Shown here: piece after piece, positions 1 through 38,014 of the stretch | Layout: each line of letters opens with the position of its first letter | Numbering within the stretch: position 1 is the first letter of the stretch | Virus record (IMG/VR): IMGVR_UViG_2718218361_000004 | Source: a virus | Lineage: Duplodnaviria > Heunggongvirae > Uroviricota > Caudoviricetes | Length of the DNA stretch: 38,014 nt | Direction: 5' to 3' (one strand) | The notes under the pieces: generated by a model | Seen by the model: the letters and a program-made list of their open reading frames with translations, nothing else | Database searches by the model: none | Told to the model about the DNA's origin: nothing | Made by a program: the position numbers and the translations under genes

Positions 1-258
1 ATGCAAACCGTTATTTTTGGTCGTCCGGGTTGCCCTTACTGTGTGCGTGCAAAAGATCTGGCTGAGAAATTGAGCAATGAACGCGATGATTTTCAGTATC
101 AGTATGTAGATATTCGTGCGGAAGGGATCACTAAAGAAGATCTACAACAAAAGGCAGGTAAACCCGTAGAAACCGTGCCGCAGATTTTTGTCGATCAGCA
201 ACATATCGGCGGCTATACCGATTTTGCTGCATGGGTGAAAGAAAATCTGGACGCCTGA
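1..258 (+). CDS. grxA: glutaredoxin 1
   Basis: 85-aa ORF with the CPYC active-site motif (GRPGCPYCVRAK), recognised as E. coli GrxA; followed by a short hairpin. Confidence 0.93.
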   Translation: MQTVIFGRPGCPYCVRAKDLAEKLSNERDDFQYQYVDIRAEGITKEDLQQKAGKPVETVPQIFVDQQHIGGYTDFAAWVKENLDA

Positions 259-287
259 TCGTCTGACAAGCCCTCGCGTTGAGGGCT

Positions 288-665
288 TTACTGATTTTTT
301 CTGTGCTGTGGTTTAAACAAACTACTGATAAATAAGAAACACAGTGCCCCCAGCGCACACCAGAACACCGCGCTTAGTAACCATGCCAGCTCTTGCCAGA
401 ATGAGCGCGTCGGTGAAAAAAACAGCCGCATAATGAGCATCGAACAGGGTGCCGCCAGCATTGCGCCAAACAGAGGTTTCAGGACTTCTCTACGCTGTGA
501 AAAGAAGCTGGCGACTGCTCCAGGAAGAATGAAAAATAGCAAGCCGATTTCAGGATGCCCGGCAGCCCGAAAAGCGCCTTTCATGTGCGTCGCCAGAAAA
601 AGGCACACCACAATGAAGAGGACAAAACAGCAGATTGCCCCCGCCCAACGTTGTTTATGTTTCAC
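288..665 (-). CDS. ybjM: inner membrane protein YbjM
   Basis: 125-aa hydrophobic ORF divergent from grxA, matching the K-12 ybjL-ybjM-grxA arrangement. Confidence 0.7.
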   Translation of the reverse strand: MKHKQRWAGAICCFVLFIVVCLFLATHMKGAFRAAGHPEIGLLFFILPGAVASFFSQRREVLKPLFGAMLAAPCSMLIMRLFFSPTRSFWQELAWLLSAVFWCALGALCFLFISSLFKPQHRKNQ

Positions 666-934
666 TCGTTCCTCCTGACACTGCGTCTATCGAACACATT
701 TTTCGCCAGTGTGGCGTTCAGTAAGATAAAGCCGCTTCGCATTCCATGCTAATATAGGCCAACGCAATTCATATAGCCGTTGATACCTAATGTGATTACA
801 CTAGTAAAATATATTGTTACTTTACTATCGTTTAGGTGCGCTGAATGAATCTGCGCCCTGAATTCTGGTAAAAAACATTATCGTAAATTACCATTTCTTT
901 CAACAGCTTACTAGTAAACAAGAAGTTAGCCTCC

Positions 935-2620
935 GTGAATATAAACGTCGCCGAATTGTTAAATGGGAATTACATTCTGTTATTATTTGTGGTCCTCGCG
1001 CTTGGGCTATGTCTCGGAAAGTTACGACTTGGTTCGATCCAACTGGGTAATTCCATTGGCGTTTTAGTCGTATCGCTGTTATTAGGCCAACAACATTTCA
1101 GCATTAACACCGATGCGCTTAATCTTGGCTTTATGCTGTTTATTTTCTGCGTCGGGGTCGAAGCCGGACCGAACTTTTTTTCCATTTTTTTTCGCGATGG
1201 GAAAAATTACCTAATGTTAGCACTGGTGATGGTTGGCAGTGCGCTGGTGATCGCCTTAGGGTTAGGTAAGCTGTTTGGCTGGGATATTGGCCTGACGGCC
1301 GGTATGTTAGCAGGCTCTATGACGTCGACACCGGTTCTGGTCGGTGCTGGCGATACACTGCGTCATTCCGGCATGGAAAGCAGGCAGCTCTCACTGGCAC
1401 TGGATAATCTGAGCCTCGGGTATGCCTTAACCTATTTAATCGGTCTGGTGAGTTTGATTGTTGGTGCGCGTTACTTGCCGAAATTGCAGCATCAGGACTT
1501 ACAGACCAGCGCCCAGCAAATCGCCCGCGAACGTGGCCTGGACACTGATGCCAACCGTAAGGTTTATTTACCGGTGATCCGCGCCTATCGCGTCGGCCCG
1601 GAGCTGGTGGCCTGGACCGACGGCAAAAATCTGCGTGAACTGGGTATTTATCGACAAACCGGCTGCTACATTGAACGTATTCGACGTAACGGGATTCTGG
1701 CAAATCCAGACGGTGATGCCGTGCTACAAATGGGCGATGAAATAGCGTTGGTAGGCTATCCCGACGCCCATGCCCGACTCGATCCCAGCTTCCGTAACGG
1801 TAAAGAAGTTTTCGATCGTGACCTTCTCGACATGCGTATCGTCACTGAAGAAGTGGTCGTTAAAAACCATAACGCTGTAGGTAAACGTCTCGCACAACTG
1901 AAGTTGACCGATCACGGTTGCTTCCTTAACCGCGTCATTCGTAGCCAGATTGAGATGCCGATAGATGACAACGTCGTGCTTAACAAAGGTGACGTTTTAC
2001 AAGTCAGCGGTGATGCCCGTCGCGTAAAAACCATCGCCGATCGCATCGGCTTTATCTCGATTCACAGCCAGGTCACTGACCTGCTGGCATTTTGCGCCTT
2101 CTTTGTTATTGGGCTGATGATCGGGATGATCACCTTCCAGTTCAGCACATTCAGTTTCGGCATGGGGAACGCTGCCGGGTTGTTATTCGCCGGAATTATG
2201 CTGGGCTTTATGCGTGCTAACCACCCGACCTTCGGTTACATTCCGCAAGGTGCATTAAGCATGGTGAAAGAGTTCGGCTTGATGGTGTTTATGGCAGGCG
2301 TTGGTCTGAGCGCCGGTAGCGGTATTAATAACGGCCTGGGCGCGATTGGCGGTCAGATGTTGATTGCCGGATTAATTGTCAGTCTTGTGCCCGTGGTTAT
2401 CTGTTTCTTGTTCGGTGCTTATGTATTGCGAATGAACCGCGCACTGTTGTTCGGCGCAATGATGGGCGCACGCACCTGCGCGCCGGCAATGGAGATCATC
2501 AGTGATACAGCTCGCAGTAACATCCCTGCGCTGGGCTACGCGGGCACCTACGCAATCGCCAACGTCCTGCTGACGCTGGCAGGGACAATCATCGTCATGG
2601 TATGGCCAGGATTAGGATAA
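935..2620 (+). CDS. ybjL: putative AAE-family transporter YbjL (two membrane domains flanking TrkA-C-like soluble domains)
   Basis: 561-aa ORF with a GTG start; hydrophobic N- and C-terminal halves around a soluble middle; recognised as YbjL. Confidence 0.88.
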
Positions 2621-2732
2621 AACTGAAGTTGCCCTGAAAATGAAATTTTTTTGCACAACCGCAGAACTTTTCCGCAGGGCATCAGTCTTAATTAGTGCCA
2701 CTGCTTTTCTTTGATGTCCCCATTTTGTGGAG

Positions 2733-2775
2733 CCCATCAACCCCGCCATTTCGGTTCAAGGTTGATGGGTTTTTT
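2733..2775 (+). terminator. rho-independent terminator of ybjL
   Basis: Stem CCCATCAACC (2733-2742) pairs with GGTTGATGGG (2760-2769), followed by a T-run at 2770-2775. Confidence 0.6.
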
Positions 2776-2855
2776 GTTGCCTGAAATTTAAGCTGTTTAA
2801 AATCATGATGTTAGAAGCATTGTTTTTTAACGATGGCGACAAAATGGCGGCAGCG

Positions 2856-3074
2856 TCAAAGAGAGAGCGCCACCTGTCCTGATTTCATTGGATGCGGCTG
2901 AACCGGATTTGACTCTTTTGGCGTTGCAATCGAACGAACAAAAGTTTCATGGGTAACAAAAGTATGGCTGCAGTTAATGTTCTGGCACTGGTTGTAACGC
3001 TCTTTGGTCAATGAAGATACCTGAAAACTGCTGCGAGTATGGGCGGCACTTCCACACAGTGGGCAAATCATCAT
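2856..3074 (-). CDS. ogr: Ogr/Delta-family zinc-finger late transcription activator
   Basis: 72-aa product from the ATG at 3074 with C-x2-C...C-x4-C (MMICPLCGSAAH...YNQCQNINCSHTF) and a GGAG Shine-Dalgarno upstream; same position as P2 ogr after D. Confidence 0.85.
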   Translation of the reverse strand: MMICPLCGSAAHTRSSFQVSSLTKERYNQCQNINCSHTFVTHETFVRSIATPKESNPVQPHPMKSGQVALSL

Positions 3075-3164
3075 TTTTCGAGTTCTCCCCATTTTTGCTA
3101 AATTCACAATAATGATACCGCATTATTCCATTTTGCAAACTTAAAAGTTCTCCATTGCGAAGAA

Positions 3165-4265
3165 TCATTCCATTTCGAAATCATCAATCCTCACTTCAAG
3201 CTCCAGACTGGTCGTAAAACCATTATCCGGGCTTACGGTATGCGTCAGAGTCGTAATGGTCCATTCCGCATCATCTATCGGCTGTTTAAAGCCACTGACT
3301 TTCACTGGCATTTCCGTGTAGAGATCTGCCCGCCCTTCCGCCAGTTGTAGCGAGAATGACGCAACGCCACGTTGCAGGCGTTCCCACTGCATTTTCGCTG
3401 CCCGTTCAGCGTTGCTCCGGTTGGCATAAGTGCGATTAAGTACCAGCACGTTTTCATCCGTCCCCACCAGGTAATCGCCCTGCTTCGCTTCCGGCTCTTT
3501 CTTCTGCTTCTTAGTCCTGCGCTTACGCTTCACCGTAGTGCTTTCTTTCTTCGCGGGTTCGCGGGTATGCAACCAGCTGGCAATTACCCCCGTGTAGGCT
3601 CCGCGATCTGCCAGGGTAAAGCGGTGACTGTCGCCGTCCTTGCGTGTGATAGTGATCACCGGCAGTGGTTTACCAGTGGCGCTTTTGCCCTGTCCCTGCC
3701 GGATGAATAACAGATTGCCATTTTTCACCGACGCGATGGCACCGTACTGGCGCGCCAGCCGCATCAGAAAACTGCCGTCACTCTCATTAGTCTGGTCTAT
3801 ATGCTCCACGGGCTTATCCGACAGGTCTTTACCCAGTGCCATCTTCAGCTTGTGACGCGCGGCTATTTCCTTCACCACTTCCCCGACAGTGGTCTTGTGC
3901 CACGATTTTTCACGGCGGGTATTCAGCGTTTCCCTAAAATCAGCACTTCGCGCCCGGATAGTCAGGCGATCCGGTGCGCCAGTGTGTTCAATCTCGTCCA
4001 CCGTAAATGCCCCTTTCGGAAAAAGCGGCTGCCCCTTCCAGCCCAGCGCCAGCGTGATGACCGCACCACGGCGCGGCAGCACGATTTTTCCGTCGGCGTC
4101 GTCCAGTTCCAGATCAAGCTGGTCTGCTTCAAAGCCCCGATTGTCCGTCAGCGTCAGACTCATCAGGCGGTTATCCAGCACAGTGGTGATATCCTTTCCC
4201 TCAATACTGATGCTGAATGCGGGAGTTTTGTTGCCTTTGTTAAGCAGTTCAGAGCTGAAATTCAC
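3165..4265 (-). CDS. tail protein gpD (late control D)
   Basis: 366-aa ORF at the end of the tail operon, the position of P2 D; P2-family tail protein by size and order. Confidence 0.8.
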   Translation of the reverse strand: MNFSSELLNKGNKTPAFSISIEGKDITTVLDNRLMSLTLTDNRGFEADQLDLELDDADGKIVLPRRGAVITLALGWKGQPLFPKGAFTVDEIEHTGAPDRLTIRARSADFRETLNTRREKSWHKTTVGEVVKEIAARHKLKMALGKDLSDKPVEHIDQTNESDGSFLMRLARQYGAIASVKNGNLLFIRQGQGKSATGKPLPVITITRKDGDSHRFTLADRGAYTGVIASWLHTREPAKKESTTVKRKRRTKKQKKEPEAKQGDYLVGTDENVLVLNRTYANRSNAERAAKMQWERLQRGVASFSLQLAEGRADLYTEMPVKVSGFKQPIDDAEWTITTLTHTVSPDNGFTTSLELEVRIDDFEME

Positions 4266-4747
4266 GACAGCAGCCCTCCCACCGTTTTACTGATATCACT
4301 TAAGGCAGATGTTGCCATGTCCTGCAGATTATTCAGTTGCGTACTGAGATCACCGAACATATCGGACAGGGATTCATCCACCCGTTTGAGCGACAGGGTG
4401 AACTCAATCCGGCGCGGCATACCGTCGCGGAAAAACTCCGTTTTAGTCAGATTCAGTCCCTCAATCACATACATGCCGTAAATCGTGCCGCTGCCTTCAA
4501 TCAGGGGCCATGCTTTTCCCTGTTCTGCCATCTGCTCCAGAGCCAGCAACGACAGCCTGCCGCCCGTTATCTCCGGCATAAGAACACCAGAAAGCGTCAG
4601 CATGTCGTTGTCCGGTCCCAGAAACTGCGTGGACGGACGACGGTTTACCCGGCTGTTTGCCGCATGTCGCCAGCTGCGTTGATACTGCAGTTCCTGATAC
4701 GGAACGGTGCGCAGCATAAACACGTACAATCCCAGCACCATCATCAT
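4262..4747 (-). CDS. tail protein gpU
   Basis: 161-aa ORF overlapping D by 4 nt, the position and size of P2 U. Confidence 0.8.
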   Translation of the reverse strand: MMMVLGLYVFMLRTVPYQELQYQRSWRHAANSRVNRRPSTQFLGPDNDMLTLSGVLMPEITGGRLSLLALEQMAEQGKAWPLIEGSGTIYGMYVIEGLNLTKTEFFRDGMPRRIEFTLSLKRVDESLSDMFGDLSTQLNNLQDMATSALSDISKTVGGLLS

Positions 4748-7700
4748 GCGTCGTATCCCCCCTGATCGCTGTAGTTACTCCTGGCTTTTGCCTTCAGCCT
4801 GCGTTCACGTTCATCAAGCTGGCGTGCCACCTCCCGCGCAATATCCTGCGCACTTTGTCCTGGCTGCGTCTGAATGATGATCTGCGTCGGTGCCTCAATC
4901 CGGTGAACGGGCGGCACAGTGGCTGCACGACTCACCATCGCTTCGCCGCCTTTCGCGGGAAGTGCCAAAGGATGCAACGGTGGAAGCTCTGCAGGCGCGG
5001 CAGCAACGCCCATCATTCCGGCAACAACGGCAGCCAGTGCAGCTGTATTTCTCCGGCTGGTCACATTTGCCGGGCCGTTAACAATTTCCGGCCCGTTTTC
5101 ACCGACGATGCCAAACTGCCCGCGCGGGATATAGCCGCCGCTGTCATACATCCCCGCAAAGCCATATCCCCATGACGGAAAATCACCCGATGGCATCATC
5201 ACTTTACCGTCTGCATTCACCGTCGCAGGTTGCTGACGCGTCACGCTTTCCGGTAGTTTTGCCTTTGCGGCCTCTTTACTGACAATGCCGAGTTTCTCCA
5301 GCAACCAGGAAACGCCTGATTTCAGGGAGTCCAGCGGATGCATGACCATATTCAGCCCTTCCGCCAGTGCCTCCCCGAATCGTCGCCCCATTGCCGCTGC
5401 GCTCTGCAGTTCGGCAGAGGTCGACTTAACAGGCGTCAGCAGATCAGTAAACCAGCCCCACAGCGCCTGTACTTTGTCGCCAATCCACTGGAACACGGGC
5501 TTAAGCGGTTCGAATGCTGCACTGACGGGACCTGCCGCCACTTTGAATCCTTCCACCACACCAGCGAGAAATGCGGTGATGGGTTGCCAGTATTTCCAGA
5601 CAACCAGCGCCACGCCCGCCAGTGCAGTAACCACAAGACCTATCGGACTGAGCAGAGCACCTAACAGACCAGATATGGCATACAGGGCAACGCGCAGCAT
5701 CGCCAGTGGACCAGATGCCAGTACTCGCAGCACCGTACCTGCGGCGGTCAGTCCACCGCGCAGTACTGCCAGAGGATTCATAAACATCACAGCAACCGCA
5801 CGTAAACCGGATAATCCAGACCGCAAAAGTGCAACTGGCGCACCTGCTACAGTTTTCAGGACATTTCCCGTCAGTGATGCCGTGCGGCGCAAAGACGACA
5901 ACGGCGCAGTAAGTAAACCTGCGGCGTTGCCCGATGAAGCAAGCCCGCGTCGCAGCAGTGCCAGTGGTGCGCCAGCCAACCAGGACAACGCGTTGCTGGT
6001 TCGGGTTACTGCTGCCGTAACGGAAGGTAACGTTTTGATACCCAGCACAGAGAATCCCAGACGGATGACTGCCAGCGGCCCCAGCACTGCAGCCAGCGCC
6101 ACCGCTAAGGTGCCGAGGCCCACGGTAACGGCAGCCACCACAGCGGCTACTTTCATCAGAGTGCCCGTCAGTTCCGGGTTAGCTTCCACCCAGCGACGCA
6201 ACGCCCCCGTGACGCTTTTCACCGTGTACAGAATATCCATCAGCGGCTGGCGCAGCGTTTCGCCCAGGCTGCTGAAGGTATTCTGCGCTCCGGTTTTAAC
6301 CAGCAACCACTGAGCAGAAAGTGAGTCCTTGTTGATGTCGGATTCTTTCTGCATGGAACCGAGCGCATCATTGCCCGCTGTCAGTTTTAGCTGGCGCTGT
6401 AGTTCCGGCAGGTTGTTTGCCAGTTTCGCCGCGTCATCGCCAAACTCTTTACCAAACAACATGGTCATGGCAGACAGACGCTTGTCCTGCGGCAGTGCGT
6501 TCACCTTCTCCAGCACGCGCTGGATGGTTCCCATCGCATCCTTCGTCATCTGCTTTTCAATCACTTCAGGATTGAGTTTCAGCAGATTCATCCCTTCAAA
6601 AAAACTCTTGCTTTGCATGGTGGCAATGGACAATTCACGCACCATCGCGTTTGCTGCACTGGCTGCAACCTCCGGCGCAGCGCCCAGTGTCAGGAAGGTG
6701 GAACCCAGCGCCGCCGCTTTACGATAATCGAGACGGTCAGCCACACCGCCCAGGCGTTGCATCACATCAATGATGTCCGCCCCTTTCGACATGGCGTTAT
6801 CATCCAGATAGTTCAGCGCATCACCGAGCTGTTCAATATTGCGGGTAGGTATTTTGTAGAGCTGGGCGATTTTCCCCAGACTTTCTGACAGTTCATCCGC
6901 TGGCAGCTCAAAGGCTGTTGCCGCCTTTGCCGCCGTGCTGGCGAAGGCCAGCAGGTCACGTTTCTGGTCTTCCCAACTGTCGTCAGGGTTTGCAACGTTC
7001 ATACGCGCACCACCTTCAACCAGTGCAGCGAAGTCCACCGCACCGTTTTCCATCGGCAACTGTTCGCTGGCAGCTTTGATGGCATCCTGCATTTCATAAA
7101 AACGTGCAGTACGGTTGCCATTATCGTCACGCAGACCATTGACCTGCTTTGCCACACCTTTCATGGCATCTTCCATGCTGGTATAGCTTTTTACTGCCGC
7201 CATCACTGGCGTCCCCATTGCCAGCCCTGCAGCCGTGGTGGTGGCTCCGGCTCCTGCGATGCGATCGCGCACCTCCAGCGAACGGGCATAACTGGCACGC
7301 GCTGCATTCATCCTGCGCTGAGCTTCCCCCAGTCGCTTCAGCCGCGCCTCCTGTTTCGAAAGTTCCTGGTTATAACGTGATGTTTCACGGGCTAAACGGG
7401 CAGTTGCTCCCGCATCATCTTTCGCAGAAATTCCCGCCCGGTACAGTTCAGCACGCACAAGCGCCGTTTGCTTCTGCAAATATTTTTGTTGTTCTTCCAG
7501 GCGTTGGACTGCCAGCGTTTGCCGACCTAAAGCCACAAGATGCCTTTGTGATGGTTGCTCCATCGCCTCCAGCTCAGAGCTAAGCAAATTAGCCTTCTGT
7601 CTGGCATAGTTCAGCCTGTCGCCTAACTTCTTGTTATCAGCCTGCAGCTTGCGAAATTTTTCCAGGCTGTTACCCGCCTGATTGAGTTGCTTTAATGCGT

Positions 7701-7821
7701 CACGGGAGTTTCTGATTGCGCCAGCCAGCTCTTTCGAACTGGCCTGTGCAGCACGGAATGGGCGGGTGAGTTTGTCAACCGCATTAAGAATGACCTGCAG
7801 GCGCAGGTTGTTATCACTCAT
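4744..7821 (-). CDS. tail tape measure protein gpT
   Basis: 1025-aa Ala/Gly-rich ORF with coiled-coil N-terminal half and hydrophobic repeats, immediately downstream of E/E'. Confidence 0.88.
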   Translation of the reverse strand: MSDNNLRLQVILNAVDKLTRPFRAAQASSKELAGAIRNSRDALKQLNQAGNSLEKFRKLQADNKKLGDRLNYARQKANLLSSELEAMEQPSQRHLVALGRQTLAVQRLEEQQKYLQKQTALVRAELYRAGISAKDDAGATARLARETSRYNQELSKQEARLKRLGEAQRRMNAARASYARSLEVRDRIAGAGATTTAAGLAMGTPVMAAVKSYTSMEDAMKGVAKQVNGLRDDNGNRTARFYEMQDAIKAASEQLPMENGAVDFAALVEGGARMNVANPDDSWEDQKRDLLAFASTAAKAATAFELPADELSESLGKIAQLYKIPTRNIEQLGDALNYLDDNAMSKGADIIDVMQRLGGVADRLDYRKAAALGSTFLTLGAAPEVAASAANAMVRELSIATMQSKSFFEGMNLLKLNPEVIEKQMTKDAMGTIQRVLEKVNALPQDKRLSAMTMLFGKEFGDDAAKLANNLPELQRQLKLTAGNDALGSMQKESDINKDSLSAQWLLVKTGAQNTFSSLGETLRQPLMDILYTVKSVTGALRRWVEANPELTGTLMKVAAVVAAVTVGLGTLAVALAAVLGPLAVIRLGFSVLGIKTLPSVTAAVTRTSNALSWLAGAPLALLRRGLASSGNAAGLLTAPLSSLRRTASLTGNVLKTVAGAPVALLRSGLSGLRAVAVMFMNPLAVLRGGLTAAGTVLRVLASGPLAMLRVALYAISGLLGALLSPIGLVVTALAGVALVVWKYWQPITAFLAGVVEGFKVAAGPVSAAFEPLKPVFQWIGDKVQALWGWFTDLLTPVKSTSAELQSAAAMGRRFGEALAEGLNMVMHPLDSLKSGVSWLLEKLGIVSKEAAKAKLPESVTRQQPATVNADGKVMMPSGDFPSWGYGFAGMYDSGGYIPRGQFGIVGENGPEIVNGPANVTSRRNTAALAAVVAGMMGVAAAPAELPPLHPLALPAKGGEAMVSRAATVPPVHRIEAPTQIIIQTQPGQSAQDIAREVARQLDERERRLKAKARSNYSDQGGYDA

Positions 7822-8250
7822 CGTTGGCCCCGCATCTCTGGATCGCTTTATACCGCCATTCCAGCACTTCGGTCAGCGGCATAACGTCAGTAACGGATGG
7901 CGGCCAGTGAAAAATGGTGGCGATATCTGCCACCAGATCGTCAACCGTCAGGCTGTCGGTAAACCGGCAAGCACCGACTTCTTCAACAAAAAAGTGACAA
8001 CCTCAACCGACATGGCTGTGAGATCTGCCGGGTCCATCTCTGCGATTTCCTGTGCAGTCAGTGCCGGACTGGAGATGCGGGGGATCACGGTCATCATCGC
8101 GTTCACATCCATATCCATAATGGCCTGCAGGCGTGTGCCGCGCAGCGCACCAGACTGCGGTTTACGCAACACAATTTCGGTAATTTCTGTTTTACCGCGC
8201 ATGATGGGGGTATCCAGTTGAATGGTCTTTTCAGTCTGTTTATCGCTCAT
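7814..8250 (-). CDS. gpE+E' fusion made by programmed -1 frameshift at TTTTTTG (minus-strand 7987-7993)
   Basis: The -1 frame stays open from the slippery site to a TGA at 7814-7816 that overlaps the T start codon (ATG 7819-7821). This gives about 146 aa, comparable to P2 E+E'. Confidence 0.65.
7948..8250 (-). CDS. tail assembly chaperone gpE
   Basis: 100-aa ORF between FII and T; ends ...EVVTFLLKKSVLAGLPTA with the slippery heptamer T TTT TTG in frame. Confidence 0.8.
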   Translation of the reverse strand: MSDKQTEKTIQLDTPIMRGKTEITEIVLRKPQSGALRGTRLQAIMDMDVNAMMTVIPRISSPALTAQEIAEMDPADLTAMSVEVVTFLLKKSVLAGLPTA

Positions 8251-8304
8251 TTTGTTGTCCTGTAAATTAGGTTCTGGCGCGGCATTCCGCGCCGTTCAGA
8301 TACA

Positions 8305-8820
8305 TCAGAGGCCGAGGGCGTTGCGGTGCGCTTCCATCAGGTCCACACCGTCCACAATTTCCACCATGTTGATAAGGTCCACTTCATAGAGCACCTCACC
8401 ATTGATGGTCAGCTTCGCGTAGCTGTTGGTACTGGTCACTTTGGTGGTGTTGCTTTCGCCCGTCTTCCACTCGCCGGAATCCACTTCTTTGTGACGTCCA
8501 CGCACGACAAGCTCCACGGCCTGCACTTCCCCGGTATCGTCACGCTGGATAGAGCCGGTAAAGCGCAGCTGGATGCCATCCACCGTGGATTTGCCCATCT
8601 GCTTAAACAGCAGCAGTTCAGTACCACCAATGGAAAATTCTGTATCCAGTGCACTGTCATCCAGTCCCAGATCCACATCCACCGCCCCCGGCATACCGCC
8701 GCCGCGATACTTCTCATATTTGCGGGTGAATTTCGGCAGCGTCAGCGACTCAACGATCCCCTGCCAGTTGTTCCCGTCGTTAAACAAGTTCAGATGTTTT
8801 AATTTACGTGGTAAAGCCAT
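8305..8820 (-). CDS. tail tube protein gpFII
   Basis: 171-aa ORF downstream of FI, matching P2 FII in size and order. Confidence 0.85.
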   Translation of the reverse strand: MALPRKLKHLNLFNDGNNWQGIVESLTLPKFTRKYEKYRGGGMPGAVDVDLGLDDSALDTEFSIGGTELLLFKQMGKSTVDGIQLRFTGSIQRDDTGEVQAVELVVRGRHKEVDSGEWKTGESNTTKVTSTNSYAKLTINGEVLYEVDLINMVEIVDGVDLMEAHRNALGL

Positions 8821-8829
8821 GTTGTCCCC

Positions 8830-10002
8830 TTACGCGCTGACCTGGCTGGCGAAATTCACCAGGTACTGATCGGTGATGCGCTGGCGCAGCATCAGATTTT
8901 CAAGTGGCGGCACTGGCGTGTAGTCATAGTCGATGGTGAGTTTTCCGGCTTTCAGCGTGTCTTTGTCGTTCACCGACTCATCCAGCCAGCAATCACCACC
9001 AATGAGATAGCCCTGACTGACCAGGCTGCGCATTTTGGCGCGGATACCTTCGATAATGTCGCGGGCCAGCGACGGGTTAAGCGGTTTATCCACCGCCCAC
9101 ATGTGTGCTTCTGCCATCGTGTCCATCAGCACCTGCGCCGTGCGGGTGTAGTTTTCGAAGGCAAAGAGCGGGTCATCACTCAGGCTGCGGGAACCCCAGA
9201 AGCGGAAACCGTCTTTACGCACAAGCGTGGTGACGTCGTTCTGGTTAAGCAGTCCCGCATCGGTTGCCGGGTCCTGCAGATCCCAGAACACATCAGCAGA
9301 AATTCCGGTGACACCGTTCACGCCCACGTTGGACAGGCTTTTGTGCCATCCGGTCTGCTCGTCAATTTTGGCGCGCAGACCAAGCGCACGGGCGGTGGCA
9401 TATGCCGTTGCTTCGGCATTCAGCACCGTGTCCCAGCCAGTAAAGTCGGGCCAGATCAGCATCCCTTCGCGCTGGCTGAAGTTTTCGCGGTAAGTGATCG
9501 CCTCCTGCACTGTCTTGCAGCCATACGCTGACAGGTAAGCAAACCCACGCAGGCTTTGCGCCACGCTCAGCAACTCAGTCGCAACGGCTTTGTTATCGTG
9601 ACCAGGTACGCCGAGAATGCGCGGTTTAACGCCGAGCTGTGTCTGGGCAGATAACAGGGCTTTCATGCCTGTTTTTTTACCTTCAGCAGTCACTGCGCCG
9701 ATGATATTGGTCGTGGTTTCTTCTTCCGTTTCCCCCTGCGGCACACGCACAACAACGGTCACGGGTTTTGCCTGGTCAGCGATGGCATCCAGCGAACGGG
9801 CCAGCGTGCCGGACTCACCCGCTTTACCGCTGGCAGTCAGCACATCAGTGATCAGCACGGGTTTATTAAGAGGAAACATTTTTGCATCGGCATCATCGCC
9901 CGTGCAGACCATACCCACGATGGCGGTGCTCACCGTGGTAATGGATCGGGTGCCTTCGTTGACTTCAACAACGCGCACCCCGTGGTGGTAATCCTGAGCC
10001 AT
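8830..10002 (-). CDS. contractile tail sheath protein gpFI
   Basis: 390-aa ORF at the head of the FI-FII-E-T-U-D operon. Confidence 0.88.
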
Positions 10003-10078
10003 AGTGGCGAACCTCCTGATTGGATTAGGCTTCGCCCTATGTTGAAGTGATTGTGCCTGACAAACAGCTAAGCGCAGT

Positions 10079-10096
10079 TGTACCGTTATTCATACA
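10079..10096. promoter_or_regulatory. TGT-N12-ACA dyad, candidate Ogr-dependent late promoter element (PF-like)
   Basis: tTGTaccgttattcatACAaaa lies about 85 bp upstream of the FI ATG; P2 late promoters carry this dyad. The motif is low-information, so context-dependent. Confidence 0.4.
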
Positions 10097-10144
10097 AAAT
10101 GACGGTATTTGTCTACTTGCAGGGATAATCAAAATAATGCTGAT

Positions 10145-10711
10145 TCAGGGGGATTCATTGCTCTTATTTGCCGGAAATTTTCTATAAATTGTGGAAACAC
10201 CCACATCAAAAATCAGTGCAATACGCTGTCTTGATTCTCCGGCCTCGAGTAAGCGTCCAATCTGTGCCCACTGTTCTGTGGTCAACTTAGGACGGCGTCC
10301 ACCTACTCTGCCTTTGGCGCGAGCTGCAGCCAGCCCCGCCCTGGTACGTTCAACTATCAGTTCGCGTTCCATTTCAGCCAGGGCACCCATGACATGAAAA
10401 AAGAAACGGCCCATTGGGGTGCTGGTATCAATACTGTCAGTCAGGCTTCGGAAATTCACACCACGCTGGCGCAACTCTTCTATCAGCGTAACAAGATGCC
10501 GCATACTGCGCCCCAACCTGTCCAGCTTCCAGACAACCAGCGTGTCTCCTGCCGTTAGTGTCCTGAGCAGTTTTTTCAGCCCTGGTCTGTCGGACTTTGT
10601 GCCACTGATTTTGTCCTCAAAAATCCGCTCACATCCCGCGCAGTTCAGTGCATTACGTTGCAAATCGGTGTTCTGGTCATTTGTTGACACGCGTACATAG
10701 CCAATAAGCAT
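10145..10711 (-). CDS. serine DNA invertase (Hin/Gin/Pin/Cin family)
   Basis: N-terminus MLIGYVRVSTNDQNTDLQRNAL with the catalytic Ser motif and a C-terminal HTH (GVSTIYRKF). ATG at 10711 preceded by GGGGG; directly abuts the invertible segment. Confidence 0.9.
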   Translation of the reverse strand: MLIGYVRVSTNDQNTDLQRNALNCAGCERIFEDKISGTKSDRPGLKKLLRTLTAGDTLVVWKLDRLGRSMRHLVTLIEELRQRGVNFRSLTDSIDTSTPMGRFFFHVMGALAEMERELIVERTRAGLAAARAKGRVGGRRPKLTTEQWAQIGRLLEAGESRQRIALIFDVGVSTIYRKFPANKSNESP

Positions 10712-10778
10712 GATCATCCCCCTGAATAAAAACCGGGGATGATGCCAGTTAGCCATTATCTCTGCATTTTCATAAACG

Positions 10779-10812
10779 TTGGTTTGGGAGAAGCGGCAAA
10801 ACGGAATGTAGG
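10779..10812. repeat. left inverted repeat with hix/gix-like recombination site
   Basis: 34-bp stretch ttggtttgggagaagcggcaaaacggaatgtagg is the exact reverse complement of 12326-12359; the adjacent cccAAACCAACGTTTat resembles a hix/gix half-site. Confidence 0.75.
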
Positions 10813-11152
10813 AACAGGGGAAAATCAGATACCGGACATGACCTCTTTTGCCAGTGGTGATGGATGGATGAAATTACCCAACGGGAAAATCCTGCAATAT
10901 GGTCGTGGTGCGATTACGCCGACATTATCGACGCAAACAATGAGAATTACATTCAGCATCCCTTTTCCTAAAGAAGTGGACTGCGCCATGCTTACCCATT
11001 CTGGTGATGGTGGTGCGCCTTTAGGCGCTGGACGGGGATTCGTGATGACTGCAGAAGGTCCAACACTAACCGGTTTTAATTCCGCTTACAGAACTGCATC
11101 AACCAGCTCCACAGTATCGATGAATTACAGTTGGTGGGCTGTTGGTGAGTAA
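10781..11152 (+). CDS. alternative tail-fibre C-terminal exon, silent in the present orientation
   Basis: Begins inside the inverted repeat in frame with [18 protein letters not shown], the same peptide found in gpH at its repeat. The upstream part of the track ORF (10739-10780) lies outside the segment and is probably not translated. Confidence 0.7.
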
Positions 11153-11172
11153 TTTTATTCAGGGTGATTTAT

Positions 11173-11616
11173 ATGAACGAATATGTTTATAGCGCAAGGC
11201 ATAATGCTTTTTTCCCTGTGGATATGATTGATAAATATAAATCAGAGGGATGGGATTTATCAGACGCAAAGGAAGTAAATCAAAATATTATCAGTGAATT
11301 TATGGCTGAACCGCCACAAGGAAAAATCCGTATTGCCGGAGATGATGGGCTGCCTGCGTGGGCAGATATTCCTCCACCCACGCATGAAGAGCTTATTGAA
11401 ATTACTGAATCAGAAAAACAGCTACTAATTAACCAGGCTAACGAATACATGAACAGTAAGCAATGGCCTGGCAAAGCAGCTATTGGTCGTCTGAAAGGTG
11501 AGGAACTGGCGCAATATAATTTGTGGCTGGATTACCTGGACGCACTGGAACTGGTGGATACCTCCAGTGCTCCAGATATTGAATGGCCTACACCTCCGGT
11601 AACTCAGGCCAGCTAA
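11173..11616 (+). CDS. tail-fibre assembly protein, alternative copy (Tfa')
   Basis: 147 aa from the ATG at 11173; C-terminal motif VDTSSAPDIEWPTPP shared with the convergent Tfa. Confidence 0.75.
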   Translation: MNEYVYSARHNAFFPVDMIDKYKSEGWDLSDAKEVNQNIISEFMAEPPQGKIRIAGDDGLPAWADIPPPTHEELIEITESEKQLLINQANEYMNSKQWPGKAAIGRLKGEELAQYNLWLDYLDALELVDTSSAPDIEWPTPPVTQAS

Positions 11617-11983
11617 TCTCAGGAGCCGTCGAAGTGTCGACGGCTTTTACTTCTTTTTTGTAGTCCATCCAGGCAGATAGTTTTTCTTTATCTGTACTGC
11701 TGATATCACCAAGCATTAATTCCACCCGCCAGTCAGCTGTGACATTATCGGCATGAGCAAGTAACTGCATTCGCTGATTTTCAGCACGTGCGACATAATC
11801 AATCGCCGGAGATTTCAGTACCGGTAAACCATTTTCATCTGACGTGATTAATTTACCCCCTTCCTGCTGTCCGGCAATTAATTCATTGTATAAGTCTGTA
11901 CTTATCTCAACAATGTCAGCAGGCATGTCGCTGTTTATACCATCAAAGAAAAAACCATTAGTCGATTTTGAGAAATAAATCAT
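11588..11983 (-). CDS. tail-fibre assembly protein (gpG-like Tfa), active orientation
   Basis: ATG at 11983 with an AGGT Shine-Dalgarno, 9 nt after the gpH stop; C-terminus VDTSTAPEISWPELP. Confidence 0.78.
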   Translation of the reverse strand: MIYFSKSTNGFFFDGINSDMPADIVEISTDLYNELIAGQQEGGKLITSDENGLPVLKSPAIDYVARAENQRMQLLAHADNVTADWRVELMLGDISSTDKEKLSAWMDYKKEVKAVDTSTAPEISWPELPEV

Positions 11984-11991
11984 AGATATAC

Positions 11992-13407
11992 CTATACACC
12001 GATTGCTACCCAAAAACAGGACCTTTCATATTTGACAATTTCTCCCTGAGATATACCGCCAACAATTATATAGAACTGTGATTTGCTGATATCAGAACAG
12101 TTCGCTATGCCCATTGCAGATATACCAGCCACCGACGTTGTATGTGGCACAGCCAACAGCGCAAGTGAACGATTTGGGAATGTTACCGGGTAAGTCACCG
12201 TATAGTTTGATGCTCCACTGACAATACCCCACTGAATAATCAGACCTGAAGGAAGTTTTTGAAAACCCGTTGATGAAAGTGAACTGGCAAATGCCGCCAT
12301 ATCCGGAATTTGGTTTTGCCCGTTACCTACATTCCGTTTTGCCGCTTCTCCCAAACCAAGGTATGCGAGAAGACCAGCTACATCCTTTCCACTCAAATTA
12401 GTCAGCGTATTGTCCAGCGGTTGTTTACCTGCCAGCGCATTAAGCATTGTCGTGGCAAAGTTCGGATCATTCCCCAGCGCCGCCGCCAGTTCGTTCAGTG
12501 TATCCAGTGCAGCAGGTGCAGAGCCTACCATTGCTGCAATCGCCGATTTCACAAAAGCCGTGGTGGCAATCTGTGTATTGTTGACCGACTGTGCCGCAGT
12601 AGGTGCTGTTGGCGTTCCGGTAAGTGCCGGACTCGACAACGGCGCTTTCAGTGCCAGCGCATTGTTAATGGTGGTGCTGAATTTCGGGTCATTGTTTATG
12701 GCTGCGGCTATTTCTTTCAGCGTGTCCAGCGTGGCTGGCGCACCATTAATAACGGCCTTCAGTGCCGCCTGAACAAACGCGGTGGTCGCAAGTTGCGTGG
12801 TATTATTCCCCGCCGCTGGCGTTGGCGCTTTGGGGGTTCCGGTAAATGTTGGGCTGGCTTTTGGCGCATACTGTGAATGTGGATCTGGTGCGGCAAGGTG
12901 TTTTGCCATCAGATCATCCACGTACACCTTCAGCTCCAGTGCCTTGTCATCCACATACTTGCGGGTTGCCAGCACTATGGCAGGATCGATTTTCAAGGTG
13001 ATATTGTCCGTGCTGCTGGTAATCAGCACCATGCGCACGGTCTGGGTGCGCCCGCTGCCTTCAGCCAGTTGCGGCTTATAGCTTTCCGGGCAGTTGCCCA
13101 CGGCAATCAATGCCCCTGACTCATCAAACAGGCCCACTTCACGTATCCACCAACCGCCCTCGTTTTCAGGGATCACCTGTTCAGCAATAATCTGGCTGCT
13201 GTTCTGCGGGTCGATATAGAGCATATTCAGCGCAGCCCGGCGTTTCTCATTTACCAGTGCAGTCTGCTTTGCGTCCGGCGTCGGCAATGCTCCGCCGCCA
13301 TCGCCCACCGCCATATGGGTAATTTTTAGCGGCACACCGAGCGCGGCGGCGCTGGCAAGTTTCGCCGCGCCAATATCCGTCAGCAGGGTATAAAATTTTG
13401 TGCTCAT
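11992..13407 (-). CDS. tail fibre protein gpH (constant N-terminal part plus currently attached variable C-terminus)
   Basis: 471-aa ORF with Ala/Thr-rich repeats; crosses the right inverted repeat at 12326-12359, so the C-terminal ~110 aa are invertible. Confidence 0.88.
   Translation of the reverse strand: MSTKFYTLLTDIGAAKLASAAALGVPLKITHMAVGDGGGALPTPDAKQTALVNEKRRAALNMLYIDPQNSSQIIAEQVIPENEGGWWIREVGLFDESGALIAVGNCPESYKPQLAEGSGRTQTVRMVLITSSTDNITLKIDPAIVLATRKYVDDKALELKVYVDDLMAKHLAAPDPHSQYAPKASPTFTGTPKAPTPAAGNNTTQLATTAFVQAALKAVINGAPATLDTLKEIAAAINNDPKFSTTINNALALKAPLSSPALTGTPTAPTAAQSVNNTQIATTAFVKSAIAAMVGSAPAALDTLNELAAALGNDPNFATTMLNALAGKQPLDNTLTNLSGKDVAGLLAYLGLGEAAKRNVGNGQNQIPDMAAFASSLSSTGFQKLPSGLIIQWGIVSGASNYTVTYPVTFPNRSLALLAVPHTTSVAGISAMGIANCSDISKSQFYIIVGGISQGEIVKYERSCFWVAIGV
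12326..12359. repeat. right inverted repeat with hix/gix-like recombination site
   Basis: Reverse complement of 10779-10812; the adjacent tctcccAAACCAAGGTatgc resembles a hix half-site. Confidence 0.75.
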
Positions 13408-14009
13408 GGATTCACTCTCATTGTGTCAATAACATGGACCGCCCCGCCTTCATGCGCGGTGCCGCCGGAAATAATTGTTTCGTTGATATACGGATAGATC
13501 GTGATTTCTTCGCCAAGATAGCTGGCGGCTCCCACCCAATGCGGGCCGCTGGTCTGCAGGTTGATGGACATGCCGATCATGTGACGGCTACATGGTTTGG
13601 CATCGCTTATCAGTCGCTCAAGTTCCAGATAGGTATCTTCAGTGATGCCCTGGTCCTGCACGCCGATATCCAGACGAAACGTGCCCGGTGCCTCTCCGGT
13701 CTGCCACCACTCAATAATGCGGATCAGGAAGCCGAACGGCTCCACCACCCGCCGCACGGCACTGGTGGTTCCTTTATGCTGATGAATATAAAAAGCATCC
13801 TTCACCACCTGTCGTTTGACGCTTTCCGTCCAGCCCTCGTCCCAGCGATCCACAGAGAACGCCCAGGCGAGATAAGGCAGGAAACTGATCGGACAGGTCG
13901 TTGGATTCCACAAGTCACGCAGCGGCACCTGCAGATCAGAAATCCCGCTACAGGTCTGCGCCAGTCGGCGCTCCAGTGAAGTTGAACCCGGTGGCAGCAG
14001 ACTATTCAT
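13404..14009 (-). CDS. baseplate assembly protein gpI
   Basis: 201-aa ORF between H and J, in P2 order. Confidence 0.8.
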   Translation of the reverse strand: MNSLLPPGSTSLERRLAQTCSGISDLQVPLRDLWNPTTCPISFLPYLAWAFSVDRWDEGWTESVKRQVVKDAFYIHQHKGTTSAVRRVVEPFGFLIRIIEWWQTGEAPGTFRLDIGVQDQGITEDTYLELERLISDAKPCSRHMIGMSINLQTSGPHWVGAASYLGEEITIYPYINETIISGGTAHEGGAVHVIDTMRVNP

Positions 14010-14910
14010 CCGTTCCTCCGTTGGTCACGCTCCACTGCGTACATGATGCCGCCTGCGTTTTGTTCAGAACCACATCCGCCAGCGGAGAAGCCAGTTCCAC
14101 ACGTTGAACACCCTCAACATGCAGCGCGGCAAAAATAGCACTACGGCGAATATCCCGACCGAGCCGCGTCTGACTGGCGATGTACCTCTGCAGACTGACT
14201 TTTGCCGCTGCCATTACCGGCTCTGCTTCCGGTCCCGGATAAAGAAAAATGGTGGCTTCCACACGGTACGGGATGATTTCTGCGCTGCGAACCGTAAGAC
14301 GGTCAGCCACCGGGCGGACGTTCTCACTGTTCAGAGCTTTTTCCACCACGTCCAGCAGGTCTTTTTCTGCAGTTCCATCGCCTTCGCGGCTAAGGACAGT
14401 CAGCACCACCTCTGCAGGTGCCGGACTGGTTGCACTAGCATCCGCCACCCGACCGTCGGCGCTTCGGGCATGAAATTCATAAGCGGCAGTTGGCCCCGCA
14501 ACAGAAAGCCCTTCAAAGGCTGCGGGCACACGCAGGCGTAACGCTTCATCGCTTTCCATCACAGCCGCAACGGGTGGCACAGCGTCATTATCAGCAGGCG
14601 TCACCGTCAGGCGTTTCACGTTGTAGTTGGCAGCGAGCTGGTCAAGATCGCCGCCCATCGCGTAAGCCACCATCACCGCCTGCGCGGCTTCGTTAATGCG
14701 CTGGCGCAGAAGCAACTCACGGTAAGCGTTCTCCTGCAGCAATTTGGTGACGGGTTCAGATTCCAGTTCCAGCGTGCGGATCACGGCTTCCTGCTCATCT
14801 TTCGGATGAAGCGCAACAAATTCGGCCTTGCGTTCGGCAAGCAGCGTCTCAAAGTCCGGCACATCGACAATCTGCGGCGCAGGCAACTGCGAAAGGTCAA
14901 TCACTGCCAT
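14002..14910 (-). CDS. baseplate protein gpJ
   Basis: From the internal start MAVIDLSQLPAP (302 aa); closely resembles the remembered P2 J N-terminus (MPIIDLNQLPAP...). Confidence 0.85.
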   Translation of the reverse strand: MAVIDLSQLPAPQIVDVPDFETLLAERKAEFVALHPKDEQEAVIRTLELESEPVTKLLQENAYRELLLRQRINEAAQAVMVAYAMGGDLDQLAANYNVKRLTVTPADNDAVPPVAAVMESDEALRLRVPAAFEGLSVAGPTAAYEFHARSADGRVADASATSPAPAEVVLTVLSREGDGTAEKDLLDVVEKALNSENVRPVADRLTVRSAEIIPYRVEATIFLYPGPEAEPVMAAAKVSLQRYIASQTRLGRDIRRSAIFAALHVEGVQRVELASPLADVVLNKTQAASCTQWSVTNGGTDE

Positions 14911-15256
14911 TCTCTGCTCCTGTTGATACGGAAAGGGAAACAGGCACACCGTTATTACGCCGCCCGGTCAGCCCCACCACCATTGAACCGTCAAAATTGC
15001 TGTTAATGGTGATGGAATCCAGCGTCAGCCGTGGCTCCCAGCGACTCAGCGCCACATACACTGCCGACATGACCTGCAGGCGTAATGCCGGATTTTGTGG
15101 CTGGTCTATCAGTGCCGACAGCAGGGAACCATATTCCCGACGGGCAATGCGGCTACCCTGCGGCGTCAGCAAAATGTCCCGCACCGACTGGCGCAGATGG
15201 TCAATATCAGTAATGACTTTGCCGCTGGTATTGTTCATCCCGCTATAAAGCGTCAT
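14897..15256 (-). CDS. baseplate wedge protein gpW
   Basis: 119-aa ORF (P2 W is about 115 aa) between V and J. Confidence 0.85.
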   Translation of the reverse strand: MTLYSGMNNTSGKVITDIDHLRQSVRDILLTPQGSRIARREYGSLLSALIDQPQNPALRLQVMSAVYVALSRWEPRLTLDSITINSNFDGSMVVGLTGRRNNGVPVSLSVSTGAENGSD

Positions 15257-15831
15257 ACCGGGCCTCCGGTTGTATCGCCGCCTTTCAGGACGCCAGTATG
15301 CTGATGCGCATCAACCACGATCCCGTTAGAACTCATCGCTCCGCCGCCCTGGGTAACGCCACCATTGATCACCACTTCGCTGTTAATGCGCGTGCGGTCA
15401 GCCTCCAGTACAAACTCACTGGTTTTCATGGTGATGTTGTCAGCGGCCTCAATGACCATTGATTTGATGCCCCTGACATACCAGCGCCCGGTGGCGGGTT
15501 CGTATTCAAACCAGCCACCGTCAGGATGTTCTGTCACGCAGGCGTCCGCCGACGTCGACGGTGGTGCGAACTGATTCGAATAGATGGCGGGCAGCGCAAA
15601 CGCGGTTTCCAGATTGCCGCCCAGACTCAGCAGCACCACCTGCTCACCTTCCGATGGTTTCCACCATGTGCGGGCATCACCCGCGCGCAGCGTCAGCCAG
15701 TTAATCCAGTTGGTTTCAAGGTCGCCCGTTTTCACCCGACAAAGCCAGTTTTCCCGGTCCACTTCGGTGACTACACCTGTGCGGATCAGATTGGTGATAA
15801 GGCGCATGATTTCTGTGATTTGTGCGTTCAT
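15253..15831 (-). CDS. baseplate spike/assembly protein gpV
   Basis: Resembles P2 V from the ATG at 15831 (MNAQITEIMRLITNLIRTG); the track ORF starts at an upstream GTG at 15846. Confidence 0.82.
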   Translation of the reverse strand: MNAQITEIMRLITNLIRTGVVTEVDRENWLCRVKTGDLETNWINWLTLRAGDARTWWKPSEGEQVVLLSLGGNLETAFALPAIYSNQFAPPSTSADACVTEHPDGGWFEYEPATGRWYVRGIKSMVIEAADNITMKTSEFVLEADRTRINSEVVINGGVTQGGGAMSSNGIVVDAHQHTGVLKGGDTTGGPV

Positions 15832-15877
15832 AAAAGAATAATGCACAACATATTAGAATTATTCGATGTGATTGGAT

Positions 15878-15895
15878 TGTATTAATGATGATACA
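15878..15895. promoter_or_regulatory. TGT-N12-ACA dyad, candidate Ogr-dependent late promoter element (PV-like)
   Basis: TGTattaatgatgatACA centred about 55 bp upstream of the V ATG. Confidence 0.4.
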
Positions 15896-15954
15896 AAACT
15901 TCTGAAATTAAGTAGAAAGTACACAGTATTTTCACTGCGTACTTGCGAGAAAAA

Positions 15955-17007
15955 TCATTCAAAATTAATAATGTCGGAAAATATATCCTGCATTAAACAA
16001 GAAATATCAATAAGAGTTTTTTCCTTAATAGGATCAGAGATCTCCAAGGACTTTATCACGAACAATATTCGTTCAGCTGCTGGTAAATAGTGAGATGGAT
16101 CAGACGTTTCAATTGCCGAAAAAAATATAGCTATTCCAGCAATCGCAAGAATCATCAGAATACCTTCACCTTCACATATAATGGACGCAATCCTAATCCC
16201 CCATTTGTCAGCCTCCTTCTCAACCTCTGATTCAACTAAATCAGGCTGCTGATGATTCATCATGGCATGAGAATATTCATGAGCGGCTACGAATAACTCA
16301 CAGCCAAAGACCATATTATATATAATCTTTTGCCCTACAGGACAGAAGTTAATTATCGATGTATAAGCAAGTTCACCACGTACATTGTAATTCTTAAAAA
16401 AATCCCTCCATTCGTTTAAGTCAATCTTGCTTTGTAATAAAGCGCTTCTATTCTTCTCACTACTCAAATATTTTTCCCACTCTGACCGCCACTCTTTTTC
16501 ACTACTACCTTGCAGAAGAGTATTAGGATAACTGCTAACAAACAAACTAATTACACCATGAATAAATTGAAAAATCCCAGACTCAAAAATTGTGAAAACC
16601 TTTGACTTTCCGTCTAGGCATTTAACTGGCGCGGCAAGTGCACTAACTCTGCCGGTTGGAGCACAACAAAACCCACCATAGTTTTGGTGATCAAAAGGAA
16701 ATATCTTTGCTACTAATTCAACCTTACTCATCAAGCGAGATGCAATGCTATAACTCACACGATCATCATAGATTGTTGGAAGAGTAACTACACCTTGAAT
16801 ATTGTTTGATAACTCTTCAATACAATCAGAAGGTAAATTATCCATTTTATTACGCACATAAGAAAAACCCTCATCACTATTTAATGACTGAGCCAACTGA
16901 TCCTCTTTATATACCTGAGTGCCTAGACTATTCTTTATAATATACTCTTCAATATATCTTTCTAGTTTTTTATAATCATCATTATATTCAGACATTAATT
17001 TAATCAT
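15955..17007 (-). CDS. AT-rich cargo protein with C-terminal HExxH metallopeptidase-like motif (ImmA/IrrE-like pattern)
   Basis: 350-aa ORF in a visibly AT-rich island between V and S. Carries HEYSHAMMNH followed by E-x-E-K-E-A-D-K-W and a hydrophobic stretch ILMILAIAGIAIFF; the N-terminal ~250 aa are unrecognised. Confidence 0.6.
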   Translation of the reverse strand: MIKLMSEYNDDYKKLERYIEEYIIKNSLGTQVYKEDQLAQSLNSDEGFSYVRNKMDNLPSDCIEELSNNIQGVVTLPTIYDDRVSYSIASRLMSKVELVAKIFPFDHQNYGGFCCAPTGRVSALAAPVKCLDGKSKVFTIFESGIFQFIHGVISLFVSSYPNTLLQGSSEKEWRSEWEKYLSSEKNRSALLQSKIDLNEWRDFFKNYNVRGELAYTSIINFCPVGQKIIYNMVFGCELFVAAHEYSHAMMNHQQPDLVESEVEKEADKWGIRIASIICEGEGILMILAIAGIAIFFSAIETSDPSHYLPAAERILFVIKSLEISDPIKEKTLIDISCLMQDIFSDIINFE

Positions 17008-17008
17008 A

Positions 17009-17037
17009 CTGAAACCTCATCATTTATGAGGTTTCAG
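17009..17037 (-). promoter_or_regulatory. perfect 12-bp hairpin sequestering the Shine-Dalgarno of the HExxH cargo gene
   Basis: CTGAAACCTCAT / ATGAGGTTTCAG stems with a 5-nt loop; on the mRNA strand the GAGG Shine-Dalgarno lies in the 3' stem, which ends 1 nt before the ATG at 17007. Confidence 0.55.
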
Positions 17038-17136
17038 CATAATAAAAAACAAACTTAAAAACAAACTTTAATTCATCTCATTAGAATAACAAACAAAACC
17101 AACCAATCTAATATTTACAATATTTAAAACTTGAAG

Positions 17137-17592
17137 CTAAGGCAAATAGTCATCAAAAATCCTGAGCAACCCTTCTAGTATATTTTTGTTAATTTTCTTA
17201 TCGAACCCTAACAAACGACGCTCTACATAACTCACTACCGGTCCCTTACGGCTTACTCGATCACGAAGACCGTAATGATGTACCCGTGCAATCCGTTGAA
17301 CTTTCCCTTCAAACTGCACGCTGGCTGAATCCGCGCTGGCTGCAGTTTTCAGGTACTTCGCTGTACGCAATTTCGAAAACATCTGTCGCTTAATACGCCC
17401 CTTTTTAGTCCGTGCCGTGACTTTTCGCGGCTCGTAGCCGGTTCCATCAGGATTACGTTGCAGCCTGATGTTCTGCTGTTGTGTCCGACGCAGTTCTTGC
17501 GCCAGTTCGCGCATCATGCGCTGACGAGCAGCCGGCTCCAGATTCGCCAGCAGCACTGCCAGCCACTCATCCACTTTATGCAGATTATCCAC
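17137..17592 (-). CDS. tail completion / virion morphogenesis protein gpS
   Basis: 151-aa basic ORF at the P2 S position, overlapping R by 8 nt. Confidence 0.78.
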   Translation of the reverse strand: MDNLHKVDEWLAVLLANLEPAARQRMMRELAQELRRTQQQNIRLQRNPDGTGYEPRKVTARTKKGRIKRQMFSKLRTAKYLKTAASADSASVQFEGKVQRIARVHHYGLRDRVSRKGPVVSYVERRLLGFDKKINKNILEGLLRIFDDYLP

Positions 17593-18037
17593 GTTTCACC
17601 GTCCACGTTTCTTCTGGCTCGTCAGGTTCCGGCTTTGCCTCGACCGTTGATATACCGCCGTCAGTGCTGACCAGCACACGCTCCGTCAGTTGCAGGTTAA
17701 GGCTGATATCACAGACATCGTTGCGCAAAATATCCACCTCAAAGGTGAATAACTTTTCCCGTAACGCCGGGTTATTGATGGCATCAGGCTGGTTATCCCG
17801 CAGCCACAGCAAAACCGGGGCCATCAACAGATTCTGGTCGCCGCTGAAATCCTCAATCACCACGTTCAGGGTGTAACGGTACTCCCATGACATGGAGCTG
17901 GCCCCCGTAGCAACCAGCGAACCGTTATCCACAAACAGATGCAGTTTGTCCGGATTATTGCGGACATAAGGCACCGCTTTATTGAGGGCGTGGCGCAGGG
18001 ACTGTGGTTTGTTCACTGTTTCGCTCCTGACACGCAA
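17585..18037 (-). CDS. tail completion protein gpR
   Basis: Resembles the remembered P2 R (…LHLFVDNGSLVATGASSMSWEYRYTLNVVIEDFSGD…); exact start uncertain. Confidence 0.8.
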   Translation of the reverse strand: MRVRSETVNKPQSLRHALNKAVPYVRNNPDKLHLFVDNGSLVATGASSMSWEYRYTLNVVIEDFSGDQNLLMAPVLLWLRDNQPDAINNPALREKLFTFEVDILRNDVCDISLNLQLTERVLVSTDGGISTVEAKPEPDEPEETWTVKRG

Positions 18038-18269
18038 TAATCATGTCCACTTTGTCTGCACAGACCGCCCAGGCGGCCTCCGTTTCATCCAGCAATGCGT
18101 TCAGATCACCGTTAGTGCGCGGCGCTGCCTGCTCCAGCCGACACGGCGTCACTCGCGGACAACCACTGACGGTAAGCTGCACCTCCGGTGAGTGCCGGAC
18201 GTTCCCGCAGCCGGATAATGTCAGCAGGCAAAGGAGTATCAGCCCAGCGGCGTAAATCCTCGTTCTCAC
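17979..18269 (-). CDS. LysC / Rz1-like outer-membrane lipoprotein spanin
   Basis: ORF in an alternative frame overlapping the 3' end of lysB, with lipobox LTLSGC and a Pro-rich mature part. Confidence 0.55.
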   Translation of the reverse strand: MRTRIYAAGLILLCLLTLSGCGNVRHSPEVQLTVSGCPRVTPCRLEQAAPRTNGDLNALLDETEAAWAVCADKVDMIIACQERNSEQTTVPAPRPQ

Positions 18270-18540
18270 GTTTCAGTTCCTCGATCCGGCGTTGTCGTTG
18301 TCTCAGCAGTGCGCTGGTCTGTTCTGCTTCAGCGTAGAGCCGCGCCTGCTCCCGGTTGTTGGTTTCAGCCAGAATGGACAGACCGATCAGCTGGCTGTTT
18401 TTCTTCGTCAGTTCTTGCGCTTTACTTTTCAGCGCCGCGCGCTGCGTTTCGATGGTGTGGCTGGCGCTGTTAAGCCGCCACGACTGCCAGCCCAGCGTAA
18501 CGAGTGCCAGCGCCACCACTACTGCCAGCGCACGCGTCAT
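18112..18540 (-). CDS. LysB / Rz-like inner-membrane spanin
   Basis: 142 aa with an N-terminal transmembrane helix followed by a charged coiled coil. Confidence 0.7.
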   Translation of the reverse strand: MTRALAVVVALALVTLGWQSWRLNSASHTIETQRAALKSKAQELTKKNSQLIGLSILAETNNREQARLYAEAEQTSALLRQRQRRIEELKRENEDLRRWADTPLPADIIRLRERPALTGGAAYRQWLSASDAVSAGAGSAAH

Positions 18541-19052
18541 AGTCCAGCTCCTTTAAGGCACCAGGCCATCTCCCGCGCACGGCGGTTATCCAGCCCCTGA
18601 TTAAAAACACCTTTTACATACACCCAGCGCGGCAACTGTCGGCACGCATCTGCCCAGCGCCGCTGATTGAGTAATTTCACCAGTGTGGAACTGCAGGCAT
18701 TGCCCGTTCCCACGTTGAAGGCAAACGACACCACCGAGTCATACACCTTCTGCGGCGGCTGTTGCTTCACACATCTTTCCAGCGCCAGCTCCACACGTAG
18801 CACGTTGGAGATCAGCCCTTCTGCTGCCTGTCGTTCCGTAATAGTTTTGCCGGGAATGACGCCCGACGTATTACCAATGCCGTCGGTCCAGACACCCGCG
18901 CTGCACTGATACGGCTGCAGACGACAGCCTTCGTAATCGGCGATCAGTTTCAGTCCCTCCACGGAGGTGTGAAGCTGCTGAAACCCCGGTAGCGTGGCAG
19001 CAATAGCCAGCACGGCCCCGACAAGGCAGCGTTTAACGATTGATGGATTCAT
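18537..19052 (-). CDS. endolysin (lysozyme, P2 gpK-like) with SAR-type N-terminal hydrophobic segment
   Basis: 171 aa; N-terminus MNPSIVKRCLVGAVLAIAATLPG is Gly/Ala-rich and weakly hydrophobic; lysozyme-like core (…DYEGCRLQPYQCSAGVWTDGIGNT…). Confidence 0.8.
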   Translation of the reverse strand: MNPSIVKRCLVGAVLAIAATLPGFQQLHTSVEGLKLIADYEGCRLQPYQCSAGVWTDGIGNTSGVIPGKTITERQAAEGLISNVLRVELALERCVKQQPPQKVYDSVVSFAFNVGTGNACSSTLVKLLNQRRWADACRQLPRWVYVKGVFNQGLDNRRAREMAWCLKGAGL

Positions 19053-19248
19053 AGTCCTCCCGCGAGATCTGCCCGTCGCGCAGAAGCTGGTAGGCTTTGT
19101 GTTTGTAGTACCAGTTGATAGCCAGCATCAGCACACCAATCATCAGGCCGCCCAGCGTTGAGGCATCCTTGATGGACAAATCGCCCAGCCAGGCCAGCAC
19201 GACGGCGATGCAATACGTGATAAAGGCGCTGATTCGCTCAAGCGTCAT
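19033..19248 (-). CDS. holin
   Basis: 71 aa with two hydrophobic helices and a charged C-terminus, immediately upstream of the endolysin. Confidence 0.7.
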   Translation of the reverse strand: MTLERISAFITYCIAVVLAWLGDLSIKDASTLGGLMIGVLMLAINWYYKHKAYQLLRDGQISREDYESINR

Positions 19249-19251
19249 AAT

Positions 19252-19455
19252 TCAGTCCCATAGCTGGACGGTCTGCACGGTGGTGGTGGTCGGAATGTCC
19301 GGCAGCTCCACCTGCAGCCCGTGAGGTAAAAAGGGGCCGTATTCGGCAAGCCCCGGATTTGCCTTCAGTACCTGCTCCGTGACACCCTGCGTGCGCCCGT
19401 AATGACGCCAGCAAAGCGCGTCCACCGTGTCATACTGATGCGCACGCACTTTCAT
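19252..19455 (-). CDS. tail protein gpX
   Basis: 67 aa, resembling the remembered P2 X (MKTFALQGDTLDAICVRYYGRT…). Confidence 0.85.
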   Translation of the reverse strand: MKVRAHQYDTVDALCWRHYGRTQGVTEQVLKANPGLAEYGPFLPHGLQVELPDIPTTTTVQTVQLWD

Positions 19456-19919
19456 CAGATAAGCTCCACTGTGCAGTGCGGCGCATCCTGCACCCGGCTG
19501 ATGGCCCAGCGGGCGTCACGCCACAAATCACCGCTTGCTTCCGCCAGTTCCTCGCCCCGCTTCACACCGGACGCCGTGGCGTCATAGTCCTGGTAACGTT
19601 CGTTGAGCATGGCGCGTGCCCAGCAGTAAACCGCGTTGAAATAGTGCTGAATGCGCTCACTTTTGCCGTCCAGCTGTTCCGCCGGAACCTCAGCCAGCGA
19701 CACATACCCCAGCATCTGCTGACGTCTGCGAAACTCATACAGCTCTGCGTTGACCTCCGAAATTGCCGACAGCGCAACCTGCTTTAAACGCGGCTGCGTC
19801 ACCGTGCCGTCAGTGCGCATGACACTGCGAAACTCCGACAGGTCCACATCAGGCCAGAACGGCGTATTTCTGATGATTTCCGCCTGTTCCGGTGCCTGTT
19901 CTGGCGCAACAAACTTCAT
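19455..19919 (-). CDS. head completion/stabilisation protein gpL
   Basis: Start at MKFVAPEQ (ATG 19919), preceded by AGGAGA with 7-nt spacing; the track ORF begins further upstream. Confidence 0.78.
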   Translation of the reverse strand: MKFVAPEQAPEQAEIIRNTPFWPDVDLSEFRSVMRTDGTVTQPRLKQVALSAISEVNAELYEFRRRQQMLGYVSLAEVPAEQLDGKSERIQHYFNAVYCWARAMLNERYQDYDATASGVKRGEELAEASGDLWRDARWAISRVQDAPHCTVELI

Positions 19920-20014
19920 GCTGCTTTCTCCTGAAATAGAGGGCGGTGGACGGGGTTTTGATGTGGCAGTGCCTTTCGCCACCCCGTGCCGCCCGTGCGC
20001 GGGGGCACGTTCTG

Positions 20015-20665
20015 TCAGCGGCTGTCATTGCGCAGTCTGCGCTCCAGCTGCTGTTTGTCTTTTTTCACGCCACAGCGGGGATCGAGCTGTAACGCATGGT
20101 TGAGATGATTAAGGGCGGAAGCCGGATTGCTTTCACTCAGGACAGCGCCAATCGCTTTATGCAGACGCGCCCGTGACTGGTCCGGCATATCCAGACCGTC
20201 TGTCAGCTCCAGCGTCTGCAGCAACAGATCGGCATCAAAGCCGGTGGCGGCAAGCATTGCGCTCTGCGCGGCGTCTGCCATTTCCTCTGCCAGCACGGTC
20301 TGCACGTTGCGGTTACCCAGCGGCATCACCCAGCCATGACGCAGGGCATGACGCCCGATCTCCAGCGCCCCGGCATAATCTCCGGCATCAATGCGCCACA
20401 GCATCACGTACATCAGCACGTCATCCTGTTGAGCGCCTCCGGCAGCCAGGACGCCCTCCGCCCAGGCGGCATATTTCGGCAGCAGCTCCACCTTTATTTC
20501 CGCTTTTTTCACCGTGGACTGAACGCCCTTGAGACGGCGGCGGTCTTCCGCCAGTTGCAGCAGCATCAGGTCATAGCCCGACGCGTGGCGAACACTGCCG
20601 CCCTCACGGGCGGCCTGTTCAGCCTGAACGCGCAGGCGATGCTGCCGTGCGGGACTCAGGCTCAT
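20015..20665 (-). CDS. terminase endonuclease (small) subunit gpM
   Basis: 216-aa ORF at the P2 M position between N and L. Confidence 0.8.
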   Translation of the reverse strand: MSLSPARQHRLRVQAEQAAREGGSVRHASGYDLMLLQLAEDRRRLKGVQSTVKKAEIKVELLPKYAAWAEGVLAAGGAQQDDVLMYVMLWRIDAGDYAGALEIGRHALRHGWVMPLGNRNVQTVLAEEMADAAQSAMLAATGFDADLLLQTLELTDGLDMPDQSRARLHKAIGAVLSESNPASALNHLNHALQLDPRCGVKKDKQQLERRLRNDSR

Positions 20666-20668
20666 GGT

Positions 20669-21727
20669 TTACGCTCCGGCTTCTGCTGCGGCGGCGCTGA
20701 AGTCGCCAATCTGGATGTTTTCCACCAGTGCGGCGCAGCGGTAGTCCTCAACCACATAGGCTTCGTTAACGGATTCAAAGTTTTCAATCCGGTCACGTTT
20801 CGGGTTGTCGATAACTGAGCGGCGGCGGGTGTCTTCCTGCCAGTAGATGGACAGGTTATCCAGACGGGTGATCAGCAGTGCATTCGGCGGGAAGAACGGC
20901 GCACGCACGGCCTGCAGGCCACCCATGCGTTTCTGACTGATGATCATATCGGCAGCCAGTTTTTCACTGTTTTCCTGCTCTTTGTTAACCAGCGGGAAAT
21001 ACTTGTCAGACAGCAGTTCACGCCCGCAAATCACCACCAGATCGTCATCGTCCTGGTAGACCACGTCGATAAGCTCATTGACGGCATCCATCACCACGGC
21101 GTCCAGGTTGGCATATTCGCCACCTTTCCCGACTTTCACCGCACCCGGTGTGGTTTCACCGCCCGTGGTGGTGCTGCCCATGACGTGATCCGGTGCATCC
21201 TCACGGATTTTCTGCAGCCAGCCTTTATTCACATCCTGCAGTAGCGGGTTTTCGCTACGGTTGGAGGTTTTCGCACGCTTCACGCCGTTAAAGCCGATCA
21301 TGATGCGGTCCAGTGCCTGACGTTTCACGATGGCGTCACGGATACGTACCTGAAAATCCTGAAACTTCGCCCACAGGTCCAGCTTCGCGTAGGTCAGTAC
21401 CGTGTCAAAGTTGGTCTGCTCGCATTTATATTCCACATCGACCATCAGCGTCGGATCGACAGGTTCACGCTCTTTCGCGGTGGTATCAGTGGTTCCGGCA
21501 ATGGTGCTGCCAACTCCCAACCCCAGCAGCTGACCGGACTGCTCAGTCACTGGCGTGACGTTAATCAGCGTCAGGAAAGCGGCGGACTGCTGGATCTGGT
21601 CTTCCAATGTCTGCTGCACGGACGGCTCTACGGTGAACTTGCTGGACAGTTCTTCAACTGCCACACCGTTCAGACGCGCCAGTTGCTGCAGGTAAGCGTT
21701 AAAAGCAAAGCGGGTATTCTTCTTCAT
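20669..21727 (-). CDS. major capsid protein gpN
   Basis: 352 aa (P2 N is about 357) directly after the scaffold gene. Confidence 0.88.
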   Translation of the reverse strand: MKKNTRFAFNAYLQQLARLNGVAVEELSSKFTVEPSVQQTLEDQIQQSAAFLTLINVTPVTEQSGQLLGLGVGSTIAGTTDTTAKEREPVDPTLMVDVEYKCEQTNFDTVLTYAKLDLWAKFQDFQVRIRDAIVKRQALDRIMIGFNGVKRAKTSNRSENPLLQDVNKGWLQKIREDAPDHVMGSTTTGGETTPGAVKVGKGGEYANLDAVVMDAVNELIDVVYQDDDDLVVICGRELLSDKYFPLVNKEQENSEKLAADMIISQKRMGGLQAVRAPFFPPNALLITRLDNLSIYWQEDTRRRSVIDNPKRDRIENFESVNEAYVVEDYRCAALVENIQIGDFSAAAAEAGA

Positions 21728-21743
21728 CAGGTTTTGTGCTCCA

Positions 21744-22577
21744 TCAGCAATTGGTCAGAGTGTCAGCGGGGGCGTTACCGCCTGTTGCACGCTGGCGGTA
21801 GTCCTGGCGGCTGTCTTCATGGCTCAGCTTGTCCACCAGTTCGTTAAAGGCGGTCTGCTGTGCCTGCAGGGCAGTCTCCAGCTCAGACAGGCGTTCTTCC
21901 TGCTCAGACAGGGATTTTTCGGTGCGCGCACTCAGGTTCTGCTGCTCAGTGGCGACCAGTTCCACGGCCTTATGCACATCAGAGAACCGGGCGTCATCGG
22001 ACTGCTCTTTTTTGGTGAACAGCGCCGTGACACGGGCAAACAGGGACGGTTTGTCATCCTGGATTTCTTCCAGTTCGATCACCGTTTCCTCTGCAGCGGT
22101 AAAAAGATTGGCGGGATTCTGCTTGCGGTTTGCCAGCGGGTTATGGGCTGCACTGGCGCTGAATGTCAGCATTTCAGTGCCCAGACTGGCAGGGTCATCA
22201 GTGGCAGCCAGGCCGACCAGGTAGGCTTTGCCCGTATCAGCAAACTTCGGGCTGACTTCCATAGAGGTGAATAATTTCTGGCCTTTTTTCACCAGTTCCA
22301 CCAGGGACTCCGTTGGCTCAACGTCGGCATACAGCGCCATCTTGCCTGCCAGCGGACCTTCCGTGATTTCTTCAGCAAACAGCGCAGTCACCTTGCCGTA
22401 GCGGTTAAAGGTGCTGTCCGGCAGATAAGACTTGATGTGCTCAAGGTTAATCAGCGCGGTATACACCGCCGGGTTGTAGCTGGCTGCCATCTGTTCCAGC
22501 CATTCACGCTGGATTTCGCGTCCGTCGGTGGTGGCACCTTCCACCCCGATGCGAAAACGCTTTGCTTTCACTGTCAT
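21744..22577 (-). CDS. capsid scaffolding protein gpO
   Basis: 277-aa acidic coiled-coil-rich ORF, divergent from P. Confidence 0.85.
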   Translation of the reverse strand: MTVKAKRFRIGVEGATTDGREIQREWLEQMAASYNPAVYTALINLEHIKSYLPDSTFNRYGKVTALFAEEITEGPLAGKMALYADVEPTESLVELVKKGQKLFTSMEVSPKFADTGKAYLVGLAATDDPASLGTEMLTFSASAAHNPLANRKQNPANLFTAAEETVIELEEIQDDKPSLFARVTALFTKKEQSDDARFSDVHKAVELVATEQQNLSARTEKSLSEQEERLSELETALQAQQTAFNELVDKLSHEDSRQDYRQRATGGNAPADTLTNC

Positions 22578-22655
22578 GAGCCGTGCTCCGTTAGAAAAAA
22601 CTTACTGGAGCCTTATGGTTGCGGTGATGGGGGCAGTGAAACAATGCGCGGTATT

Positions 22656-22673
22656 TGTACCGACAACCACACA
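22656..22673. promoter_or_regulatory. TGT-N12-ACA dyad in the divergent O/P promoter region
   Basis: TGTaccgacaaccacACA inside the 142-bp O-P intergenic region; could serve PO and/or PP. Confidence 0.4.
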
Positions 22674-22719
22674 AACCGCAGGCGGGGAAAGCCTTCATTC
22701 AAGGCTGTAGGTTTGTGCC

Positions 22720-24486
22720 ATGAACACCACACTGACACCCGCAGATCTCGATCCCCGTCGGCAGGCCATGCTGCTGTACTTTCAGGGATACCGCGTCGCC
22801 CGCATTGCTGAAATGCTGGGCGAGAAAGTTGCAACCGTTCACAGCTGGAAAAAACGCGACAAGTGGGGTAACTATGGGCCGCTGGATCAGATGCAGCTCA
22901 CCACCGCCGCACGCTACTGCCAGCTCATTATGAAGGAGCACAAAGAAGGGAAAGATTTCAAAGAAATTGACCTGCTGGCACGCCAGTCTGAGCGCCACGC
23001 GCGGATCGGCAAGTTTAACAATGGCGGCAACGAAGCCGACTTAAACCCTAACGTTGCCAACCGCAACAAAGGCCCACGTCGTCAGCCGGAAAAGAATGTT
23101 TTCACCGATGAACAGATTGAGAAACTGGAAGAAATCTTCCATTCCTCTATGTTCAACTACCAGCGCCACTGGTGGGAAGCCGGAAAAACCAACCGCATCC
23201 GCAACCTGCTGAAGTCACGCCAGATCGGCGCGACCTTTTACTTTGCCCGTGAAGCCCTGATTGACGCCCTGCTGACCGGGCGTAACCAGATTTTCCTTTC
23301 TGCCAGCAAGGCTCAGGCCCACGTCTTTAAACAGTACATCATCGACTTTGCCAAAGAAGTGGAGGTGGAGCTGAAAGGCGATCCGATGGTGCTTCCTAAC
23401 GGGGCCACGCTTTACTTCCTCGGCACCAATGCCCGCACGGCCCAGAGTTACCACGGCAACCTGTATCTGGATGAATATTTCTGGATACCGAAATTCCAGG
23501 AGCTGCGCAAAGTGGCTTCCGGTATGGCTATTCACAAAAAATGGCGACAAACCTATTTTTCCACGCCATCCAGTCTGACACACAGTGCTTATCCGTTCTG
23601 GTCCGGTGCGCTGTTCAACCGTGGGCGCAACAAAGCCGATAAGGTGGACATCGACCTGTCCCACAGCAATCTGGCCCCCGGCCTGCTGTGCGCAGACGGG
23701 CAATACCGCCAGATAGTCACCGTGGAAGATGCGGTGCGCGGCGGCTGTAACCTGTTCGACCTCGACCAGCTACGCATGGAGTACAGCCCAGACGAATACC
23801 AGAACCTGCTGATGTGCGAGTTTGTGGACGATCTCGCGTCCGTGTTTCCGCTCAGCGAGCTGCAGGCGTGCATGGTGGACAGTTGGGAAGTCTGGACCGA
23901 CTTTCATGCACTGGCGCTGCGCCCGTTTGGCTGGCGCGAAGTGTGGATCGGTTATGACCCGGCAAAAGGTACGCAAAACGGCGACAGCGCTGGATGCGTG
24001 GTGGTGGCACCGCCAGCCGTGCCGGGTGGTAAGTTCCGCATTCTTGAGCGTCACCAGTGGCGCGGGATGGACTTCCGCGCCCAGGCTGACGCCATCAAAA
24101 AACTTACCGAACAGTACAACGTGACTTATATCGGTATCGACTCAACCGGCGTTGGTCACGGGGTTTACGAGAACGTGAAAGCGTTCTTTCCTGCCGTCCG
24201 GGAGTTTGTCTACAACCCCAACGTTAAAAACGCCCTGGTACTCAAGGCCTACGACATTATCAGCCACCGCCGTCTGGAGTTTGACGCCGGGCACACCGAC
24301 ATTGCGCAGTCATTCATGGCAATCCGTCGCGCAACCACCGCCAGTGGCAACCGCCCAACCTATGAAGCCAGCCGCAGCGAAGAAGCCAGCCACGCCGATC
24401 TGGCCTGGGCAACAATGCACGCACTGTTTAACGAACCACTGCAGGGCGAGTCCGCCAATACCAGTAATATTGTGGAGATTTTTTGA
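22720..24486 (+). CDS. terminase ATPase (large) subunit gpP
   Basis: 588 aa (P2 P is about 590), divergent from O. Confidence 0.9.
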   Translation: MNTTLTPADLDPRRQAMLLYFQGYRVARIAEMLGEKVATVHSWKKRDKWGNYGPLDQMQLTTAARYCQLIMKEHKEGKDFKEIDLLARQSERHARIGKFNNGGNEADLNPNVANRNKGPRRQPEKNVFTDEQIEKLEEIFHSSMFNYQRHWWEAGKTNRIRNLLKSRQIGATFYFAREALIDALLTGRNQIFLSASKAQAHVFKQYIIDFAKEVEVELKGDPMVLPNGATLYFLGTNARTAQSYHGNLYLDEYFWIPKFQELRKVASGMAIHKKWRQTYFSTPSSLTHSAYPFWSGALFNRGRNKADKVDIDLSHSNLAPGLLCADGQYRQIVTVEDAVRGGCNLFDLDQLRMEYSPDEYQNLLMCEFVDDLASVFPLSELQACMVDSWEVWTDFHALALRPFGWREVWIGYDPAKGTQNGDSAGCVVVAPPAVPGGKFRILERHQWRGMDFRAQADAIKKLTEQYNVTYIGIDSTGVGHGVYENVKAFFPAVREFVYNPNVKNALVLKAYDIISHRRLEFDAGHTDIAQSFMAIRRATTASGNRPTYEASRSEEASHADLAWATMHALFNEPLQGESANTSNIVEIF

Positions 24487-25523
24487 TGGGAAAGAGTAAG
24501 AAGAACCGCGCTGCGTCGACGAACCAGATCCAGCATAAAAGTCAAACTACAGCCGAAGCATTCAGCTTCGGTGATCCCGTTCCTGTTCTGGACCGCCGCG
24601 AACTACTGGACTATGTGGAATGCGTACAGACAGATCGCTGGTATGAGCCGCCAGTAAGCTTTGACGGACTGGCGCGCACCTTCCGCGCCGCCGTGCATCA
24701 CAGTTCACCAATTGCGGTGAAATGCAACATTCTGACCAGTACCTACATCCCCCACCCGCTGCTCAGCCAGCAGGCTTTTTCACGTTTTGTGCAGGACTAT
24801 CTGGTATTTGGTAACGCCTACCTGGAGAAACGCACGAACCGCTTCGGTGAAGTTATCGCCCTTGAGCCTGCTCTGGCAAAATACACCCGACGCGGGTTAG
24901 ACCTGGATACCTACTGGTTTGTGCAATACGGTATGACAACCCAGCCGTATCAGTTCACGAAAGGCAGCATTTTTCATCTGATGGAACCGGACATTAACCA
25001 GGAGATCTACGGCCTGCCCGGCTATCTTTCTGCCATTCCGTCCGCCCTGCTCAATGAGTCTGCCACGCTGTTCCGTCGAAAGTATTACATTAACGGCAGT
25101 CATGCTGGCTTCATCATGTACATGACCGACGCTGCGCAGAACCAGGAGGACGTGAACAACCTCCGCAACGCGATGAAAAGCGCCAAAGGTCCAGGCAACT
25201 TCCGCAACCTGTTTATGTACTCGCCTAACGGCAAAAAGGACGGCCTTCAGATCATCCCTTTGTCAGAAGTTGCGGCGAAGGATGAGTTTCTGAATATCAA
25301 AAATGTCAGCCGCGATGACATGATGGCAGCACATCGCGTTCCGCCACAGATGATGGGGATAATGCCTAATAATGTTGGGGGTTTTGGGGATGTGGAGAAG
25401 GCAAGCCGTGTCTTTGTACGTAATGAGTTAACGCCTCTACAACAAAGAATTAAAGAACTAAACGAATGGATAGGCGACCATGTCATGCAATTTATGAAAT
25501 ATACATTTGACGATATAAACTAA
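24483..25523 (+). CDS. portal protein gpQ
   Basis: 346 aa, overlapping the P stop by 4 nt. Confidence 0.88.
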   Translation: MMGKSKKNRAASTNQIQHKSQTTAEAFSFGDPVPVLDRRELLDYVECVQTDRWYEPPVSFDGLARTFRAAVHHSSPIAVKCNILTSTYIPHPLLSQQAFSRFVQDYLVFGNAYLEKRTNRFGEVIALEPALAKYTRRGLDLDTYWFVQYGMTTQPYQFTKGSIFHLMEPDINQEIYGLPGYLSAIPSALLNESATLFRRKYYINGSHAGFIMYMTDAAQNQEDVNNLRNAMKSAKGPGNFRNLFMYSPNGKKDGLQIIPLSEVAAKDEFLNIKNVSRDDMMAAHRVPPQMMGIMPNNVGGFGDVEKASRVFVRNELTPLQQRIKELNEWIGDHVMQFMKYTFDDIN

Positions 25524-25533
25524 TTTTAAAAAT

Positions 25534-25563
25534 AGGGTGCCATCATTTAAGCAATGGCACCCT
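25534..25563. terminator. bidirectional hairpin between convergent Q and cargo gene C
   Basis: Perfect 10-bp stems AGGGTGCCAT / ATGGCACCCT with a 10-nt loop, A/T-rich on both flanks. Confidence 0.55.
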
Positions 25564-25570
25564 CTACATT

Positions 25571-26266
25571 TTAAAATTTAGCAAGCTCCATATAAGAAAT
25601 AGCATCATTAAAGACCGACACATGTTCTTCAGGAATTATTGCCGAGGCTCCACTAGTTAGTTCAAAGCTAAATTTAGAGTCATGATATAGCCCCCCAACT
25701 TTTATTTTATCGAGTTTAAAATCATTATCCAAAACAAATTTTTTCAAATCATTTAAAGCATCTCCACTAGAATTCAGCTCTAAACACGCCCTTGTTTTAT
25801 CAGTAACAGGAACATTTGAAACTTTCACCTTTGAGATGGCGAAGACTTTGACTCCAAACTCCTCCCTAATTATTTTCATAAAAGCCTTGAGATCTACCGT
25901 CAAGTTTCCATAGGCAACATTTACCCCTTCACCTTTTGACAAGAAATCAATAAAAGACTTAACTGTCTTCGGAGGATTATAAAAAGTCAACAAACATAAT
26001 TTATTACTTAATGTTTGGATAGAAAAACCAATCTGTTCAAAAACAATCCTTTCGAACTCTAAAATATCACCAAATGGATCAGAAACTGGCTCCAACATTA
26101 TAGTTTTTTTATTAAAAGTCGCAGATATTCCATTGTGAATAGTTTCAAACTTAGTAAAACCAGCACCAATAGCATCAGAATAAGGGGTGTTTTTGATAAA
26201 ATCAAAGATCGCTTCAGAACTGGTTCTGATCTTTAATCTCATCCACTTTAATCTTAACTGTGACAT
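25571..26266 (-). CDS. cargo operon gene C, hypothetical protein
   Basis: 231 aa from the ATG at 26266 with AAGGAG 5 nt upstream; AT-rich; no recognisable motif by eye. Confidence 0.7.
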   Translation of the reverse strand: MSQLRLKWMRLKIRTSSEAIFDFIKNTPYSDAIGAGFTKFETIHNGISATFNKKTIMLEPVSDPFGDILEFERIVFEQIGFSIQTLSNKLCLLTFYNPPKTVKSFIDFLSKGEGVNVAYGNLTVDLKAFMKIIREEFGVKVFAISKVKVSNVPVTDKTRACLELNSSGDALNDLKKFVLDNDFKLDKIKVGGLYHDSKFSFELTSGASAIIPEEHVSVFNDAISYMELAKF

Positions 26267-26285
26267 ATCCACTCCTTATGATGAA

Positions 26286-27350
26286 TTAGCTAATTTCCAT
26301 TATAATAGAATAAGCTCTATTTTCAATTAATTTATTAAATCTATCGGTTTCTCTAGCTGAAAGCTTTTGAGGTTTACTGAAATATTGACCGTTAGACTTA
26401 TATTTTTTCACTCCTTTTACTAAATATGAAAAATTAGTACAGTTTAGTGGATCTCCGAATTGAGCTTCGAGTTCATAAATATCTGGGTCTGCTAGTTTCT
26501 CTTTAACCTTCCATTTTATTTTCCAGATATAAAAGCCCCTATCATAAAGATCACTAAGTTCATCAGATTTAAGAACTCCCTCTCCTTTCAGAGATGCTTT
26601 TGACACATGAACTCCAGTTTCAGTATTTCCCTCTTCTGCTTCTATTGTTTCAGGTTTTGGATGATATACATAAGCATCCGTAACATCGTCTAATTCATAT
26701 CCATCTAGGCTACGGATTAATTTATCGAAAAACAGTGTCCTAACATCTGCGGAGCTATTATGAGCAAGAGTAATTTCGTTTAATTTTAAATCAAGATTAC
26801 TGTCATTATCTTGTTCACTCTGAATCGAAATTATATGCCCGAGGAGGAGATCTTCATAATCTTTGAGATTCTCGTTATCGGGACGACGGATGCTATAACC
26901 TTTATCAATAGGCTCGATTTCAATTAAAGCTTCTTTATTTACAGCCTGCTTAAAATCGCTTTTACTATAATTGGTCGATAGATATCTTATATCTATAAGA
27001 ACTCGAGAACCATCAATAATAATTTTACAATAATCATCCTGAGCAGTTATTTCTTTTTTTAACTTCTCTGCTGCCACTATGATATCGTCCTTAGTGACAC
27101 TGGATTCAATTCTTACACATGTATTTTTTTCAGCTCTTGTCTGACCTCCGAGTAATGTTGCTATCTTCTGATGTTCATAATAATCATGAGTCATCCGAGA
27201 GTAGTTTTTGGCTAGATCTTTTCTAGGGGTTTTTTTACAAATAATAGTACCTCTTTCCAAGAAAAGATCCTGTATTTCATTTAATGTAATCTGCTTTTGA
27301 TTCAAAGCATCACATAAAGCCTTGTCAGTTACACTATGAATATTTTTCAT
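26286..27350 (-). CDS. cargo operon gene B, hypothetical acidic protein
   Basis: 354 aa from the ATG at 27350 with a GGGAG Shine-Dalgarno; its ATG overlaps the stop of gene A (ATGA). Confidence 0.7.
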   Translation of the reverse strand: MKNIHSVTDKALCDALNQKQITLNEIQDLFLERGTIICKKTPRKDLAKNYSRMTHDYYEHQKIATLLGGQTRAEKNTCVRIESSVTKDDIIVAAEKLKKEITAQDDYCKIIIDGSRVLIDIRYLSTNYSKSDFKQAVNKEALIEIEPIDKGYSIRRPDNENLKDYEDLLLGHIISIQSEQDNDSNLDLKLNEITLAHNSSADVRTLFFDKLIRSLDGYELDDVTDAYVYHPKPETIEAEEGNTETGVHVSKASLKGEGVLKSDELSDLYDRGFYIWKIKWKVKEKLADPDIYELEAQFGDPLNCTNFSYLVKGVKKYKSNGQYFSKPQKLSARETDRFNKLIENRAYSIIMEIS

Positions 27351-28411
27351 TTCGGCTCCCAAGAAATAACCTCAGAAGAAAAGAATTCTTTTACAGTAGA
27401 GACAACTTTGACATCCAGATCTTCAAGTCTCTTTTTAGCCTCTTCATCCAGTCCATACTCATGAACATACTTTTCGATCCCACGCTGAAAATGCGACATA
27501 ACTCTATTATCTTTCTCACGATACGCCAATCTTATTCTAATTTTATTTATACCATCTAAAATTTGATAATTAGAAAGCAAGTCTAGCAAATAAAAGAATT
27601 CATTATCGCTATTACCTTTTCTATTGTAATATATAACAAATCCCTCTGGATAAACCATTTCCTCAATACCTTTAGCCCTATTGAATTTATAAACAGGACC
27701 ATGTTTAATAATCATAAATGGTGATAACAAAACTTCAATAGTTGCAGGAAGGTATTTTTCAGTTACAGCAACCTTATGGAAAATAAGTTGAGGATAATAG
27801 AATCCATAATCCTCATCTGGAAATTCTTTTTTTGCAATTAAGTCATTCATATCATTCGTTACTGCCAACATATAATTAATAAGAAATGGATCAATTATAT
27901 GAATTTGCTGACCAGCACATAACGGAATCTTTTCTAAGTTTACAGCCTTATCTCTCCTTCCTTTAGTAGGTTTAGGAGGATTAAAGAAATCATAAAAATC
28001 ATGTTGCAATTGATTATCATGATTAAAAACAAATAATAAACCTCGAACTTCGAAATCAATTTGAGAAAAGTTATATTTTTCTGACCATTCCTGGCTATAT
28101 CGAGCACAATCAATTGTTTTTGCTAAAGACTCTAATGCAGACTCTATCTTTGTTGCATTAATAGAACCAGCCTTATAACTTTTCAAATCAGTATTTAAAT
28201 AAATAATTTTATTTAAATATGGATCTTTATAACTAAATACCACATCCACTGGGTGTGTGTGCTTTTGTTTTTTACCTTCAGGCTTATGTTTTGTTTCATT
28301 ATCACAAGAGAAATCTTGGTCACAGGGGCCATGCTGTTGCCACTTAAAACGACTCATAAGATCGTTAGAAATGCGTTTTGCTAAGTCTTCAATAGGGCCA
28401 TTCTCTGCCAT
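27347..28411 (-). CDS. cargo operon gene A, hypothetical protein
   Basis: 354 aa with AAGGA Shine-Dalgarno. The N-terminal region has a possible PD-(D/E)xK-like arrangement (PVDVVF…NTDLKSYK), which is an inference only. Confidence 0.7.
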   Translation of the reverse strand: MAENGPIEDLAKRISNDLMSRFKWQQHGPCDQDFSCDNETKHKPEGKKQKHTHPVDVVFSYKDPYLNKIIYLNTDLKSYKAGSINATKIESALESLAKTIDCARYSQEWSEKYNFSQIDFEVRGLLFVFNHDNQLQHDFYDFFNPPKPTKGRRDKAVNLEKIPLCAGQQIHIIDPFLINYMLAVTNDMNDLIAKKEFPDEDYGFYYPQLIFHKVAVTEKYLPATIEVLLSPFMIIKHGPVYKFNRAKGIEEMVYPEGFVIYYNRKGNSDNEFFYLLDLLSNYQILDGINKIRIRLAYREKDNRVMSHFQRGIEKYVHEYGLDEEAKKRLEDLDVKVVSTVKEFFSSEVISWEPK

Positions 28412-28446
28412 TTCATTTCCTTACTTTTGCAGACAAATCTCATTGA

Positions 28447-28475
28447 AAGATAAAGGTAAGCTTTTTGGGTTGCAA
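28447..28475 (-). promoter_or_regulatory. candidate sigma70 promoter of the cargo operon
   Basis: On the minus strand TTGCAA (28470-28475), 17-nt spacer, TATCTT (28447-28452), about 30 nt upstream of the gene A Shine-Dalgarno. Confidence 0.4.
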
Positions 28476-28509
28476 GAACTTTGGACTTGATGTGAGAAGC
28501 TTAACGCGC

Positions 28510-28528
28510 GCTCGTATCCCCGCCACGC
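28510..28528. other. candidate cos (cohesive-end) site
   Basis: Minus strand reads GGCGTGGCGGGGATACGAG. The first 13 nt match my recollection of the 186/P2 cohesive end (GGCGTGGCGGGGAAAGCAT / GGCGAGGCGGGGAAAGCAC); it lies in a GC-rich block between the tum module and the cargo operon. From memory only. Confidence 0.4.
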
Positions 28529-28574
28529 CTGCCCGCTTTATGCAGTGGTTTTCATGCACCTGCATGATCTACGC

Positions 28575-28598
28575 AAAAGCCCGCCAGTTCTGGCGGGC
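28575..28598 (-). terminator. rho-independent terminator of the SOS (tum-like) operon
   Basis: GCCCGCCAG / CTGGCGGGC palindrome followed on the minus strand by TTTT, downstream of the DinI-like gene. Confidence 0.55.
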
Positions 28599-28733
28599 CT
28601 TAGCAAAAACGATCCTCAAACGATCATGCGATCTCATGCGGCATAGACATGCACTACAGAGCTAACGCCTCGCAAGGGCTCGTTGTTCAACCTTGCTGAC
28701 GCCAGAAGCAAGTTCAGACGCCAGCAACGTTTC

Positions 28734-28967
28734 TTAATGCAGCCAGCTGTCGTCTTCCCACACTTTCTGCATAATTTTCATCACTTGTTTTCTTTCTTCG
28801 TCCAGTTGCAGTCCGGTAAGTTCCACACCGTTAGAGCTACCTTTGCGGATACGAATTACCGTTTTGGGATACAGGGGGCGCAGGTTGCGGTAAAGCTCGG
28901 ACTCCAGAGCGTCCAGGGTAGACTGGCTAATCTTCTGCTCTTTATCGATCATTATTTCAATGCGCAT
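28734..28967 (-). CDS. DinI-family protein (C-terminal Tum-like module)
   Basis: 78 aa from the ATG at 28967 with a GAGGTG Shine-Dalgarno; MRIEIMIDKEQKISQSTLDALESELYRNL…QKVWEDDSWL resembles E. coli DinI. Confidence 0.75.
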   Translation of the reverse strand: MRIEIMIDKEQKISQSTLDALESELYRNLRPLYPKTVIRIRKGSSNGVELTGLQLDEERKQVMKIMQKVWEDDSWLH

Positions 28968-28977
28968 AAAAGTCACC

Positions 28978-29166
28978 TCAGCTGATGACATCCATTGAGC
29001 GGTTGTATTCGTGGGTTCTGATTTTTGCCATGAGTTCATCTGTTAGTTCAGAAACCCACTGCAGGGCCAGCCCCTTCTCTTCATCACTACACTCACTAGC
29101 CGCTACAAGCTTAAGAAAAAAATCAATGCGCTGGAGCTTCAAAGACTCCAAAAAATAGTCCTGCAT
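28978..29166 (-). CDS. small SOS-controlled protein (possible Tum N-terminal antirepressor module)
   Basis: 62-aa ORF with a strong AGGAG Shine-Dalgarno, directly downstream of the LexA box and upstream of the DinI-like ORF in another frame. Confidence 0.55.
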   Translation of the reverse strand: MQDYFLESLKLQRIDFFLKLVAASECSDEEKGLALQWVSELTDELMAKIRTHEYNRSMDVIS

Positions 29167-29206
29167 CTTTCCTCCTATGACACCAAAGCAATACTGTATA
29201 CATAAC

Positions 29207-29249
29207 CACTGTTTATATTTACAGTATATAATAATCTTACTGATGTAAA
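29207..29249 (-). promoter_or_regulatory. SOS promoter with LexA box (186 p95/tum-like)
   Basis: caCTGTttatatttACAGta at 29207-29226 fits CTGT-N8-ACAG with an AT-rich spacer; on the minus strand a TTTACA -35 (29244-29249) and a -10 overlapping the box. Confidence 0.7.
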
Positions 29250-29318
29250 ACGTTTTTTTACGTTCATCAGCCTGATATGCCTGGTATTATTAAGAGCACG
29301 AATTGTTAACCCGCGTAA

Positions 29319-31733
29319 TTAATACAGATCCCGCCACTTATCATCTTCCTGCAAACGCTGGTTCCGATAGAAGATACGCAGGCCTGCTCCTGACGGAATA
29401 CTGCCGCCGCGAAGGAGTAAACCGACCTCTTTCTCGCTGCCATCAAATCCTCTGGACTTCAGCTCATAGACGAGCTGCTGTCGCTGATGGTCTGTAATTC
29501 GCTGTTTGTAGTCTTTACGCCGTTTCGGTTTCACCAGGCGTAACCTTGCAGCCAGTTCCCGGCGCTCTTTTTTGCTCATACTGTGCAGGTAATCGTGCAA
29601 CTCCTTGTCATCCATGCGGGTAATGTCCGTTCTGGTATCCCCATAAGCTGATTTGTCTTTCCCTTGTTGGTTCAAATTTTCAGCAAGGGGACAGTTATTG
29701 CCACGAGTCCAAGGGGCGCAAGCGCCCTGGTCGGCTGCCGCCTCCTGAACGTCAACGGCCTTACGAACCATTTTCCACTTCACTGCATGAGTGCAGATCT
29801 TGCCCTCTGCAATGGGTGACCAGATGCCATAAATACGAATACCGTGATCGCCATAGGCGGTTGGCTCTTCGTTGATTTCATAAGCGGTTCTGATGAGGTG
29901 ATATTTGCGGGGAACCAGTACGCCGCCCTGCTTCATGATGTAGGTGGCAAAACAACCAGCATCAGCAGCAGCCAGAATGGCATCAAGGCGCGGGTTATCC
30001 AGTACCGGCGCACCTGCTTTTTTGTCACCCTGTTGCCTTGCCGCCTGACCAGCCAGCAAGCGAAGTTCACGGTAAGCCTGACGTCCCGGAATACCAAAGA
30101 AGCGGAATTGCTGAACACGATGCAGAGACGCCCAGGCATTAACGTATTCAGCGTTATCACGCAGGGATTTACCCGTTTCCTTGCTGATCTCGCCAGCCAG
30201 ACCACGCCCGTCAATGTTCTTACTGATGTATTTCGCGATGTAGCTTGTCGGCGTTCCTTTGCGCGGGTTTATCAGCTCAGATTTAAAGCGTGGACCAGTG
30301 TTATTACCCAGTTCCTCGCGGTCTTCACGGATGGCAAACTTACGCAACAATGCAGTAATGGCGCGGCGGTCTTTTTTGCGCATGAAACACAACAGGTGCC
30401 AGTGAACTGTACCGTCATGATGCGGCTCAGCCACCCGCACGCCATACCAGCGCAACCCGGCTTTGTGCATCGCCTTACGAAATGCAGCAAACATGCCGAC
30501 CAGATAATCGCTGCTTTGTCTTACCGTCGCATTTGTCCAGGTTGGGTTTGGTCTGCCGTTATTGAGCGTGGAATGGAAACGTGACGGACAGGTAATGGTG
30601 TAGAAAACGGCGCAGTCACCGCGCATTTCCGCGATAAGCTCCAGACCTTTAACACAGGCCATCATCTCATTGCGGCGGTGCGCCGGGTTGCTGCTGCTGG
30701 CGTTTACCACGTCTTCCATATCCAGCGTGTCGCCCTCTTCGTTCACCAGTTCATGAGAACGGAAAAACTCCAGTGACTTGCGGCGCTGCTCACGTTTATG
30801 CATCACGGCTTCATAGCTGACATAGGGAGATGCTTTTTTGCTGACCAGGCAGATAGCACGCAACTGCTCTTCCCGCCATTCGCAACGCATTTTCCATAAT
30901 TTCCGGTACCACCAGTCGGCGCACAACATACGCGCCAGCGAACCCGGAATGAGTTCATAGGGCACGGGTTTACGGCGGTTTCTTTTCCGGCGGAGTTGCT
31001 CAAACGCAGGCGGGATGACATCCAGACGCAGGGTTTCCGCTGCCACCTTTTCCCATGTCTTGCGGATTTCTTCTGGCTTAACGTCATCGGTGGCATACAA
31101 ATCACCACAAGCTGCATCAAGGCACATGCTCATATGCGCAGCGACAAGGGTAGACAGGCGTTTCACCTGATCCTGACTCATTTCAGGCAGAATCAGCAGG
31201 CCGTCCAGCCCTACATGGCTTGCCATAAAACGAAAAGATGCAGATAGCTGGCTGTCGCGTACATGCTCCAGTCGTTCCAGACATGGCTTAATCGTCTCAC
31301 GTAAATAGCGGGAATAAGCCTTTGGCCTGCCCAGGCTGCTGAAGTATTCAATACGTTGCATCAGCGGCTTGCTGATATGGGAGGGCTGGGCGCTGACGTC
31401 TGCCAGAATGACCATGTCCGGGTTAAAACGCTGCTGCTCATGCGCCAACTTTGCCCGGCTAATGAGCTTATCCTGCTCTATTTCGCGTTGGACAGGATCA
31501 CGGGATTCATTAAAGAAATAACGCTCCCAGACCTGATCACTCAGTGCCTCGCGGCGCAGTTGTTCCTGCTCGTTATCGGCAGCGTACAGAGTGATCAGGT
31601 TTGAAAGCGCAGAAACCGGCGCAACTTCCGCCGGGTCCAGATAAGGGTTAATGGCCTTTTTCGGGCTGTTCCATGAGAACGATGCGGCAGCCTCGTTAAA
31701 GCCGCAGCAGTTGCTCATATCGGCATGGCTCAT
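29319..31733 (-). CDS. replication initiation protein gpA (rolling-circle nickase family)
   Basis: 804-aa ORF at the P2 A position downstream of the early operon. Confidence 0.85.
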
Positions 31734-32587
31734 GCACGTACTCCGTACACGGCAGAACTATCCACGCCACGCGAATAATCAAATCCCACCCAGCAGCGCG
31801 GCCCGGAAACAGCAATGATTTCTGTTGCTGATTTACTCTCACCAGCTGCTGCGCCGATGCTGCGTTTTACCTTGATATAGTGGTGAGTAAAATTGCGATA
31901 CAGCGAACGGATCAGGGATGTGTCACTGTTAGAAACAATGGCCGGATGTCCTTCTGATGACCGATGTTCAAGAACGGATGCCAGGTGATACTGGTCATCT
32001 TCAGTAAAGCCGTCAGCGTGATAGCCGGAAAACGTACCGTCATAAGGCGGATCGCAATACACCACATCCCCCGCCTTCAACATCGCCAGCGTTTCATCAA
32101 AGCTGGCGCAGATAAACGTTGCTCGCTGGGCTTTTTCTGCAAAAGCGCGAATTTCTTTTTCAGGGAAATACGGATTTTTATAATTACCGTAGGGAATGTT
32201 GAAATGCCCGCTCTTGTTATAGCGACATAACCCACGGTAACCGTGACGATTGAGATACAGGAAATATACCGCTTTCATGAAATCAGTAATTTCAGTTGAG
32301 TAATTAAACTCCTGCCTTATGTTGTAATAAGCCACCTCCCTGTTTGCGATCTCAAATAAAACTTTGGCGCGAGATATAAACGATTCACAATCAGCGGCAA
32401 CCTTTTTATAGAGGTTGATTAAATCAGGATTAATATCCGCAACCAGATAGCAGGGATAATCCGTCTCCATCATCACAGCACAGGAACCCGCGAAAGGTTC
32501 AACTAGTCGCGGACCAGCAGGAAGATGTTTTTTCAGTTCGGACATTACGGCGGTTTTATTTCCCGCCCATTTCAGGATGGTGCTCAT
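31730..32587 (-). CDS. dam: DNA adenine methyltransferase (Dam-like, GATC type)
   Basis: From [11 protein letters not shown]; motifs EPFAGS and DPPY, and overall resemblance to E. coli Dam (…[16 protein letters not shown]…). Confidence 0.85.
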
Positions 32588-32811
32588 ACAGCACCCCCGT
32601 TGTAATGTTTGCCTTTCAGCTCTGCGATTTCCTGACAGGTAATGCAAAGCTGCACACCCGGAATGGCACGGCGGCGTGCTGGCGGAATTGGCGCTTCACA
32701 CTCAACGCAAAGCACGCGGGACACGCCCGGCGTTTTGGCACGGGCAGCACGGATATGGCGCTGGCGTTCTTCTTCAACGCGCTGCTGTACGAGATCCATT
32801 GCATCAGCCAT
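32584..32811 (-). CDS. TraR/DksA-family C4 zinc-finger protein
   Basis: 75 aa with CVECEAPIPPARRRAIPGVQLCITC; stop overlaps the dam start. Confidence 0.75.
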   Translation of the reverse strand: MADAMDLVQQRVEEERQRHIRAARAKTPGVSRVLCVECEAPIPPARRRAIPGVQLCITCQEIAELKGKHYNGGAV

Positions 32812-33050
32812 TAGTGGATCTCCTGCGCTTCGTTCTGGATTGCTTCAGCAGTCACACGCAGCAGTTCTGCCGCTTCCACGTGGTTTAGCTGACGGGATGA
32901 GATATGACACGCCAGGCTATCAAGGCGAGCTGCCATTGCTTCAGCCCTTGCCCGGCGTTCTTCCAGACGAGCCTCTGTCAGTAAAATATTAAGCCCTGCG
33001 TCATCCGGTCCGGTTTTAGTCGTGAGGGTTTCAATATTACGCATAATCAA
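32811..33050 (-). CDS. hypothetical early protein
   Basis: 79-aa ORF translationally coupled to the TraR-like gene; no recognised motif. Confidence 0.5.
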   Translation of the reverse strand: MIMRNIETLTTKTGPDDAGLNILLTEARLEERRARAEAMAARLDSLACHISSRQLNHVEAAELLRVTAEAIQNEAQEIH

Positions 33051-33111
33051 TTCTCCTGAATTTAGATAAAGGGATGCCCGGCGGGTTTACGCCATTAATT
33101 TCATTAGTTGG

Positions 33112-33453
33112 TTAATTCGGCATGGTTAGCCGTCTGGGAAATAAGCTCACCACTGCACGAAAATGATTCATTGCTTTAATCAGCTCCCGCTTTTCGTCAG
33201 TGGTCAGCTCATTAATGCTGATGCTATGACGTTCAGCTGGAATTTTTGCCATAAAGAATATGGCAGCCAGTGCCCGTTTATTTTGTTCATTATTGATATC
33301 CCGTGGATCACGCATATCTTTAATAAACCGCTCAAGCTCTGACTCAATATTCAGGCCAAAAACTTTCGCCCTTAACTCCGCAATGTGATTAAGTCCATTC
33401 AGGCGTTCACCGGGGCTTAATGGAACAGTTGCTGCAGCGCCATTAATTGCCAT
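33112..33453 (-). CDS. hypothetical early protein
   Basis: 113-aa ORF in the early operon; function unknown. Confidence 0.5.
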   Translation of the reverse strand: MAINGAAATVPLSPGERLNGLNHIAELRAKVFGLNIESELERFIKDMRDPRDINNEQNKRALAAIFFMAKIPAERHSISINELTTDEKRELIKAMNHFRAVVSLFPRRLTMPN

Positions 33454-33475
33454 ACTTCATATCCCCCAAACGCAG

Positions 33476-33700
33476 CTATCGTTCTTTGTTCTTACGGTAA
33501 CGCTCAAGAGGAGATACATTTTTTCGTATCGTCTCTTTAACCTGCTCTCCCCGTAAAAACGTCCCATCCTTTAACGCGAAAAAGTAACTGCCATCGCCCG
33601 ACAATGACGGATAGCAACAGAGCAAATCATCTTCAGGTACTGAATAACTCTCCCCTCTGTAACGAAACTGATAAACCATTTCACTTTCCGCTGCATACAT
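33476..33700 (-). CDS. hypothetical small early protein (position of 186 fil/dhr-type genes)
   Basis: 74-aa ORF; an overlapping ORF in another frame (33571-33867) makes the true gene structure ambiguous. Confidence 0.35.
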   Translation of the reverse strand: MYAAESEMVYQFRYRGESYSVPEDDLLCCYPSLSGDGSYFFALKDGTFLRGEQVKETIRKNVSPLERYRKNKER

Positions 33701-33874
33701 TTTGACTTTCTCCGTTTCCTCGTGGTCAATTCAGACAGCAATTCATCTTGTGAATGACATGGATGCCAGCGTTTACCATCCTCACCCATGATCCAGCCGT
33801 GACCGTAGTGCATTGCCGGGCTTTGTTTTACCAGCAGCGATGCAAATGATGGTTCTTTCGTCAGCATAAGCACC

Positions 33875-34384
33875 TCACAGCAAACCGAATGAAGCACCGA
33901 GGCCAGTCACGGTATCAACTGCACTCGCCATCGCAGGATTAGCCTGTAAACGGGCCTGCAATGAAACAGCCGCCAGCGCCATCAGTCGTGTTACAGAATT
34001 AATGCTGCTGATCGCATCGCGACGGCCTGCACTGGTTTTTACATCGCCAGAAACCGCACCTGCAGCAACACGCCCGATCTCTGCGGTTGCACTCATGACG
34101 TAATGTGGCAGTCTCTCTTTTGCCACCTCATTTACCGGTATACATGGCAGGCAGTGAATCTGAGCCAGAAATCCATCAACCAGTGTTGGGTCTTCAGTGA
34201 GATCGGTTAACTGCCAGATATCTGACGCAGTAAGTTGGTGTGGTTGTTCCGGGTTGAGCTTGTTACGCAAGGTTTGAACGTTCATACCTGCGCGCTCTGC
34301 CAGCTTCGCCATGTTGTGTCGTAGGGCGAAGGCCCGGCAGGCTTCATTGAAATGGGGATGTTTTGAAATGCGATAGTCAAACAT
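33875..34384 (-). CDS. CII-like regulatory protein (186 CII family)
   Basis: 169 aa (186 CII is 169 aa as I recall) with HTH AKLAERAGMNVQTLRNKL, downstream of the apl/cox-like gene. Confidence 0.75.
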   Translation of the reverse strand: MFDYRISKHPHFNEACRAFALRHNMAKLAERAGMNVQTLRNKLNPEQPHQLTASDIWQLTDLTEDPTLVDGFLAQIHCLPCIPVNEVAKERLPHYVMSATAEIGRVAAGAVSGDVKTSAGRRDAISSINSVTRLMALAAVSLQARLQANPAMASAVDTVTGLGASFGLL

Positions 34385-34416
34385 AGTCAGTTGCTCCGTG
34401 AAGTCTCAAAATGGAA

Positions 34417-34638
34417 CTAGTTGATAGTCACGTTGCAATCAGAGAGGGCATCGATCGTCATCGCAGCAATGTTAATCATCACTTTTTCACGCTTTTTATC
34501 CTTACGTAGGCGATGACGAGGCAAACGCCCATCTGCAAGCATGTCGTTAATTGTGTCGATAGATAAGCCAGTGAGTTCACTATATCTTTCTATAGTAACG
34601 TGGGGGGTGATGAGAGTGATTGAAATGTTAGGTCTCAT
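34417..34638 (-). CDS. Apl/Cox-like excisionase and early-promoter regulator
   Basis: Small basic HTH protein, first gene of the lytic transcript, divergent from cI; ATG at 34638. Confidence 0.65.
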   Translation of the reverse strand: MRPNISITLITPHVTIERYSELTGLSIDTINDMLADGRLPRHRLRKDKKREKVMINIAAMTIDALSDCNVTIN

Positions 34639-34763
34639 GATGCAACATTCCTCTTTTAGCAATGATTAATCAGGATGAATACTGATCGTTTGTATTATGT
34701 GAACACTGCAAACATACGATCACATCATGAAATCGTCAAGGTAAAAGTTCACTTGGAGTGACC
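34639..34763. promoter_or_regulatory. immunity switch region (lytic/lysogenic promoters and operators)
   Basis: 125-bp AT-rich region between divergent apl/cox and cI; individual promoter elements not resolved. Confidence 0.5.
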
Positions 34764-35327
34764 ATGAATTTGGAAAAAGGCGGTCGTGGGGCCATAGAGC
34801 GCATGGTTGAAGCCTATGGTTTCAAGACAAGACAAGCTTTGTGTGATCATTTGGGCATTTCTAAAAGCACCTTAGCCACGCGCTATATGCGTGATTCATT
34901 CCCGGCAGAATGGGTAATCCAATGTGCACTTGAAACCGGCACGTCGCTAGAGTGGCTAACTACTGGGCAAGGTTCAAAAGAAAGTTCACAAAAAGAAAAC
35001 ACAAAAGAGATCGAAAGGAAGATTTTATCAAGCGGAAAACTACTTCCTGATGGTTACTACATTTTCGACAACAACTTTTTGCCTGAAAAACTAAAAAAAC
35101 CTTTTGTTGTGATCGATGGCGCATCAGAGTTTATCTGTGATTCGGATTATGAGGATGTACGTGATGGTAAGTGGATCGTTGATATTGATGGCGAGGTTGC
35201 TATCAGGAATCTGACAAGACTGCCGGGACGTCGCCTAAATGTCGATGGCGGCAGCAGTTCCTTTGAATGCAAAATAGATGAAATTGATATCATAGGAAAA
35301 ATTAGAAGCGCGATCGTCAATTATTAA
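34764..35327 (+). CDS. immunity repressor CI (186 CI-like)
   Basis: 187 aa from the ATG at 34764 (GGAG 5 nt upstream); N-terminal [25 protein letters not shown]. Confidence 0.8.
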
Positions 35328-35350
35328 AATTAATGTATAAGGAAATAAAT

Positions 35351-35536
35351 ATGTTTTATAAATCTATTCATATCCTACTTATTTGTTTATTTATTACTTT
35401 ACCTATTACAAGTTTTGCAAAAAATTATCCATGTTCTGGTAAGAAAGGGGGAGTTTCACATTGTACATCTGATGGGAAGTTCGTTTGCAATGATGGAACG
35501 CCAAGCAAGTCAAAGAAAATATGTTCTAAAAACTAA
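35351..35536 (+). CDS. small secreted cysteine-rich protein
   Basis: 61 aa from the ATG at 35351 (AAGGAA Shine-Dalgarno); signal-peptide-like [23 protein letters not shown], then a ~38-aa Lys-rich part with 4 Cys; starts 23 nt after the cI stop. Confidence 0.55.
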
Positions 35537-35547
35537 GGTTGCTTCAT

Positions 35548-36879
35548 ATGAATAATGATATGACTTTTGAAAACAGAGATGAGTATAATAGAAAAATCAT
35601 TGCTGAAAAAATAATAAGCTTACTCGAGTCCCCCTTAAAAATATCCCCTATTGTTATCGATGGGGACTGGGGTACCGGTAAAACCGAATTTTCAAAAAAA
35701 TTAGCGGCATTGATTGAAAAAAATGAATCTGGGCATAAAGTAGTATATATTGATGCATTTACTGAAGATCATAATGATGCTCCCATACTTACTATAATGG
35801 CTGCAATAGTTGCATTATATCCAGAGAGTGAAAAGAAGGAATTAATATCAAAGGCATTACCAGCATTGAGATTTGGACTTAAAACTGTACTCAAAGCTGG
35901 CGCTGGGTGGATTTTAAAACAAAATGCAGATGATATTGCGGATGAATTCGAAGATGCTATTAAAGATGCGGCTAACTCAGCTATAGATGGTACTGTAGAA
36001 GCACTGCTTGATGATCATATTGAAGCAAAGAAACATTTGCTTGCTCTCAAGGAAGTACTTGCTGAACTAACTAGCGAAAATAAAATAACAATTATCATTG
36101 ACGAACTTGACCGTTGTAAACCAAGCTTTGCCATCTCTATCATCGAAAATATAAAACATGTTTTTGACACTGAAAATCTTAACTTCTTGTTAGTTGCTAA
36201 CATCTCACAATTGAAAGCATCAATAAATCATATTTACGGTGCAGGTGTTGACTCAGAAAGATATCTTGATAAATTTATAAAATTCACTTACAGCCTGCCA
36301 GTGACTTTCACTGAAAACAATTACGATAAAATTTTGGCTTCGAACTCTCATTTTAGAATGCTATGTAACGAGTCTGAAAGACTAAAAGAAATTGGAGAAA
36401 GTAGTATTCATATAGTTCAAAAATTTATCGAACTAAAAGGCTTGTCGCTACGGGAAGTTGAAACCTTATCAAGATATCTAGAAATTTATCAAATTTTATC
36501 TCAAAATAAAATCAGCAATAAATTTATACCAGGCTATTGCTGTTATCGAACCCTTGCAGTAATTCTTTATTCGTTTGGTCGTGAACTGGCCCTTAACTAC
36601 GTAGAAGATAAAATAGATGCACAATTAATAATCAATTTCTTCGGTGTTAATAGACTCCCATATCAGACAGATCAATATAACAACAACATCTACTATTATG
36701 CATTATTTGGTATAACTTATAAATATATGCCAGAAGGTTCTCCTTTACTTCCTTCTGAAAACGATGAAAAAAACAGATGGGCTGAAATAAGTGATTATCA
36801 TATTTTAAAAGGAAATGCAGGTGTAGAAGACCCTGTTAGAATATTCAAAAACACCTTAAAAGTTTTCTTGCTCCAATGA
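35548..36879 (+). CDS. KAP-family P-loop NTPase
   Basis: Walker A GDWGTGKT and KAP-type Walker B IIIDELDRC; no obvious transmembrane insert; 11 nt after the small ORF; AT-rich. Confidence 0.8.
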   Translation: MNNDMTFENRDEYNRKIIAEKIISLLESPLKISPIVIDGDWGTGKTEFSKKLAALIEKNESGHKVVYIDAFTEDHNDAPILTIMAAIVALYPESEKKELISKALPALRFGLKTVLKAGAGWILKQNADDIADEFEDAIKDAANSAIDGTVEALLDDHIEAKKHLLALKEVLAELTSENKITIIIDELDRCKPSFAISIIENIKHVFDTENLNFLLVANISQLKASINHIYGAGVDSERYLDKFIKFTYSLPVTFTENNYDKILASNSHFRMLCNESERLKEIGESSIHIVQKFIELKGLSLREVETLSRYLEIYQILSQNKISNKFIPGYCCYRTLAVILYSFGRELALNYVEDKIDAQLIINFFGVNRLPYQTDQYNNNIYYYALFGITYKYMPEGSPLLPSENDEKNRWAEISDYHILKGNAGVEDPVRIFKNTLKVFLLQ

Positions 36880-36936
36880 AATGTTTAATTGAAGATCTTT
36901 AAACATTGACCACTGTTCAAACATACAGTTAAATTT

Positions 36937-36961
36937 AGTCCTCAGACATGAGGACTTTTTT
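36937..36961 (+). terminator. rho-independent terminator after the KAP gene that overlaps the int ribosome-binding site
   Basis: AGTCCTCA-gaca-TGAGGACT followed by TTTTTT and then the int ATG at 36962; the only Shine-Dalgarno-like sequence for int (GAGGA) is in the 3' stem. Confidence 0.65.
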
Positions 36962-38014
36962 ATGGCAGTACGAAAACTCAACACAGGTAAATGGATTTGT
37001 GAATGCTACCCCGCCGGGCGCAATGGGCGGCGTGTGCGTAAGCAGTTTGCAACTAAGGGTGAAGCATTGGCTTTTGAGCGTCACACGATGGAAGAAACCG
37101 AAGCAAAACCCTGGCTGGGTGAATCAGTGGATCGTCGAACACTGAAAGACGTGGTTGAGCTATGGTTCAAACTACATGGTAAATCTCTGACGGCTGGGCA
37201 GCATGTCTATGACAAATTGCTGTTGATGGTTGACGCTCTGGGAAATCCCATTGCAACCGATCTCACCTCTAAAATGTTTGCCCACTATCGAGATAAACGC
37301 CTGACAGGAGAGATCTACTTCAGCGAAAAATGGAAGAAAGGAGCAAGCCCGGTCACCGTTAACCTGGAGCAAAGCTATCTAAGTAGTGTTTTTAGCGAAC
37401 TATCCCGCCTGGGCGAATGGTCGTATCCGAACCCACTGGAGAACATGCGAAAATTCACCATCGCAGAAAAAGAGATGGCATGGCTTACCCATGAACAGAT
37501 TGTTGAATTGCTGGCTGATTGCAAACGTCAGGACCCAATTCTGGCACTGGTAGTCAAGATATGCTTAAGCACAGGCGCACGCTGGCGAGAAGCAATAAAT
37601 CTTACCCGTTCACAGGTGACTAAATACCGAATTACCTTTGTCAGAACGAAGGGGAAGAAAAACAGAAGCATTCCCATCAGTAAAGAGCTTTACGAAGAGA
37701 TTATGGCACTTGATGGGTTCAATTTCTTTACAGACTGCTATTTTCAATTTTTATCCGTGATGGAAAAAACGTCTATCGTGCTCCCTCGCGGTCAACTGAC
37801 ACACGTTCTGCGTCATACGTTTGCGGCGCATTTTATGATGTCGGGTGGAAACATCCTGGCCTTACAAAAAATTCTCGGGCATCACGATATAAAAATGACG
37901 ATGCGTTACGCACATCTGGCACCGGATCATCTGGAAACGGCGCTCCGTTTCAACCCTCTGGCAACGCTGCCAAGTGGCGACAAAGTGGCGGCAGCGGTTG
38001 GCATTACCCCGTAA
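36962..38014 (+). CDS. int: tyrosine integrase (P2 Int family)
   Basis: N-terminus MAVRKLNTGKW… resembles P2 Int (MAIKKLDDGRY…); C-terminal HxxR…Y catalytic region (VLRHTFA…RYAHL); stop codon is the last 3 nt of the window. Confidence 0.9.
   Translation: MAVRKLNTGKWICECYPAGRNGRRVRKQFATKGEALAFERHTMEETEAKPWLGESVDRRTLKDVVELWFKLHGKSLTAGQHVYDKLLLMVDALGNPIATDLTSKMFAHYRDKRLTGEIYFSEKWKKGASPVTVNLEQSYLSSVFSELSRLGEWSYPNPLENMRKFTIAEKEMAWLTHEQIVELLADCKRQDPILALVVKICLSTGARWREAINLTRSQVTKYRITFVRTKGKKNRSIPISKELYEEIMALDGFNFFTDCYFQFLSVMEKTSIVLPRGQLTHVLRHTFAAHFMMSGGNILALQKILGHHDIKMTMRYAHLAPDHLETALRFNPLATLPSGDKVAAAVGITP

What the first reader, a model, noticed from the sequence alone, without database searches (positions are those of the whole stretch)
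7814..8250. Programmed -1 ribosomal frameshift producing E and E+E' tail chaperones
The E ORF carries the slippery heptamer T TTT TTG (minus strand 7987-7993) in the correct X XXY YYZ phase. The -1 frame then stays open for about 58 codons and stops on a TGA that overlaps the tape-measure start codon. This matches the conserved G/GT-type frameshift ahead of tape measure genes and is not captured by ordinary ORF calling.
Basis: partly seen in the sequence, partly recalled or inferred. Interest (0 to 1): 0.5.

Follow-up and report, generated by a model that had tools for sequence, protein, structure and literature searches.

The report
P2-type tail chaperone E/E+E' frameshift
This is the well-known programmed -1 ribosomal frameshift that lets P2-like phages make two tail-assembly proteins (E and E+E') from one start codon, here in an ordinary E. 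coli prophage that standard annotation splits into two separate genes.

Summary
On the minus strand, gene E (8250..7948, 100 aa, Pfam Phage_TAC_7) carries T TTT TTG at 7993..7987 in X XXY YYZ phase. After a -1 slip the frame stays open for 57 codons, to TGA 7816..7814, 8 nt inside the tape-measure gene T (ATG 7821).

The heptamer and open frame are not beyond chance on their own. The decisive evidence is this:
- The -1 peptide matches Pfam PF06528 (Phage_P2_GpE, the E' part) over the full model, E=2e-17.
- The conceptual fusion (145 aa) aligns without gaps across the junction to P2 gpE+E' (47% identity, E=2e-49).
- P2 and Wphi records annotate the same TTTTTTG as the -1 frameshift site.
- 17 relatives from 11 host genera, including all 13 outside the window's own lineage, keep an in-phase slippery heptamer 3-66 nt before the E stop and a 51-71 aa E' extension.
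- Substitution periodicity switches from frame 0 to frame -1 after the E stop, and the overlap zone is depleted of variation.

I found no significant downstream RNA structure or upstream SD-like stimulator. The window is a complete P2-like prophage. This region is 100% identical to E. coli S21 and present in 997 of 5426 complete E. coli genomes. The feature is already known and of low interest. The only practical point is that PGAP mis-models E' as a 39-aa GTG-initiated CDS.

The parts
7948..8250 (-). Gene E (zero frame), 100 aa plus TGA stop; tail assembly protein, homologue of P2 gpE
   Evidence: ORF list. Pfam PF10109 Phage_TAC_7 E=2.4e-18 and PHROG 103 E=8e-44. PGAP names the identical sequence 'phage tail assembly protein' in E. 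coli S21.
7987..7993 (-). Slippery heptamer T TTT TTG in X XXY YYZ phase (E codons 86-88: ACT TTT TTG)
   Evidence: Sequence reading. It is the only in-phase XXXYYYZ in E. P2 and Wphi annotate the same heptamer as the -1 frameshift site. It is invariant in 58 of 59 unique close relatives; one has TTTTTTA.
7814..7987 (-). E' : -1 frame extension, 57 sense codons (GTT 7987..7985 onward) plus TGA 7816..7814
   Evidence: Translation. Pfam PF06528 Phage_P2_GpE E=2e-17 over profile 1-37/37; PHROG 1756 and 6416. Substitutions fall on position 3 of the -1 frame, 18 of 31 variable columns.
7814..8250 (-). Composite E+E' coding region (8250..7987 joined to 7987..7814), predicted 145-aa fusion ...VEVVTFL|VEEVGACRF...
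   Evidence: Gapless BLASTP alignment to P2 gpE+E' across the junction: 66/141 identical, E=2e-49.
7951..7986 (-). 36-nt dual-coding zone (E C-terminal tail in frame 0, E' N-terminal part in frame -1)
   Evidence: Variable columns are 11% here against about 25% in the flanking single-frame zones. Frame-0 third positions vary at 1 of 12 sites against 48 of 84 in E proper (Fisher p=0.0016).
8003..8005 (-). TGA stop in the -1 frame 9 nt upstream of the heptamer; no ATG/GTG/TTG in the -1 frame between it and GTG 7933
   Evidence: The conserved E' residues VEEVGACRFTDSLTVDDL can only be reached by shifting from E.
7814..7933 (-). The 39-aa 'GpE family phage tail protein' CDS as modelled by PGAP and several phage records (GTG 7933..7931); judged an annotation artefact covering only the C-terminal part of E'
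   Evidence: PGAP annotation of the identical sequence. RE2010, Cartapus and others are annotated the same way. It has the weakest SD complementarity of the tail genes, -2.5 kcal/mol.
4744..7821 (-). Gene T, tail tape measure protein (1025 aa); its start ATGAGTGA contains the E' stop
   Evidence: ORF list. Pfam PhageMin_Tail E=2e-18. PGAP names it 'phage tail tape measure protein'.
8305..8820 (-). Gene FII, tail tube protein (context: upstream neighbour of E)
   Evidence: Pfam Phage_tube E=1e-59.
8830..10002 (-). Gene FI, tail sheath protein (context: first gene of the FI-FII-E-T-U-D operon)
   Evidence: Pfam Phage_sheath_1 and Phage_sheath_1C.

Best explanation
This is the E/E+E' programmed -1 ribosomal frameshift of a P2-like (Peduoviridae) prophage. 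All ribosomes start at ATG 8250 on the FI-FII-E-T-U-D late tail-operon mRNA.

Most ribosomes read frame 0 to TGA 7948 and make the 100-aa protein E. A minority slip. This happens when tRNA-Phe occupies the P site on UUU (7992-7990) and tRNA-Leu occupies the A site on UUG (7989-7987). Both tRNAs move back one base, to UUU/UUU. The ribosome then reads GUU 7987-7985 and continues for 57 codons to TGA 7814, giving the 145-aa protein E+E'.

The minority is about 10% in P2 according to my recollection of Christie et al. 2002. The Atkins review states that the efficiency is 2-3 fold higher than in lambda.

By analogy with lambda gpG/gpGT, the shared E part would bind the tape-measure protein T. The E' domain would recruit the tube protein FII, and the fixed E:E+E' ratio would be needed for correct tail assembly.

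What is shown here is the sequence anatomy, the homology of both parts, the conservation across the family and the coding signature in both frames. What is inferred is that the fusion is actually made in this prophage, its frequency, and the chaperone roles.
For: - The heptamer is in exact phase and the -1 frame is open to a stop inside the T start.
- E matches Phage_TAC_7 (2e-18). The -1 extension matches Phage_P2_GpE at 2e-17 over the full profile, and PHROG tail families.
- The fusion aligns to P2 gpE+E' without gaps, 47% identity, E=2e-49.
- GenBank records for P2 (AF063097) and Wphi carry a joined E+E' CDS and a 'site of -1 translational frameshift' feature at the homologous TTTTTTG.
- All 17 relatives examined have an in-phase slippery heptamer 3-66 nt before the E stop and a 51-71 aa -1 extension carrying the ADIAxIFHW...EL..WRE+A motif. 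Thirteen lie outside the window's own lineage, with E identity down to about 29% and hosts Escherichia, Salmonella, Yersinia, Klebsiella, Ralstonia, Burkholderia, Pseudomonas, Shewanella, Aeromonas, Vibrio, Mannheimia and Zymomonas. The heptamers are TTTTTTG, TTTTTTC/T/A, GGGAAAG and AAATTTT.
- In 59 unique close relatives the -1 frame is never interrupted. Third-position bias switches from frame 0 (48 of 65 variable columns) to frame -1 (18 of 31). Synonymous/nonsynonymous changes in the E'-only zone are 19/13 in frame -1 against 7/27 and 4/28 in the other frames. The overlap zone is depleted of variation.
- There is no start codon in the -1 frame upstream of GTG 7933, and that GTG has the poorest SD of the tail genes.
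- Literature: PMC3091744 describes the P2 TTTTTTG frameshift giving E (91 aa) and E+E' (142 aa) and its conservation in Burkholderia phages. PMC5009743 reviews lambda G/GT and notes P2.
Against: - There is no direct protein or reporter evidence for this prophage.
- No significant stimulatory element was detected. The downstream fold has z=-1.49 (114 nt) and z=-1.03 (48 nt), and no structure is conserved across relatives. This matches what the literature reports for P2 rather than contradicting it.
- The heptamer alone is not statistically unusual in this window.
- At the position of GTG 7933 many relatives have Met or Val, so some independent initiation cannot be formally excluded.
Confidence: 0.93

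Rival explanations
1. E' is an independent small gene. A 39-aa protein is initiated at GTG 7933..7931, as PGAP and several phage records model it, and no frameshift is needed.
For: PGAP annotates the identical E. coli sequence this way, as do the RE2010, MLG42, Cartapus, phiCTX and SEN1 records. Many relatives have Met or Val at the aligned position.
Against: - The 20 nt upstream of the GTG have the weakest anti-SD complementarity of all tail-gene starts: -2.5 kcal/mol against -4.0 to -11.0.
- The 18 residues of the -1 frame upstream of the GTG are conserved with P2 (VEEVGACRFTDSLTVDDL against VAELGAVTFPKNLSVDDL) and are part of a gapless alignment. No start codon can reach them.
- The overlap zone shows dual-coding constraint, p=0.0016.
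- RSA1, VibMAR, AhyVDH1 and PHL101 have Ala, Trp, Glu or Ile, not a start codon, at that position, yet keep the in-phase heptamer and an open -1 frame.
- To my recollection of Christie et al. 2002 (paper not held), fusion polypeptides in P2 showed that E' is translated as an extension of E.
Confidence: 0.04
2. The fusion arises by transcriptional slippage. RNA polymerase adds one extra U at the T6 run, and normal translation of the edited mRNA then gives E+E'.
For: The site is a homopolymeric run of six T, and one inserted U would put E' in frame. Transcriptional slippage is a known alternative route to frameshifted products in bacteria and phages (reviewed in PMC5009743).
Against: - Six residues is shorter than the runs that, to my knowledge, support efficient slippage by bacterial RNA polymerase (about 8-9 or more).
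- Homologous sites in relatives are G GGA AAG (PHL101) and A AAT TTT (P88), with runs of only 3-4. These fit tandem tRNA slippage but not polymerase stuttering.
- The strict X XXY YYZ phasing in all 17 relatives is a requirement of ribosomal slippage, not of transcriptional slippage.
Confidence: 0.02
3. The arrangement is chance or a relic. The heptamer and open -1 frame are fortuitous, and only E is made in this prophage.
For: TTTTTTG is not enriched in the window (18 observed against 13.9 expected). Mechanically similar configurations occur at 8 of 148 ORFs.
Against: The full-length Pfam match of the -1 peptide (E=2e-17), the purifying-selection signature in the -1 frame, and zero interrupted -1 frames in 59 unique relatives. 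The prophage is otherwise complete, from integrase to ogr.
Confidence: 0.01

Closest known systems
Bacteriophage P2 gpE / gpE+E' programmed -1 frameshift (FI-FII-E-T-U-D operon; Christie et al. 2002, J Bacteriol 184:6522, cited in PMC3091744 and PMC5009743)
   Same: - Same heptamer TTTTTTG in the same phase.
- Same gene order: sheath, tube, E, E', T.
- Same E' length of 57 aa after the slip.
- Same overlap of the E' stop with ATGAGTxA at the T start.
- 47% identity over the whole fusion with no gap at the junction.
   Different: - E is 100 aa here against 91 aa in P2.
- The zero-frame tail after the heptamer is 36 nt here against 18 nt in P2.
- The fusion is 145 aa here against 142 aa in P2.
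- The phage belongs to a different genus-level lineage; its closest records are Elveevirus Cartapus / Klebsiella phage 4LV2017 and Felsduovirus RE2010.
Escherichia phage Cartapus, Klebsiella phage 4LV2017 and Kp48xx prophages, Salmonella phage RE-2010, and the E. coli S21/H14 prophage at ybjL
   Same: Near-identical or identical DNA: 97% to the Klebsiella phages, E 99% to Cartapus, and 100% to E. coli S21/H14 over 7780-8280. The heptamer and E' are identical in kind.
   Different: Nothing of substance differs. Those records annotate E' as a separate 39-aa CDS rather than a joined CDS.
Phage lambda gpG / gpGT tail assembly chaperone frameshift (Levin 1993; Xu, Hendrix and Duda 2004, 2013, 2014, as reviewed in PMC5009743)
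   Same: Same logic and same position. Two ORFs between the major tail (tube) gene and the tape-measure gene are joined by a low-frequency -1 slip at an X XXY YYZ heptamer near the end of the first ORF. This gives a fixed ratio of short and long proteins, neither of which is in the virion.
   Different: - The protein families differ: Phage_TAC_7 and Phage_P2_GpE here, with no lambda gpG/gpT Pfam match.
- The lambda heptamer is G GGA AAG (my knowledge).
- Efficiency is reported as 2-3 fold higher in P2-like phages.
- This is a contractile-tail phage, whereas lambda is a siphovirus.
E. coli dnaX -1 frameshift (A AAA AAG with an upstream SD-like element and a downstream hairpin)
   Same: Tandem -1 slippage on an X XXY YYZ heptamer in E. 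coli. An SD-like GAGGT lies 6 nt upstream here.
   Different: There is no significant downstream hairpin. The SD-like motif is explained by the E-V-V amino-acid sequence under a synonymous-codon null, P=0.39 for the window. Its spacing is shorter than the 10 nt of dnaX (my knowledge).

Membership tests
P2-type E/E+E' programmed -1 frameshift (Peduoviridae tail operon) | The upstream ORF is a homologue of gpE (Pfam Phage_TAC_7) | tested here: met
   PF10109 E=2.4e-18, 66 bits against a cutoff of 25. 42.5% identity to P2 E by tblastn.
P2-type E/E+E' programmed -1 frameshift (Peduoviridae tail operon) | Located between the tail tube gene (FII) and the tape-measure gene (T), within sheath-tube-E-T-U-D synteny | tested here: met
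   Pfam assignments for FI, FII, T, U and D and the PGAP gene table for identical DNA.
P2-type E/E+E' programmed -1 frameshift (Peduoviridae tail operon) | Slippery heptamer (TTTTTTG in P2) in X XXY YYZ phase near the 3' end of E | tested here: met
   T TTT TTG at 7993..7987, 36 nt before the E stop. P2 and Wphi have the same motif, annotated as the shift site.
P2-type E/E+E' programmed -1 frameshift (Peduoviridae tail operon) | The -1 ORF encodes a homologue of E' (Pfam Phage_P2_GpE) and aligns colinearly with gpE+E' through the junction | tested here: met
   PF06528 E=2e-17, profile 1-37/37. Gapless BLASTP alignment to P2 gpE+E', E=2e-49.
P2-type E/E+E' programmed -1 frameshift (Peduoviridae tail operon) | The -1 ORF lacks its own credible initiation site | tested here: met
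   No ATG/GTG/TTG between the upstream -1 stop (8005..8003) and GTG 7933. That GTG has the weakest anti-SD pairing of the tail genes, -2.5 kcal/mol.
P2-type E/E+E' programmed -1 frameshift (Peduoviridae tail operon) | Both frames are under purifying selection (dual coding in the overlap, frame switch after the E stop) | tested here: met
   Codon-position and synonymous/nonsynonymous counts in 59 unique relatives. Fisher p=0.0016 for depletion of frame-0 third-position variation in the overlap.
P2-type E/E+E' programmed -1 frameshift (Peduoviridae tail operon) | The fusion polypeptide is actually produced at a set frequency and E' is essential for tail assembly | not testable with these tools
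   This needs protein analysis, reporter assays or genetics. It is established for P2 only, in the literature cited.
Lambda gpG/gpGT-type tail assembly chaperone frameshift (general class, Xu et al. 2004) | Two overlapping ORFs between the major tail gene and the tape-measure gene, joined by a -1 slip at a heptamer near the end of the first | tested here: met
   The class is described in PMC5009743 and PMC3091744.
Lambda gpG/gpGT-type tail assembly chaperone frameshift (general class, Xu et al. 2004) | The short and long products bind the tape measure, the extension binds the tube protein, and neither is in the virion | not testable with these tools
   This is a biochemical property. It is inferred by analogy only.
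dnaX-type stimulated -1 frameshift | A downstream stimulatory hairpin or pseudoknot 5-9 nt after the heptamer | tested here: not met
   A local hairpin starts 8 nt downstream (-13.5 kcal/mol), but z=-1.03 and 14% of shuffles fold as well. z ranges from -2.3 to +1.05 across 16 loci, with no common structure. The literature reports none for P2.
dnaX-type stimulated -1 frameshift | An upstream SD-like element selected beyond coding constraints | tested here: inconclusive
   The 22 nt upstream hold the best anti-SD match within E in 9 of 16 loci. Under a synonymous-codon null the window has P=0.39, and the combined P is 0.065 with non-independent loci.

The most novel reading that the evidence does not exclude
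The SD-like sequence upstream of the heptamer may act as a weak rRNA-pairing stimulator. It is GAGGT in the window and (A/G)AGGTG(G/A) in P2, 186-like, Ralstonia, Aeromonas and Pseudomonas relatives, about 4-8 nt upstream. This would help explain why P2-type E/E' frameshifting is reported to be 2-3 fold more efficient than lambda G/GT despite having no downstream structure. My synonymous-codon test does not support selection for it in this window (P=0.39) and is only marginal family-wide (P=0.065), so this is not excluded but is unlikely.
Probability: 0.12. Interest if true: 0.3.

Novelty: already known. Interest (0 to 1): 0.08.

Why it matters
Scientifically it adds nothing new. The P2 E/E+E' frameshift was demonstrated in 2002, and the general tail-chaperone frameshift is a textbook example of recoding.

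The practical value is for annotation. The identical locus occurs in 997 of 5426 complete E. coli genomes. RefSeq/PGAP and many phage records model it as an E CDS plus a spurious 39-aa GTG-initiated 'GpE family' CDS, with no ribosomal-slippage join. The real 145-aa product is therefore absent from protein databases for this lineage. Correct modelling matters for proteomics searches, for engineering P2-like tails or tailocins, and as clean training or benchmark data for frameshift predictors.

Tried and rejected
1. Downstream stimulatory RNA structure. I folded 114 nt (z=-1.49) and 48 nt after the heptamer in 16 loci (z from -2.3 to +1.05, no shared hairpin). I rejected it as not above chance, which agrees with the literature statement that P2 has none.
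2. Upstream SD-like stimulator. It looked striking at first: the strongest anti-SD match in the E ORF in 9 of 16 loci. A synonymous-codon resampling null shows that the E/K-V-V amino acids largely explain it (window P=0.39, combined 0.065). I kept it only as a low-probability novel reading.
3. Statistical enrichment of the heptamer or of the heptamer-plus-open-frame pattern. Neither is significant on its own, so I relied on homology and comparative evidence instead.
4. NCBIfam gave no hit for E or E+E'. A PDB sequence search gave no solved homologue at E<=1.
5. The primary paper, Christie et al. 2002 (PMC135442), is not held. I used secondary citations and marked my own recollection as such.
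6. The first related-loci scan returned only near-identical loci. These were useful for the substitution test but not for diversity. Diversity came from tblastn against the phage records plus 17 annotated regions.
7. My first two translations were in the wrong register. Searches are the correct ones.
8. I did not run structure prediction or the large protein searches. The answer did not depend on them.
Full report
**Observation**

On the minus strand the window carries, in order:
- a tail sheath gene (10002..8830)
- a tail tube gene (8820..8305)
- a 100-aa ORF, E (8250..7948)
- a 1025-aa tape-measure gene, T (7821..4744)
- the U and D homologues

These come from the ORF list and Pfam assignments.

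Reading the sequence directly, E codons 86-88 are ACT TTT TTG. T TTT TTG at 7993..7987 is therefore in exact X XXY YYZ phase, and it is the only in-phase XXXYYYZ heptamer in E.

The -1 frame read from 7993 is FFVEEVGACRFTDSLTVDDLVADIATIFHWPPSVTDVMPLTEVLEWRYKAIQRCGANDE*. That is 57 sense codons after the slip, ending at TGA 7816..7814.

Two details need correcting:
- The TGA lies in ATGAGTGA over T codons 2-3, not over the ATG (7821..7819). The overlap of E' with T is 8 nt.
- 'About 58 codons' is 57, or 59 if the two re-read Phe codons are counted.

**Is it more than chance?**

Not on pattern alone. TTTTTTG occurs 18 times in the window against 13.9 ± 3.2 expected. A mechanical scan finds 8 of 148 ORFs of at least 60 aa with an in-phase heptamer in their last 80 nt followed by at least 50 open -1 codons, mostly spurious ORFs nested in real genes. 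The case rests on what the -1 frame encodes and on how it evolves.

**What the two frames encode**

- E matches Pfam Phage_TAC_7 ('tail assembly chaperone proteins E, 41 or 14') at 2.4e-18.
- In the conceptual fusion, residues 107-143 match Pfam PF06528 Phage_P2_GpE over the whole 37-position profile at 2e-17.
- PHROGs gives tail families 103 (E part) and 1756/6416 (E' part).
- The 145-aa fusion, E residues 1-88 plus 57 residues of E', aligns to P2 gpE+E' over 141 residues with 47% identity, E=2e-49 and no gap. The junction reads VVTFLVEEVGA against VVGFLVAELGA.

**Known counterparts**

The P2 GenBank record (AF063097) carries a two-piece E+E' CDS ('shares amino terminus with gpE; -1 frameshift; essential tail protein') and a misc_feature 'site of -1 translational frameshift'. 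The feature sits at the homologous GGT TTT TTG. Wphi is annotated the same way.

PMC3091744 states that in P2 the -1 frameshift occurs at TTTTTTG and yields the 91-aa E and the 142-aa E+E'. It also reports that the site is conserved in Burkholderia P2-like phages and that no downstream structure is found in them or in P2. It cites Christie et al. 2002 and Xu et al. 2004. My reconstruction of P2 (85+57=142 aa) reproduces those lengths.

The Atkins et al. review (PMC5009743) describes the lambda G/GT paradigm:
- gpG and the G part of gpGT bind the tape measure.
- The T domain binds the major tail protein.
- The ratio of the two products is critical.
- Neither protein is in the virion.
- Efficiency is 2-3 fold higher in P2 and its relatives.

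**Comparative test**

I took 17 annotated relatives, 13 of them outside the window's own lineage, with E identity running from 99% down to about 29%. Their hosts are Escherichia, Salmonella, Yersinia, Klebsiella, Ralstonia, Burkholderia, Pseudomonas, Shewanella, Aeromonas, Vibrio, Mannheimia and Zymomonas.

Every one has an in-phase slippery heptamer 3-66 nt before the E stop. TTTTTTG is in 11, TTTTTTC in 2, and TTTTTTT, TTTTTTA, GGGAAAG and AAATTTT in one each.

Every one also has a -1 extension of 51-71 aa carrying a conserved ADIAxIFHW...EL..WRE+A..R motif. Where T abuts, the extension ends at or just inside the T start. In 9 of 16 loci the -1 frame is closed by a stop within 45 nt upstream of the heptamer, so it needs to be open only from the slip site onward.

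The non-homopolymeric variants (G GGA AAG, A AAT TTT) and the strict phasing argue for tandem tRNA slippage rather than RNA polymerase stuttering.

**Evolutionary signature**

I compared 59 unique close relatives (85-99.8% identity, from IMG/VR and phage records).
- None has an interrupted -1 frame.
- The heptamer is invariant except for one TTTTTTA.
- Variable columns fall on frame-0 codon position 3 in E proper (48 of 65) and on frame -1 position 3 after the E stop (18 of 31).
- Distinct codon changes in the E'-only zone are 19 synonymous to 13 nonsynonymous in the -1 frame, against 7:27 and 4:28 in the other two frames.
- In the 36-nt overlap, only 11% of columns vary, against about 25% elsewhere.
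- Frame-0 third positions in the overlap vary at 1 of 12 sites, against 48 of 84 in E proper (Fisher p=0.0016). This is as expected if both frames are translated there.

**Rival: independent initiation of E'**

PGAP annotates the identical E. coli sequence as two CDSs: 'phage tail assembly protein' and a 39-aa 'GpE family phage tail protein' starting at GTG 7933. Several phage records do likewise.

Four points argue against this model:
- The GTG has the weakest anti-SD complementarity of all tail-gene starts (-2.5 kcal/mol).
- No ATG/GTG/TTG exists in the -1 frame between the stop at 8005..8003 and the GTG.
- The 18 residues upstream of the GTG are conserved with P2 and lie in the constrained overlap.
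- Several relatives lack any start codon at that position.

I rate this rival at about 4%, transcriptional slippage at about 2% and chance or relic at about 1%.

**Stimulatory elements**

The 114 nt downstream fold with z=-1.49. A 48-nt window gives a hairpin starting 8 nt after the heptamer at -13.5 kcal/mol, but with z=-1.03. Across 16 loci z ranges from -2.3 to +1.05 with no common structure.

Upstream, GAGGT lies 6 nt before the heptamer. In 9 of 16 loci the 22 nt upstream hold the best anti-SD match in the E ORF. Resampling synonymous codons shows that the E/K-V-V amino acids largely explain this (window P=0.39, combined P=0.065 over non-independent loci). No stimulator is established.

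**Context**

- The region 7780..8280 is 100% identical to E. coli strains S21 and H14. It is found at 80% identity or more in 997 of 5426 complete E. coli genomes.
- The window is a complete P2-like prophage, running from the integrase at the window's 3' end to ogr near 2.9 kb, and it sits next to ybjL/ybjM.
- The closest phage records are Klebsiella phages 4LV2017 and Kp48xx (97%), Escherichia phage Cartapus (E 99%) and, further off, Felsduovirus RE-2010 (85%).

**Verdict**

This is the already-known P2-type E/E+E' programmed -1 ribosomal frameshift in an ordinary, widespread E. coli prophage. Production and frequency of the fusion in this prophage, and the chaperone roles, are inferred by homology with P2 and analogy with lambda. 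Interest is low. The only practical point is the systematic mis-annotation of E' as a free-standing 39-aa gene.

Noticed in passing
window 25571..28411 (- strand; ORFs 27347..28411, 26286..27362, 25571..26272): A three-gene cassette lies between the portal gene (Q) and the replication gene A side, which is the P2 old/tin cargo hotspot. PGAP calls all three 'hypothetical' and none has a Pfam hit. They match PADLOC defence-candidate models Hp1 (1e-64), Hp2 (2e-39) and Hp3 (1e-10). This is probably a prophage-borne anti-phage system.
   Followed up: partly
window 15955..17007 (- strand): A 350-aa ORF sits between the virion-morphogenesis (S-like) gene and baseplate gene V, at the position of P2 orf30. 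It has no Pfam hit and only a weak PADLOC 'peptidase_U41' match (7e-8). PGAP calls it 'hypothetical protein'.
   Followed up: partly
window 10145..12013: A Hin/Cin-type serine invertase (10145..10756, Resolvase plus HTH_7, 3.5e-53) lies beside oppositely oriented tail-fibre C-terminal and tail-fibre-assembly ORFs (10739..11152 +, 11164..11616 +, 11588..12013 -). It looks like an invertible host-range switch at the P2 Z/fun position.
   Followed up: partly
window 4756..4762 (- strand), 9 nt before the T stop: G GGG GGA lies in X XXY YYZ phase at the very end of the tape-measure gene. A -1 slip there would read straight into gene U (ATG 4747) and give a T-U fusion. The G-run is also the Shine-Dalgarno sequence of U, so this is most likely incidental.
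   Followed up: no
window 35539..36879 (+ strand): A KAP-family P-loop NTPase gene sits between the integrase and the CI repressor of the prophage. It is another probable cargo or defence gene (PGAP annotation of the matching E. coli S21 region).
   Followed up: no
window 7814..7933 (- strand) and E. coli S21 L098 20348..20467: RefSeq/PGAP and several phage records model E' as a separate 39-aa GTG-initiated 'GpE family phage tail protein', with no ribosomal-slippage join. This is a systematic annotation gap affecting about 1000 complete E. coli genomes.
   Followed up: yes
L070 (IMGVR_UViG_2778261510_000014), homologue of window 7987..7993: One close relative carries TTTTTTA instead of TTTTTTG. 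It is still a slippery X XXY YYZ heptamer and still encodes Leu in frame 0, so it is a natural variant of the shift site.
   Followed up: no
window 7999..8003 (- strand; GAGGT, 6 nt upstream of the heptamer): An SD-like sequence lies upstream of the slip site. In 9 of 16 family members this stretch is the best anti-SD match in the E ORF. A synonymous-codon null attributes it mainly to the conserved E/K-V-V residues.
   Followed up: yes

Follow-up and report, generated by a model that had tools for sequence, protein, structure and literature searches.

The window (the whole stretch of DNA analysed, 38,014 nucleotides) carries, in the tail-fibre operon of a P2-like prophage, a locus that is very probably a two-state site-specific inversion switch of the Gin/Cin type. 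This is an already known, textbook type of host-range switch. The constant N-terminal part of the tail fibre gene H lies outside an invertible segment, which holds two opposed pairs, A and B, each made of a fibre tip and an assembly chaperone (Table 1). In the present orientation the constant part is joined to tip B; after inversion it would be joined to tip A. The initial annotation delimited the locus by the segment and the invertase gene, and both belong to it, but it omitted the constant part of the fibre, which is also part of the system. Three pairs of near-identical prophages differ by exact inversion of this segment.

Table 1. Positions of the components of the tail-fibre switch in the window.
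Feature	Position	Strand	Size or sequence	Evidence or remark
Din-family serine DNA invertase (Gin/Cin/Pin/Hin homologue)	10145-10711	-	188 aa	Pfam, identity to Gin/Cin, RefSeq start
Putative recombinational (Fis-dependent) enhancer	10622-10693	-	coding nt 19-90 of the invertase gene	positional homology
Left 26-bp crossover site	10767-10792		TTTTCATAAACG TT GGTTTGGGAGAA	central dinucleotide 10779-10780
Left arm, perfect inverted repeat	10779-10812		34 bp
Invertible segment	10780-12358		about 1,579 bp between central dinucleotides	three natural pairs
Tip cassette A	10781-11152	+	123 aa + stop	Pfam Gp53-like_C 1e-12
Tail-fibre assembly chaperone A, partner of tip A	11173-11616	+	147 aa	Pfam Caudo_TAP 2e-31, PHROG 188, RefSeq start
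Tail-fibre assembly chaperone B, partner of tip B	11588-11983	-	131 aa	Pfam Caudo_TAP 2e-24, RefSeq start
Tip cassette B	11992-12357	-	121 aa + stop	Pfam Gp53-like_C 5.6e-14; currently fused to the constant part
Right arm, perfect inverted repeat	12326-12359		34 bp
Right 26-bp crossover site	12346-12371		read on the - strand, TTCTCGCATACC TT GGTTTGGGAGAA	central dinucleotide 12358-12359
Constant N-terminal part of tail fibre gene H	12360-13407	-	about 349 aa	Pfam Phage_tail_fib 7e-65

The prophage and its tail module

The window is the DNA of an E. coli prophage of the P2-like type (Peduoviridae), integrated beside ybjL. Two strains, H14 and S21, are 100% identical to it, and both carry the segment in the window's orientation. 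We defined a P2-like tail module by the gene order V-W-J-I-H-G followed by FI-FII-E-E'-T-U-D-ogr, with domains of the P2 family. The order found was V-W-J-I-H-chaperone ... FI-FII-E-T-U-D-ogr, with matches to the Pfam profiles Tail_P2_I, Phage_sheath, Phage_GPD, and Phage_tail_fib, and in H14, whose sequence is identical, the RefSeq annotation agrees with this assignment to the P2 type. The best phage matches are Peduoviridae. The end of the window cuts the integrase gene; the set of virion, lysis, replication, and immunity genes is otherwise of the full P2 type. The prophage is apparently a complete P2-like one, with immunity of the 186 type.

Inverted repeats and crossover sites

On re-inspection, the two 34-nt arms are indeed exact reverse complements of each other (TTGGTTTGGGAGAAGCGGCAAAACGGAATGTAGG), and each lies within a fibre reading frame at the shared 11-residue peptide, in frame in both ORFs, as the initial annotation had it. 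The chance expectation for such a 34-nt pair in 38 kb is about 2e-12. The 18-nt core of the repeat occurs only twice in the window when up to three mismatches are allowed (0.04 occurrences expected), and a weaker likeness continues beyond the arms, over 89 nt at 81% identity (10767-10855 and 12283-12371). A search of the window for a third copy of the repeat, which would indicate a multi-state shufflon, returned these two copies only. A multi-state shufflon does occur at the other P2 locus of enteropathogenic E. coli (EPEC).

We identified Din-family sites as two inverted 26-bp sites with imperfect 12-bp half-sites and identical central dinucleotides. Two such sites, inversely oriented and sharing a central TT, are present. 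Both are in register with the Mu sites gixL/R (TTATCCAAAACC TC GGTTTACAGGAA) and with cixL of P1 (CAATCCTAAACC TT GGTTTAAGAGAA), in which the annotated crossover falls between the two central T. The gix-like sequences had been described as adjacent to the repeats; they exist, but straddle the outer edge of each repeat rather than lying just beside it. Of each site, the outer half falls beyond the repeat, whose first 14 nt consist of the central TT and the inner half-site. The same 26-bp sites bound the natural inversions described below.

The invertase gene and a putative enhancer

The serine invertase gene lies just outside the invertible segment, where it had been placed, between the segment and the tail sheath gene FI. 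Its product has the features of Din-family recombinases, i.e., a length of around 190 aa, a catalytic serine at position 9 or 10, and a C-terminal helix-turn-helix. It matches the Pfam profiles Resolvase (3.5e-53) and HTH_7 (1.7e-15), is 75% identical to Gin of Mu and 78.6% identical to Cin of P1, and matches the Gin structures 3UJ3 and 4M6F (E 1e-92), with the stretch GYVRVSTNDQ aligned with Ser9 of Gin in 4M6F. The Ser9 motif (MLIGYVRVSTNDQ) is intact; its mutation, in combination with reads of one orientation only, had been named as a finding that would count against the switch. Among the NCBIfam models, the invertase gave sub-threshold matches only. The RefSeq start of the gene is the same as in strain H14. 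A simple consensus scan for a sigma-70-like promoter between the crossover site and the start codon found none, and its only hit upstream of the gene was a weak hairpin (10731-10750).

At its 5' end, the invertase gene includes a region that aligns without gaps with the enhancer that the P1 record places at cin nt 19-90, with an identity of 78% to P1 and 72% to Mu. Against P1, this region shows no extra conservation over the rest of the gene (78% versus 73%). Because it is no more conserved than its surroundings, we regard the enhancer as putative.

Fibre tips and chaperones

The layout of the locus is that of an invertible fibre module: the constant N-terminus is outside, opposed pairs of tip and chaperone are inside, and both fusions are in frame. 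The expressed fibre ORF encodes 471 aa (11992-13407, - strand). Tip A is part of a promoterless ORF (10739-11152, + strand) that RefSeq labels as an orphan 'gp53-like domain-containing protein'. It is silent in the present orientation because it has neither the N-terminal part nor a promoter. The fibre was said to have two different C-termini of about 110 aa each, and this proved accurate: counted from GLG the tips are 123 aa (A) and 121 aa (B) long, of which 112 and 110 aa follow the shared 11-mer. Their first ~65 aa are 51% identical and the remainder is unalignable, a divergence which suggests that they may bind different receptors. Tip A is 96% identical to the expressed fibre tip of phage pro483, and tip B is 100% identical to a silent cassette of phage Cartapus.

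Structural comparisons gave little further information on the tips. A sequence search of the PDB returned only marginal matches for tip A (the short tail fiber gp92, E 0.019), and with the whole fibre it matched only a shaft repeat. Single-sequence AlphaFold2 predictions of the two tips had a mean pLDDT of 38.7 and 35.2, and these models are unusable. No NCBIfam model matched the fibre or the chaperones. The two chaperone genes, both with Caudo_TAP domains, are convergent and their 3' ends overlap by exactly the 29 nt initially reported. Their products are 27% identical. Chaperone B is in the expressed orientation and chaperone A is silent.

Near-identical prophages differ by exact inversion of the segment

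Inverting the segment in silico produced an intact fibre of 473 aa with tip A fused in frame. Intact fibre ORFs of this length are present in the flipped relatives F637 and pCombat13F7-1, in agreement with the expectation that inversion swaps the tip of H in frame. We found three natural pairs of near-identical prophages that differ by exact inversion. Between the prophages of F1267 and F637, the inversion is the only difference in 9.5 kb, and those of N24 and N17 likewise differ by the inversion alone. In the third pair, the chromosome of Combat13F7 and a 45-kb extra contig of the same strain are identical except for the inversion, i.e., both orientations occur in one assembly. The arms of Combat13F7 differ at repeat positions 20 and 24, and these differences move with the segment. 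This confines the exchange to the outermost 19 nt of the repeat, a stretch that includes the central TT. Across the pairs, the exchange falls within the outer 19-26 nt (19 nt in Combat13F7, 26 nt in N24/N17).

Among complete genomes of E. coli with matches over at least 80% of a 3.5-kb query, 12 have the segment in the window's orientation and 29 have it flipped. Strain 1105 has the flipped orientation; its identity across the 3.5-kb query is 99.4%, and it encodes an identical invertase protein (WP_016237350.1). Relatives at 94-97% identity also occur in both orientations. The prediction that the locus is heterogeneous within a population thus receives indirect support, from the single assembly with both orientations and from a mixed locus in EPEC (PMC4272514). 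The inversions at the crossover sites were observed in near-identical relatives rather than in the source strain itself, in which we infer that the segment also flips.

The differences between genomes could alternatively stem from RecA-dependent homologous recombination at the repeats, without any site-specific event. The arms are identical over 34 bp and 81% identical over about 89 bp, and could in principle serve as a substrate for rare exchange of this sort. We consider this origin highly improbable, because the arms are identical over only 19 nt (Combat13F7) or 26 nt (N24/N17) and the exchange still took place in that stretch with the gix core, and because an intact homologue of Gin and Cin adjoins canonical sites. 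Flipping at the percent level is far above the expectation for about 30 bp of homology. The homologous EPEC locus does flip at the percent level in clonal cultures (PMC4272514). It is also improbable that the switch is frozen here, with an invertase that is unexpressed or inactive and a segment locked with tip B expressed. The intact invertase ORF with all the conserved motifs, the two intact sites with identical central dinucleotides, the flipped state of strain 1105 despite its identical invertase, and the two orientations seen at 94-97% identity all argue against a locked segment, even if the orientation shared by H14 and S21 and the lack of an invertase promoter in the consensus scan would fit it.

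Inversion in the lysogen might also have been co-opted by the host, altering a phenotype of the cell, e.g., through a fibre-derived block of adsorption, and not, or not only, the host range of the phage. Such an effect is described for Pin invertases of cryptic prophages in two reports, where PinQ/PinR and the Stf proteins of cryptic prophages are said to block the adsorption of other phages (PMC12529663; bioRxiv 10.1101/2025.03.28.646004). The full P2-type gene set of the prophage, of which only the integrase is cut, points away from co-option, and we find it scarcely credible here. The position of the fibre gene within the late operon is a further argument against it, as the late operon is silent in lysogens of P2-type phages. 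A broader reading, which we also hold to be unlikely, is that the junction serves as a portable joint for tip cassettes, with A and B aimed at two receptors, and that flipping may in addition alter the phenotype of the host. The 11-mer coding sequence and the gix-type core may then form a joint at which cassettes of Gp53-like tip and chaperone are swapped, perhaps among P2-like phages of E. coli, Citrobacter, and Klebsiella. By analogy with what is reported for PinQ/PinR, flipping in lysogens may confer a phenotype such as the exclusion of other phages. The sole observation behind the portable joint and the host phenotype is the mosaic distribution of the cassettes.

A model of the switch

In our preferred scenario, the two-state site-specific switch, dimers of the invertase would bind both 26-bp sites, and inversion would be assisted by an enhancer bound by Fis, presumably the one within the 5' end of the invertase gene. 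The dependence on Fis and on this enhancer is presumed. The invertase would cut both sites at their central TT with a 2-bp stagger, and the strands would be rotated and rejoined, leaving the 1.58-kb segment inverted. At present, the constant 349-aa part of H would read through the site into tip B, followed by chaperone B; in the flipped orientation, it would read into tip A, followed by chaperone A. Since either tip can be read from the constant part, a culture of the lysogen would release virions of two kinds that differ in their receptor-binding tips, and this could hedge the host range.

The significance of the locus beyond annotation is small. The ORF labelled 'gp53-like domain-containing protein', at 10742-11152, is a silent alternative end of the fibre and not a separate gene. 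In the opposite orientation, annotation pipelines split the fibre gene into a pseudogene and a fragment. Cultures that contain both orientations can lead assemblers to produce a spurious extra 'plasmid' contig. For phage therapy and for the prediction of host range in P2-like phages, each lysogen should be counted as a source of two types of virions.

Comparison with known inversion systems

The locus resembles the G segment of Mu, which is inverted by Gin. In both, the constant N-terminus of the fibre is outside the segment, two convergent C-termini with their own chaperones are inside, the invertase is just outside, and the 26-bp sites are in register. The terminal repeats of Mu are also 34 bp long. 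The two systems differ in the size of the segment (about 3 kb in Mu), in the central dinucleotide (TC in Mu and TT here), and in the 29-nt overlap of the chaperone genes found here. The tips of this locus are short Gp53-like_C domains unrelated to Sv/Sv' of Mu, and the phage itself is of the P2 type and not of the Mu type. The C segment of P1 (Cin; also Min of p15B) is similar in its invertase and in cixL, which has the same central TT and matches the inner half-site at 10 of 12 positions, and the enhancer annotated in cin aligns without gaps with the invertase gene found here. In P1, however, cin and the crossover site overlap at the 3' end of the gene, whereas here the site lies upstream of the invertase gene, 56 bp from its start, and the P1 segment is longer (4.2 kb) and has different fibre modules.

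Fibre tips are likewise switched by the Din-family systems of e14 (Pin), Salmonella Fels-2 (Fin), and carotovoricin Er. Of these, e14 is the remnant of a lambdoid phage, and carotovoricin is a tailocin. The P segment of e14 (Pin, E. coli K-12), which we compared by its published repeat only, has a repeat core, AAACCTTGGTTTGGGAGAAGG, that contains the window's CC TT GGTTTGGGAGAA (PMC4272514 Table S1). Functional evidence is available for the invertible tail-fibre locus of EPEC E2348/69 (NC_011601.1, 2977580-2979467), a P2-like locus that sequencing of clonal cultures showed in both orientations, with 93 +/- 4% in the forward one (Goldberg et al. 2014, PMC4272514 Table S1). Its gene order is that of the window: a tip and a chaperone come first, a chaperone and a tip on the other strand follow, and after them the invertase, FI, and FII. 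It also has the same core, TT GGTTTGGGAGAA; its invertase is 80% and one chaperone 69% identical. In contrast, it is truncated, the N-terminal part of the fibre being replaced by an integrase fragment, and it has other cassettes, with tips at most 51% identical and one of a different, longer type.

Among deposited P2-like phages, Cartapus, pro483, 500465-1, and the Klebsiella phages KP12 and Kp48xx match 56-63% of the 3.5-kb query at 95-96% DNA identity. Cartapus has identical 26-bp sites and an invertase annotated as 'Mu phage Gin invertase homolog'. Unlike the window, each of these phages has a different pair of cassettes, and the combination of A and B was found in chromosomes of E. coli only.

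Natural prophages differ by exact inversion of the fibre segment

The initial annotation interpreted this locus as an invertible tail-fibre switch, and this is borne out by near-identical natural prophages that differ by exact inversion and by the intact sites and invertase of the window. Two 3.5-kb queries were run against all complete E. coli genomes: the native orientation, where tip B is fused to the constant part of the fibre gene H, and the flipped one, where tip A is fused. At a coverage of at least 80% of the query, the native form matched 12 genomes and the flipped form 29. Three pairs are decisive on the question of flipping. Over 9.5 kb, isolates F1267 and F637 differ only in the 1,513 bp between the repeats, which are exactly reverse-complemented. 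N24 and N17 likewise differ by exact inversion only, one side bearing a different cassette, and an exact inversion is the sole difference between the Combat13F7 chromosome and the 45-kb pCombat13F7-1.

The two copies of the repeat (arms) differ at positions 20 and 24 in Combat13F7 and beyond position 26 in N24/N17, and these differences travel with the segment. Exchange therefore took place within the outer 19 nt of the repeat, which contain the gix-type core and the central TT. This argues for site-specific, not homologous, recombination. The expected in-frame swap of the tip is also recovered: reverse-complementing 10779-12359 in silico gives an intact 473-aa fibre carrying tip A. The 473-aa ORFs are intact in the flipped relatives F637 and pCombat13F7-1, and in strain 1105, the third one examined, the fibre region is frameshifted and the ORF is 437 aa long. 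We are highly confident that the switch is active; it probably also flips in the window's exact strain, and inversion presumably depends on an enhancer and on Fis.

pCombat13F7-1 (NZ_CP019246.1) was deposited as a circular plasmid, carries many frameshifts, and consists of the prophage and adjoining chromosomal DNA, ~16 kb from ybjL to artP. It is probably an alternative assembly of the same Combat13F7 chromosomal region. The culture, as sequenced, seems to have contained the fibre segment in both orientations, which is apparently why the extra contig was created. Annotation is affected too. In two relatives with the tip-A orientation (L003 4986-6407, L005 4988-6409), PGAP splits the fibre gene into a pseudogene ("partial, missing C-terminus") and a short ORF of its own, despite an intact full 473-aa ORF. 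The window's silent cassette (10742-11152) carries the annotation of an independent gene.

Organisation of the locus and crossover sites

We established the gene layout from ORF listing, Pfam scans, and the RefSeq annotation of the E. coli H14 chromosome, which is 100% identical to the window. Together with the comparison of the repeats, these show that the locus had been described accurately throughout, including the serine invertase just outside the segment and, as ORFs and Pfam agree, the two fibre C-termini and two convergent assembly genes with a 29-nt 3' overlap.

Features of the invertible fibre locus and its surroundings
Feature	Position	Strand	Source
Tape measure T	4744-7821	-	ORF/Pfam/RefSeq
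E' and E	between T and FII	-	ORF/Pfam/RefSeq
Tube FII	8305-8820	-	ORF/Pfam/RefSeq
Sheath FI	8830-10002	-	ORF/Pfam/RefSeq
Recombinase, 188 aa	10145-10711	-	ORF/Pfam/RefSeq
Left crossover site, outside to inside: TTTTCATAAACG TT GGTTTGGGAGAA	10767-10792		
Promoterless ORF, second Gp53-like_C tip (tip A)	10781-11152	+	ORF/Pfam
Chaperone A, Caudo_TAP	11173-11616	+	ORF/Pfam/RefSeq
Chaperone B, Caudo_TAP	11588-11983	-	ORF/Pfam/RefSeq
Current tip of H (tip B)	11992-12357	-	ORF/Pfam
Fibre gene H, 471 aa; Phage_tail_fib N-terminal domain and Gp53-like_C	11992-13407	-	ORF/Pfam/RefSeq
Right crossover site, outside to inside: TTCTCGCATACC TT GGTTTGGGAGAA	12346-12371	-	
Baseplate genes I, J, W, V	beyond H	-	ORF/Pfam/RefSeq

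The two tips and two chaperones fill the interval from the recombinase gene to the constant part of H. The tips are 51% identical across their first ~65 residues and unalignable thereafter, and the chaperones are 27% identical. The prophage is P2-like with 186-type immunity genes (CI, CII/CP76), and its integration site in E. coli adjoins ybjL. In the P2 gene map, Z/fun lies between the fibre-assembly gene G and FI, a position occupied here by the invertase and the invertible segment.

The arms (10779-10812 and 12326-12359) proved on re-inspection to be exact reverse complements over 34 nt (TTGGTTTGGGAGAAGCGGCAAAACGGAATGTAGG), as annotated; a perfect pair of this length is expected ~2e-12 times by chance in 38 kb. 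Allowing up to 3 mismatches, the 18-nt core occurs only in the two arms (0.04 occurrences expected). Weaker complementarity, 81% over 89 nt (10767-10855 versus 12283-12371), reaches into the segment because tips A and B are still related there.

The recombinase shares 75% of its residues with Mu Gin and 78.6% with P1 Cin. Against the sequences of the Gin crystal structures it gives a match with E 1e-92, and it retains the catalytic Ser9 motif GYVRVSTNDQ. The crossover sites align in register with Mu gixL/R (TTATCCAAAACC TC GGTTTACAGGAA) and P1 cixL (CAATCCTAAACC TT GGTTTAAGAGAA), and the P1 record places crossover between both central T of cixL. This points to crossover at 10779/10780 and 12358/12359, which would give an invertible segment of ~1,579 bp. 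The perfect repeat begins at the central dinucleotide and extends inward, and the outer half-sites differ from each other, as expected. The Cin enhancer is annotated at nt 19-90 of cin; the stretch aligning with it without gaps (10622-10693, 78% identity) is no better conserved than the adjoining coding sequence, so we regard it only as a putative recombinational enhancer. The interval separating the left crossover site from the invertase start codon contains a small hairpin followed by TTTAT (10731-10750, minus strand), which might curb transcription running on from the late fibre operon into the invertase gene.

Relation to published systems and origin of the cassettes

This is a Gin/Cin/Pin/Hin-family system of the standard kind, carried by a P2-like prophage. 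Goldberg et al. 2014 (PMC4272514), who sequenced clonal E. coli cultures, saw orientations existing side by side in e14, one Mu prophage, and two EPEC E2348/69 P2-like prophages; for the simple P2 locus (NC_011601.1 2977580-2979467), Table S1 of that paper lists 93 +/- 4% forward and a repeat core that matches TTGGTTTGGGAGAAG. This locus has the gene order of the window (two tip and chaperone cassettes, invertase, FI, FII), an identical TT GGTTTGGGAGAA core, an 80% identical invertase, and one chaperone with 69% identity. Milman et al. 2023 (PMC9881135) name tail-fibre genes as one of the families in which programmed inversions are enriched. Phages such as Cartapus have sites identical to the window's, and their adjoining gene is already annotated "Mu phage Gin invertase homolog". 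Systems of this class are thus known from earlier descriptions and from experimental measurement.

The expressed fibre of phage pro483 has a tip with 96% identity to tip A, which is also present in a Citrobacter phage; the silent cassette of Cartapus matches tip B at 100% identity. In many relatives from E. coli and Klebsiella, the flanks and just one of the two cassettes are shared with the window. Such sharing indicates that phages swap cassettes with one another around a conserved junction, as has long been known to happen with tail fibres. The tips probably differ in receptor specificity; sequence searches of solved structures gave no informative match. Within the 3' end of chaperone gene B, the conserved AVDTSTAP motif is encoded by a perfect palindrome (11621-11648, GCCGTCGACACTTCGACGGC). 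A T-rich run follows this palindrome on the plus strand, and the palindrome scores there as a terminator immediately past the end of chaperone gene A; it could terminate the fibre operon once the segment is inverted.

Other genes of the prophage

Three adjacent ORFs of 233, 358, and 354 aa (25571-28411, minus strand), hypothetical in RefSeq, occupy the tin/old cargo position of P2, with the portal gene on one side and the DinI/replication genes on the other. They contain no Pfam domains and match the PADLOC models Hp3, Hp2, and Hp1 (E 1e-10, 2e-39, and 1e-64) and PHROGs of unknown function; they may form a three-gene anti-phage system. The same slot of the related Combat13F7 prophage holds a "retron St85 family effector". 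Baseplate gene V and tail completion gene S are separated by an inserted hypothetical ORF of 350 aa (15955-17007, minus strand). F1267, F637, Combat13F7, and N24 carry prophages that lack this ORF but are otherwise collinear; the ORF has no match in Pfam or PHROG and a single weak one in PADLOC (peptidase_U41, 7e-8). Finally, a KAP-family P-loop NTPase (35539-36879, plus strand; Pfam 4e-51) has the CI repressor gene (34758-35327) on one side and, on the other, the integrase gene, whose start is at 36962 and which the window end truncates; the NTPase looks like a further cargo (moron) gene.

Follow-up and report, generated by a model that had tools for sequence, protein, structure and literature searches.

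A cargo gene between S and V in an intact P2-like prophage

The 38,014-nucleotide stretch of DNA analysed here at its full length (hereafter, the window; IMG/VR record IMGVR_UViG_2718218361_000004) carries an intact P2-like prophage of Escherichia coli, in which a gene on the minus (-) strand (15955..17007) encodes a 350-amino-acid (aa) Lit-like zinc metallopeptidase of the M48 clan. All features described below lie on this same strand. Upstream, the gene is flanked by a P2 S-like tail completion gene (17137..17592; PF05069, as found in the orthologous loci), with which the O late operon ends, and downstream by a P2 V-like baseplate spike gene (15253..15831; PF04717), the first gene of the V operon. 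The first-pass annotation of the sequence had placed a 350-aa gene in an AT-rich island at this junction, and this is borne out: the open reading frame (ORF) is real, begins with ATG and has a GC content of 35.0%, the GC fraction being 0.34-0.37 across positions 16001-17000 versus 0.55-0.58 in the flanks. In strains S21, H14 and A12, its product is listed by RefSeq as hypothetical.

From the S stop codon to the cargo ATG extends an AT-rich leader (17008..17136) with neither a canonical terminator nor a convincing sigma-70 promoter; specifically, the promoter search over five lineages yielded only 8-9/12 matches at non-conserved positions. The leader has a conserved motif, TTATTATG(C/A)TG, which is either a -10-like TATTAT (17039-17044) or the start of a mini-ORF (17020-17040). 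On the other side of the ORF, folding predicts an intrinsic terminator (15910..15944) with a 12-bp stem, a 4-nucleotide loop and the tail UUCUACUU. The same architecture recurs in lineage L006, and lineages L003, L032 and L033 have a stem of different sequence followed by U6. Further downstream, a TGT-N12-ACA dyad (15878..15895), recognized by reading the sequence, is the putative Ogr/activator site of the P_V late promoter; it is also found at an empty junction (L019), its equivalent is annotated in P2 as an activator binding site, and the cargo site meets the phage backbone at this dyad. The cargo gene is a horizontally acquired, self-contained module consisting of a leader, an ORF and its own terminator.

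This module occupies the known 'orf30' site of P2, bounded by the S stop codon and the P_V activator dyad, a region that varies among P2-like phages and is recognized as a variable region of horizontal transfer (PMC3091744). P2 orf30 shares the insertion site and is likewise nonessential, AT-rich and variable between phages, but its product is a 261-aa protein encoded on the opposite strand, and we reject kinship between the two proteins, which are unrelated. The two loci also differ in that P2 has a terminator right after S, between S and orf30, whereas none was found between S and the cargo ORF in the window, so that late transcripts of the O operon, which are abundant, are predicted to continue into the cargo gene. 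Most of the sampled prophages have an empty S/V site, and where it is filled, it contains FRG, TIR or other single genes, the FRG gene corresponding to PADLOC PDC-S15 (8.5e-32) and the TIR gene to PDC-S66/SpbK-like. The window gene is co-oriented with the late genes, but of ten alternative cargos sampled here, nine point the other way, and eight lack a defence annotation. At its other hotspots, the window prophage has 3HP and PDC-S20.

The cargo product is a gluzincin with an intact active site

Structure prediction yielded an AF2 model of the cargo protein (pLDDT 88, pTM 0.89) in which the HExxH region adopts a zincin fold, as the first-pass annotation's metallopeptidase assignment implies, with the active-site helix and the 'Glu helix' that characterize M48 enzymes and other gluzincins. 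Both sequence segments on which that assignment was based, HEYSHAMMNH (aa 243-252) and EVEKEADKW (aa 261-269), are present. The active-site helix, H243-E-Y-S-H247-x4-H252 (16252..16281), is invariant in 15/15 family members, with H243 and H247 as the putative zinc ligands and E244 as the putative catalytic base. In the 'Glu helix', E263-K-E-A-D267 (ExxAD; 16207..16221), residues E263, A266 and D267 are invariant, and E263 is the putative third zinc ligand. The upper subdomain of the zincin fold (aa 110-142; 16582..16680) comprises three beta-strands, as assigned by DSSP on the model, and contains invariant columns that include the motifs GGFCC.PTG.V and FESG. Taken together, the product is a single-chain gluzincin zinc metallopeptidase with an intact and strictly conserved active site (H243, E244, H247 and E263).

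The hydrophobic helix described in the first-pass annotation is equally evident, at aa 281-300, with a Kyte-Doolittle mean of 2.33 over 19 residues. Its very hydrophobic portion (aa 283-299, GILMILAIAGIAIFFSA; 16111..16161) is modelled with pLDDT 95-98 and either belongs to the core of the fold or associates with the membrane. Within it, G291-I292 are invariant and A293 is nearly so (at least 90%), and it aligns with the Lit helix around the invariant G209. Hydropathy gives no evident indication of a signal peptide or of multi-pass membrane topology in the protein. Close to the C terminus, the P..R motif HYLPAAERI (aa 306-314; 16066..16092), with P309 and R313 invariant, matches THPAAYERI of Lit in the hhalign alignment and is also found in M48-like relatives.

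Lit is the closest relative of known function

HExxH/ExxAD cores are common to many peptidases without a role in defence, and the affinities of the cargo protein within this large assemblage become apparent at the profile level. Alignment of the core family to the Lit family with hhalign gave a probability of 92.2% (E 6e-7; query 191-321, Lit 104-246), which rose to 94.6-96.2% when extended relatives were added, and paired H243, E244, H247, H252, E263, A266 and D267 with Lit H160, E161, H164, H169, E181, A184 and D185. The PADLOC model PDLC03011 ('peptidase_U41') matches both the query (7e-8) and K-12 Lit (1.5e-10), and weak precomputed PF10463 matches are present on family members. The curated models gave the following results: the NCBIfam Lit model gave E 0.0055 and 15.9 bits against the query, below its cutoff of 274 bits; the Pfam search of the query produced no match even at E<=10 (including PF10463 and M48); and the PADLOC Lit model did not match the query. 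A phmmer search with Lit against all 159 collected relatives gave no match. The Pfam M48 model (PF01435) leaves the query and the core family unmatched, and some extended relatives pass it (22-32 bits against a threshold of 20.3). Because the cargo protein misses every curated Lit, M48 and M78 threshold, we place it in a sister family of Lit. As judged by sequence profiles, its catalytic half, to which confident homology to Lit is confined, is remotely homologous to Lit of e14 and to M48-like enzymes, and Lit is its closest sequence relative of known function.

For the fold comparison, separate models of the query and Lit were set side by side. In both proteins, helices are followed by three strands and then by further helices; the two also share the HExxHxxxxH helix followed by the E-x-E-A-D helix, then a conserved-Gly helix and a P-A-x-x-R-I motif, as well as their nearest solved structures (BepA, other M48 enzymes and M13). 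Searches of PDB sequences with the protein and the family profile returned nothing meaningful, and Foldseek found no significant match among viral predicted structures. The M48/M13 gluzincins (BepA/YfgC 6sar, M48 3c37, neprilysin 4cth and PepO) have the same arrangement of HExxH and Glu helix; identity to these structures is 13-19%, and unlike them, the query is encoded on a mobile element, lacks TPR or other accessory domains and has no evident secretion signal.

Lit itself (PF10463 Peptidase_U49; NF007238) is likewise a standalone cargo gene of a prophage or mobile element. It is triggered by the Gol peptide of T4 and cleaves EF-Tu at G59-I60 (PMC3014915; the mechanism is also covered in PMC13228613). 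At 350 aa versus 297 aa, the query is larger, its N terminus being extended by about 70 residues and a helical insert being added. Its setting differs as well: it lies among the late genes of an intact P2-like prophage, whereas lit lies beside intE in e14.

A second point of comparison is a single-gene cargo annotated as 'Peptidase_U49' (#137, 16 loci) in the P2 portal-to-A (Q-A) hotspot (Rousset et al. 2022, Table S5B; PMC9122126), which belongs to the same extended superfamily as the query (1e-17 with the extended-family HMM; hhalign 96.8%). This protein of about 360 aa, with the motifs GGF.C..P.GR, GHEYSH..LGH, ELAAD and THPEPMDR, is also a cargo of P2-like prophages, but in a different hotspot, and only the motifs align directly with the query; it is absent from the table of tested constructs of that study (PMC9122126). 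The tested 'Peptidase + TM' construct (pFR104) was considered as a relative and rejected, being an unrelated, 161-aa M78 protein.

A lineage-specific hairpin buries the start site

A perfect 12-bp hairpin burying the GAGG Shine-Dalgarno (SD) sequence had been reported immediately upstream of the ATG. Its core arms (17026-17037 and 17009-17020) are confirmed, and the full structure (17003..17043) is larger, an 18-bp stem with two G.U pairs and a 5-nucleotide loop, the 3' arm of which holds not only the SD sequence (17015-17018) but also the AUG (17005-17007), a feature missed in the first-pass annotation. Its minimum free energy (MFE) is -24.8 kcal/mol, compared with -8.4 +/- 2.5 kcal/mol for shuffled sequences (z -6.4; 0/200 shuffles as good), and it is the longest inverted repeat of the whole 38-kb window. 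Enclosure of the SD sequence and the start codon in a stable local stem is the configuration of SD-sequestering operators and RNA thermometers; the hairpin appears too stable for a typical thermometer, and it probably keeps production of the protease low. The proposal that translation is gated by RNA structure stands with regard to the ribosome-binding site, which is occluded by the stem, but no evidence was found for a trigger that would open it. Speculatively, a transcript beginning at 17031, within the 5' arm, would retain a weaker, 6-bp SD-pairing stem (total MFE about -10 kcal/mol); a start from the -10-like TATTAT would be expected near 17032, inside the same arm.

The hairpin is kept only in the lineages with 98.5% and 94% identity (A12 and L031) and is missing from the 74-78% lineages (z -0.7, -1.3 and +0.7 for L003, L004 and L006, respectively), the RNAfold MFE at the corresponding site being -8.5 to -15.2 kcal/mol in L003, L004, L006, L032 and L033. 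A conserved regulatory element of the gene family can be rejected on these grounds, the hairpin being limited to the clade with at least 94% protein identity, and because it is confined to one clade, the family must be able to function without it. Two other candidate identities were also rejected: Rfam returned generic hairpin matches only, far below threshold, and a dispersed repeat or mobile palindrome is incompatible with a single site in the window, one IMG/VR contig carrying the same gene and none in GTDB genomes.

The hairpin might alternatively serve chiefly as a terminator or RNA-stability element of the S (O operon) transcript rather than as a translational brake, and termination of S transcription had indeed been suggested in the first-pass annotation. 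Downstream of S it is the first strong stem, at the place where the O operon of P2 terminates, and it has a U-rich tract on its 5' side. The tail after the stem, UAUGAUUA, however, has only 4 U in 8 nucleotides and the terminator scan made no call there; a conserved terminator of stem plus U tract lies after the cargo gene, at 15910-15944; the SD sequence and AUG inside the stem would leave a conserved, selected ORF without a transcript; and sister lineages without any stem at this site keep the terminator after the cargo gene. We regard this explanation as very unlikely. Conversely, a hairpin acting as a brake on translation would matter precisely because the terminator-free stretch after S admits late O-operon read-through.

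A rare family moving between cargo sites and island edges

The family is rare, with 15 clusters in 5.8 billion proteins. Among 5,426 complete E. coli genomes, the gene is present in 5 and the flanks in 1,051, such that it is absent from >99% of prophages with the same flanks. A tblastn search with the protein gave no match in 50,697 phage records or 72,556 plasmids, and no relatives were found in GTDB species genomes. Where the gene occurs, it is under purifying selection (dN/dS 0.09-0.17) with invariant catalytic residues. The location of the gene at the V/S junction extends to related prophages: all sampled homologs with at least 74% identity (78%, 76% and 94%) lie between S and V. More distant homologs are found directly after integrases, comparable to lit beside intE in e14, and in the window the gene is, like lit, a standalone prophage gene, forming a single-gene module with its own terminator. 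The family, rare as it is, moves among the cargo sites of P2-like prophages and the edges of islands next to integrases.

These contexts bear on the ImmA/IrrE-type identity proposed in the first-pass annotation, under which the protein would be an anti-repressor protease that cleaves a prophage or ICE repressor and thereby causes induction. The HExxH ... E core is common to both groups, three of eight family members show matches to Peptidase_M78 (PF06114), the phrog_87 metallo-protease matches the query at E 0.16, a Pantoea homolog lies 58 nucleotides downstream of cI and HTH genes are found near integrase-adjacent homologs. Yet the M78 matches fall below the gathering threshold of 22 bits (best E 0.012) and do not include the query itself; profiles point instead to Lit and M48-like enzymes, and the fold neighbours are M13 and M48, not IrrE. 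At about twice the size of the ImmA-like Peptidase_M78 of the 'Peptidase + TM' cargo (161 aa), the query is also large for such a protease. Moreover, all E. coli-type lineages carry the gene in the late region, and in the window prophage about 18 kb separate it from cI; neither the window nor the homologs with at least 74% identity have an adjacent HTH repressor that could serve as a substrate, and the Pantoea homolog is the only one that follows cI. Finally, most P2-like prophages lack the gene, which therefore cannot be an induction switch. Altogether, this identity appears highly improbable.

Candidate roles of the cargo protease

Several further classes of function can be envisioned for the cargo gene. 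Under the reading that we favour, to which we assign a probability of roughly 0.45, it encodes a standalone Lit-like abortive-infection protease held at a low level by the hairpin. Kinship to Lit and cargo behaviour make an anti-phage function the most likely one, and the abortive-infection effector suggested in the first-pass annotation is accordingly retained as the most plausible candidate. As with Lit, a lysogen would make a latent, cytoplasmic or membrane-associated protease; when an unrelated phage infects, this enzyme would cut an essential protein of the host, the model for the target being EF-Tu in complex with a phage capsid peptide; translation would then stop, and the infection would be aborted. 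The N-terminal extension of approximately 70 residues, together with the helical insert (aa ~170-222), would confer a trigger and substrate specificity unlike that of Lit, and in the window lineage, the 18-bp hairpin over the SD sequence and AUG would impose very low translation.

Alternatively, the gene might be expressed late by read-through from the O operon for the benefit of the phage itself, its product acting in counter-defence, host takeover or competitor exclusion by targeting a host or rival-phage protein. Orientation along with the late genes, the terminator-free interval between S and the ORF (where P2 terminates right after S), the failure to find a convincing promoter of its own and the placement of the module terminator after the ORF are all consistent with such a role. 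Its near-complete absence from same-flank prophages argues against it, as do the relatives that follow cI, a position presumably active in the lysogen, or integrases of non-phage islands, and a -24.8 kcal/mol structure over the SD sequence and AUG is hard to reconcile with efficient late translation. We consider a late role of this kind unlikely.

A third class comprises lysogenic conversion or host physiology, for instance membrane-protein quality control of the HtpX/BepA type, or a contribution to virulence or fitness. BepA and other M48 enzymes are among the best structural neighbours, the helix with a Kyte-Doolittle value of 2.33 is very hydrophobic, and most alternative cargos at the site (8/10) have no defence annotation. 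Against this stand the lack of an evident signal peptide or multi-pass topology, the extremely sparse and patchy distribution with hotspot-to-hotspot movement that is typical of defence cargo, and the position of Lit as the closest sequence relative of known function. This class of roles is, in our assessment, quite unlikely.

Counterpoints to the favoured defence role are the missed Lit thresholds, the confinement of confident homology to a catalytic half whose core is common to many non-defence peptidases, the lack of a convincing lysogenic promoter, the co-orientation with late genes where nine of ten alternative cargos are reversed, the missing defence annotation of eight of those ten, and the limitation of the hairpin to one clade.

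Implications for abortive infection and P2-like defence hotspots

Lit counts among the founding examples of abortive infection and is, to our knowledge, almost the sole characterized protease that acts as both sensor and effector. A family structurally akin to Lit but divergent, with accessory surfaces of its own, would reveal how proteases of this type gain new triggers and targets. A bolder version of the abortive-infection reading, which is rather doubtful as a whole, combines three propositions: the gene would represent a new single-gene abortive-infection family, sister to Lit, with a different phage cue and/or essential host target; S/V would be a little-studied third defence hotspot of P2-like phages; and the hairpin would have evolved as a translational insulator against the prophage's own late read-through. 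If so, the hairpin would protect the carrier phage from its own suicide protease during the lytic cycle.

With defence role, hotspot and control mechanism each at the stage of proposals rather than established facts, the cargo gene is a good candidate for a defence screen and not a discovery in itself. Nevertheless, the S/V ('orf30') junction, which is also home to FRG and TIR genes, may be a defence hotspot beside the well-studied portal-to-A site, and the hairpin over the start site is a simple example of a way in which a prophage might block the translation of a toxic cargo within a late operon.

A divergent sister family of the Lit protease

The cargo open reading frame (ORF) at 15955-17007(-) encodes 350 amino acids and, as the first-pass annotation had read from the sequence, carries HEYSHAMMNH at residues 243-252 and EVEKEADKW at residues 261-269. 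No Pfam family matched the query. Three weak matches all point tentatively toward Lit, the phage-exclusion protease of E. coli e14: PADLOC PDLC03011 (E 7e-8, residues 137-273), which also matches K-12 Lit (E 1.5e-10), the NCBIfam model ‘phage exclusion protein Lit’ (E 0.0055, far under the model cutoff) and precomputed PF10463 matches on relatives. With 15 clusters (90% identity) in a search space of 5.8 billion proteins, the core family is very small; an HMM scan of 1.84 billion representatives recovered 223 further, more distant clusters, mostly of 375-400 residues and aligning to query positions ~70-305, some of which reach the Pfam M48 threshold. When the profile of the core family was compared with that of a 71-member Lit family, the probability was 92.2% (E 6e-7; query 191-321, Lit 104-246), and it reached 94.6-96.2% once the extended relatives were added. 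Common to query and Lit are HExxHxxxxH, E-x-E-A-D, a conserved glycine within a helix, and P-A-x-x-R-I, which reads HYLPAAERI in the query and THPAAYERI in Lit; their N-terminal halves yield no confident alignment. The cargo protein scores below the curated thresholds for Lit, M48 and M78; it belongs to a sister family, divergent but sharing fold and active-site architecture. The ImmA/IrrE-type assignment proposed earlier is not upheld, given the unreached M78 threshold and the pointers toward Lit; an ImmA-like anti-repressor is highly improbable, with position, size and fold neighbours all speaking against it.

A confident AlphaFold2 model built from a 15-sequence alignment (pLDDT 88, pTM 0.89) begins with N-terminal helices, followed by three strands (residues 110-142) and further helices; next come the HExxH (223-249), Glu (259-281), hydrophobic (285-299) and P..R (310-320) helices, and finally a C-terminal helix. 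This order of elements argues that the N-terminal ~250 residues, previously regarded as unassignable and perhaps a sensor-like fusion, are not a fused sensor domain; in the model they largely form the upper subdomain of the peptidase. The predicted hydrophobic helix after the E-x-E-K-E-A-D-K-W segment is present (Kyte-Doolittle 2.33); it may lie buried in the core or mediate association with the membrane. Lit is described as a membrane protein (Kao & Snyder 1988, as relayed in PMC13228613). Pairwise dN/dS values against orthologs at 78%, 76% and 50% identity are 0.09-0.17, and H243, E244, H247, H252, E263, A266, D267, P309 and R313 are invariant family-wide. By these comparisons, the cargo gene is under purifying selection and its active site is intact.

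A discrete module open to late read-through

The window is a P2-like prophage that lies beside ybjL in E. coli, and strains S21 and H14 are 100% identical to the window across 2.5 kb. The AT-rich island recognized at the V/S junction is real (34-37% GC amid 55-58% GC in the surrounding late region) and lies between an upstream P2 S-like tail-completion gene (17137-17592) and a downstream V-like spike gene (15253-15831). The V start is GTG 15846 in the mechanical ORF list and ATG 15831 (MNAQITEIM...) in RefSeq and orthologs. Comparison with an empty junction, in which S and V are 68 nt apart, and with orthologous loci gives the module order: S stop codon, 129-nt AT-rich leader, ORF, terminator, TGT-N12-ACA dyad and V. 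The dyad (15878-15895) is probably the activator site of the late promoter P_V. The intrinsic terminator (15910-15944; 12-bp stem and U-rich tail) is present in every lineage, with a different stem sequence followed by U6 in three of them (L003, L032 and L033), and such retention points to a functional element.

In phage P2, S is followed at once by a rho-independent terminator (NC_001895 9397-9433, compared with window 17008-17136) and then by the nonessential Orf30, encoded on the opposite strand. By contrast, the window prophage lacks such a terminator after S (17008-17136): the first strong stem is the start-site hairpin, which has no U tract, and the first canonical terminator is the one at 15910-15944, past the cargo gene. 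From this, read-through of late O-operon transcripts into the cargo gene is predicted. Both the lack of a U tract and the presence of a conserved terminator further downstream count against the earlier suggestion that the hairpin terminates S transcription, and with it against the reading of the hairpin as an O-operon terminator. That the protease is expressed late to the benefit of the phage agrees with the orientation of the ORF and with the lack of a convincing promoter for the cargo gene, yet we consider it unlikely.

A clade-specific hairpin over the start site

The perfect 12-bp hairpin reported at the start site (arms 17026-17037 and 17009-17020) proved stronger than described, with a full stem of 18 bp including two G.U pairs (17003-17043) and a minimum free energy of -24.8 kcal/mol, where dinucleotide-shuffled sequences gave -8.4 +/- 2.5 (z -6.4). 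No other inverted repeat in the 38-kb window is as long; no Rfam family matched the hairpin, and a repeat search ruled out a dispersed repeat. Its 3' arm buries the GAGG Shine-Dalgarno (SD) sequence (17015-17018), as noted before, and also the AUG (17005-17007). Stable structure at initiation sites reduces translation, and the hairpin should strongly depress that of the protease. The hairpin is identical in strain A12 (98.5% DNA identity across the 2.5-kb region) and an IMG/VR contig encoding a 94% identical protein retains it with a single bulge (-21.2 kcal/mol). In the lineages at 74-78% identity, conservation covers the SD and start region without extending to the complementary 5' arm, and the leaders are no more stably folded than shuffled sequences (z -0.7, -1.3 and +0.7). 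This pattern marks the 5' arm as derived and implies that the hairpin was added within one clade, rather than being a family-wide feature.

Just upstream of the start, TTATTATG(C/A)TG is conserved in the otherwise variable leaders of every lineage (window 17020-17044 (-), L003, L004, L006 and L031-L033). This motif, partly complementary to the start-codon CAUGAU, may serve as a -10 element (TATTAT, 17039-17044) or open a mini-ORF (17020-17040; ATG CTG AAA CCT CAT AAA TGA in the window).

Mobility and genomic neighbourhood

The cargo gene is mobile. It occurs in 5 of 5,426 complete E. coli genomes, 1,051 of which carry the flanking P2-like sequence. Its site is the ‘orf30 region’, a known variable site and one of three regions of P2-like phages with horizontally acquired genes (PMC3091744). 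All homologs at or above 74% identity (94%, 78%, 76% and 74%) lie at the V/S junction. The Pantoea homolog (50%) resides in a P2/186-like prophage, 58 nt downstream of the cI repressor, and among the four distant homologs (34-37%) on longer contigs, three lie directly downstream of integrases belonging to other islands; in e14, likewise, lit adjoins intE.

In sampled E. coli P2-like prophages, the S/V junction is mostly empty. Ten filled junctions hold single unrelated genes (219-384 residues), nine of them opposite to the late genes. One encodes an FRG-domain protein (PADLOC candidate PDC-S15, 8.5e-32) and another a TIR protein matching PDC-S66/SpbK-like models; the remaining eight (DUF5677 and seven unannotated proteins) have no defence annotation. 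Possibly, the junction is a defence hotspot that has so far received little attention. Rousset et al. (2022) listed a ‘Peptidase_U49’ single-gene cargo (16 loci) in the portal-to-A hotspot of P2-like phages, which belongs to the same extended superfamily as the query (HMM 1e-17, hhalign 96.8%), and a 2026 preprint places defence hotspots among the late genes of P2 and mentions one Lit homolog, carried by a P2-like prophage.

The window holds other cargo. A KAP NTPase gene (PDC-S20; 35548-36879, +) occupies a second AT-rich site just downstream of cI, the counterpart of the Pantoea homolog's position. In the classical P2 defence hotspot, an AT-rich island flanked by the portal gene and the replication region, three co-oriented genes (25571-28411, -) match PADLOC Hp3, Hp2 and Hp1 (E 1e-10, 1.5e-39 and 1.2e-64) and form the 3HP system. 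At the island's edge, adjoining a DinI-like gene, a short RefSeq pseudogene with an internal stop (28440-28637, -) may be a remnant of cargo turnover. A serine recombinase gene (10145-10711, -) adjoins genes for tail-fibre C-termini and fibre assembly, which occur in both orientations, and 10145-11983 resembles an invertible segment controlling host range (Mu G / P1 C type).

A candidate exclusion effector

The first-pass annotation's observations thus stand, and its interpretation was only partly right. The comparisons establish the class of the enzyme, a remote relationship to Lit, mobility and selection on the gene, while the anti-phage role, trigger, target and hairpin effect are inferred. 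The best-supported reading, to which we assign a probability of about 0.45, is that the prophage carries, as accessory abortive-infection cargo, a standalone zinc protease of the M48 clan that resembles Lit and is throttled by the hairpin; a conversion function outside defence is improbable. The protease would most probably act as an abortive-infection or exclusion effector that responds to infection by a foreign phage by cleaving a host protein essential to the cell. In the hairpin-bearing clade, the hairpin would throttle its synthesis, plausibly keeping late read-through transcripts from yielding toxic enzyme. The gene does not represent a categorically new system; it is a reasonable candidate for defence screens.

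Follow-up and report, generated by a model that had tools for sequence, protein, structure and literature searches.

The three-gene island on the minus strand of the window (the whole stretch of viral DNA analysed, 38,014 nucleotides) is, as read from profile and pairwise alignments, a diverged version of an anti-phage system already described as 3HP (Rst_3HP). The three proteins, called A, B and C in an earlier note on this DNA, are named here Hp1, Hp2 and Hp3 after the PADLOC models that matched all of them. Hp1 matched PDLC03004 with an E value of 1.2e-64 (residues 3-328 on profile positions 4-308 of 333), Hp2 matched PDLC03005 near full length (E 1.5e-39) and Hp3 matched PDLC03006 over residues 5-187 (E 1.1e-10). 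Other PADLOC matches to the three proteins were at noise level only, for example PtuA with E 0.006. These models stem from the operon "hp + hp + hp" of E. coli E1114 (plasmid pFR109), which when cloned alone protects against phage P1, one of eight phages, and is reported to act under its native promoter (Rousset et al. 2022, PMC9122126). In BLASTP comparison with the E1114 proteins the identity was 36% for Hp1 (E 1e-68), 30% for Hp2 (E 8e-42) and 23% over 173 aa for Hp3 (E 5e-12), the last being the weakest of the three matches. The earlier note had presented the island as a candidate undescribed system of unrecognisable proteins. Neither description holds, as shown by the PADLOC matches and by the annotation of Hp1 homologues with Pfam PF26115 (PDDEXK_GAPS4). 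The PADLOC matches and the correspondence to the E1114 operon establish that the proteins are clearly homologous to a defence system that already has a name, the finding that the note itself had said would overturn its proposal.

The locus itself is ordinary: it is another occupant of a well-known P2 defence hotspot, detectable with PADLOC and DefenseFinder. What is new is the link of Hp1 to GapS4a, the link of Hp2 to GapS4b and the RdgC-like models for Hp2 and Hp3, from which a concrete and testable model arises for what had been three hypothetical proteins. The remote relation of Hp1 and Hp2 to the GAPS4 proteins suggests a mode of action for 3HP, namely a nuclease triggered by DNA breaks.

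Layout, boundaries and distribution of the island

The gene of Hp1 (354 aa) runs from 28411 to 27347, that of Hp2 (354 aa) from 27350 to 26286 and that of Hp3 (231 aa) from 26266 to 25571, all on the minus strand and all intact. The first two genes overlap by ATGA at 27347-27350 and the third follows after a gap of 19 nt, with AAGGAG upstream of it, so that the compact unit described earlier was confirmed in each detail. The adjacent and co-oriented order Hp1-Hp2-Hp3 is colinear with E1114, where the proteins have similar sizes (333, 359 and 227 aa). The E1114 operon, too, is AT-rich cargo that a P2-like prophage carries in its Q-to-A hotspot; the differences are the low identities given above and the placement. 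In the window the operon stands between Q and cos, with its genes and Q converging, whereas in the E1114-type copy and most others it stands past cos, toward A, and has the orientation of Q.

The contrast in composition noticed earlier was borne out, with a GC content of 0.29-0.35 across 25500-28250 against 0.53-0.58 in the P and Q genes and about 0.52-0.54 in gene A. On the side of Q the island is closed by a hairpin at 25534..25563, a strong terminator common to the convergent Q and Hp3 genes, whose 12-bp stem contains 6 G-C pairs and is followed on the minus strand by a T-run; it agrees with the earlier description. The boundary away from Q is a conserved cos-like block, gcgggcaggcgtggcggggatacgagcgcgcg, at 28536-28505, which is context and lies outside the system. 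The block at 28505..28536 is probably cos, as judged from the cos sequences of P2/186. It stands directly upstream of the candidate promoter, which places the island between Q and cos as had been proposed, and it is nearly invariant among related P2-like loci. It recurs in the cloned hotspot sequences of both E1114 and P2 (Rousset et al. Table S2A). The operon adjoins cos, and DinI-like and replication genes are nearby; there is no tRNA within the window.

The sigma70-like promoter claimed earlier was upheld in part. The putative sigma-70 promoter of the operon, read from the sequence, extends on the minus strand over 28475-28447, with TTGCAA (28475-28470) and TATCTT (28452-28447) separated by 17 nt. 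Both hexamers and their spacing are kept in related prophages (loci L020 and L023) despite a diverged spacer, which gives modest support to an operon promoter. Against it, the candidate has only 8 of 12 consensus matches, which is under the threshold of the scanner, so it was not called, and promoter-like sites in the region showed no enrichment (14 observed vs 15.3 in shuffles). The operon may carry a promoter of its own that is weak by consensus, and it is probably expressed from it in the lysogen.

The distribution of the trio was also analysed. The order Hp1>Hp2>Hp3, with genes overlapping or closely abutting, was kept in every one of 80 IMG/VR loci with enough downstream DNA, which span 32-100% Hp1 identity (gene spacing taken from ORF coordinates). 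The trio is further carried by an Alteromonas island, a Paraburkholderia prophage, a Pseudomonas inovirus (filamentous phage) and plasmids. The family comprises 506 clusters at 50% identity, in hosts from the Campylobacterota and the Alpha-, Beta- and Gammaproteobacteria, and the cassette ranges far beyond P2 phages. All three proteins fall in PHROGs families of unknown function, and a megablast search of the phage collection with the island gave no match. Homologues of the portal gene were found in 1,241 of 5,426 complete E. coli genomes and the island in only 11 of them, that is in <1% of related prophages; five of these genomes carry identical or at least 99% identical copies and six carry copies of 80-82%. 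Related prophages hold DprA/DUF2971 or STAS-like cargo at the same site, and the turnover of cargo anticipated by the earlier note is evident in these counts. Its view of the island as defence cargo in a known P2 hotspot also stands, the operon being self-contained and its family having demonstrated anti-phage activity.

The niche and the character of prophage-encoded exclusion cargo are the same as for old, tin and orf91 of P2. Homology to Old (an OLD-family ATPase-nuclease) or to Tin was rejected, with no match in PADLOC, Pfam or NCBIfam scans. Rst_3HP is the DefenseFinder name of the system, which Tesson et al. list as a defence system found mostly in prophages (PMC9090908), and a 2024 survey lists it among the systems without a recognisable domain. 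No mechanistic paper on Rst_3HP was found in the literature search, and the WP accessions of the window proteins do not occur in the available part of the supplements of Rousset et al. The anti-phage activity of the window subtype is predicted from the E1114 homologue, which is the single validated exemplar.

Relation of Hp1 to GapS4a

Hp1 is predicted to be a GAPS4a-type PD-(D/E)xK nuclease and is the likely effector of the system. The possible PD-(D/E)xK-like pattern noticed earlier in this protein proved correct. In an alignment of 61 sequences of 32-100% identity the residues H53, P54, D56, D75, L76, K77, S78 and Y79 were invariant, and the nuclease signature (D56, D75 and K77) was present in 61/61. 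Hp1 matched the NCBIfam model GapS4a (NF047933) with 39.5 bits and E 3.7e-10 over residues 14-209, that is in the N-terminal domain only. The cut-off of this model is 270 bits and Hp1 falls well short of it, so the relation is, on this score, one of remote homology short of family membership. Weak GapS4a matches were obtained for 50 of the 61 family sequences, the best with E 1.9e-15. The result is in accordance with the PGAP product name of an identical protein, PD-(D/E)XK nuclease domain protein. The Pfam scan of Hp1, Hp2 and Hp3 returned nothing, the scanned set being apparently without PF26115, and a PDB sequence search with the Hp1 profile gave noise only.

GAPS4, which consists of GapS4a and GapS4b, was described by Mahata et al. 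(bioRxiv 10.1101/2023.03.28.534373 and 10.1101/2025.09.07.674715). It forms an a2b2 complex with a GAPS4b ring; defence is lost on Asp to Ala change in the GAPS4a motif, and nalidixic acid leads to degradation of genomic DNA in the presence of the system (bioRxiv 10.1101/2025.09.07.674715). Hp1 shares with it the N-terminal GAPS4-type PD-(D/E)xK domain, and in both systems the nuclease gene precedes that of the scaffold. There are also differences. The 3HP proteins score far under the NCBIfam cut-offs, and the D-x-K of Hp1 (D75, K77) is canonical, while the motif of GAPS4a is described as HGxD-SxK; the motif observed in Hp1, H53-P54-x-D56 with D75-L76-K77-S78, was compared with GAPS4a through this described motif only. 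GAPS4 is a two-gene (a and b) or a fused single-gene system, whereas 3HP has three genes, with Hp3 invariably linked and having no GAPS4 counterpart; as GAPS4 works without a third protein, Hp3 may alter the logic of the system. In the search with the Hp1 profile, 150/150 among the matches listed were full-length Hp1-type proteins and none was GAPS4. The GAPS4 papers make no mention of 3HP.

Hp2, Hp3 and the RdgC-like fold

The Hp2 family appears to be a remote, near full-length homologue of GapS4b. The relation holds at family level, from E1114 Hp2 and a few members. E1114 Hp2 matched the NCBIfam model GapS4b (NF047934) over profile positions 8-329 of 355 with 23.5 bits and E 2.2e-5, the cut-off of the model being 300 bits. 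The window Hp2 gave no match to it at an E value of 1 or below and does not count as a member of the GapS4b family. Matches were found for 3/34 and 1/75 of the Hp2 homologues in two sets; a scan of the ten sequences that diverged most in the first Hp2 alignment gave none, and the match surfaced only in a more diverse set. The near full-length alignment of Hp2 family members to GapS4b is a further likeness to GAPS4, and the predicted GAPS4b ring fits the RdgC-like model of Hp2.

Hp2 is predicted to have an N-terminal helical domain followed by an RdgC-like alpha/beta body, and it is likely a ring or scaffold and DNA-binding subunit. Foldseek with this model returned borderline matches to CHL4 and CENP-N (E about 1e-3, TM 0.2-0.3); RdgC was not returned. 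Hp3 is a fast-evolving sequence orphan that is possibly RdgC-like, its predicted structure being of moderate to low confidence, and it is likely a partner, gate or specificity subunit. Neither Hp2 nor Hp3 had any Pfam match at an E value of 1 or below, the RdgC family included, PDB sequence searches with both profiles gave noise only, and Hp3 had no match in NCBIfam. Hp2 and Hp3 were also considered as paralogues and this was rejected, there being no detectable similarity (profile-profile probability 0.1-1%).

Members of the RdgC/lambda RexA/IML3-CHL4 group form homo- or heterodimeric rings or horseshoes with non-specific DNA binding, and RexA serves as the sensor in a two-part system of prophage exclusion (Adams et al. 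2024, PMC11077077). Hp2 and Hp3 differ from this group (PDB 2OWL, 8TWQ) in having no sequence similarity to it, and in 3HP the fold would be paired with a nuclease, in contrast to the membrane protein RexB or the modulation of RecA.

Proposed mode of action and rival explanations

The observations are probably best explained by a member of the Rst_3HP family, carried by a P2/186-like prophage as variable cargo of its Q-cos-A hotspot and acting through a DNA-sensing ring and a DNase. Hp1 would be the effector DNase, of GAPS4a type, with D56, D75 and K77 as predicted catalytic residues. Hp2, RdgC-like and a relative of GapS4b, would serve as a scaffold, shaped as a ring or horseshoe, with non-specific DNA binding, and its N-terminal helical domain may hold Hp1. 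Hp3 may close the ring by pairing with Hp2 as a heterodimer, in the manner of IML3 and CHL4, or may gate it. By analogy with GAPS4, linear DNA ends made by the phage or DNA breaks would activate the complex, and the activated complex would degrade DNA indiscriminately and abort the infection. In this model a DNA-binding ring would license the nuclease, D56, D75 and K77 would be its key residues, and sensitisation to quinolones is expected. Counting against this explanation are the low identities to the one validated exemplar and its narrow range, the GapS4a and GapS4b scores far under the cut-offs, the missing GapS4b match of the window Hp2, the presence of Hp3 as an additional protein compared with GAPS4, the lack of sequence similarity between Hp2 and Hp3, the borderline Foldseek matches, the low to moderate quality of the Hp3 model and the weak promoter.

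A wider proposal, possible and for the present doubtful, is that 3HP and GAPS4 are two branches of one "DNA-integrity sentinel" superfamily with a PD-(D/E)xK DNase mounted on an RdgC-like ring that encircles DNA. The 3HP ring would then be an Hp2-Hp3 heterodimer, and the fast-evolving Hp3, as gate or specificity subunit, would decide to which phages or DNA-end states the nuclease responds. If true, RdgC, lambda RexA, GAPS4 and 3HP would be linked by one DNA-sensing module reused in phage exclusion.

With the same family and the same nuclease, the complex might instead confer direct immunity, threading onto or recognising the open ends of linear phage DNA after injection, degrading that molecule alone and sparing the circular chromosome. 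The narrow range of the validated homologue (P1 only) fits the need for a particular DNA-end state, and GAPS4 also degrades incoming lambda DNA; but GAPS4 degrades host DNA too, with a fall of viability at high MOI (bioRxiv 10.1101/2025.09.07.674715), and the sequence holds no mark of self and non-self, as no methyltransferase or modification reader was found at the locus in PADLOC and Pfam scans. Direct immunity is thus rather unlikely.

It is improbable that the operon is a non-defence module of benefit to the prophage, either with a recombination or RecA-modulating function or as an addiction cassette of toxin-antitoxin type. E. coli RdgC modulates RecA, RexA biases the lysis-lysogeny switch of lambda, the operon has cos next to it and DinI-like and replication genes nearby, and a coupled trio with a nuclease resembles some toxin-antitoxin-chaperone layouts. 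Such a role is argued against by the protection given by the homologous E1114 operon when cloned alone, by the movement of the cassette among unrelated elements (myovirus, inovirus, plasmids and islands), by a locus dominated by defence cargo with the island in so few related prophages, and by the classification of Tesson et al.

Finally, an inactive relic, with genes intact by chance or recently silenced, would agree with the weak consensus of the promoter and is very improbable in view of the three intact ORFs with invariant catalytic residues, the conserved promoter hexamers, the eleven complete genomes that carry copies and the hundreds of family clusters.

Organisation of the operon between Q and cos

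In the window, a P2/186-like prophage, the terminase gene P (22720-24486) and the portal gene Q (24483-25523) lie on the plus strand and the replication gene A (GC about 0.52-0.54) occupies 29319-31733. The operon between them is encoded on the minus strand and comprises protein A (28411->27347, 354 aa), protein B (27350->26286, 354 aa) and protein C (26266->25571, 231 aa), which correspond to Hp1, Hp2 and Hp3 of the 3HP anti-phage system. Reading of the sequence confirmed the compact layout described in the earlier note: Hp1 and Hp2 share a stop/start overlap (ATGA at 27347-27350), Hp3 follows Hp2 after 19 nt with AAGGAG ahead of it, and Hp3 and Q are convergent with their ends 47 nt apart. 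The island is AT-rich, with GC of 0.29-0.35 over 25500-28250 vs 0.53-0.58 in P and Q, and the terminator scan recovered the closing hairpin at 25563..25534, having a 12-bp stem and a T-run. A cos-like block at 28536-28505 was almost invariant in the upstream-region alignment of related prophages, and the hotspot fragments that Rousset et al. cloned from P2 and E1114 contain it too; because of this block the island is placed between Q and cos. The three-gene island is confirmed as a real feature.

The sigma70-like promoter held up in part. The proposed site, TTGCAA (28475-28470) and TATCTT (28452-28447) separated by 17 nt, agrees with 8/12 consensus positions and falls under the scanner threshold; in the upstream-region alignment the spacer of two related loci (L020 and L023) has diverged, yet both hexamers and the 17-nt spacing are kept. 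Promoter-like sites found by the scanner in the AT-rich stretch were not in excess over shuffles (14 vs 15.3). The operon may be expressed in the lysogen. In strain S21, which carries an identical region, RefSeq places a pseudogene ('hypothetical protein, internal stop') over the cos block and the operon promoter (window about 28440-28637, minus strand), which is probably an annotation artefact.

Relation to the 3HP and GAPS4 systems

All three proteins, earlier taken to be unrecognisable, matched PADLOC-DB models: protein A matched Hp1 (E 1.2e-64), protein B Hp2 (E 1.5e-39) and protein C Hp3 (E 1.1e-10). Table S2A of Rousset et al. lists pFR109 ('hp + hp + hp', taken from E. coli E1114) together with the sequences of its three proteins, and BLASTP against these was colinear for all three, with 36% identity for Hp1 (E 1e-68), 30% for Hp2 (E 8e-42) and 23% over 173 aa for Hp3 (E 5e-12). 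DefenseFinder lists the system as Rst_3HP, mostly prophage-borne (PMC9090908). On the strength of the PADLOC matches, the E1114 comparison and this listing, the locus, as judged from homology, belongs as a divergent copy to a defence family that already has a name and experimental validation. The earlier note had listed homology to a named defence system as grounds for refuting its proposal, and the idea of an undescribed system is withdrawn.

Residues 14-209 of Hp1 matched the NCBIfam model NF047933 'antiphage_GapS4a' (E 3.7e-10), the nuclease-system protein GapS4a, as did 50/61 members of the Hp1 family (best E 1.9e-15). The precomputed Pfam assignment PF26115 'PDDEXK_GAPS4' was found on every Hp1 homologue in a large protein database, and PGAP names the identical protein in one genome 'PD-(D/E)XK nuclease domain-containing protein'. 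Alignments spanning 32-100% identity revealed that H53, P54, D56, D75, L76, K77, S78 and Y79 are invariant, giving a D...DxK signature; homology to GapS4a and conservation of the putative catalytic residues are shown.

Hp2 gave no Pfam and no PDB sequence match. Hp2 of the validated E1114 system matched NF047934 'antiphage_GapS4b' (E 2.2e-5, residues 14-314 on profile positions 8-329 of 355), and so did 3/34 diverse and 1/75 closer Hp2 sequences. The window Hp2 had no match to this model at E<=1, so its link to GapS4b is transitive, via the family. A chance origin of the match is not credible because the E-values are already corrected for 18,950 models and the match is to the exact partner of GapS4a. 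As the scores lie far under the curated cut-offs, the relation of 3HP to GapS4a and GapS4b is read as one of remote homology and not as membership of those families. In the AF2 model of Hp2 (pLDDT 84, pTM 0.73) four helices make up an N-terminal domain, which is followed by an alpha/beta body, and Foldseek returned only borderline CHL4 and CENP-N matches (E about 1e-3, TM 0.2-0.3), RdgC being absent from the results.

Hp3 was an orphan in Pfam, PDB sequence and NCBIfam searches. Its possible kinship with Hp2 was rejected, profile comparison giving no similarity. In the alignments of related loci the median identity to the window protein falls along the operon (Hp1 41%, Hp2 36%, Hp3 23%), and Hp3 has only two invariant positions, as is expected when diversifying pressure acts on a subunit.

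Distribution and cargo behaviour

The island DNA was present in 11/5,426 complete E. coli genomes (5 copies at >=99% identity and 6 at 80-82%) vs portal gene homologues in 1,241 of the same genomes. Related prophages hold other cargo at the site, for instance a STAS-like trio, or DprA together with a DUF2971 protein, and the predicted cargo turnover at the Q-cos interval was thus observed. A pattern scan of IMG/VR with an Hp1 alignment gave 80 loci. In ORF calling and HMM searches on these, the three-gene linkage was strict: the order Hp1>Hp2>Hp3, with overlapping or closely abutting genes, was found in all loci with enough downstream DNA, at 32-100% Hp1 identity. P2-like Q and/or A flanks occurred in 65 loci, 55 of them having both. 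Window-like copies lie on the Q side of cos, convergent with Q, the Hp3 end being about 48 bp from the Q end; E1114-like copies and two further subgroups lie on the A side, co-oriented with Q and about 400 bp downstream of it. Given these two placements in P2-like phages, cargo can enter the hotspot at two or more points, which flank cos. In one viral contig (L014, about 8060-9381) Hp2 is truncated and Hp3 lies about 1.3 kb away, probably due to an insertion element disrupting the system.

In Alteromonas macleodii the trio adjoins an integrase gene and Mrr/NYN genes, and in a Paraburkholderia prophage it lies at the end that bears the integrase; it was also found on plasmids in Vibrio, Aliarcobacter, Ralstonia, Azospirillum, Pseudomonas and Enterobacter. 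In Pseudomonas phage 99-2 (OR621024.1), a 13.5-kb filamentous (Tubulavirales) prophage, it occupies 6992-9889 adjoining the repressor, and Hp1 is annotated 'nuclease related protein'. An exhaustive profile search gave 506 Hp1 clusters at 50% identity.

Proposed mechanism and other variable segments

RdgC, RexA and IML3-CHL4 constitute one fold family whose members form homo- or heterodimers via an extended beta-sheet; the resulting rings or horseshoes show non-specific DNA binding (Adams et al. 2024, PMC11077077). GAPS4 is an a2b2 complex that cannot defend the cell without the Asp of its HGxD motif; DNA breaks or linear DNA set it off, as demonstrated with nalidixic acid, and it acts abortively (bioRxiv 10.1101/2025.09.07.674715). 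Because of the Hp1-GapS4a and Hp2-GapS4b homology and a putatively RdgC-like fold, 3HP may be a ring-scaffolded DNase. Hp1 would then act as effector and Hp2 as the scaffold that binds DNA, and Hp3 would be an extra, rapidly evolving ring partner or gate. By analogy, complex formation, DNA-end sensing and an abortive outcome would be predicted. Three rival readings were weighed and none is favoured: direct, end-dependent breakdown of incoming DNA, sparing the host from suicide; a role in benefit to the prophage or addiction; and an inactive relic. The GAPS4 preprint on that system's mechanism makes no mention of 3HP and literature searches found no mechanistic paper on Rst_3HP; the model is of value mainly because it offers a mechanism that can be tested, where descriptions of the system have so far stopped at three hypothetical proteins.

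Other variable segments were noted in the prophage. A second low-GC cargo gene (35539-36879, plus strand, GC about 0.32-0.35) is flanked by the CI repressor (34758-35327) and the integrase (36962-38014); it encodes a P-loop NTPase of the KAP family (Pfam E 3.8e-51) matching the PADLOC candidate system PDC-S20 (E 1.3e-171), with weaker similarity to PifA and QatA. A third low-GC island (15955-17007, minus strand, GC 0.36) encodes a 350-aa orphan between the baseplate gene V and the tail-completion gene S, which had no Pfam match and in PADLOC matched only 'peptidase_U41', weakly (E 7e-8, residues 137-273); the island looks like a further moron position. Within 10145-11616, the gene for a serine recombinase (10145-10756, minus strand; Resolvase + HTH_7) adjoins oppositely oriented genes whose products are a tail-fibre assembly protein and an alternative C-terminus of the tail fibre (Gp53-like_C), and this is likely a Cin/Gin-type invertible segment for host range.

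Follow-up and report, generated by a model that had tools for sequence, protein, structure and literature searches.

A LexA-controlled tumA antirepressor homologue and a separate dinI-like gene: the probable SOS-induction operon of a P2-like Escherichia coli prophage

Downstream of its replication gene A, the prophage analysed here carries what is very probably (at a probability of about 0.9) the SOS-induction operon of a Fels-2/DuoHS-type P2-like prophage, in which a LexA-controlled antirepressor gene, tumA, is followed by a separate dinI-like gene. The arrangement is already known and is ordinary, textbook-level phage biology. Our own results concern sequence features, homology, conservation and selection; for LexA control and for the need for tum in induction we draw on the literature.

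The window, that is the whole 38,014-nucleotide stretch of DNA that was analysed, is a P2-like (Peduoviridae) E. coli prophage, and a 1-kb query from it is 100% identical in strains S21 and H14. The prophage adjoins ybjL and the sRNA gene rybB, the same neighbourhood as that of prophage DuoHS in E. coli HS. Of 5426 complete E. coli genomes, 1280 have a match to the 1-kb region that runs from the end of gpA through tumA and dinI to the terminator, and in 696 of the 1280 the coverage is at least 80%. With high confidence the tum module can be placed between gene A and the gpA-gpQ cargo hotspot of a Fels-2/DuoHS-type prophage. The lysis-lysogeny region is 186-like and not P2-like in type: its CI protein is 37% identical to 186 CI over 172 residues, covering both domains, and is not a P2 C-type repressor, and Apl/Cox-like and CII-like genes are present beside it. 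The features of the operon and of its surroundings are as follows.

29319..31733, minus strand: replication gene A (gpA), 35% identical to 186 A
29249..29244, minus strand: -35 hexamer TTTACA of the tum promoter (p95 equivalent), read from the sequence, with a 17-nt spacer to TACTGT
29226..29221, minus strand: -10 hexamer TACTGT, read from the sequence, which is also the left arm of LexA box 1
29226..29207, minus strand: LexA box 1, TACTGTAAATATAAACAGTG, 17/20 matches to the consensus TACTGTATATATATACAGTA, with the CTGT-N8-ACAG core intact
29211..29192, minus strand: putative LexA box 2, CAGTGGTTATGTATACAGTA (GTG-N10-CAG), its 16-bp core overlapping the box 1 core by one base
29176..29171, minus strand: Shine-Dalgarno sequence AGGAGG of tumA, five nt upstream of the ATG at 29166..29164
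29166..28978, minus strand: tumA, encoding a 62-aa antirepressor homologue, stop included (phrog_698 at 3.6e-38)
28979..28973, minus strand: Shine-Dalgarno sequence GAGGTGA of the dinI-like gene, overlapping the tumA stop codon TGA (28980..28978)
28967..28734, minus strand: tumB, the dinI-like gene, 77 aa, stop included, in the +1 frame relative to tumA (phrog_189)
28600..28574, minus strand: intrinsic terminator of the tumA-dinI operon, an 11-bp G+C-rich stem followed by TTTT
34758..35327, plus strand: cI, encoding the 186-type immunity repressor, the presumed target of TumA (189 aa; phrog_4, transcriptional repressor)

In the lysogen, LexA would occupy the operator over the -10 hexamer and keep the promoter off. 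DNA damage would lead to RecA-stimulated self-cleavage of LexA and so to transcription of tumA-dinI, with the transcript ending at the hairpin at ~28599..28576 and giving rise to two separately translated proteins. TumA would bind the 186-type CI, presumably directly as 186 Tum does (Shearwin et al., 1998, as cited in PMC3121763), and stop it from binding its operators, which would set off the lytic switch. TumB, a member of the DinI family, would bind RecA filaments and tune the SOS signal, and would be an accessory and not the inducer. DNA damage is therefore expected to induce the prophage by way of an antirepressor, as it does in 186, Fels-2 and DuoHS but not in P2. This was also the original prediction for this DNA, which had put forward an SOS-inducible, 186-like and not P2-like prophage, and it is supported by the LexA box, the Tum homology and the 186-type CI. 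It bears on the spread of the prophage, and of its anti-phage cargo (Rst_3HP-like, PDC-S20), under antibiotics that trigger the SOS response.

The LexA operator and the tumA gene

LexA box 1 lies 93 nt downstream of the gpA stop codon. It is the sole site within three mismatches of TACTGTATATATATACAGTA in the 38-kb window, and none of 100 shuffled sequences had a match, so that the near-consensus LexA box that had been proposed to overlap the -10 hexamer is indeed present there, on the minus strand, and unique in the window. The motif CTGT-N8-ACAG occurs exactly once per locus, 35-61 nt upstream of the tum or tumA start, in all eight related loci, which is far beyond chance, and these loci include relatives whose TumA is just 39-45% identical. 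The -35 hexamer TTTACA is kept in Fels-2, 813R9, SopEPhi, Klebsiella phi4.1 and Yersinia MLG42. A generic sigma-70 promoter scan did not call the tum promoter, because TACTGT fits TATAAT at only three of six positions; the annotated 186 promoter p95 has the same layout, with TTCACA, an 18-nt spacer and a TACTGT overlapped by the LexA site. The promoter following gene A is predicted to be repressed by LexA.

The putative second LexA box, which has GTG instead of CTG in its left arm, is kept among the Fels-2-type relatives, while 186, PSP3 and the distant relatives each have one box only. The operators that precede colicin N and E1-like genes can be aligned with the 35-bp phage operator base by base. 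When the 49-nt operator segment of Fels-2 was used as the query, matches of 80-95% identity (82-93% over ~47 nt) were found on 1105 plasmids, in the main small mobilizable ones, with the site ~40 nt upstream of colicin genes; the window operator differs from the Fels-2 segment at a few positions, which lie in box 2 and just downstream of it. Double overlapping SOS boxes are described for colicin operons (Lu and Chak, 1996, as cited in PMC2994835), and a full-text literature search for the operator sequence returned no paper. The phage operator may consist of two overlapping LexA boxes, an arrangement that, if true, would impose a high damage threshold and all-or-none firing of induction.

The assignment of the 62-aa ORF rests on profile comparisons. 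Searches with TumA against Pfam, PADLOC and PDB sequences gave no match, pairwise BLASTP against 186 Tum gave no alignment, and a first hhalign comparison of TumA with Tum, made from alignments of low diversity, reached an E-value of only 0.002. A profile built from 34 diverse members of the family matched 186 Tum over residues 6-48 in hmmsearch, with 34.5 bits and an E-value of 8e-13 that refers to that single comparison. An hhalign comparison of the TumA family with the family of 186 Tum N-termini gave a probability of 96.7% and an E-value of 4e-10, with columns 4-44 colinear in both. At the profile level, TumA is homologous to the N-terminal (non-DinI) part of 186 Tum, and the two share a motif of approximately E-x-h-x-h-(Q/E)-R-(I/V)-(D/E)-h-h-x-(R/K)-L-x-A-x-x-x-C-x-x-x-(D/E)-(K/R)-x-h-A-L-x-(W/L)-h-x-E-(L/I). 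The PSP3 TumA matches the protein studied here weakly (hhalign E-value 0.002). An AlphaFold2 model of TumA is a two-helix hairpin with a mean pLDDT of 87, for which Foldseek returned only generic helical hairpins from the PDB, all at E-values above 0.1. The original prediction had called the module tum-like and had suggested aligning both ORFs to 186 Tum; the outcome is a match to the Tum N-terminus by profile where BLASTP gives nothing, and 41% identity for the DinI ORF.

TumA is 61/62 (98.4%) identical to Fels-2 STM2728 and likewise to the E. coli HS 'tum' protein. An exhaustive HMMER search recovered 66 TumA-family clusters at 50% identity, which with few exceptions are short stand-alone proteins, and the 186-type Tum N-terminus is also found as short stand-alone proteins, some of them named 'Tum protein' at source. 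In RefSeq the tumA product is labelled 'hypothetical protein' or, now and then, 'levan regulatory protein'. There is consequently an annotation gap, in that an antirepressor gene is without a Pfam family and passes as hypothetical.

In E. coli HS, deletion of tum and the lexA(Ind-) allele each abolish mitomycin C induction of DuoHS (PMC12055606). The HS deletion allele fuses the start and stop codons of tum and was made with primer NHR28, ATAGGAGGAAAGATG|TGAGGTGACTTTTATGCGCATTG (PMC12055606). The two halves of this primer match the window exactly and once each, at 29178..29164 and 28980..28958, flanking the 62-aa ORF, which identifies the 'tum' deleted in HS as this ORF. Since the HS genetics were carried out on a 98%-identical copy, the mechanism is experimentally anchored for a near-identical copy of the gene.

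The dinI-like gene and the two-cistron arrangement

The second ORF matches the Pfam DinI family (PF06183) at 6.6e-23, with 81.3 bits against a gathering cut-off of 24.2, over profile positions 1-63 of 63. It aligns over its full length with E. coli DinI (1GHH/7YWA; E-value 2.7e-6, residues 1-75 aligned to 1-77), which was the other alignment suggested beforehand, and shares with it an acidic C-terminal helix ending in W (...KIMQKVWEDDSW aligned with ...EILQETWESADDW). It has 41% identity with 186 Tum over Tum residues 71-145 and 78% identity with PSP3 TumB, and it matches the E. coli HS copy at 77 of 77 positions. A DinI-like ORF in a different frame had been predicted, and both the family and the change of frame, here to +1, hold; the protein is however 77 aa long (78 codons with the stop) and not 78 aa. 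Each ORF has the strong ribosome-binding site that had been ascribed to it, AGGAGG for tumA and GAGGTGA for the dinI-like gene, and the overlap of the latter with the tumA stop codon suggests translational coupling, so that TumB is probably coupled to TumA. The DinI-like protein presumably binds RecA filaments and modulates the co-protease activity; in the 186 record the DinI-only products are labelled 'modulates SOS induction'.

Two of the alternatives that have to be weighed concern the split between the ORFs, which the original prediction had described as 'separate or frameshifted'. The two ORFs could have arisen from a fused 186-type tum by a recent frameshift, and might then be inactive. 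In the window, the 25 codons that precede the dinI ATG in its frame contain no stop, so that deletion of one base within 28981-29039 (an indel in 28968-29039 had been proposed as a check) would produce a fusion of 143 aa, about as long as the 146-aa Tum of 186. A run of 25 stop-free codons is nevertheless expected about one time in three by chance, and the corresponding stretch amounts to 14 codons in SopEPhi and in Klebsiella phi4.1 and to only 4 in Yersinia MLG42. The relatives always keep the tumA stop codon, the ribosome-binding site and the dinI ATG, yet the spacer from stop to ATG is 10, 11 or 12 nt, which places dinI in the +1, +2 or 0 frame relative to tumA. The codon changes point in the same direction. 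Compared with three relatives, the changed codons in the tumA frame are 20:7, 18:10 and 17:10 synonymous to nonsynonymous; in the first of these comparisons the two other frames give 4:25 and 1:25, and over the whole ORF and all three relatives they give 0-5:24-25. Synonymous changes continue to dominate through codons 43-62, at 10:3, 7:5 and 7:6, against 0-3:10-12 in the other frames. Together with the 66 clusters of short proteins, the stand-alone occurrence of the 186-type N-terminus and the fact that the 98%-identical split copy works in E. coli HS, these observations make a recent frameshift extremely improbable. By this reckoning the two cistrons are a conserved state on which purifying selection acts, and the reachable 143-aa fusion is incidental: 'separate' stands, and 'frameshifted' does not survive the variable spacer and the synonymous changes up to the tumA stop.

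It is also conceivable that programmed frameshifting or stop-codon readthrough gives a fused TumA-DinI protein besides the separate products and so mimics 186 Tum. The tumA and dinI frames overlap by 62 nt, and a single gene of 186 gives both the full-length protein and truncated forms that consist of the DinI part only. Such recoding is rated highly improbable: reading the 62-nt overlap by eye revealed no slippery heptamer, the relative frame varies among the relatives so that no single recoding mechanism could serve them all, each ORF has a strong ribosome-binding site of its own, and distant relatives have tumA without dinI. Separate translation of two proteins is the reading that we retain.

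The distant relatives also indicate which part of the module is its core. Three family members of 39-45% identity were examined at four loci, one of them occurring at two places; each has a small gene directly after gpA with no dinI behind it and a near-consensus LexA box 35-49 nt upstream of the tumA-like gene. Two ESSI-2-type phages and a Yersinia phage in which the gene is annotated 'tum protein' also have a tumA-like gene without dinI. Altogether a LexA box with tumA and without dinI was found at seven loci (L006-L009 and L013-L015), representing six distinct relatives, and PSP3 presents the contrasting case of a TumB with 78% identity to the DinI ORF here and a TumA with only faint similarity to TumA here. 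These dinI-less loci and the PSP3 contrast argue that the LexA box and tumA form the core and that dinI is an optional, independently assorting passenger; dinI was considered as the core and rejected, given the seven loci that have the box and tumA alone. As far as these comparisons go, 186 is the phage that has fused tumA and dinI, both of which are otherwise separable.

The same evidence bears on whether the DinI-like protein might drive induction, for example via RecA, with the 62-aa ORF being an unrelated small gene. Only the DinI ORF belongs to a Pfam family, the 62-aa ORF being a 'hypothetical' protein with no PDB or Pfam match, which speaks for this reading. We consider this very unlikely, since the 62-aa ORF is homologous to the Tum N-terminus by profile, the LexA box and tumA are kept in relatives that have no dinI, and the HS deletion, in which induction was lost, took out only this ORF (PMC12055606). 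In addition, the PSP3 annotation and a personal communication cited in PMC3121763 put the antirepressor activity in the upstream gene, and non-polar deletions of dinI left induction of the Gifsy prophages unaffected (PMC3121763).

The terminator, the cargo and the CI partner

A terminator had been predicted at 28575-28598, and a strong hairpin followed by a T-run does lie at ~28599..28576, with a predicted dG of -27.6 kcal/mol and a z-score of -5.2; none of 200 shuffled sequences was as stable. An Rfam search over 28350-29350 returned nothing. Homology to other prophages spans the terminator and ends at ~28505, the junction between backbone and cargo. Phage 813R9 has the same terminator segment and different cargo, which indicates that the terminator, lying in the common backbone, is part of the tum operon and that the cargo was inserted behind it. 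The cargo consists of three genes at 28411..25571, on the same strand as tumA-dinI, which PADLOC calls Hp1, Hp2 and Hp3 and which we take to be the 'Rst_3HP' system of the P2 gpA-gpQ hotspot in DefenseFinder naming. A three-gene system of the P2 hotspot has been described without a predicted function (PMC9122126), and two papers on P2 defence hotspots do not mention tum, DinI, LexA or SOS.

It had been suggested that the module may tie expression of the cargo to DNA damage, that is, that LexA-controlled transcription reads through into the three Rst_3HP-like defence genes and makes them damage-inducible. The shared strand would allow this, and a promoter scan found no consensus sigma-70 promoter between dinI and the cargo. 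There are precedents of a kind: in 186, orf97 belongs to the p95 operon and lies behind the partial terminator t95a, and it is because t95a is only partial that read-through is conceivable here too; dinI of Fels-2 and of E. coli HS is followed by another gene after ~60-113 nt, with no obvious terminator. Set against this are the strength of the hairpin between dinI and the cargo, its position in conserved backbone upstream of the ~28505 junction, and the base composition of the cargo, which at ~30-33% G+C as opposed to ~50% suggests an imported unit. We therefore regard SOS-coupled cargo as unlikely in this prophage, and the earlier suggestion as doubtful; such coupling would be more plausible in Fels-2 and HS than here.

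The presumed target of TumA varies far more than TumA itself. The identities of TumA and of the two parts of CI to those of the prophage studied here are as follows.

813R9: TumA 100%; CI N-terminal part 74%; CI C-terminal part 42%
Klebsiella 4LV2017 group: TumA 100%; CI N-terminal part 74%; CI C-terminal part 32%
Cartapus: TumA 100%; CI N-terminal part 60.5%; CI C-terminal part 27%
Fels-2: TumA 98.4%; CI N-terminal part 64%; CI C-terminal part 31.5%
E. coli HS DuoHS: TumA 98.4%; CI residues 1-62 100%; CI C-terminal part ~57%

It can be seen that TumA proteins of 98-100% identity occur with CI proteins that are 60-100% identical in the N-terminal part and 27-57% identical in the C-terminal part. 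The DuoHS CI is 71% identical to the CI here overall, and compatibility of TumA with CI in this prophage is presumed, because the C-terminal domain of CI differs from that of DuoHS CI. If TumA binds CI directly, the pairing of near-identical TumA with divergent CI proteins implies that a conserved CI surface is recognised, which would most likely lie in the N-terminal DNA-binding domain. A generalist TumA of this sort, if true, could cross-induce heteroimmune P2-like prophages in the same cell. That the Fels-2-type tum module combines a colicin-type double LexA operator with a generalist TumA, both perhaps unremarked so far, is put forward tentatively, as a possibility less probable than its opposite.

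Comparison with known systems

The closest known system is DuoHS of E. coli HS, in which tum (ECHS_RS04495, old tag EcHS_A0919) has the same operator and ribosome-binding sites as the gene here, the same position after gpA and the same chromosomal neighbourhood on the ybjL side. The cargo after dinI differs, and HS has no terminator-bearing segment behind dinI. Fels-2 of Salmonella LT2 (STM2728 and STM2726.1) is likewise very close, with TumA 98.4% and DinI 100% identical and the same putative double-box operator, but its cargo is unlike that of the window and its CI is far more divergent. The split of tum into two genes by a stop codon in Fels-2 and PSP3, with the antirepressor activity in the upstream PSP3 gene, has been described by Lemire et al. 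(2011; PMC3121763), who cite Bunny et al. (2002) for Fels-2; the title of the latter paper, as cited there, has Fels-2 making a lexA null lethal.

In PSP3, too, two genes lie under a LexA box, an antirepressor half and a DinI half; its GenBank record describes tumA as 'similar to 5' end 186 tum; UV induction of prophage' and tumB as 'similar to dinI and 3' end of 186 tum'. PSP3 differs in having tumA and tumB in the same frame with a stop codon between them, a single LexA box and a TumA of another subtype. In 186, the 146-aa Tum is encoded after gene A under a LexA box over a TACTGT -10 hexamer and has a CI-type target, as here, whereas both parts are fused in one ORF, from which internal starts also give DinI-only products, there is a single LexA box, and similarity amounts to 41% identity in the DinI part and is detectable only by profile in the TumA part. 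The dinI-gfoA and dinI-gftA operons of the Gifsy prophages are LexA-controlled and pair a DinI homologue with a small antirepressor that acts on a non-cleavable repressor (PMC3121763), but the gene order is reversed, with dinI first, and the phages are lambdoid. Finally, the double SOS boxes of colicin operons resemble the operator described here, although there they drive a toxin and lysis operon and here a phage antirepressor.

The tum operator and its possible colicin-type arrangement

The tum operator resembles a double SOS box of the colicin type, with the LexA box over the -10 of the tum promoter (box 1) overlapped by a putative box 2:

29192-29226, minus strand: putative double SOS box of the tum operator, box 1 plus overlapping box 2 (CAGTGGTTATGTATACAGTA)

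In its Fels-2 version, a 49-nt operator segment has matches on 1105 plasmids at 80-95% identity, and these precede colicin N and E1-like genes by approximately 40 nt. Only a single box is present in 186, PSP3 and the distant relatives.

TumA, its repressor partners and DinI

The comparison of TumA with the CI immunity repressors took in 813R9, Klebsiella 4LV2017, Cartapus, Fels-2 and E. coli HS. The CI partners of TumA proteins that are 98-100% identical are themselves only 60-100% identical in their N-terminal part and 27-57% in their C-terminal part. Since near-identical TumA occurs with such divergent repressors, these sequences suggest that TumA is an antirepressor without immunity specificity; if so, cross-induction by TumA would be possible.

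Distant tumA-like genes, found at seven loci from six distinct relatives (L006-L009, L013-L015), still follow gpA and retain the LexA box, but they have no dinI. PSP3 encodes a very different TumA, yet its DinI is 78% identical to that of the window. The dinI-less loci and the mixed pairing in PSP3 together indicate that tumA and dinI assort independently and that the 186 fusion is the exception.

The antirepressor gene (28978-29166) represents an annotation gap: there is no Pfam family for TumA, its RefSeq label is 'hypothetical protein', and at times it bears the erroneous name 'levan regulatory protein'. Of 5426 complete E. coli genomes, 1280 contain sequence that matches the 1-kb region around tumA, and in 696 of these the match reaches at least 80% coverage.

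Cargo sites and the region upstream of int

Two cargo units and a promoter-like element are located as follows:

25571-28411, minus strand: three-gene cargo (PADLOC Hp1/Hp2/Hp3, E 1e-64, 2e-39 and 1e-10)
35333-36879, plus strand: second cargo, between cI and int (two proteins, 67 aa and 446 aa)
36906-36964 (whole region), plus strand: promoter-like TTGACC, 18 nt, TAAATT upstream of int

The three-gene cargo, which corresponds to the three-gene defence system described from the P2 hotspot by Rousset et al. 2022, is AT-rich (G+C approximately 30-33%) and is inserted behind the tum-operon terminator, with a junction at about 28505. The sequence following the dinI stop codon in Fels-2 (L004 2933-2993) and E. 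coli HS (L023 11052-11166) is unrelated to that of the window. There the next same-strand gene begins 60-113 nt after the stop codon with no terminator evident between the two, so that in both a single SOS-controlled transcript may span tumA-dinI and the cargo.

In the second cargo, the 67-aa protein is small and cysteine-rich with a hydrophobic stretch at its N-terminus, and the 446-aa protein matches PDC-S20 (E 1e-171) and, more weakly, PifA and QatA (PADLOC). The corresponding position in relatives is occupied by a 'chromosome segregation ATPase'.

The spacer of the promoter-like element upstream of int is a LexA-like CTGT-N8-ACAG (CACTGTTCAAACATACAGTT). It is followed by a hairpin whose 3' arm carries the int GAGG ribosome-binding site and which ends in a T-run adjoining the ATG. 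In KP12, 4LV2017 and 813R9 the CTG-N10-CAG is conserved, as is the hairpin, which shows compensatory changes. Expression of int could be under both SOS and translational control.

Chromosomal location

The ogr end of the prophage and ybjL adjoin an sRNA gene:

2700-2778, plus strand: RybB sRNA (Rfam, 105 bits)

This neighbourhood of RybB and ybjL is common to the window and prophage DuoHS of E. coli HS, and we conclude from the shared location that the window is a DuoHS-like prophage, differing from DuoHS in its cargo and in the C-terminal domain of CI.

Follow-up and report, generated by a model that had tools for sequence, protein, structure and literature searches.

The DNA analysed here (the window, i.e. 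the whole stretch of 38,014 nucleotides) carries a 186-like (P2-family) prophage, for which rcdA/ybjL is the neighbourhood of integration, and the locus between its immunity repressor gene cI and its integrase gene int raises the question of what the two genes found there do for the prophage, and whether they do it together. An initial annotation had described this interval as an AT-rich module of a KAP-family NTPase and a small secreted cysteine-rich peptide, probably co-transcribed with the repressor and, as a pair, suggestive of superinfection exclusion, abortive infection or defence. Its sequence-level statements all check out: cI, a small ORF with a predicted signal peptide and four cysteines, a KAP NTPase and int follow one another in one orientation (Table 1), the ORF coordinates confirm gaps of 23 nt from the cI stop to the small ORF and of 11 nt from the peptide stop to the KAP ATG, and GC content is 30% in the peptide gene and 33% in the KAP gene, against 49.6% in the window. 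For AT-rich cargo of this kind silencing by H-NS is possible. The identical module is carried by E. coli lysogens such as S21, H14 and the ST131 strain 4224. PGAP annotation of identical E. coli prophages gives the same two starts for the peptide and KAP genes and labels the cI product 'phage repressor protein CI'; the cI start in Table 1 is likewise that of PGAP, the ORF itself being opened by GTG 34758. Genomic context was taken from E. coli genomes, 1134 of 5426 of which conserve the integrase, and from IMG/VR. Our preferred reading, to which we assign a probability of about 60%, is that a stand-alone anti-phage KAP NTPase, expressed in lysogens, has been inserted into a cI-int slot beside an unrelated and older peptide.

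Table 1. Features of the cI-int interval and its borders (positions in the window).
Feature	Position	Strand	Basis
Homologue of phage 186 pL promoter	34620..34648	+	TTGAAA, 17-nt spacer, CAACAT; alignment to 186
cI immunity repressor (186 type)	34764..35327	+	Pfam Phage_CI_repr 3e-33, Phage_CI_C 6e-29
YdcA-family small 4-Cys peptide, 61 aa, predicted secreted	35351..35536	+	NCBIfam PRK10040, phrog_6000
Inserted block, 1335 bp, relative to peptide-only prophages	35535..36869	+	BLASTN break points
P-loop NTPase of the KAP family (443 aa, no TM helices), PDC-S20 member (by profile match)	35548..36879	+	ATG 35548
AT-rich inverted repeat ATGTTTAA...TTAAACAT, conserved, at backbone start before int	36881..36907	.	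present in relatives
Hairpin and U-run immediately 5' of the int ATG	36937..36961	+	terminator scan, folding
Tyrosine integrase (int), right-hand border of the slot	36962..38014	+	Pfam Int_N 1.7e-32, Phage_integrase 7e-22

The assignment of the larger protein to the KAP family, made initially from its motifs, is borne out by a match to Pfam KAP_NTPase (PF07693) far above the cut-off (174.6 bits against 20; residues 16-315 correspond to profile positions 2-290 of 293), and by Walker A (GDWGTGKT, residues 39-46) and Walker B (IIIDELDRC, residues 182-190) motifs. Forty-two columns are invariant across 57 homologues, including G39, W41, G42, G44, K45 and D185-C190. Identity across the same homologues is 60-67% in the KAP core as against 21% over residues 321-443, i.e. 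the C-terminal third is hypervariable, and a basic-then-acidic helical insert is conserved. Transmembrane (TM) helices are a feature of many KAP NTPases, though not a universal one. The usual TM insert is indeed missing here, as first described: the test for a TM segment was negative (highest 19-residue Kyte-Doolittle mean 1.1), and an AF2 model of moderate confidence (pTM 0.50, with residues 110-154 below pLDDT 50) represents the insert between Walker A and Walker B (residues 93-175) as two amphipathic helices. Values of dN/dS of approximately 0.11 for both ORFs, calculated against homologues that are 80-88% identical, indicate that the peptide and KAP ORFs are both real genes.

Domain and fold searches recognised no effector domain in KAP, and a sequence search of the PDB with the KAP profile gave no match. 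The closest solved fold is RdrA of RADAR, yet sequence identity to it is 14-17% and RdrA is a protein of about 800 aa that works with the RdrB deaminase; no RdrB deaminase gene neighbours the KAP locus, and membership of RADAR was accordingly rejected. At E <= 1, only the PDC-S20, PifA, QatA and mad8 models of PADLOC were matched. PifA, the F-plasmid protein that aborts T7, shares with KAP the P-loop core (PADLOC 3e-15 over residues 8-252), the condition of a single protein on a mobile element, and the lack of TM helices (PMC13001434). It differs in its replicon and in its C-terminal two thirds, which are unrelated (only positions 14-255 of the 720-position profile align), and KAP was not assigned to PifA because the similarity is limited to residues 8-252 and does not extend over the whole protein of about 720 aa. 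Similarly, resemblance to QatA of the Qat system is that of a distant P-loop NTPase (2.5e-11), membership being rejected on a score of 43 bits, where the cut-off is 600, and on a neighbourhood of cI, peptide and int with no qatBCD. Tmn (YobI family), a defence P-loop NTPase with two TM helices inside its P-loop domain, was discarded because KAP has no TM segment and gave no PADLOC tmn match at E <= 1.

By contrast with the partial PifA match, the match to PADLOC PDC-S20 (PDLC04956; 1.3e-171, 570 bits) spans the full length of the protein, with residues 1-441 aligned to profile positions 1-447 of 450. Relatives in PDC-S20 are single-gene in every context examined, as is KAP here, which shows no structural difference from them; on the strength of this profile match KAP is a member of an already catalogued candidate anti-phage family. 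PADLOC 'PDC' families are candidates only, and our literature search found the term PDC-S20 in no paper and no experimental work on the family or the protein. The cI-int interval of this 186-like prophage is, moreover, a cargo slot, the same position in other prophages being occupied by Old (5.6e-232), PD-Lambda-1 (2e-120) or HEC-01, as established for E. coli 186-like prophages from genome annotation and PADLOC matches. Three NTPases of the KAP or KAP-like type, PifA, QatA and EF_KAP, act in defence, and EF_KAP loses this activity when Walker B is mutated (PMC12632615, PMC13001434). The full-length PDC-S20 match and the nature of the alternative cargo point to defence or exclusion, the type of role first proposed, as the most likely function.

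Fixed places with alternating defence cargo are likewise found in P2-family phages at gpA-gpQ (old/tin), at fun and, in K139-like Vibrio phages, between cI and int (Rousset et al. 2022, PMC9122126); Hp1/Hp2/Hp3 lie in the gpA-gpQ hotspot of the prophage studied here. Two studies of E. coli hotspots name only gpA-gpQ and fun as P2 hotspots, whereas the slot shown here is cI-int, and a literature search found no description of 186-like cI-int hotspots in E. coli. If our reading is true, this interval in E. coli 186-like prophages would be a third P2-family defence hotspot, with its cargo under the repressor promoter, and a handy place to mine defence genes that are expressed in lysogens.

The alternative that survives best, though we consider it unlikely, is that KAP is an accessory gene outside anti-phage defence, involved in prophage induction or maintenance, in host fitness or virulence, or in action against plasmids or satellites. 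That no effector domain is recognisable is consistent with such a role, as is the residence of lysogenic-conversion genes, too, in the lysogeny operon. A proposal that KAP NTPases are general regulators of protein complex assembly, cited in PMC12632615, tends in the same direction. Against this stand the validated or candidate defence genes that form the alternative cargo of the slot, the independent selection of the family by PADLOC as a defence candidate, the rare and patchy distribution of the gene (this allele in 9, and any homologue in about 107, of 5426 E. coli genomes) and the hypervariable C-terminus, a pattern typical of arms-race genes.

As a stand-alone anti-phage protein, KAP would act by superinfection exclusion or abortive infection. 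The conserved P-loop core, together with the basic-then-acidic helical insert, would constitute an NTP-driven oligomerising switch; the hypervariable C-terminal helical domain may recognise a protein of the infecting phage; and KAP so activated might block infection much as PifA does against T7. A bolder version, which we advance tentatively and consider rather unlikely, is that the TM-less KAP is a complete sensor and effector of a new mechanistic type, in which the basic amphipathic helix (93-125) and the acidic stretch would be the effector. This element is the most conserved of KAP and is sited where other KAPs have TM helices; on the same version the outcome would be, for instance, NTP-driven membrane attack or PifA-like nucleotide loss, with phage specificity set by the hypervariable C-terminus. 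Should KAP protect against phages, PDC-S20, which is present in prophages across Enterobacterales, would gain experimental standing, and a minimal KAP NTPase with neither TM helices nor a fused effector would become available for the study of how ATPases of this class block infection.

Expression in lysogens is suggested by the anatomy of the locus. In alignment, the putative pL falls in register with the -35 and -10 annotated for 186 pL (TTGCGA-N17-CATGAT); it was missed by a consensus promoter scan, the assignment being by homology, and would start the lysogenic transcript, which in the annotation of phage 186 corresponds to a cI-int-orf69 operon. Between 34300 and 38014 the + strand contains one terminator-like site (36937-36956 plus a T-run), after the KAP gene, in agreement with the original claim that no terminator precedes 36937. 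This pL homologue, gaps too short for a promoter and a first terminator after KAP together place both genes in the predicted cI transcription unit, as had been proposed, and from this arrangement we infer their co-transcription with the repressor. The hairpin before int (-14.9 kcal/mol, z = -3.8) contains the int Shine-Dalgarno (GAGGA) in its 3' arm, its stem is maintained by differing sequences in nine relatives (covariation), and it probably terminates or attenuates the transcript of cI, peptide and KAP. In lysogens, pL would thus drive cI, peptide and KAP as a single transcript ending mostly at this conserved hairpin. Promoter-like hexamers in the AT-rich DNA, a caveat to this picture, number 13, compared with 10.5 expected; a candidate internal promoter at 35560-35589 was rejected since it is situated 3' of the start codon of KAP and sites of this type show no enrichment relative to shuffled sequence. 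At lambdoid sites, 350 nt of spacer containing a -10-like box precede KAP, which also has a GC hairpin of its own; KAP in the cI-int slot has neither. In lambda the exclusion genes rexAB share the cI transcript. The likeness lies in accessory genes placed directly after the repressor, on the same strand and ahead of the first terminator; unlike rexAB, to which there is no sequence relationship, the locus here has one KAP gene and not a sensor/channel pair.

A second alternative, that KAP is intact but silent cargo in lysogens (through H-NS silencing or polarity) and that its operon position is without consequence, appears distinctly improbable. Whilst the low GC content of the gene within a 50% GC prophage and the weak pL -10 (CAACAT) would favour silence, they are opposed by strong purifying selection (dN/dS 0.11), by the 42 invariant columns, by the good Shine-Dalgarno and tight spacing of the KAP gene, and by the presence on the same predicted transcript of cI, which must be expressed for prophage repression.

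The small ORF, preceded by an AAGGA Shine-Dalgarno, is the four-cysteine protein with a signal-like start that the initial annotation had recognised: its N-terminus is hydrophobic (Kyte-Doolittle 2.5) and ends S-F-A, with small residues at -3 and -1, export is predicted, and cysteines 28, 38, 46 and 58 are nearly invariant in an alignment in which the N-terminus is variable and the mature part conserved. It matches phrog_6000 (9e-26) and NCBIfam PRK10040 (NF007463; 4e-25), the latter at 87.3 bits, short of the 93 bits set for equivalogs. Our Pfam search of the peptide returned no family, PF27300 being reached only via precomputed annotations, in which an identical protein (P0121) carries PF27300 YdcA; the PGAP name is 'YdcA family protein'. 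By these matches the peptide is a member of the YdcA family, and not the K-12 equivalog; it resembles YdcA of E. coli K-12 in family, predicted signal peptide and four cysteines, and differs in being prophage-borne and coupled to cI. Chromosomal YdcA has been loosely linked to acid and 3-hydroxypropionate stress (PMC7642389), and no paper tying YdcA to prophage function was found in the literature. Among 5426 complete E. coli genomes, 590 (approximately 11%) have the peptide after cI without KAP, as do the prophages L004, L005 and L006; a peptide-only prophage is also present in BL21/C41, and Haemophilus phage HP2 has an unannotated copy that overlaps the cI stop. The peptide is therefore a common, old and independent resident of the cI-int slot in this prophage lineage. 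Of the outcome that, by the initial annotation, would have spoken against its own proposal, namely that the pair is a conserved P2/186 housekeeping module, the half concerning the peptide, a conserved resident of the lineage, holds, and that concerning KAP does not. Kept from HP2 to some 11% of E. coli genomes, the cI-coupled peptide could be a periplasmic factor for superinfection exclusion or lysogenic conversion, and this widespread peptide is a separate candidate for a lysogenic-conversion function.

Comparison with peptide-only prophages shows how KAP arrived. BLASTN homology to L004 and L006 ends at 35534 and restarts at 36870, the junction falling exactly between the peptide and KAP genes, and the inserted block, which contains the KAP gene and its Shine-Dalgarno and nothing more, replaces about 105 nt; the AT-rich KAP gene was thus inserted after the peptide as a bare ORF without a promoter or terminator of its own. 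Among 80 KAP loci from IMG/VR, 27 are in cI-int slots, with the peptide beside KAP in 10 and absent from 17. The remaining 53 are elsewhere, none of them with the peptide, and about 45 abut lambdoid Q antiterminator genes. In L012 the order is cI-KAP-int with a 31-nt gap. Depending on context, KAP stands beside the peptide, a 160-aa ORF, a lambdoid Q gene or no such neighbour at all. Both genes recur together with different cI types and species, in L003 (71% KAP identity) and in L011 from Enterobacter (80%); a single KAP clade (55-56% identity) includes both arrangements, peptide present and peptide absent (L034 versus L029-L033). These observations do not support the functional pairing first proposed, the peptide occurring without KAP and KAP orthologues occurring, in the slot or beside Q, without the peptide; the two are unrelated occupants of one site. 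The least probable alternative, a two-gene system in which the secreted YdcA-like peptide works with the cytoplasmic NTPase, for instance by sensing or excluding in the periplasm, can draw on genes adjoining on one predicted transcript, on their joint travel across cI types and species and on the 10 slot loci that have both, but we regard it as very improbable given the 590 genomes and HP2 with peptide alone, the 17 of 27 slot loci and 53 of 53 other loci with KAP alone, the mixed clade, an insertion junction that separates exactly these two genes, and a KAP with no TM segment by which to reach the periplasm.

A repeat search in the module gave short AT-rich matches only, Rfam over 34300-38014 gave a single sub-threshold chance match, and a megablast search of the phage collection with the module as query gave none. 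The inverted repeat at the start of the backbone before int recurs in L003, L004, L011, L012 and L013, there with compensatory substitutions (ATGTATG...CATACAT).

At 34.4-38.0 kb, the window carries the lysogeny end of a 186-like prophage of the P2 family, where two AT-rich genes (30% GC for the smaller, 33% for the larger, 49.6% for the window) separate cI from int; a host permease gene with Asp-Al_Ex and TrkA_C domains marks the window start (935-2620), and rcdA is found just past int in related genomes. The layout described in the initial annotation is confirmed, with intergenic gaps of 23 nt (cI to peptide) and 11 nt (peptide to KAP). Both ORFs have AAGG-type ribosome-binding sites, and in E. 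coli genomes carrying the module (99.6-100% identity) PGAP annotates all four genes with identical starts.

Features of the lysogeny end, with copies of the int 3' end in related prophages
Feature	Sequence	Coordinates	Strand
CII-family gene	window	33875-34384	-
apl-like gene	window, lysogeny end of prophage		-
cI	window	34764-35327	+
61-aa ORF (YdcA-family peptide)	window	35351-35536	+
443-aa ORF (KAP)	window	35548-36879	+
int	window	36962-38014	+
int-end repeat	L004 (peptide-only prophage)	5373-5414	
int-end repeat	L006 (peptide-only prophage)	4545-4589	
int-end repeat	L011 (Enterobacter locus)	8679-8718	
int-end repeat	L012 (E. coli cI-KAP-int locus)	7775-7818	

The larger ORF encodes a KAP-family P-loop NTPase, as borne out by its Pfam score (174.6 bits, cut-off 20) and its Walker A (GDWGTGKT) and Walker B (IIIDELDRC) motifs, and the earlier reading of a KAP protein devoid of the transmembrane insert also holds, with no transmembrane segment found and a highest 19-residue hydropathy of 1.1. 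End to end it matches the PADLOC candidate defence family PDC-S20 (E 1.3e-171), and through the NTPase core only PifA (3e-15) and QatA (2e-10). An AlphaFold2 model (mean pLDDT 78) has three parts: the P-loop core, a helical insert of 80 residues that separates Walker A from Walker B (modelled at low confidence over 110-154), and a C-terminal half made up entirely of helices. Identity to the query among 57 homologues is 60-67% in the core, and the best-conserved stretch is the first insert helix (residues 93-125, net charge +4), which is followed by an acidic stretch of net charge -10; residues 321-443 retain only 21% identity. Against alleles of 80-88% identity, dN/dS is 0.11.

The smaller ORF is a member of the YdcA family, matching NCBIfam PRK10040 (4e-25) and phrog_6000, with PF27300 and the PGAP name 'YdcA family protein' assigned to an identical protein. 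Among 29 relatives its 23 N-terminal residues vary freely, yet are always hydrophobic with a small-x-Ala ending, whilst the mature part, including four cysteines, is almost invariant (dN 0.02-0.06, dS near or at saturation). The AlphaFold2 model (pLDDT 74) contains a helix, corresponding to the predicted signal peptide, and a small beta hairpin. Export is a reasonable inference.

The initial annotation treated the two proteins as a functional pair, and it is here that it fails. The peptide gene lies 16 nt 3' of cI in 186-like prophages that lack KAP (L004, L005, L006, L102, L104 and L106), one peptide-only prophage being the P2-like remnant of BL21-derived C41(DE3). Of 5426 complete E. coli genomes, 590 have the peptide-only spacer, 9 the window's KAP allele and 107 any KAP relative detectable at the DNA level. 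Aligned with the peptide-only prophages, the window loses homology at 35534, two bases short of the peptide stop, and regains it at 36870, within the final codons of KAP, which makes the KAP gene a clean 1335-bp single-gene insertion in place of about 105 nt. Conversely, KAP occurs without the peptide: an E. coli locus has cI-KAP-int with a 31-nt gap and a gapless KAP of 54% identity, and the order in Yersinia is cI, a 160-aa ORF, KAP and int. Relatives of KAP occupy cI-int slots at 27 of 80 IMG/VR loci, with the peptide at only 10 of these, and none of the 53 non-slot loci has an adjacent YdcA gene. About 45 of these 53 occupy the Q-lysis moron site, where they directly adjoin a lambdoid Q antiterminator gene in convergent orientation; in L016-L018 and about 45 IMG/VR loci (L047-L099), relatives of 43-48% identity lie between Q and the lysis genes. 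A Salmonella relative resides within a primase-helicase island.

The link between the peptide and cI is old, since Haemophilus phage HP2 (NC_003315) contains an unannotated 60-aa YdcA-like ORF (2920-3102), with an ATG overlapping the cI stop. Next come orf1(S), whose product has a signal peptide and a tRNA_anti-like domain, and int, so that the layout of cI, peptide, cargo and int is that of E. coli, with a different cargo gene. Phage 186 has neither gene, its cI stop overlapping the int start. We infer that the peptide is an envelope protein in its own right, expressed in lysogens; its position resembles what we take to be that of the periplasmic Glo of K139, encoded in the same control region. 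The title of a paper on that region, as cited in a reference list (PMC4870250), names immunity, exclusion and integration. YdcA-family ORFs were also observed in unrelated temperate phages, i.e. Moraxella phage Mcat17 (3492-3671, among structural genes), other Mcat phages, and Acinetobacter and Pseudomonas phages, and the family is thus a widespread phage-borne small protein, predicted to be secreted.

The cI-int slot is a defence hotspot. The backbone on the int side of the cargo (starting at about 36870 and including int) is present in 1134 of the 5426 genomes, and cargo in sampled prophages includes a full-length P2 Old homologue (PADLOC 5.6e-232), PD-Lambda-1/DUF4041 (2e-120), a protein class validated by Vassallo et al. 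(PMC9519451), and a HEC-01 ATPase with DUF4276 as a pair; KAP is another alternative. Because a cI-int hotspot was described by Rousset et al. in Vibrio K139-like P2 relatives (PMC9122126), and two E. coli studies (PMC9122126, PMC9519451) name only gpA-gpQ and the fun locus, the E. coli 186-like slot extends a known idea. In E. coli NT1N28 (L103), an IS1A copy (1062-1759) lies between cI and a PD-Lambda-1-like gene, and probably uncouples this cargo from the repressor transcript.

The proposed position of KAP in the cI lysogenic transcript fits the anatomy, i.e. a pL homologue, short gaps and a first terminator before int. The region 5' of cI aligns with annotated 186 pL (TTGAAA-N17-CAACAT at 34620-34648, TTGCGA-N17-CATGAT in 186), and the 186 lysogenic operon is annotated as cI-int-orf69. 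At the lambdoid site, KAP is preceded by a 350-nt spacer bearing a conserved -10-like TAGTAT box and carries a GC-rich hairpin terminator of its own, so that the gene family also occurs as an autonomous moron in another type of prophage. In contrast, slot KAP has neither such a spacer nor a terminator of its own, which argues that the slot supplies transcription. The single terminator-like site on the + strand from 34300 to 38014 is a hairpin (36937-36956) followed by TTTTTT, abutting the int ATG and folding at -14.9 kcal/mol (z = -3.8). Nine relatives (aligned sites in L003-L013) keep it via different stems (TCCTCA/TGAGGA, CCCTC/GAGGG, GCTCTC/GGAGGGC, CCCTT/AAGGG), and the int Shine-Dalgarno lies within 36937-36961; covariation and this enclosure together suggest combined termination and translational control of int. 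The hairpin's probable role is to terminate or attenuate the transcript of cI, peptide and KAP and to restrict int expression. Just upstream is a nearly invariant block, CATTGAC(C)ACTG..ACAGT (36902-36930), that holds a -35-like TTGACC.

Of the overall interpretation, operon position and defence candidacy thus stand and pairing does not, candidacy being upheld by the full-length PDC-S20 match and a slot shared with Old, PD-Lambda-1 and HEC-01. We favour KAP as a lysogen-expressed single-gene anti-phage protein, with a probability of roughly 0.6. The mechanism proposed for it draws on its fold, on which parts are conserved and on how related proteins behave: PifA, lacking transmembrane helices, aborts T7 infection via membrane depolarisation and nucleotide leakage (PMC13001434), EF_KAP defence requires the Walker B motif (PMC12632615), and RdrA forms nucleotide-dependent rings, according to structure entry titles. 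By analogy, recognition of a phage protein would fall to the variable C-terminal domain, and the conserved core, on binding or hydrolysing NTP, would drive an oligomeric switch, the outcome being a blocked infection; the conserved basic/acidic insert is our best guess for the effector element, albeit a doubtful one. KAP belongs to a PADLOC candidate family and sits in a P2-family prophage hotspot; it is of some use as a minimal model of KAP NTPases, and it draws attention both to the cI-int slot and to the YdcA peptide coupled to cI.

Further cargo was observed elsewhere. In the known gpA-gpQ hotspot, the same prophage has an AT-rich (about 32% GC) block of three genes (25571-28411, - strand), flanked by the replication endonuclease gene (29319-31733) and the packaging genes. 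It is a defence system by its matches to PADLOC Hp3, Hp2 and Hp1 (1e-10, 1.6e-39, 1.2e-64); judging from their names, these models seem to represent the system of three genes described from gpA-gpQ in PMC9122126. A third AT-rich island (15955-17007, - strand, 36% GC) contains an ORF of 350 aa for which Pfam gives no family and PADLOC only a weak peptidase_U41 match (7e-8), and may be cargo of another P2-type hotspot. The last 45 nt or so of int (37970-38014) are repeated downstream in related prophages, and the intervening genes include DUF2971 (PADLOC PDC-S31), a Panacea-domain pair, putAbiC and small ORFs without assigned identity; the prophage end beyond int is a further cargo site, empty in the window. 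Module-bearing prophages occupy two chromosomal sites (L001, E. coli ST131 strain 4224, 7635-9765, versus L002), one adjacent to rcdA and one to a copy of ompF. The porin OmpF is a phage receptor, and since the adjoining ompF copy is annotated without its N-terminus, integration there may inactivate it.
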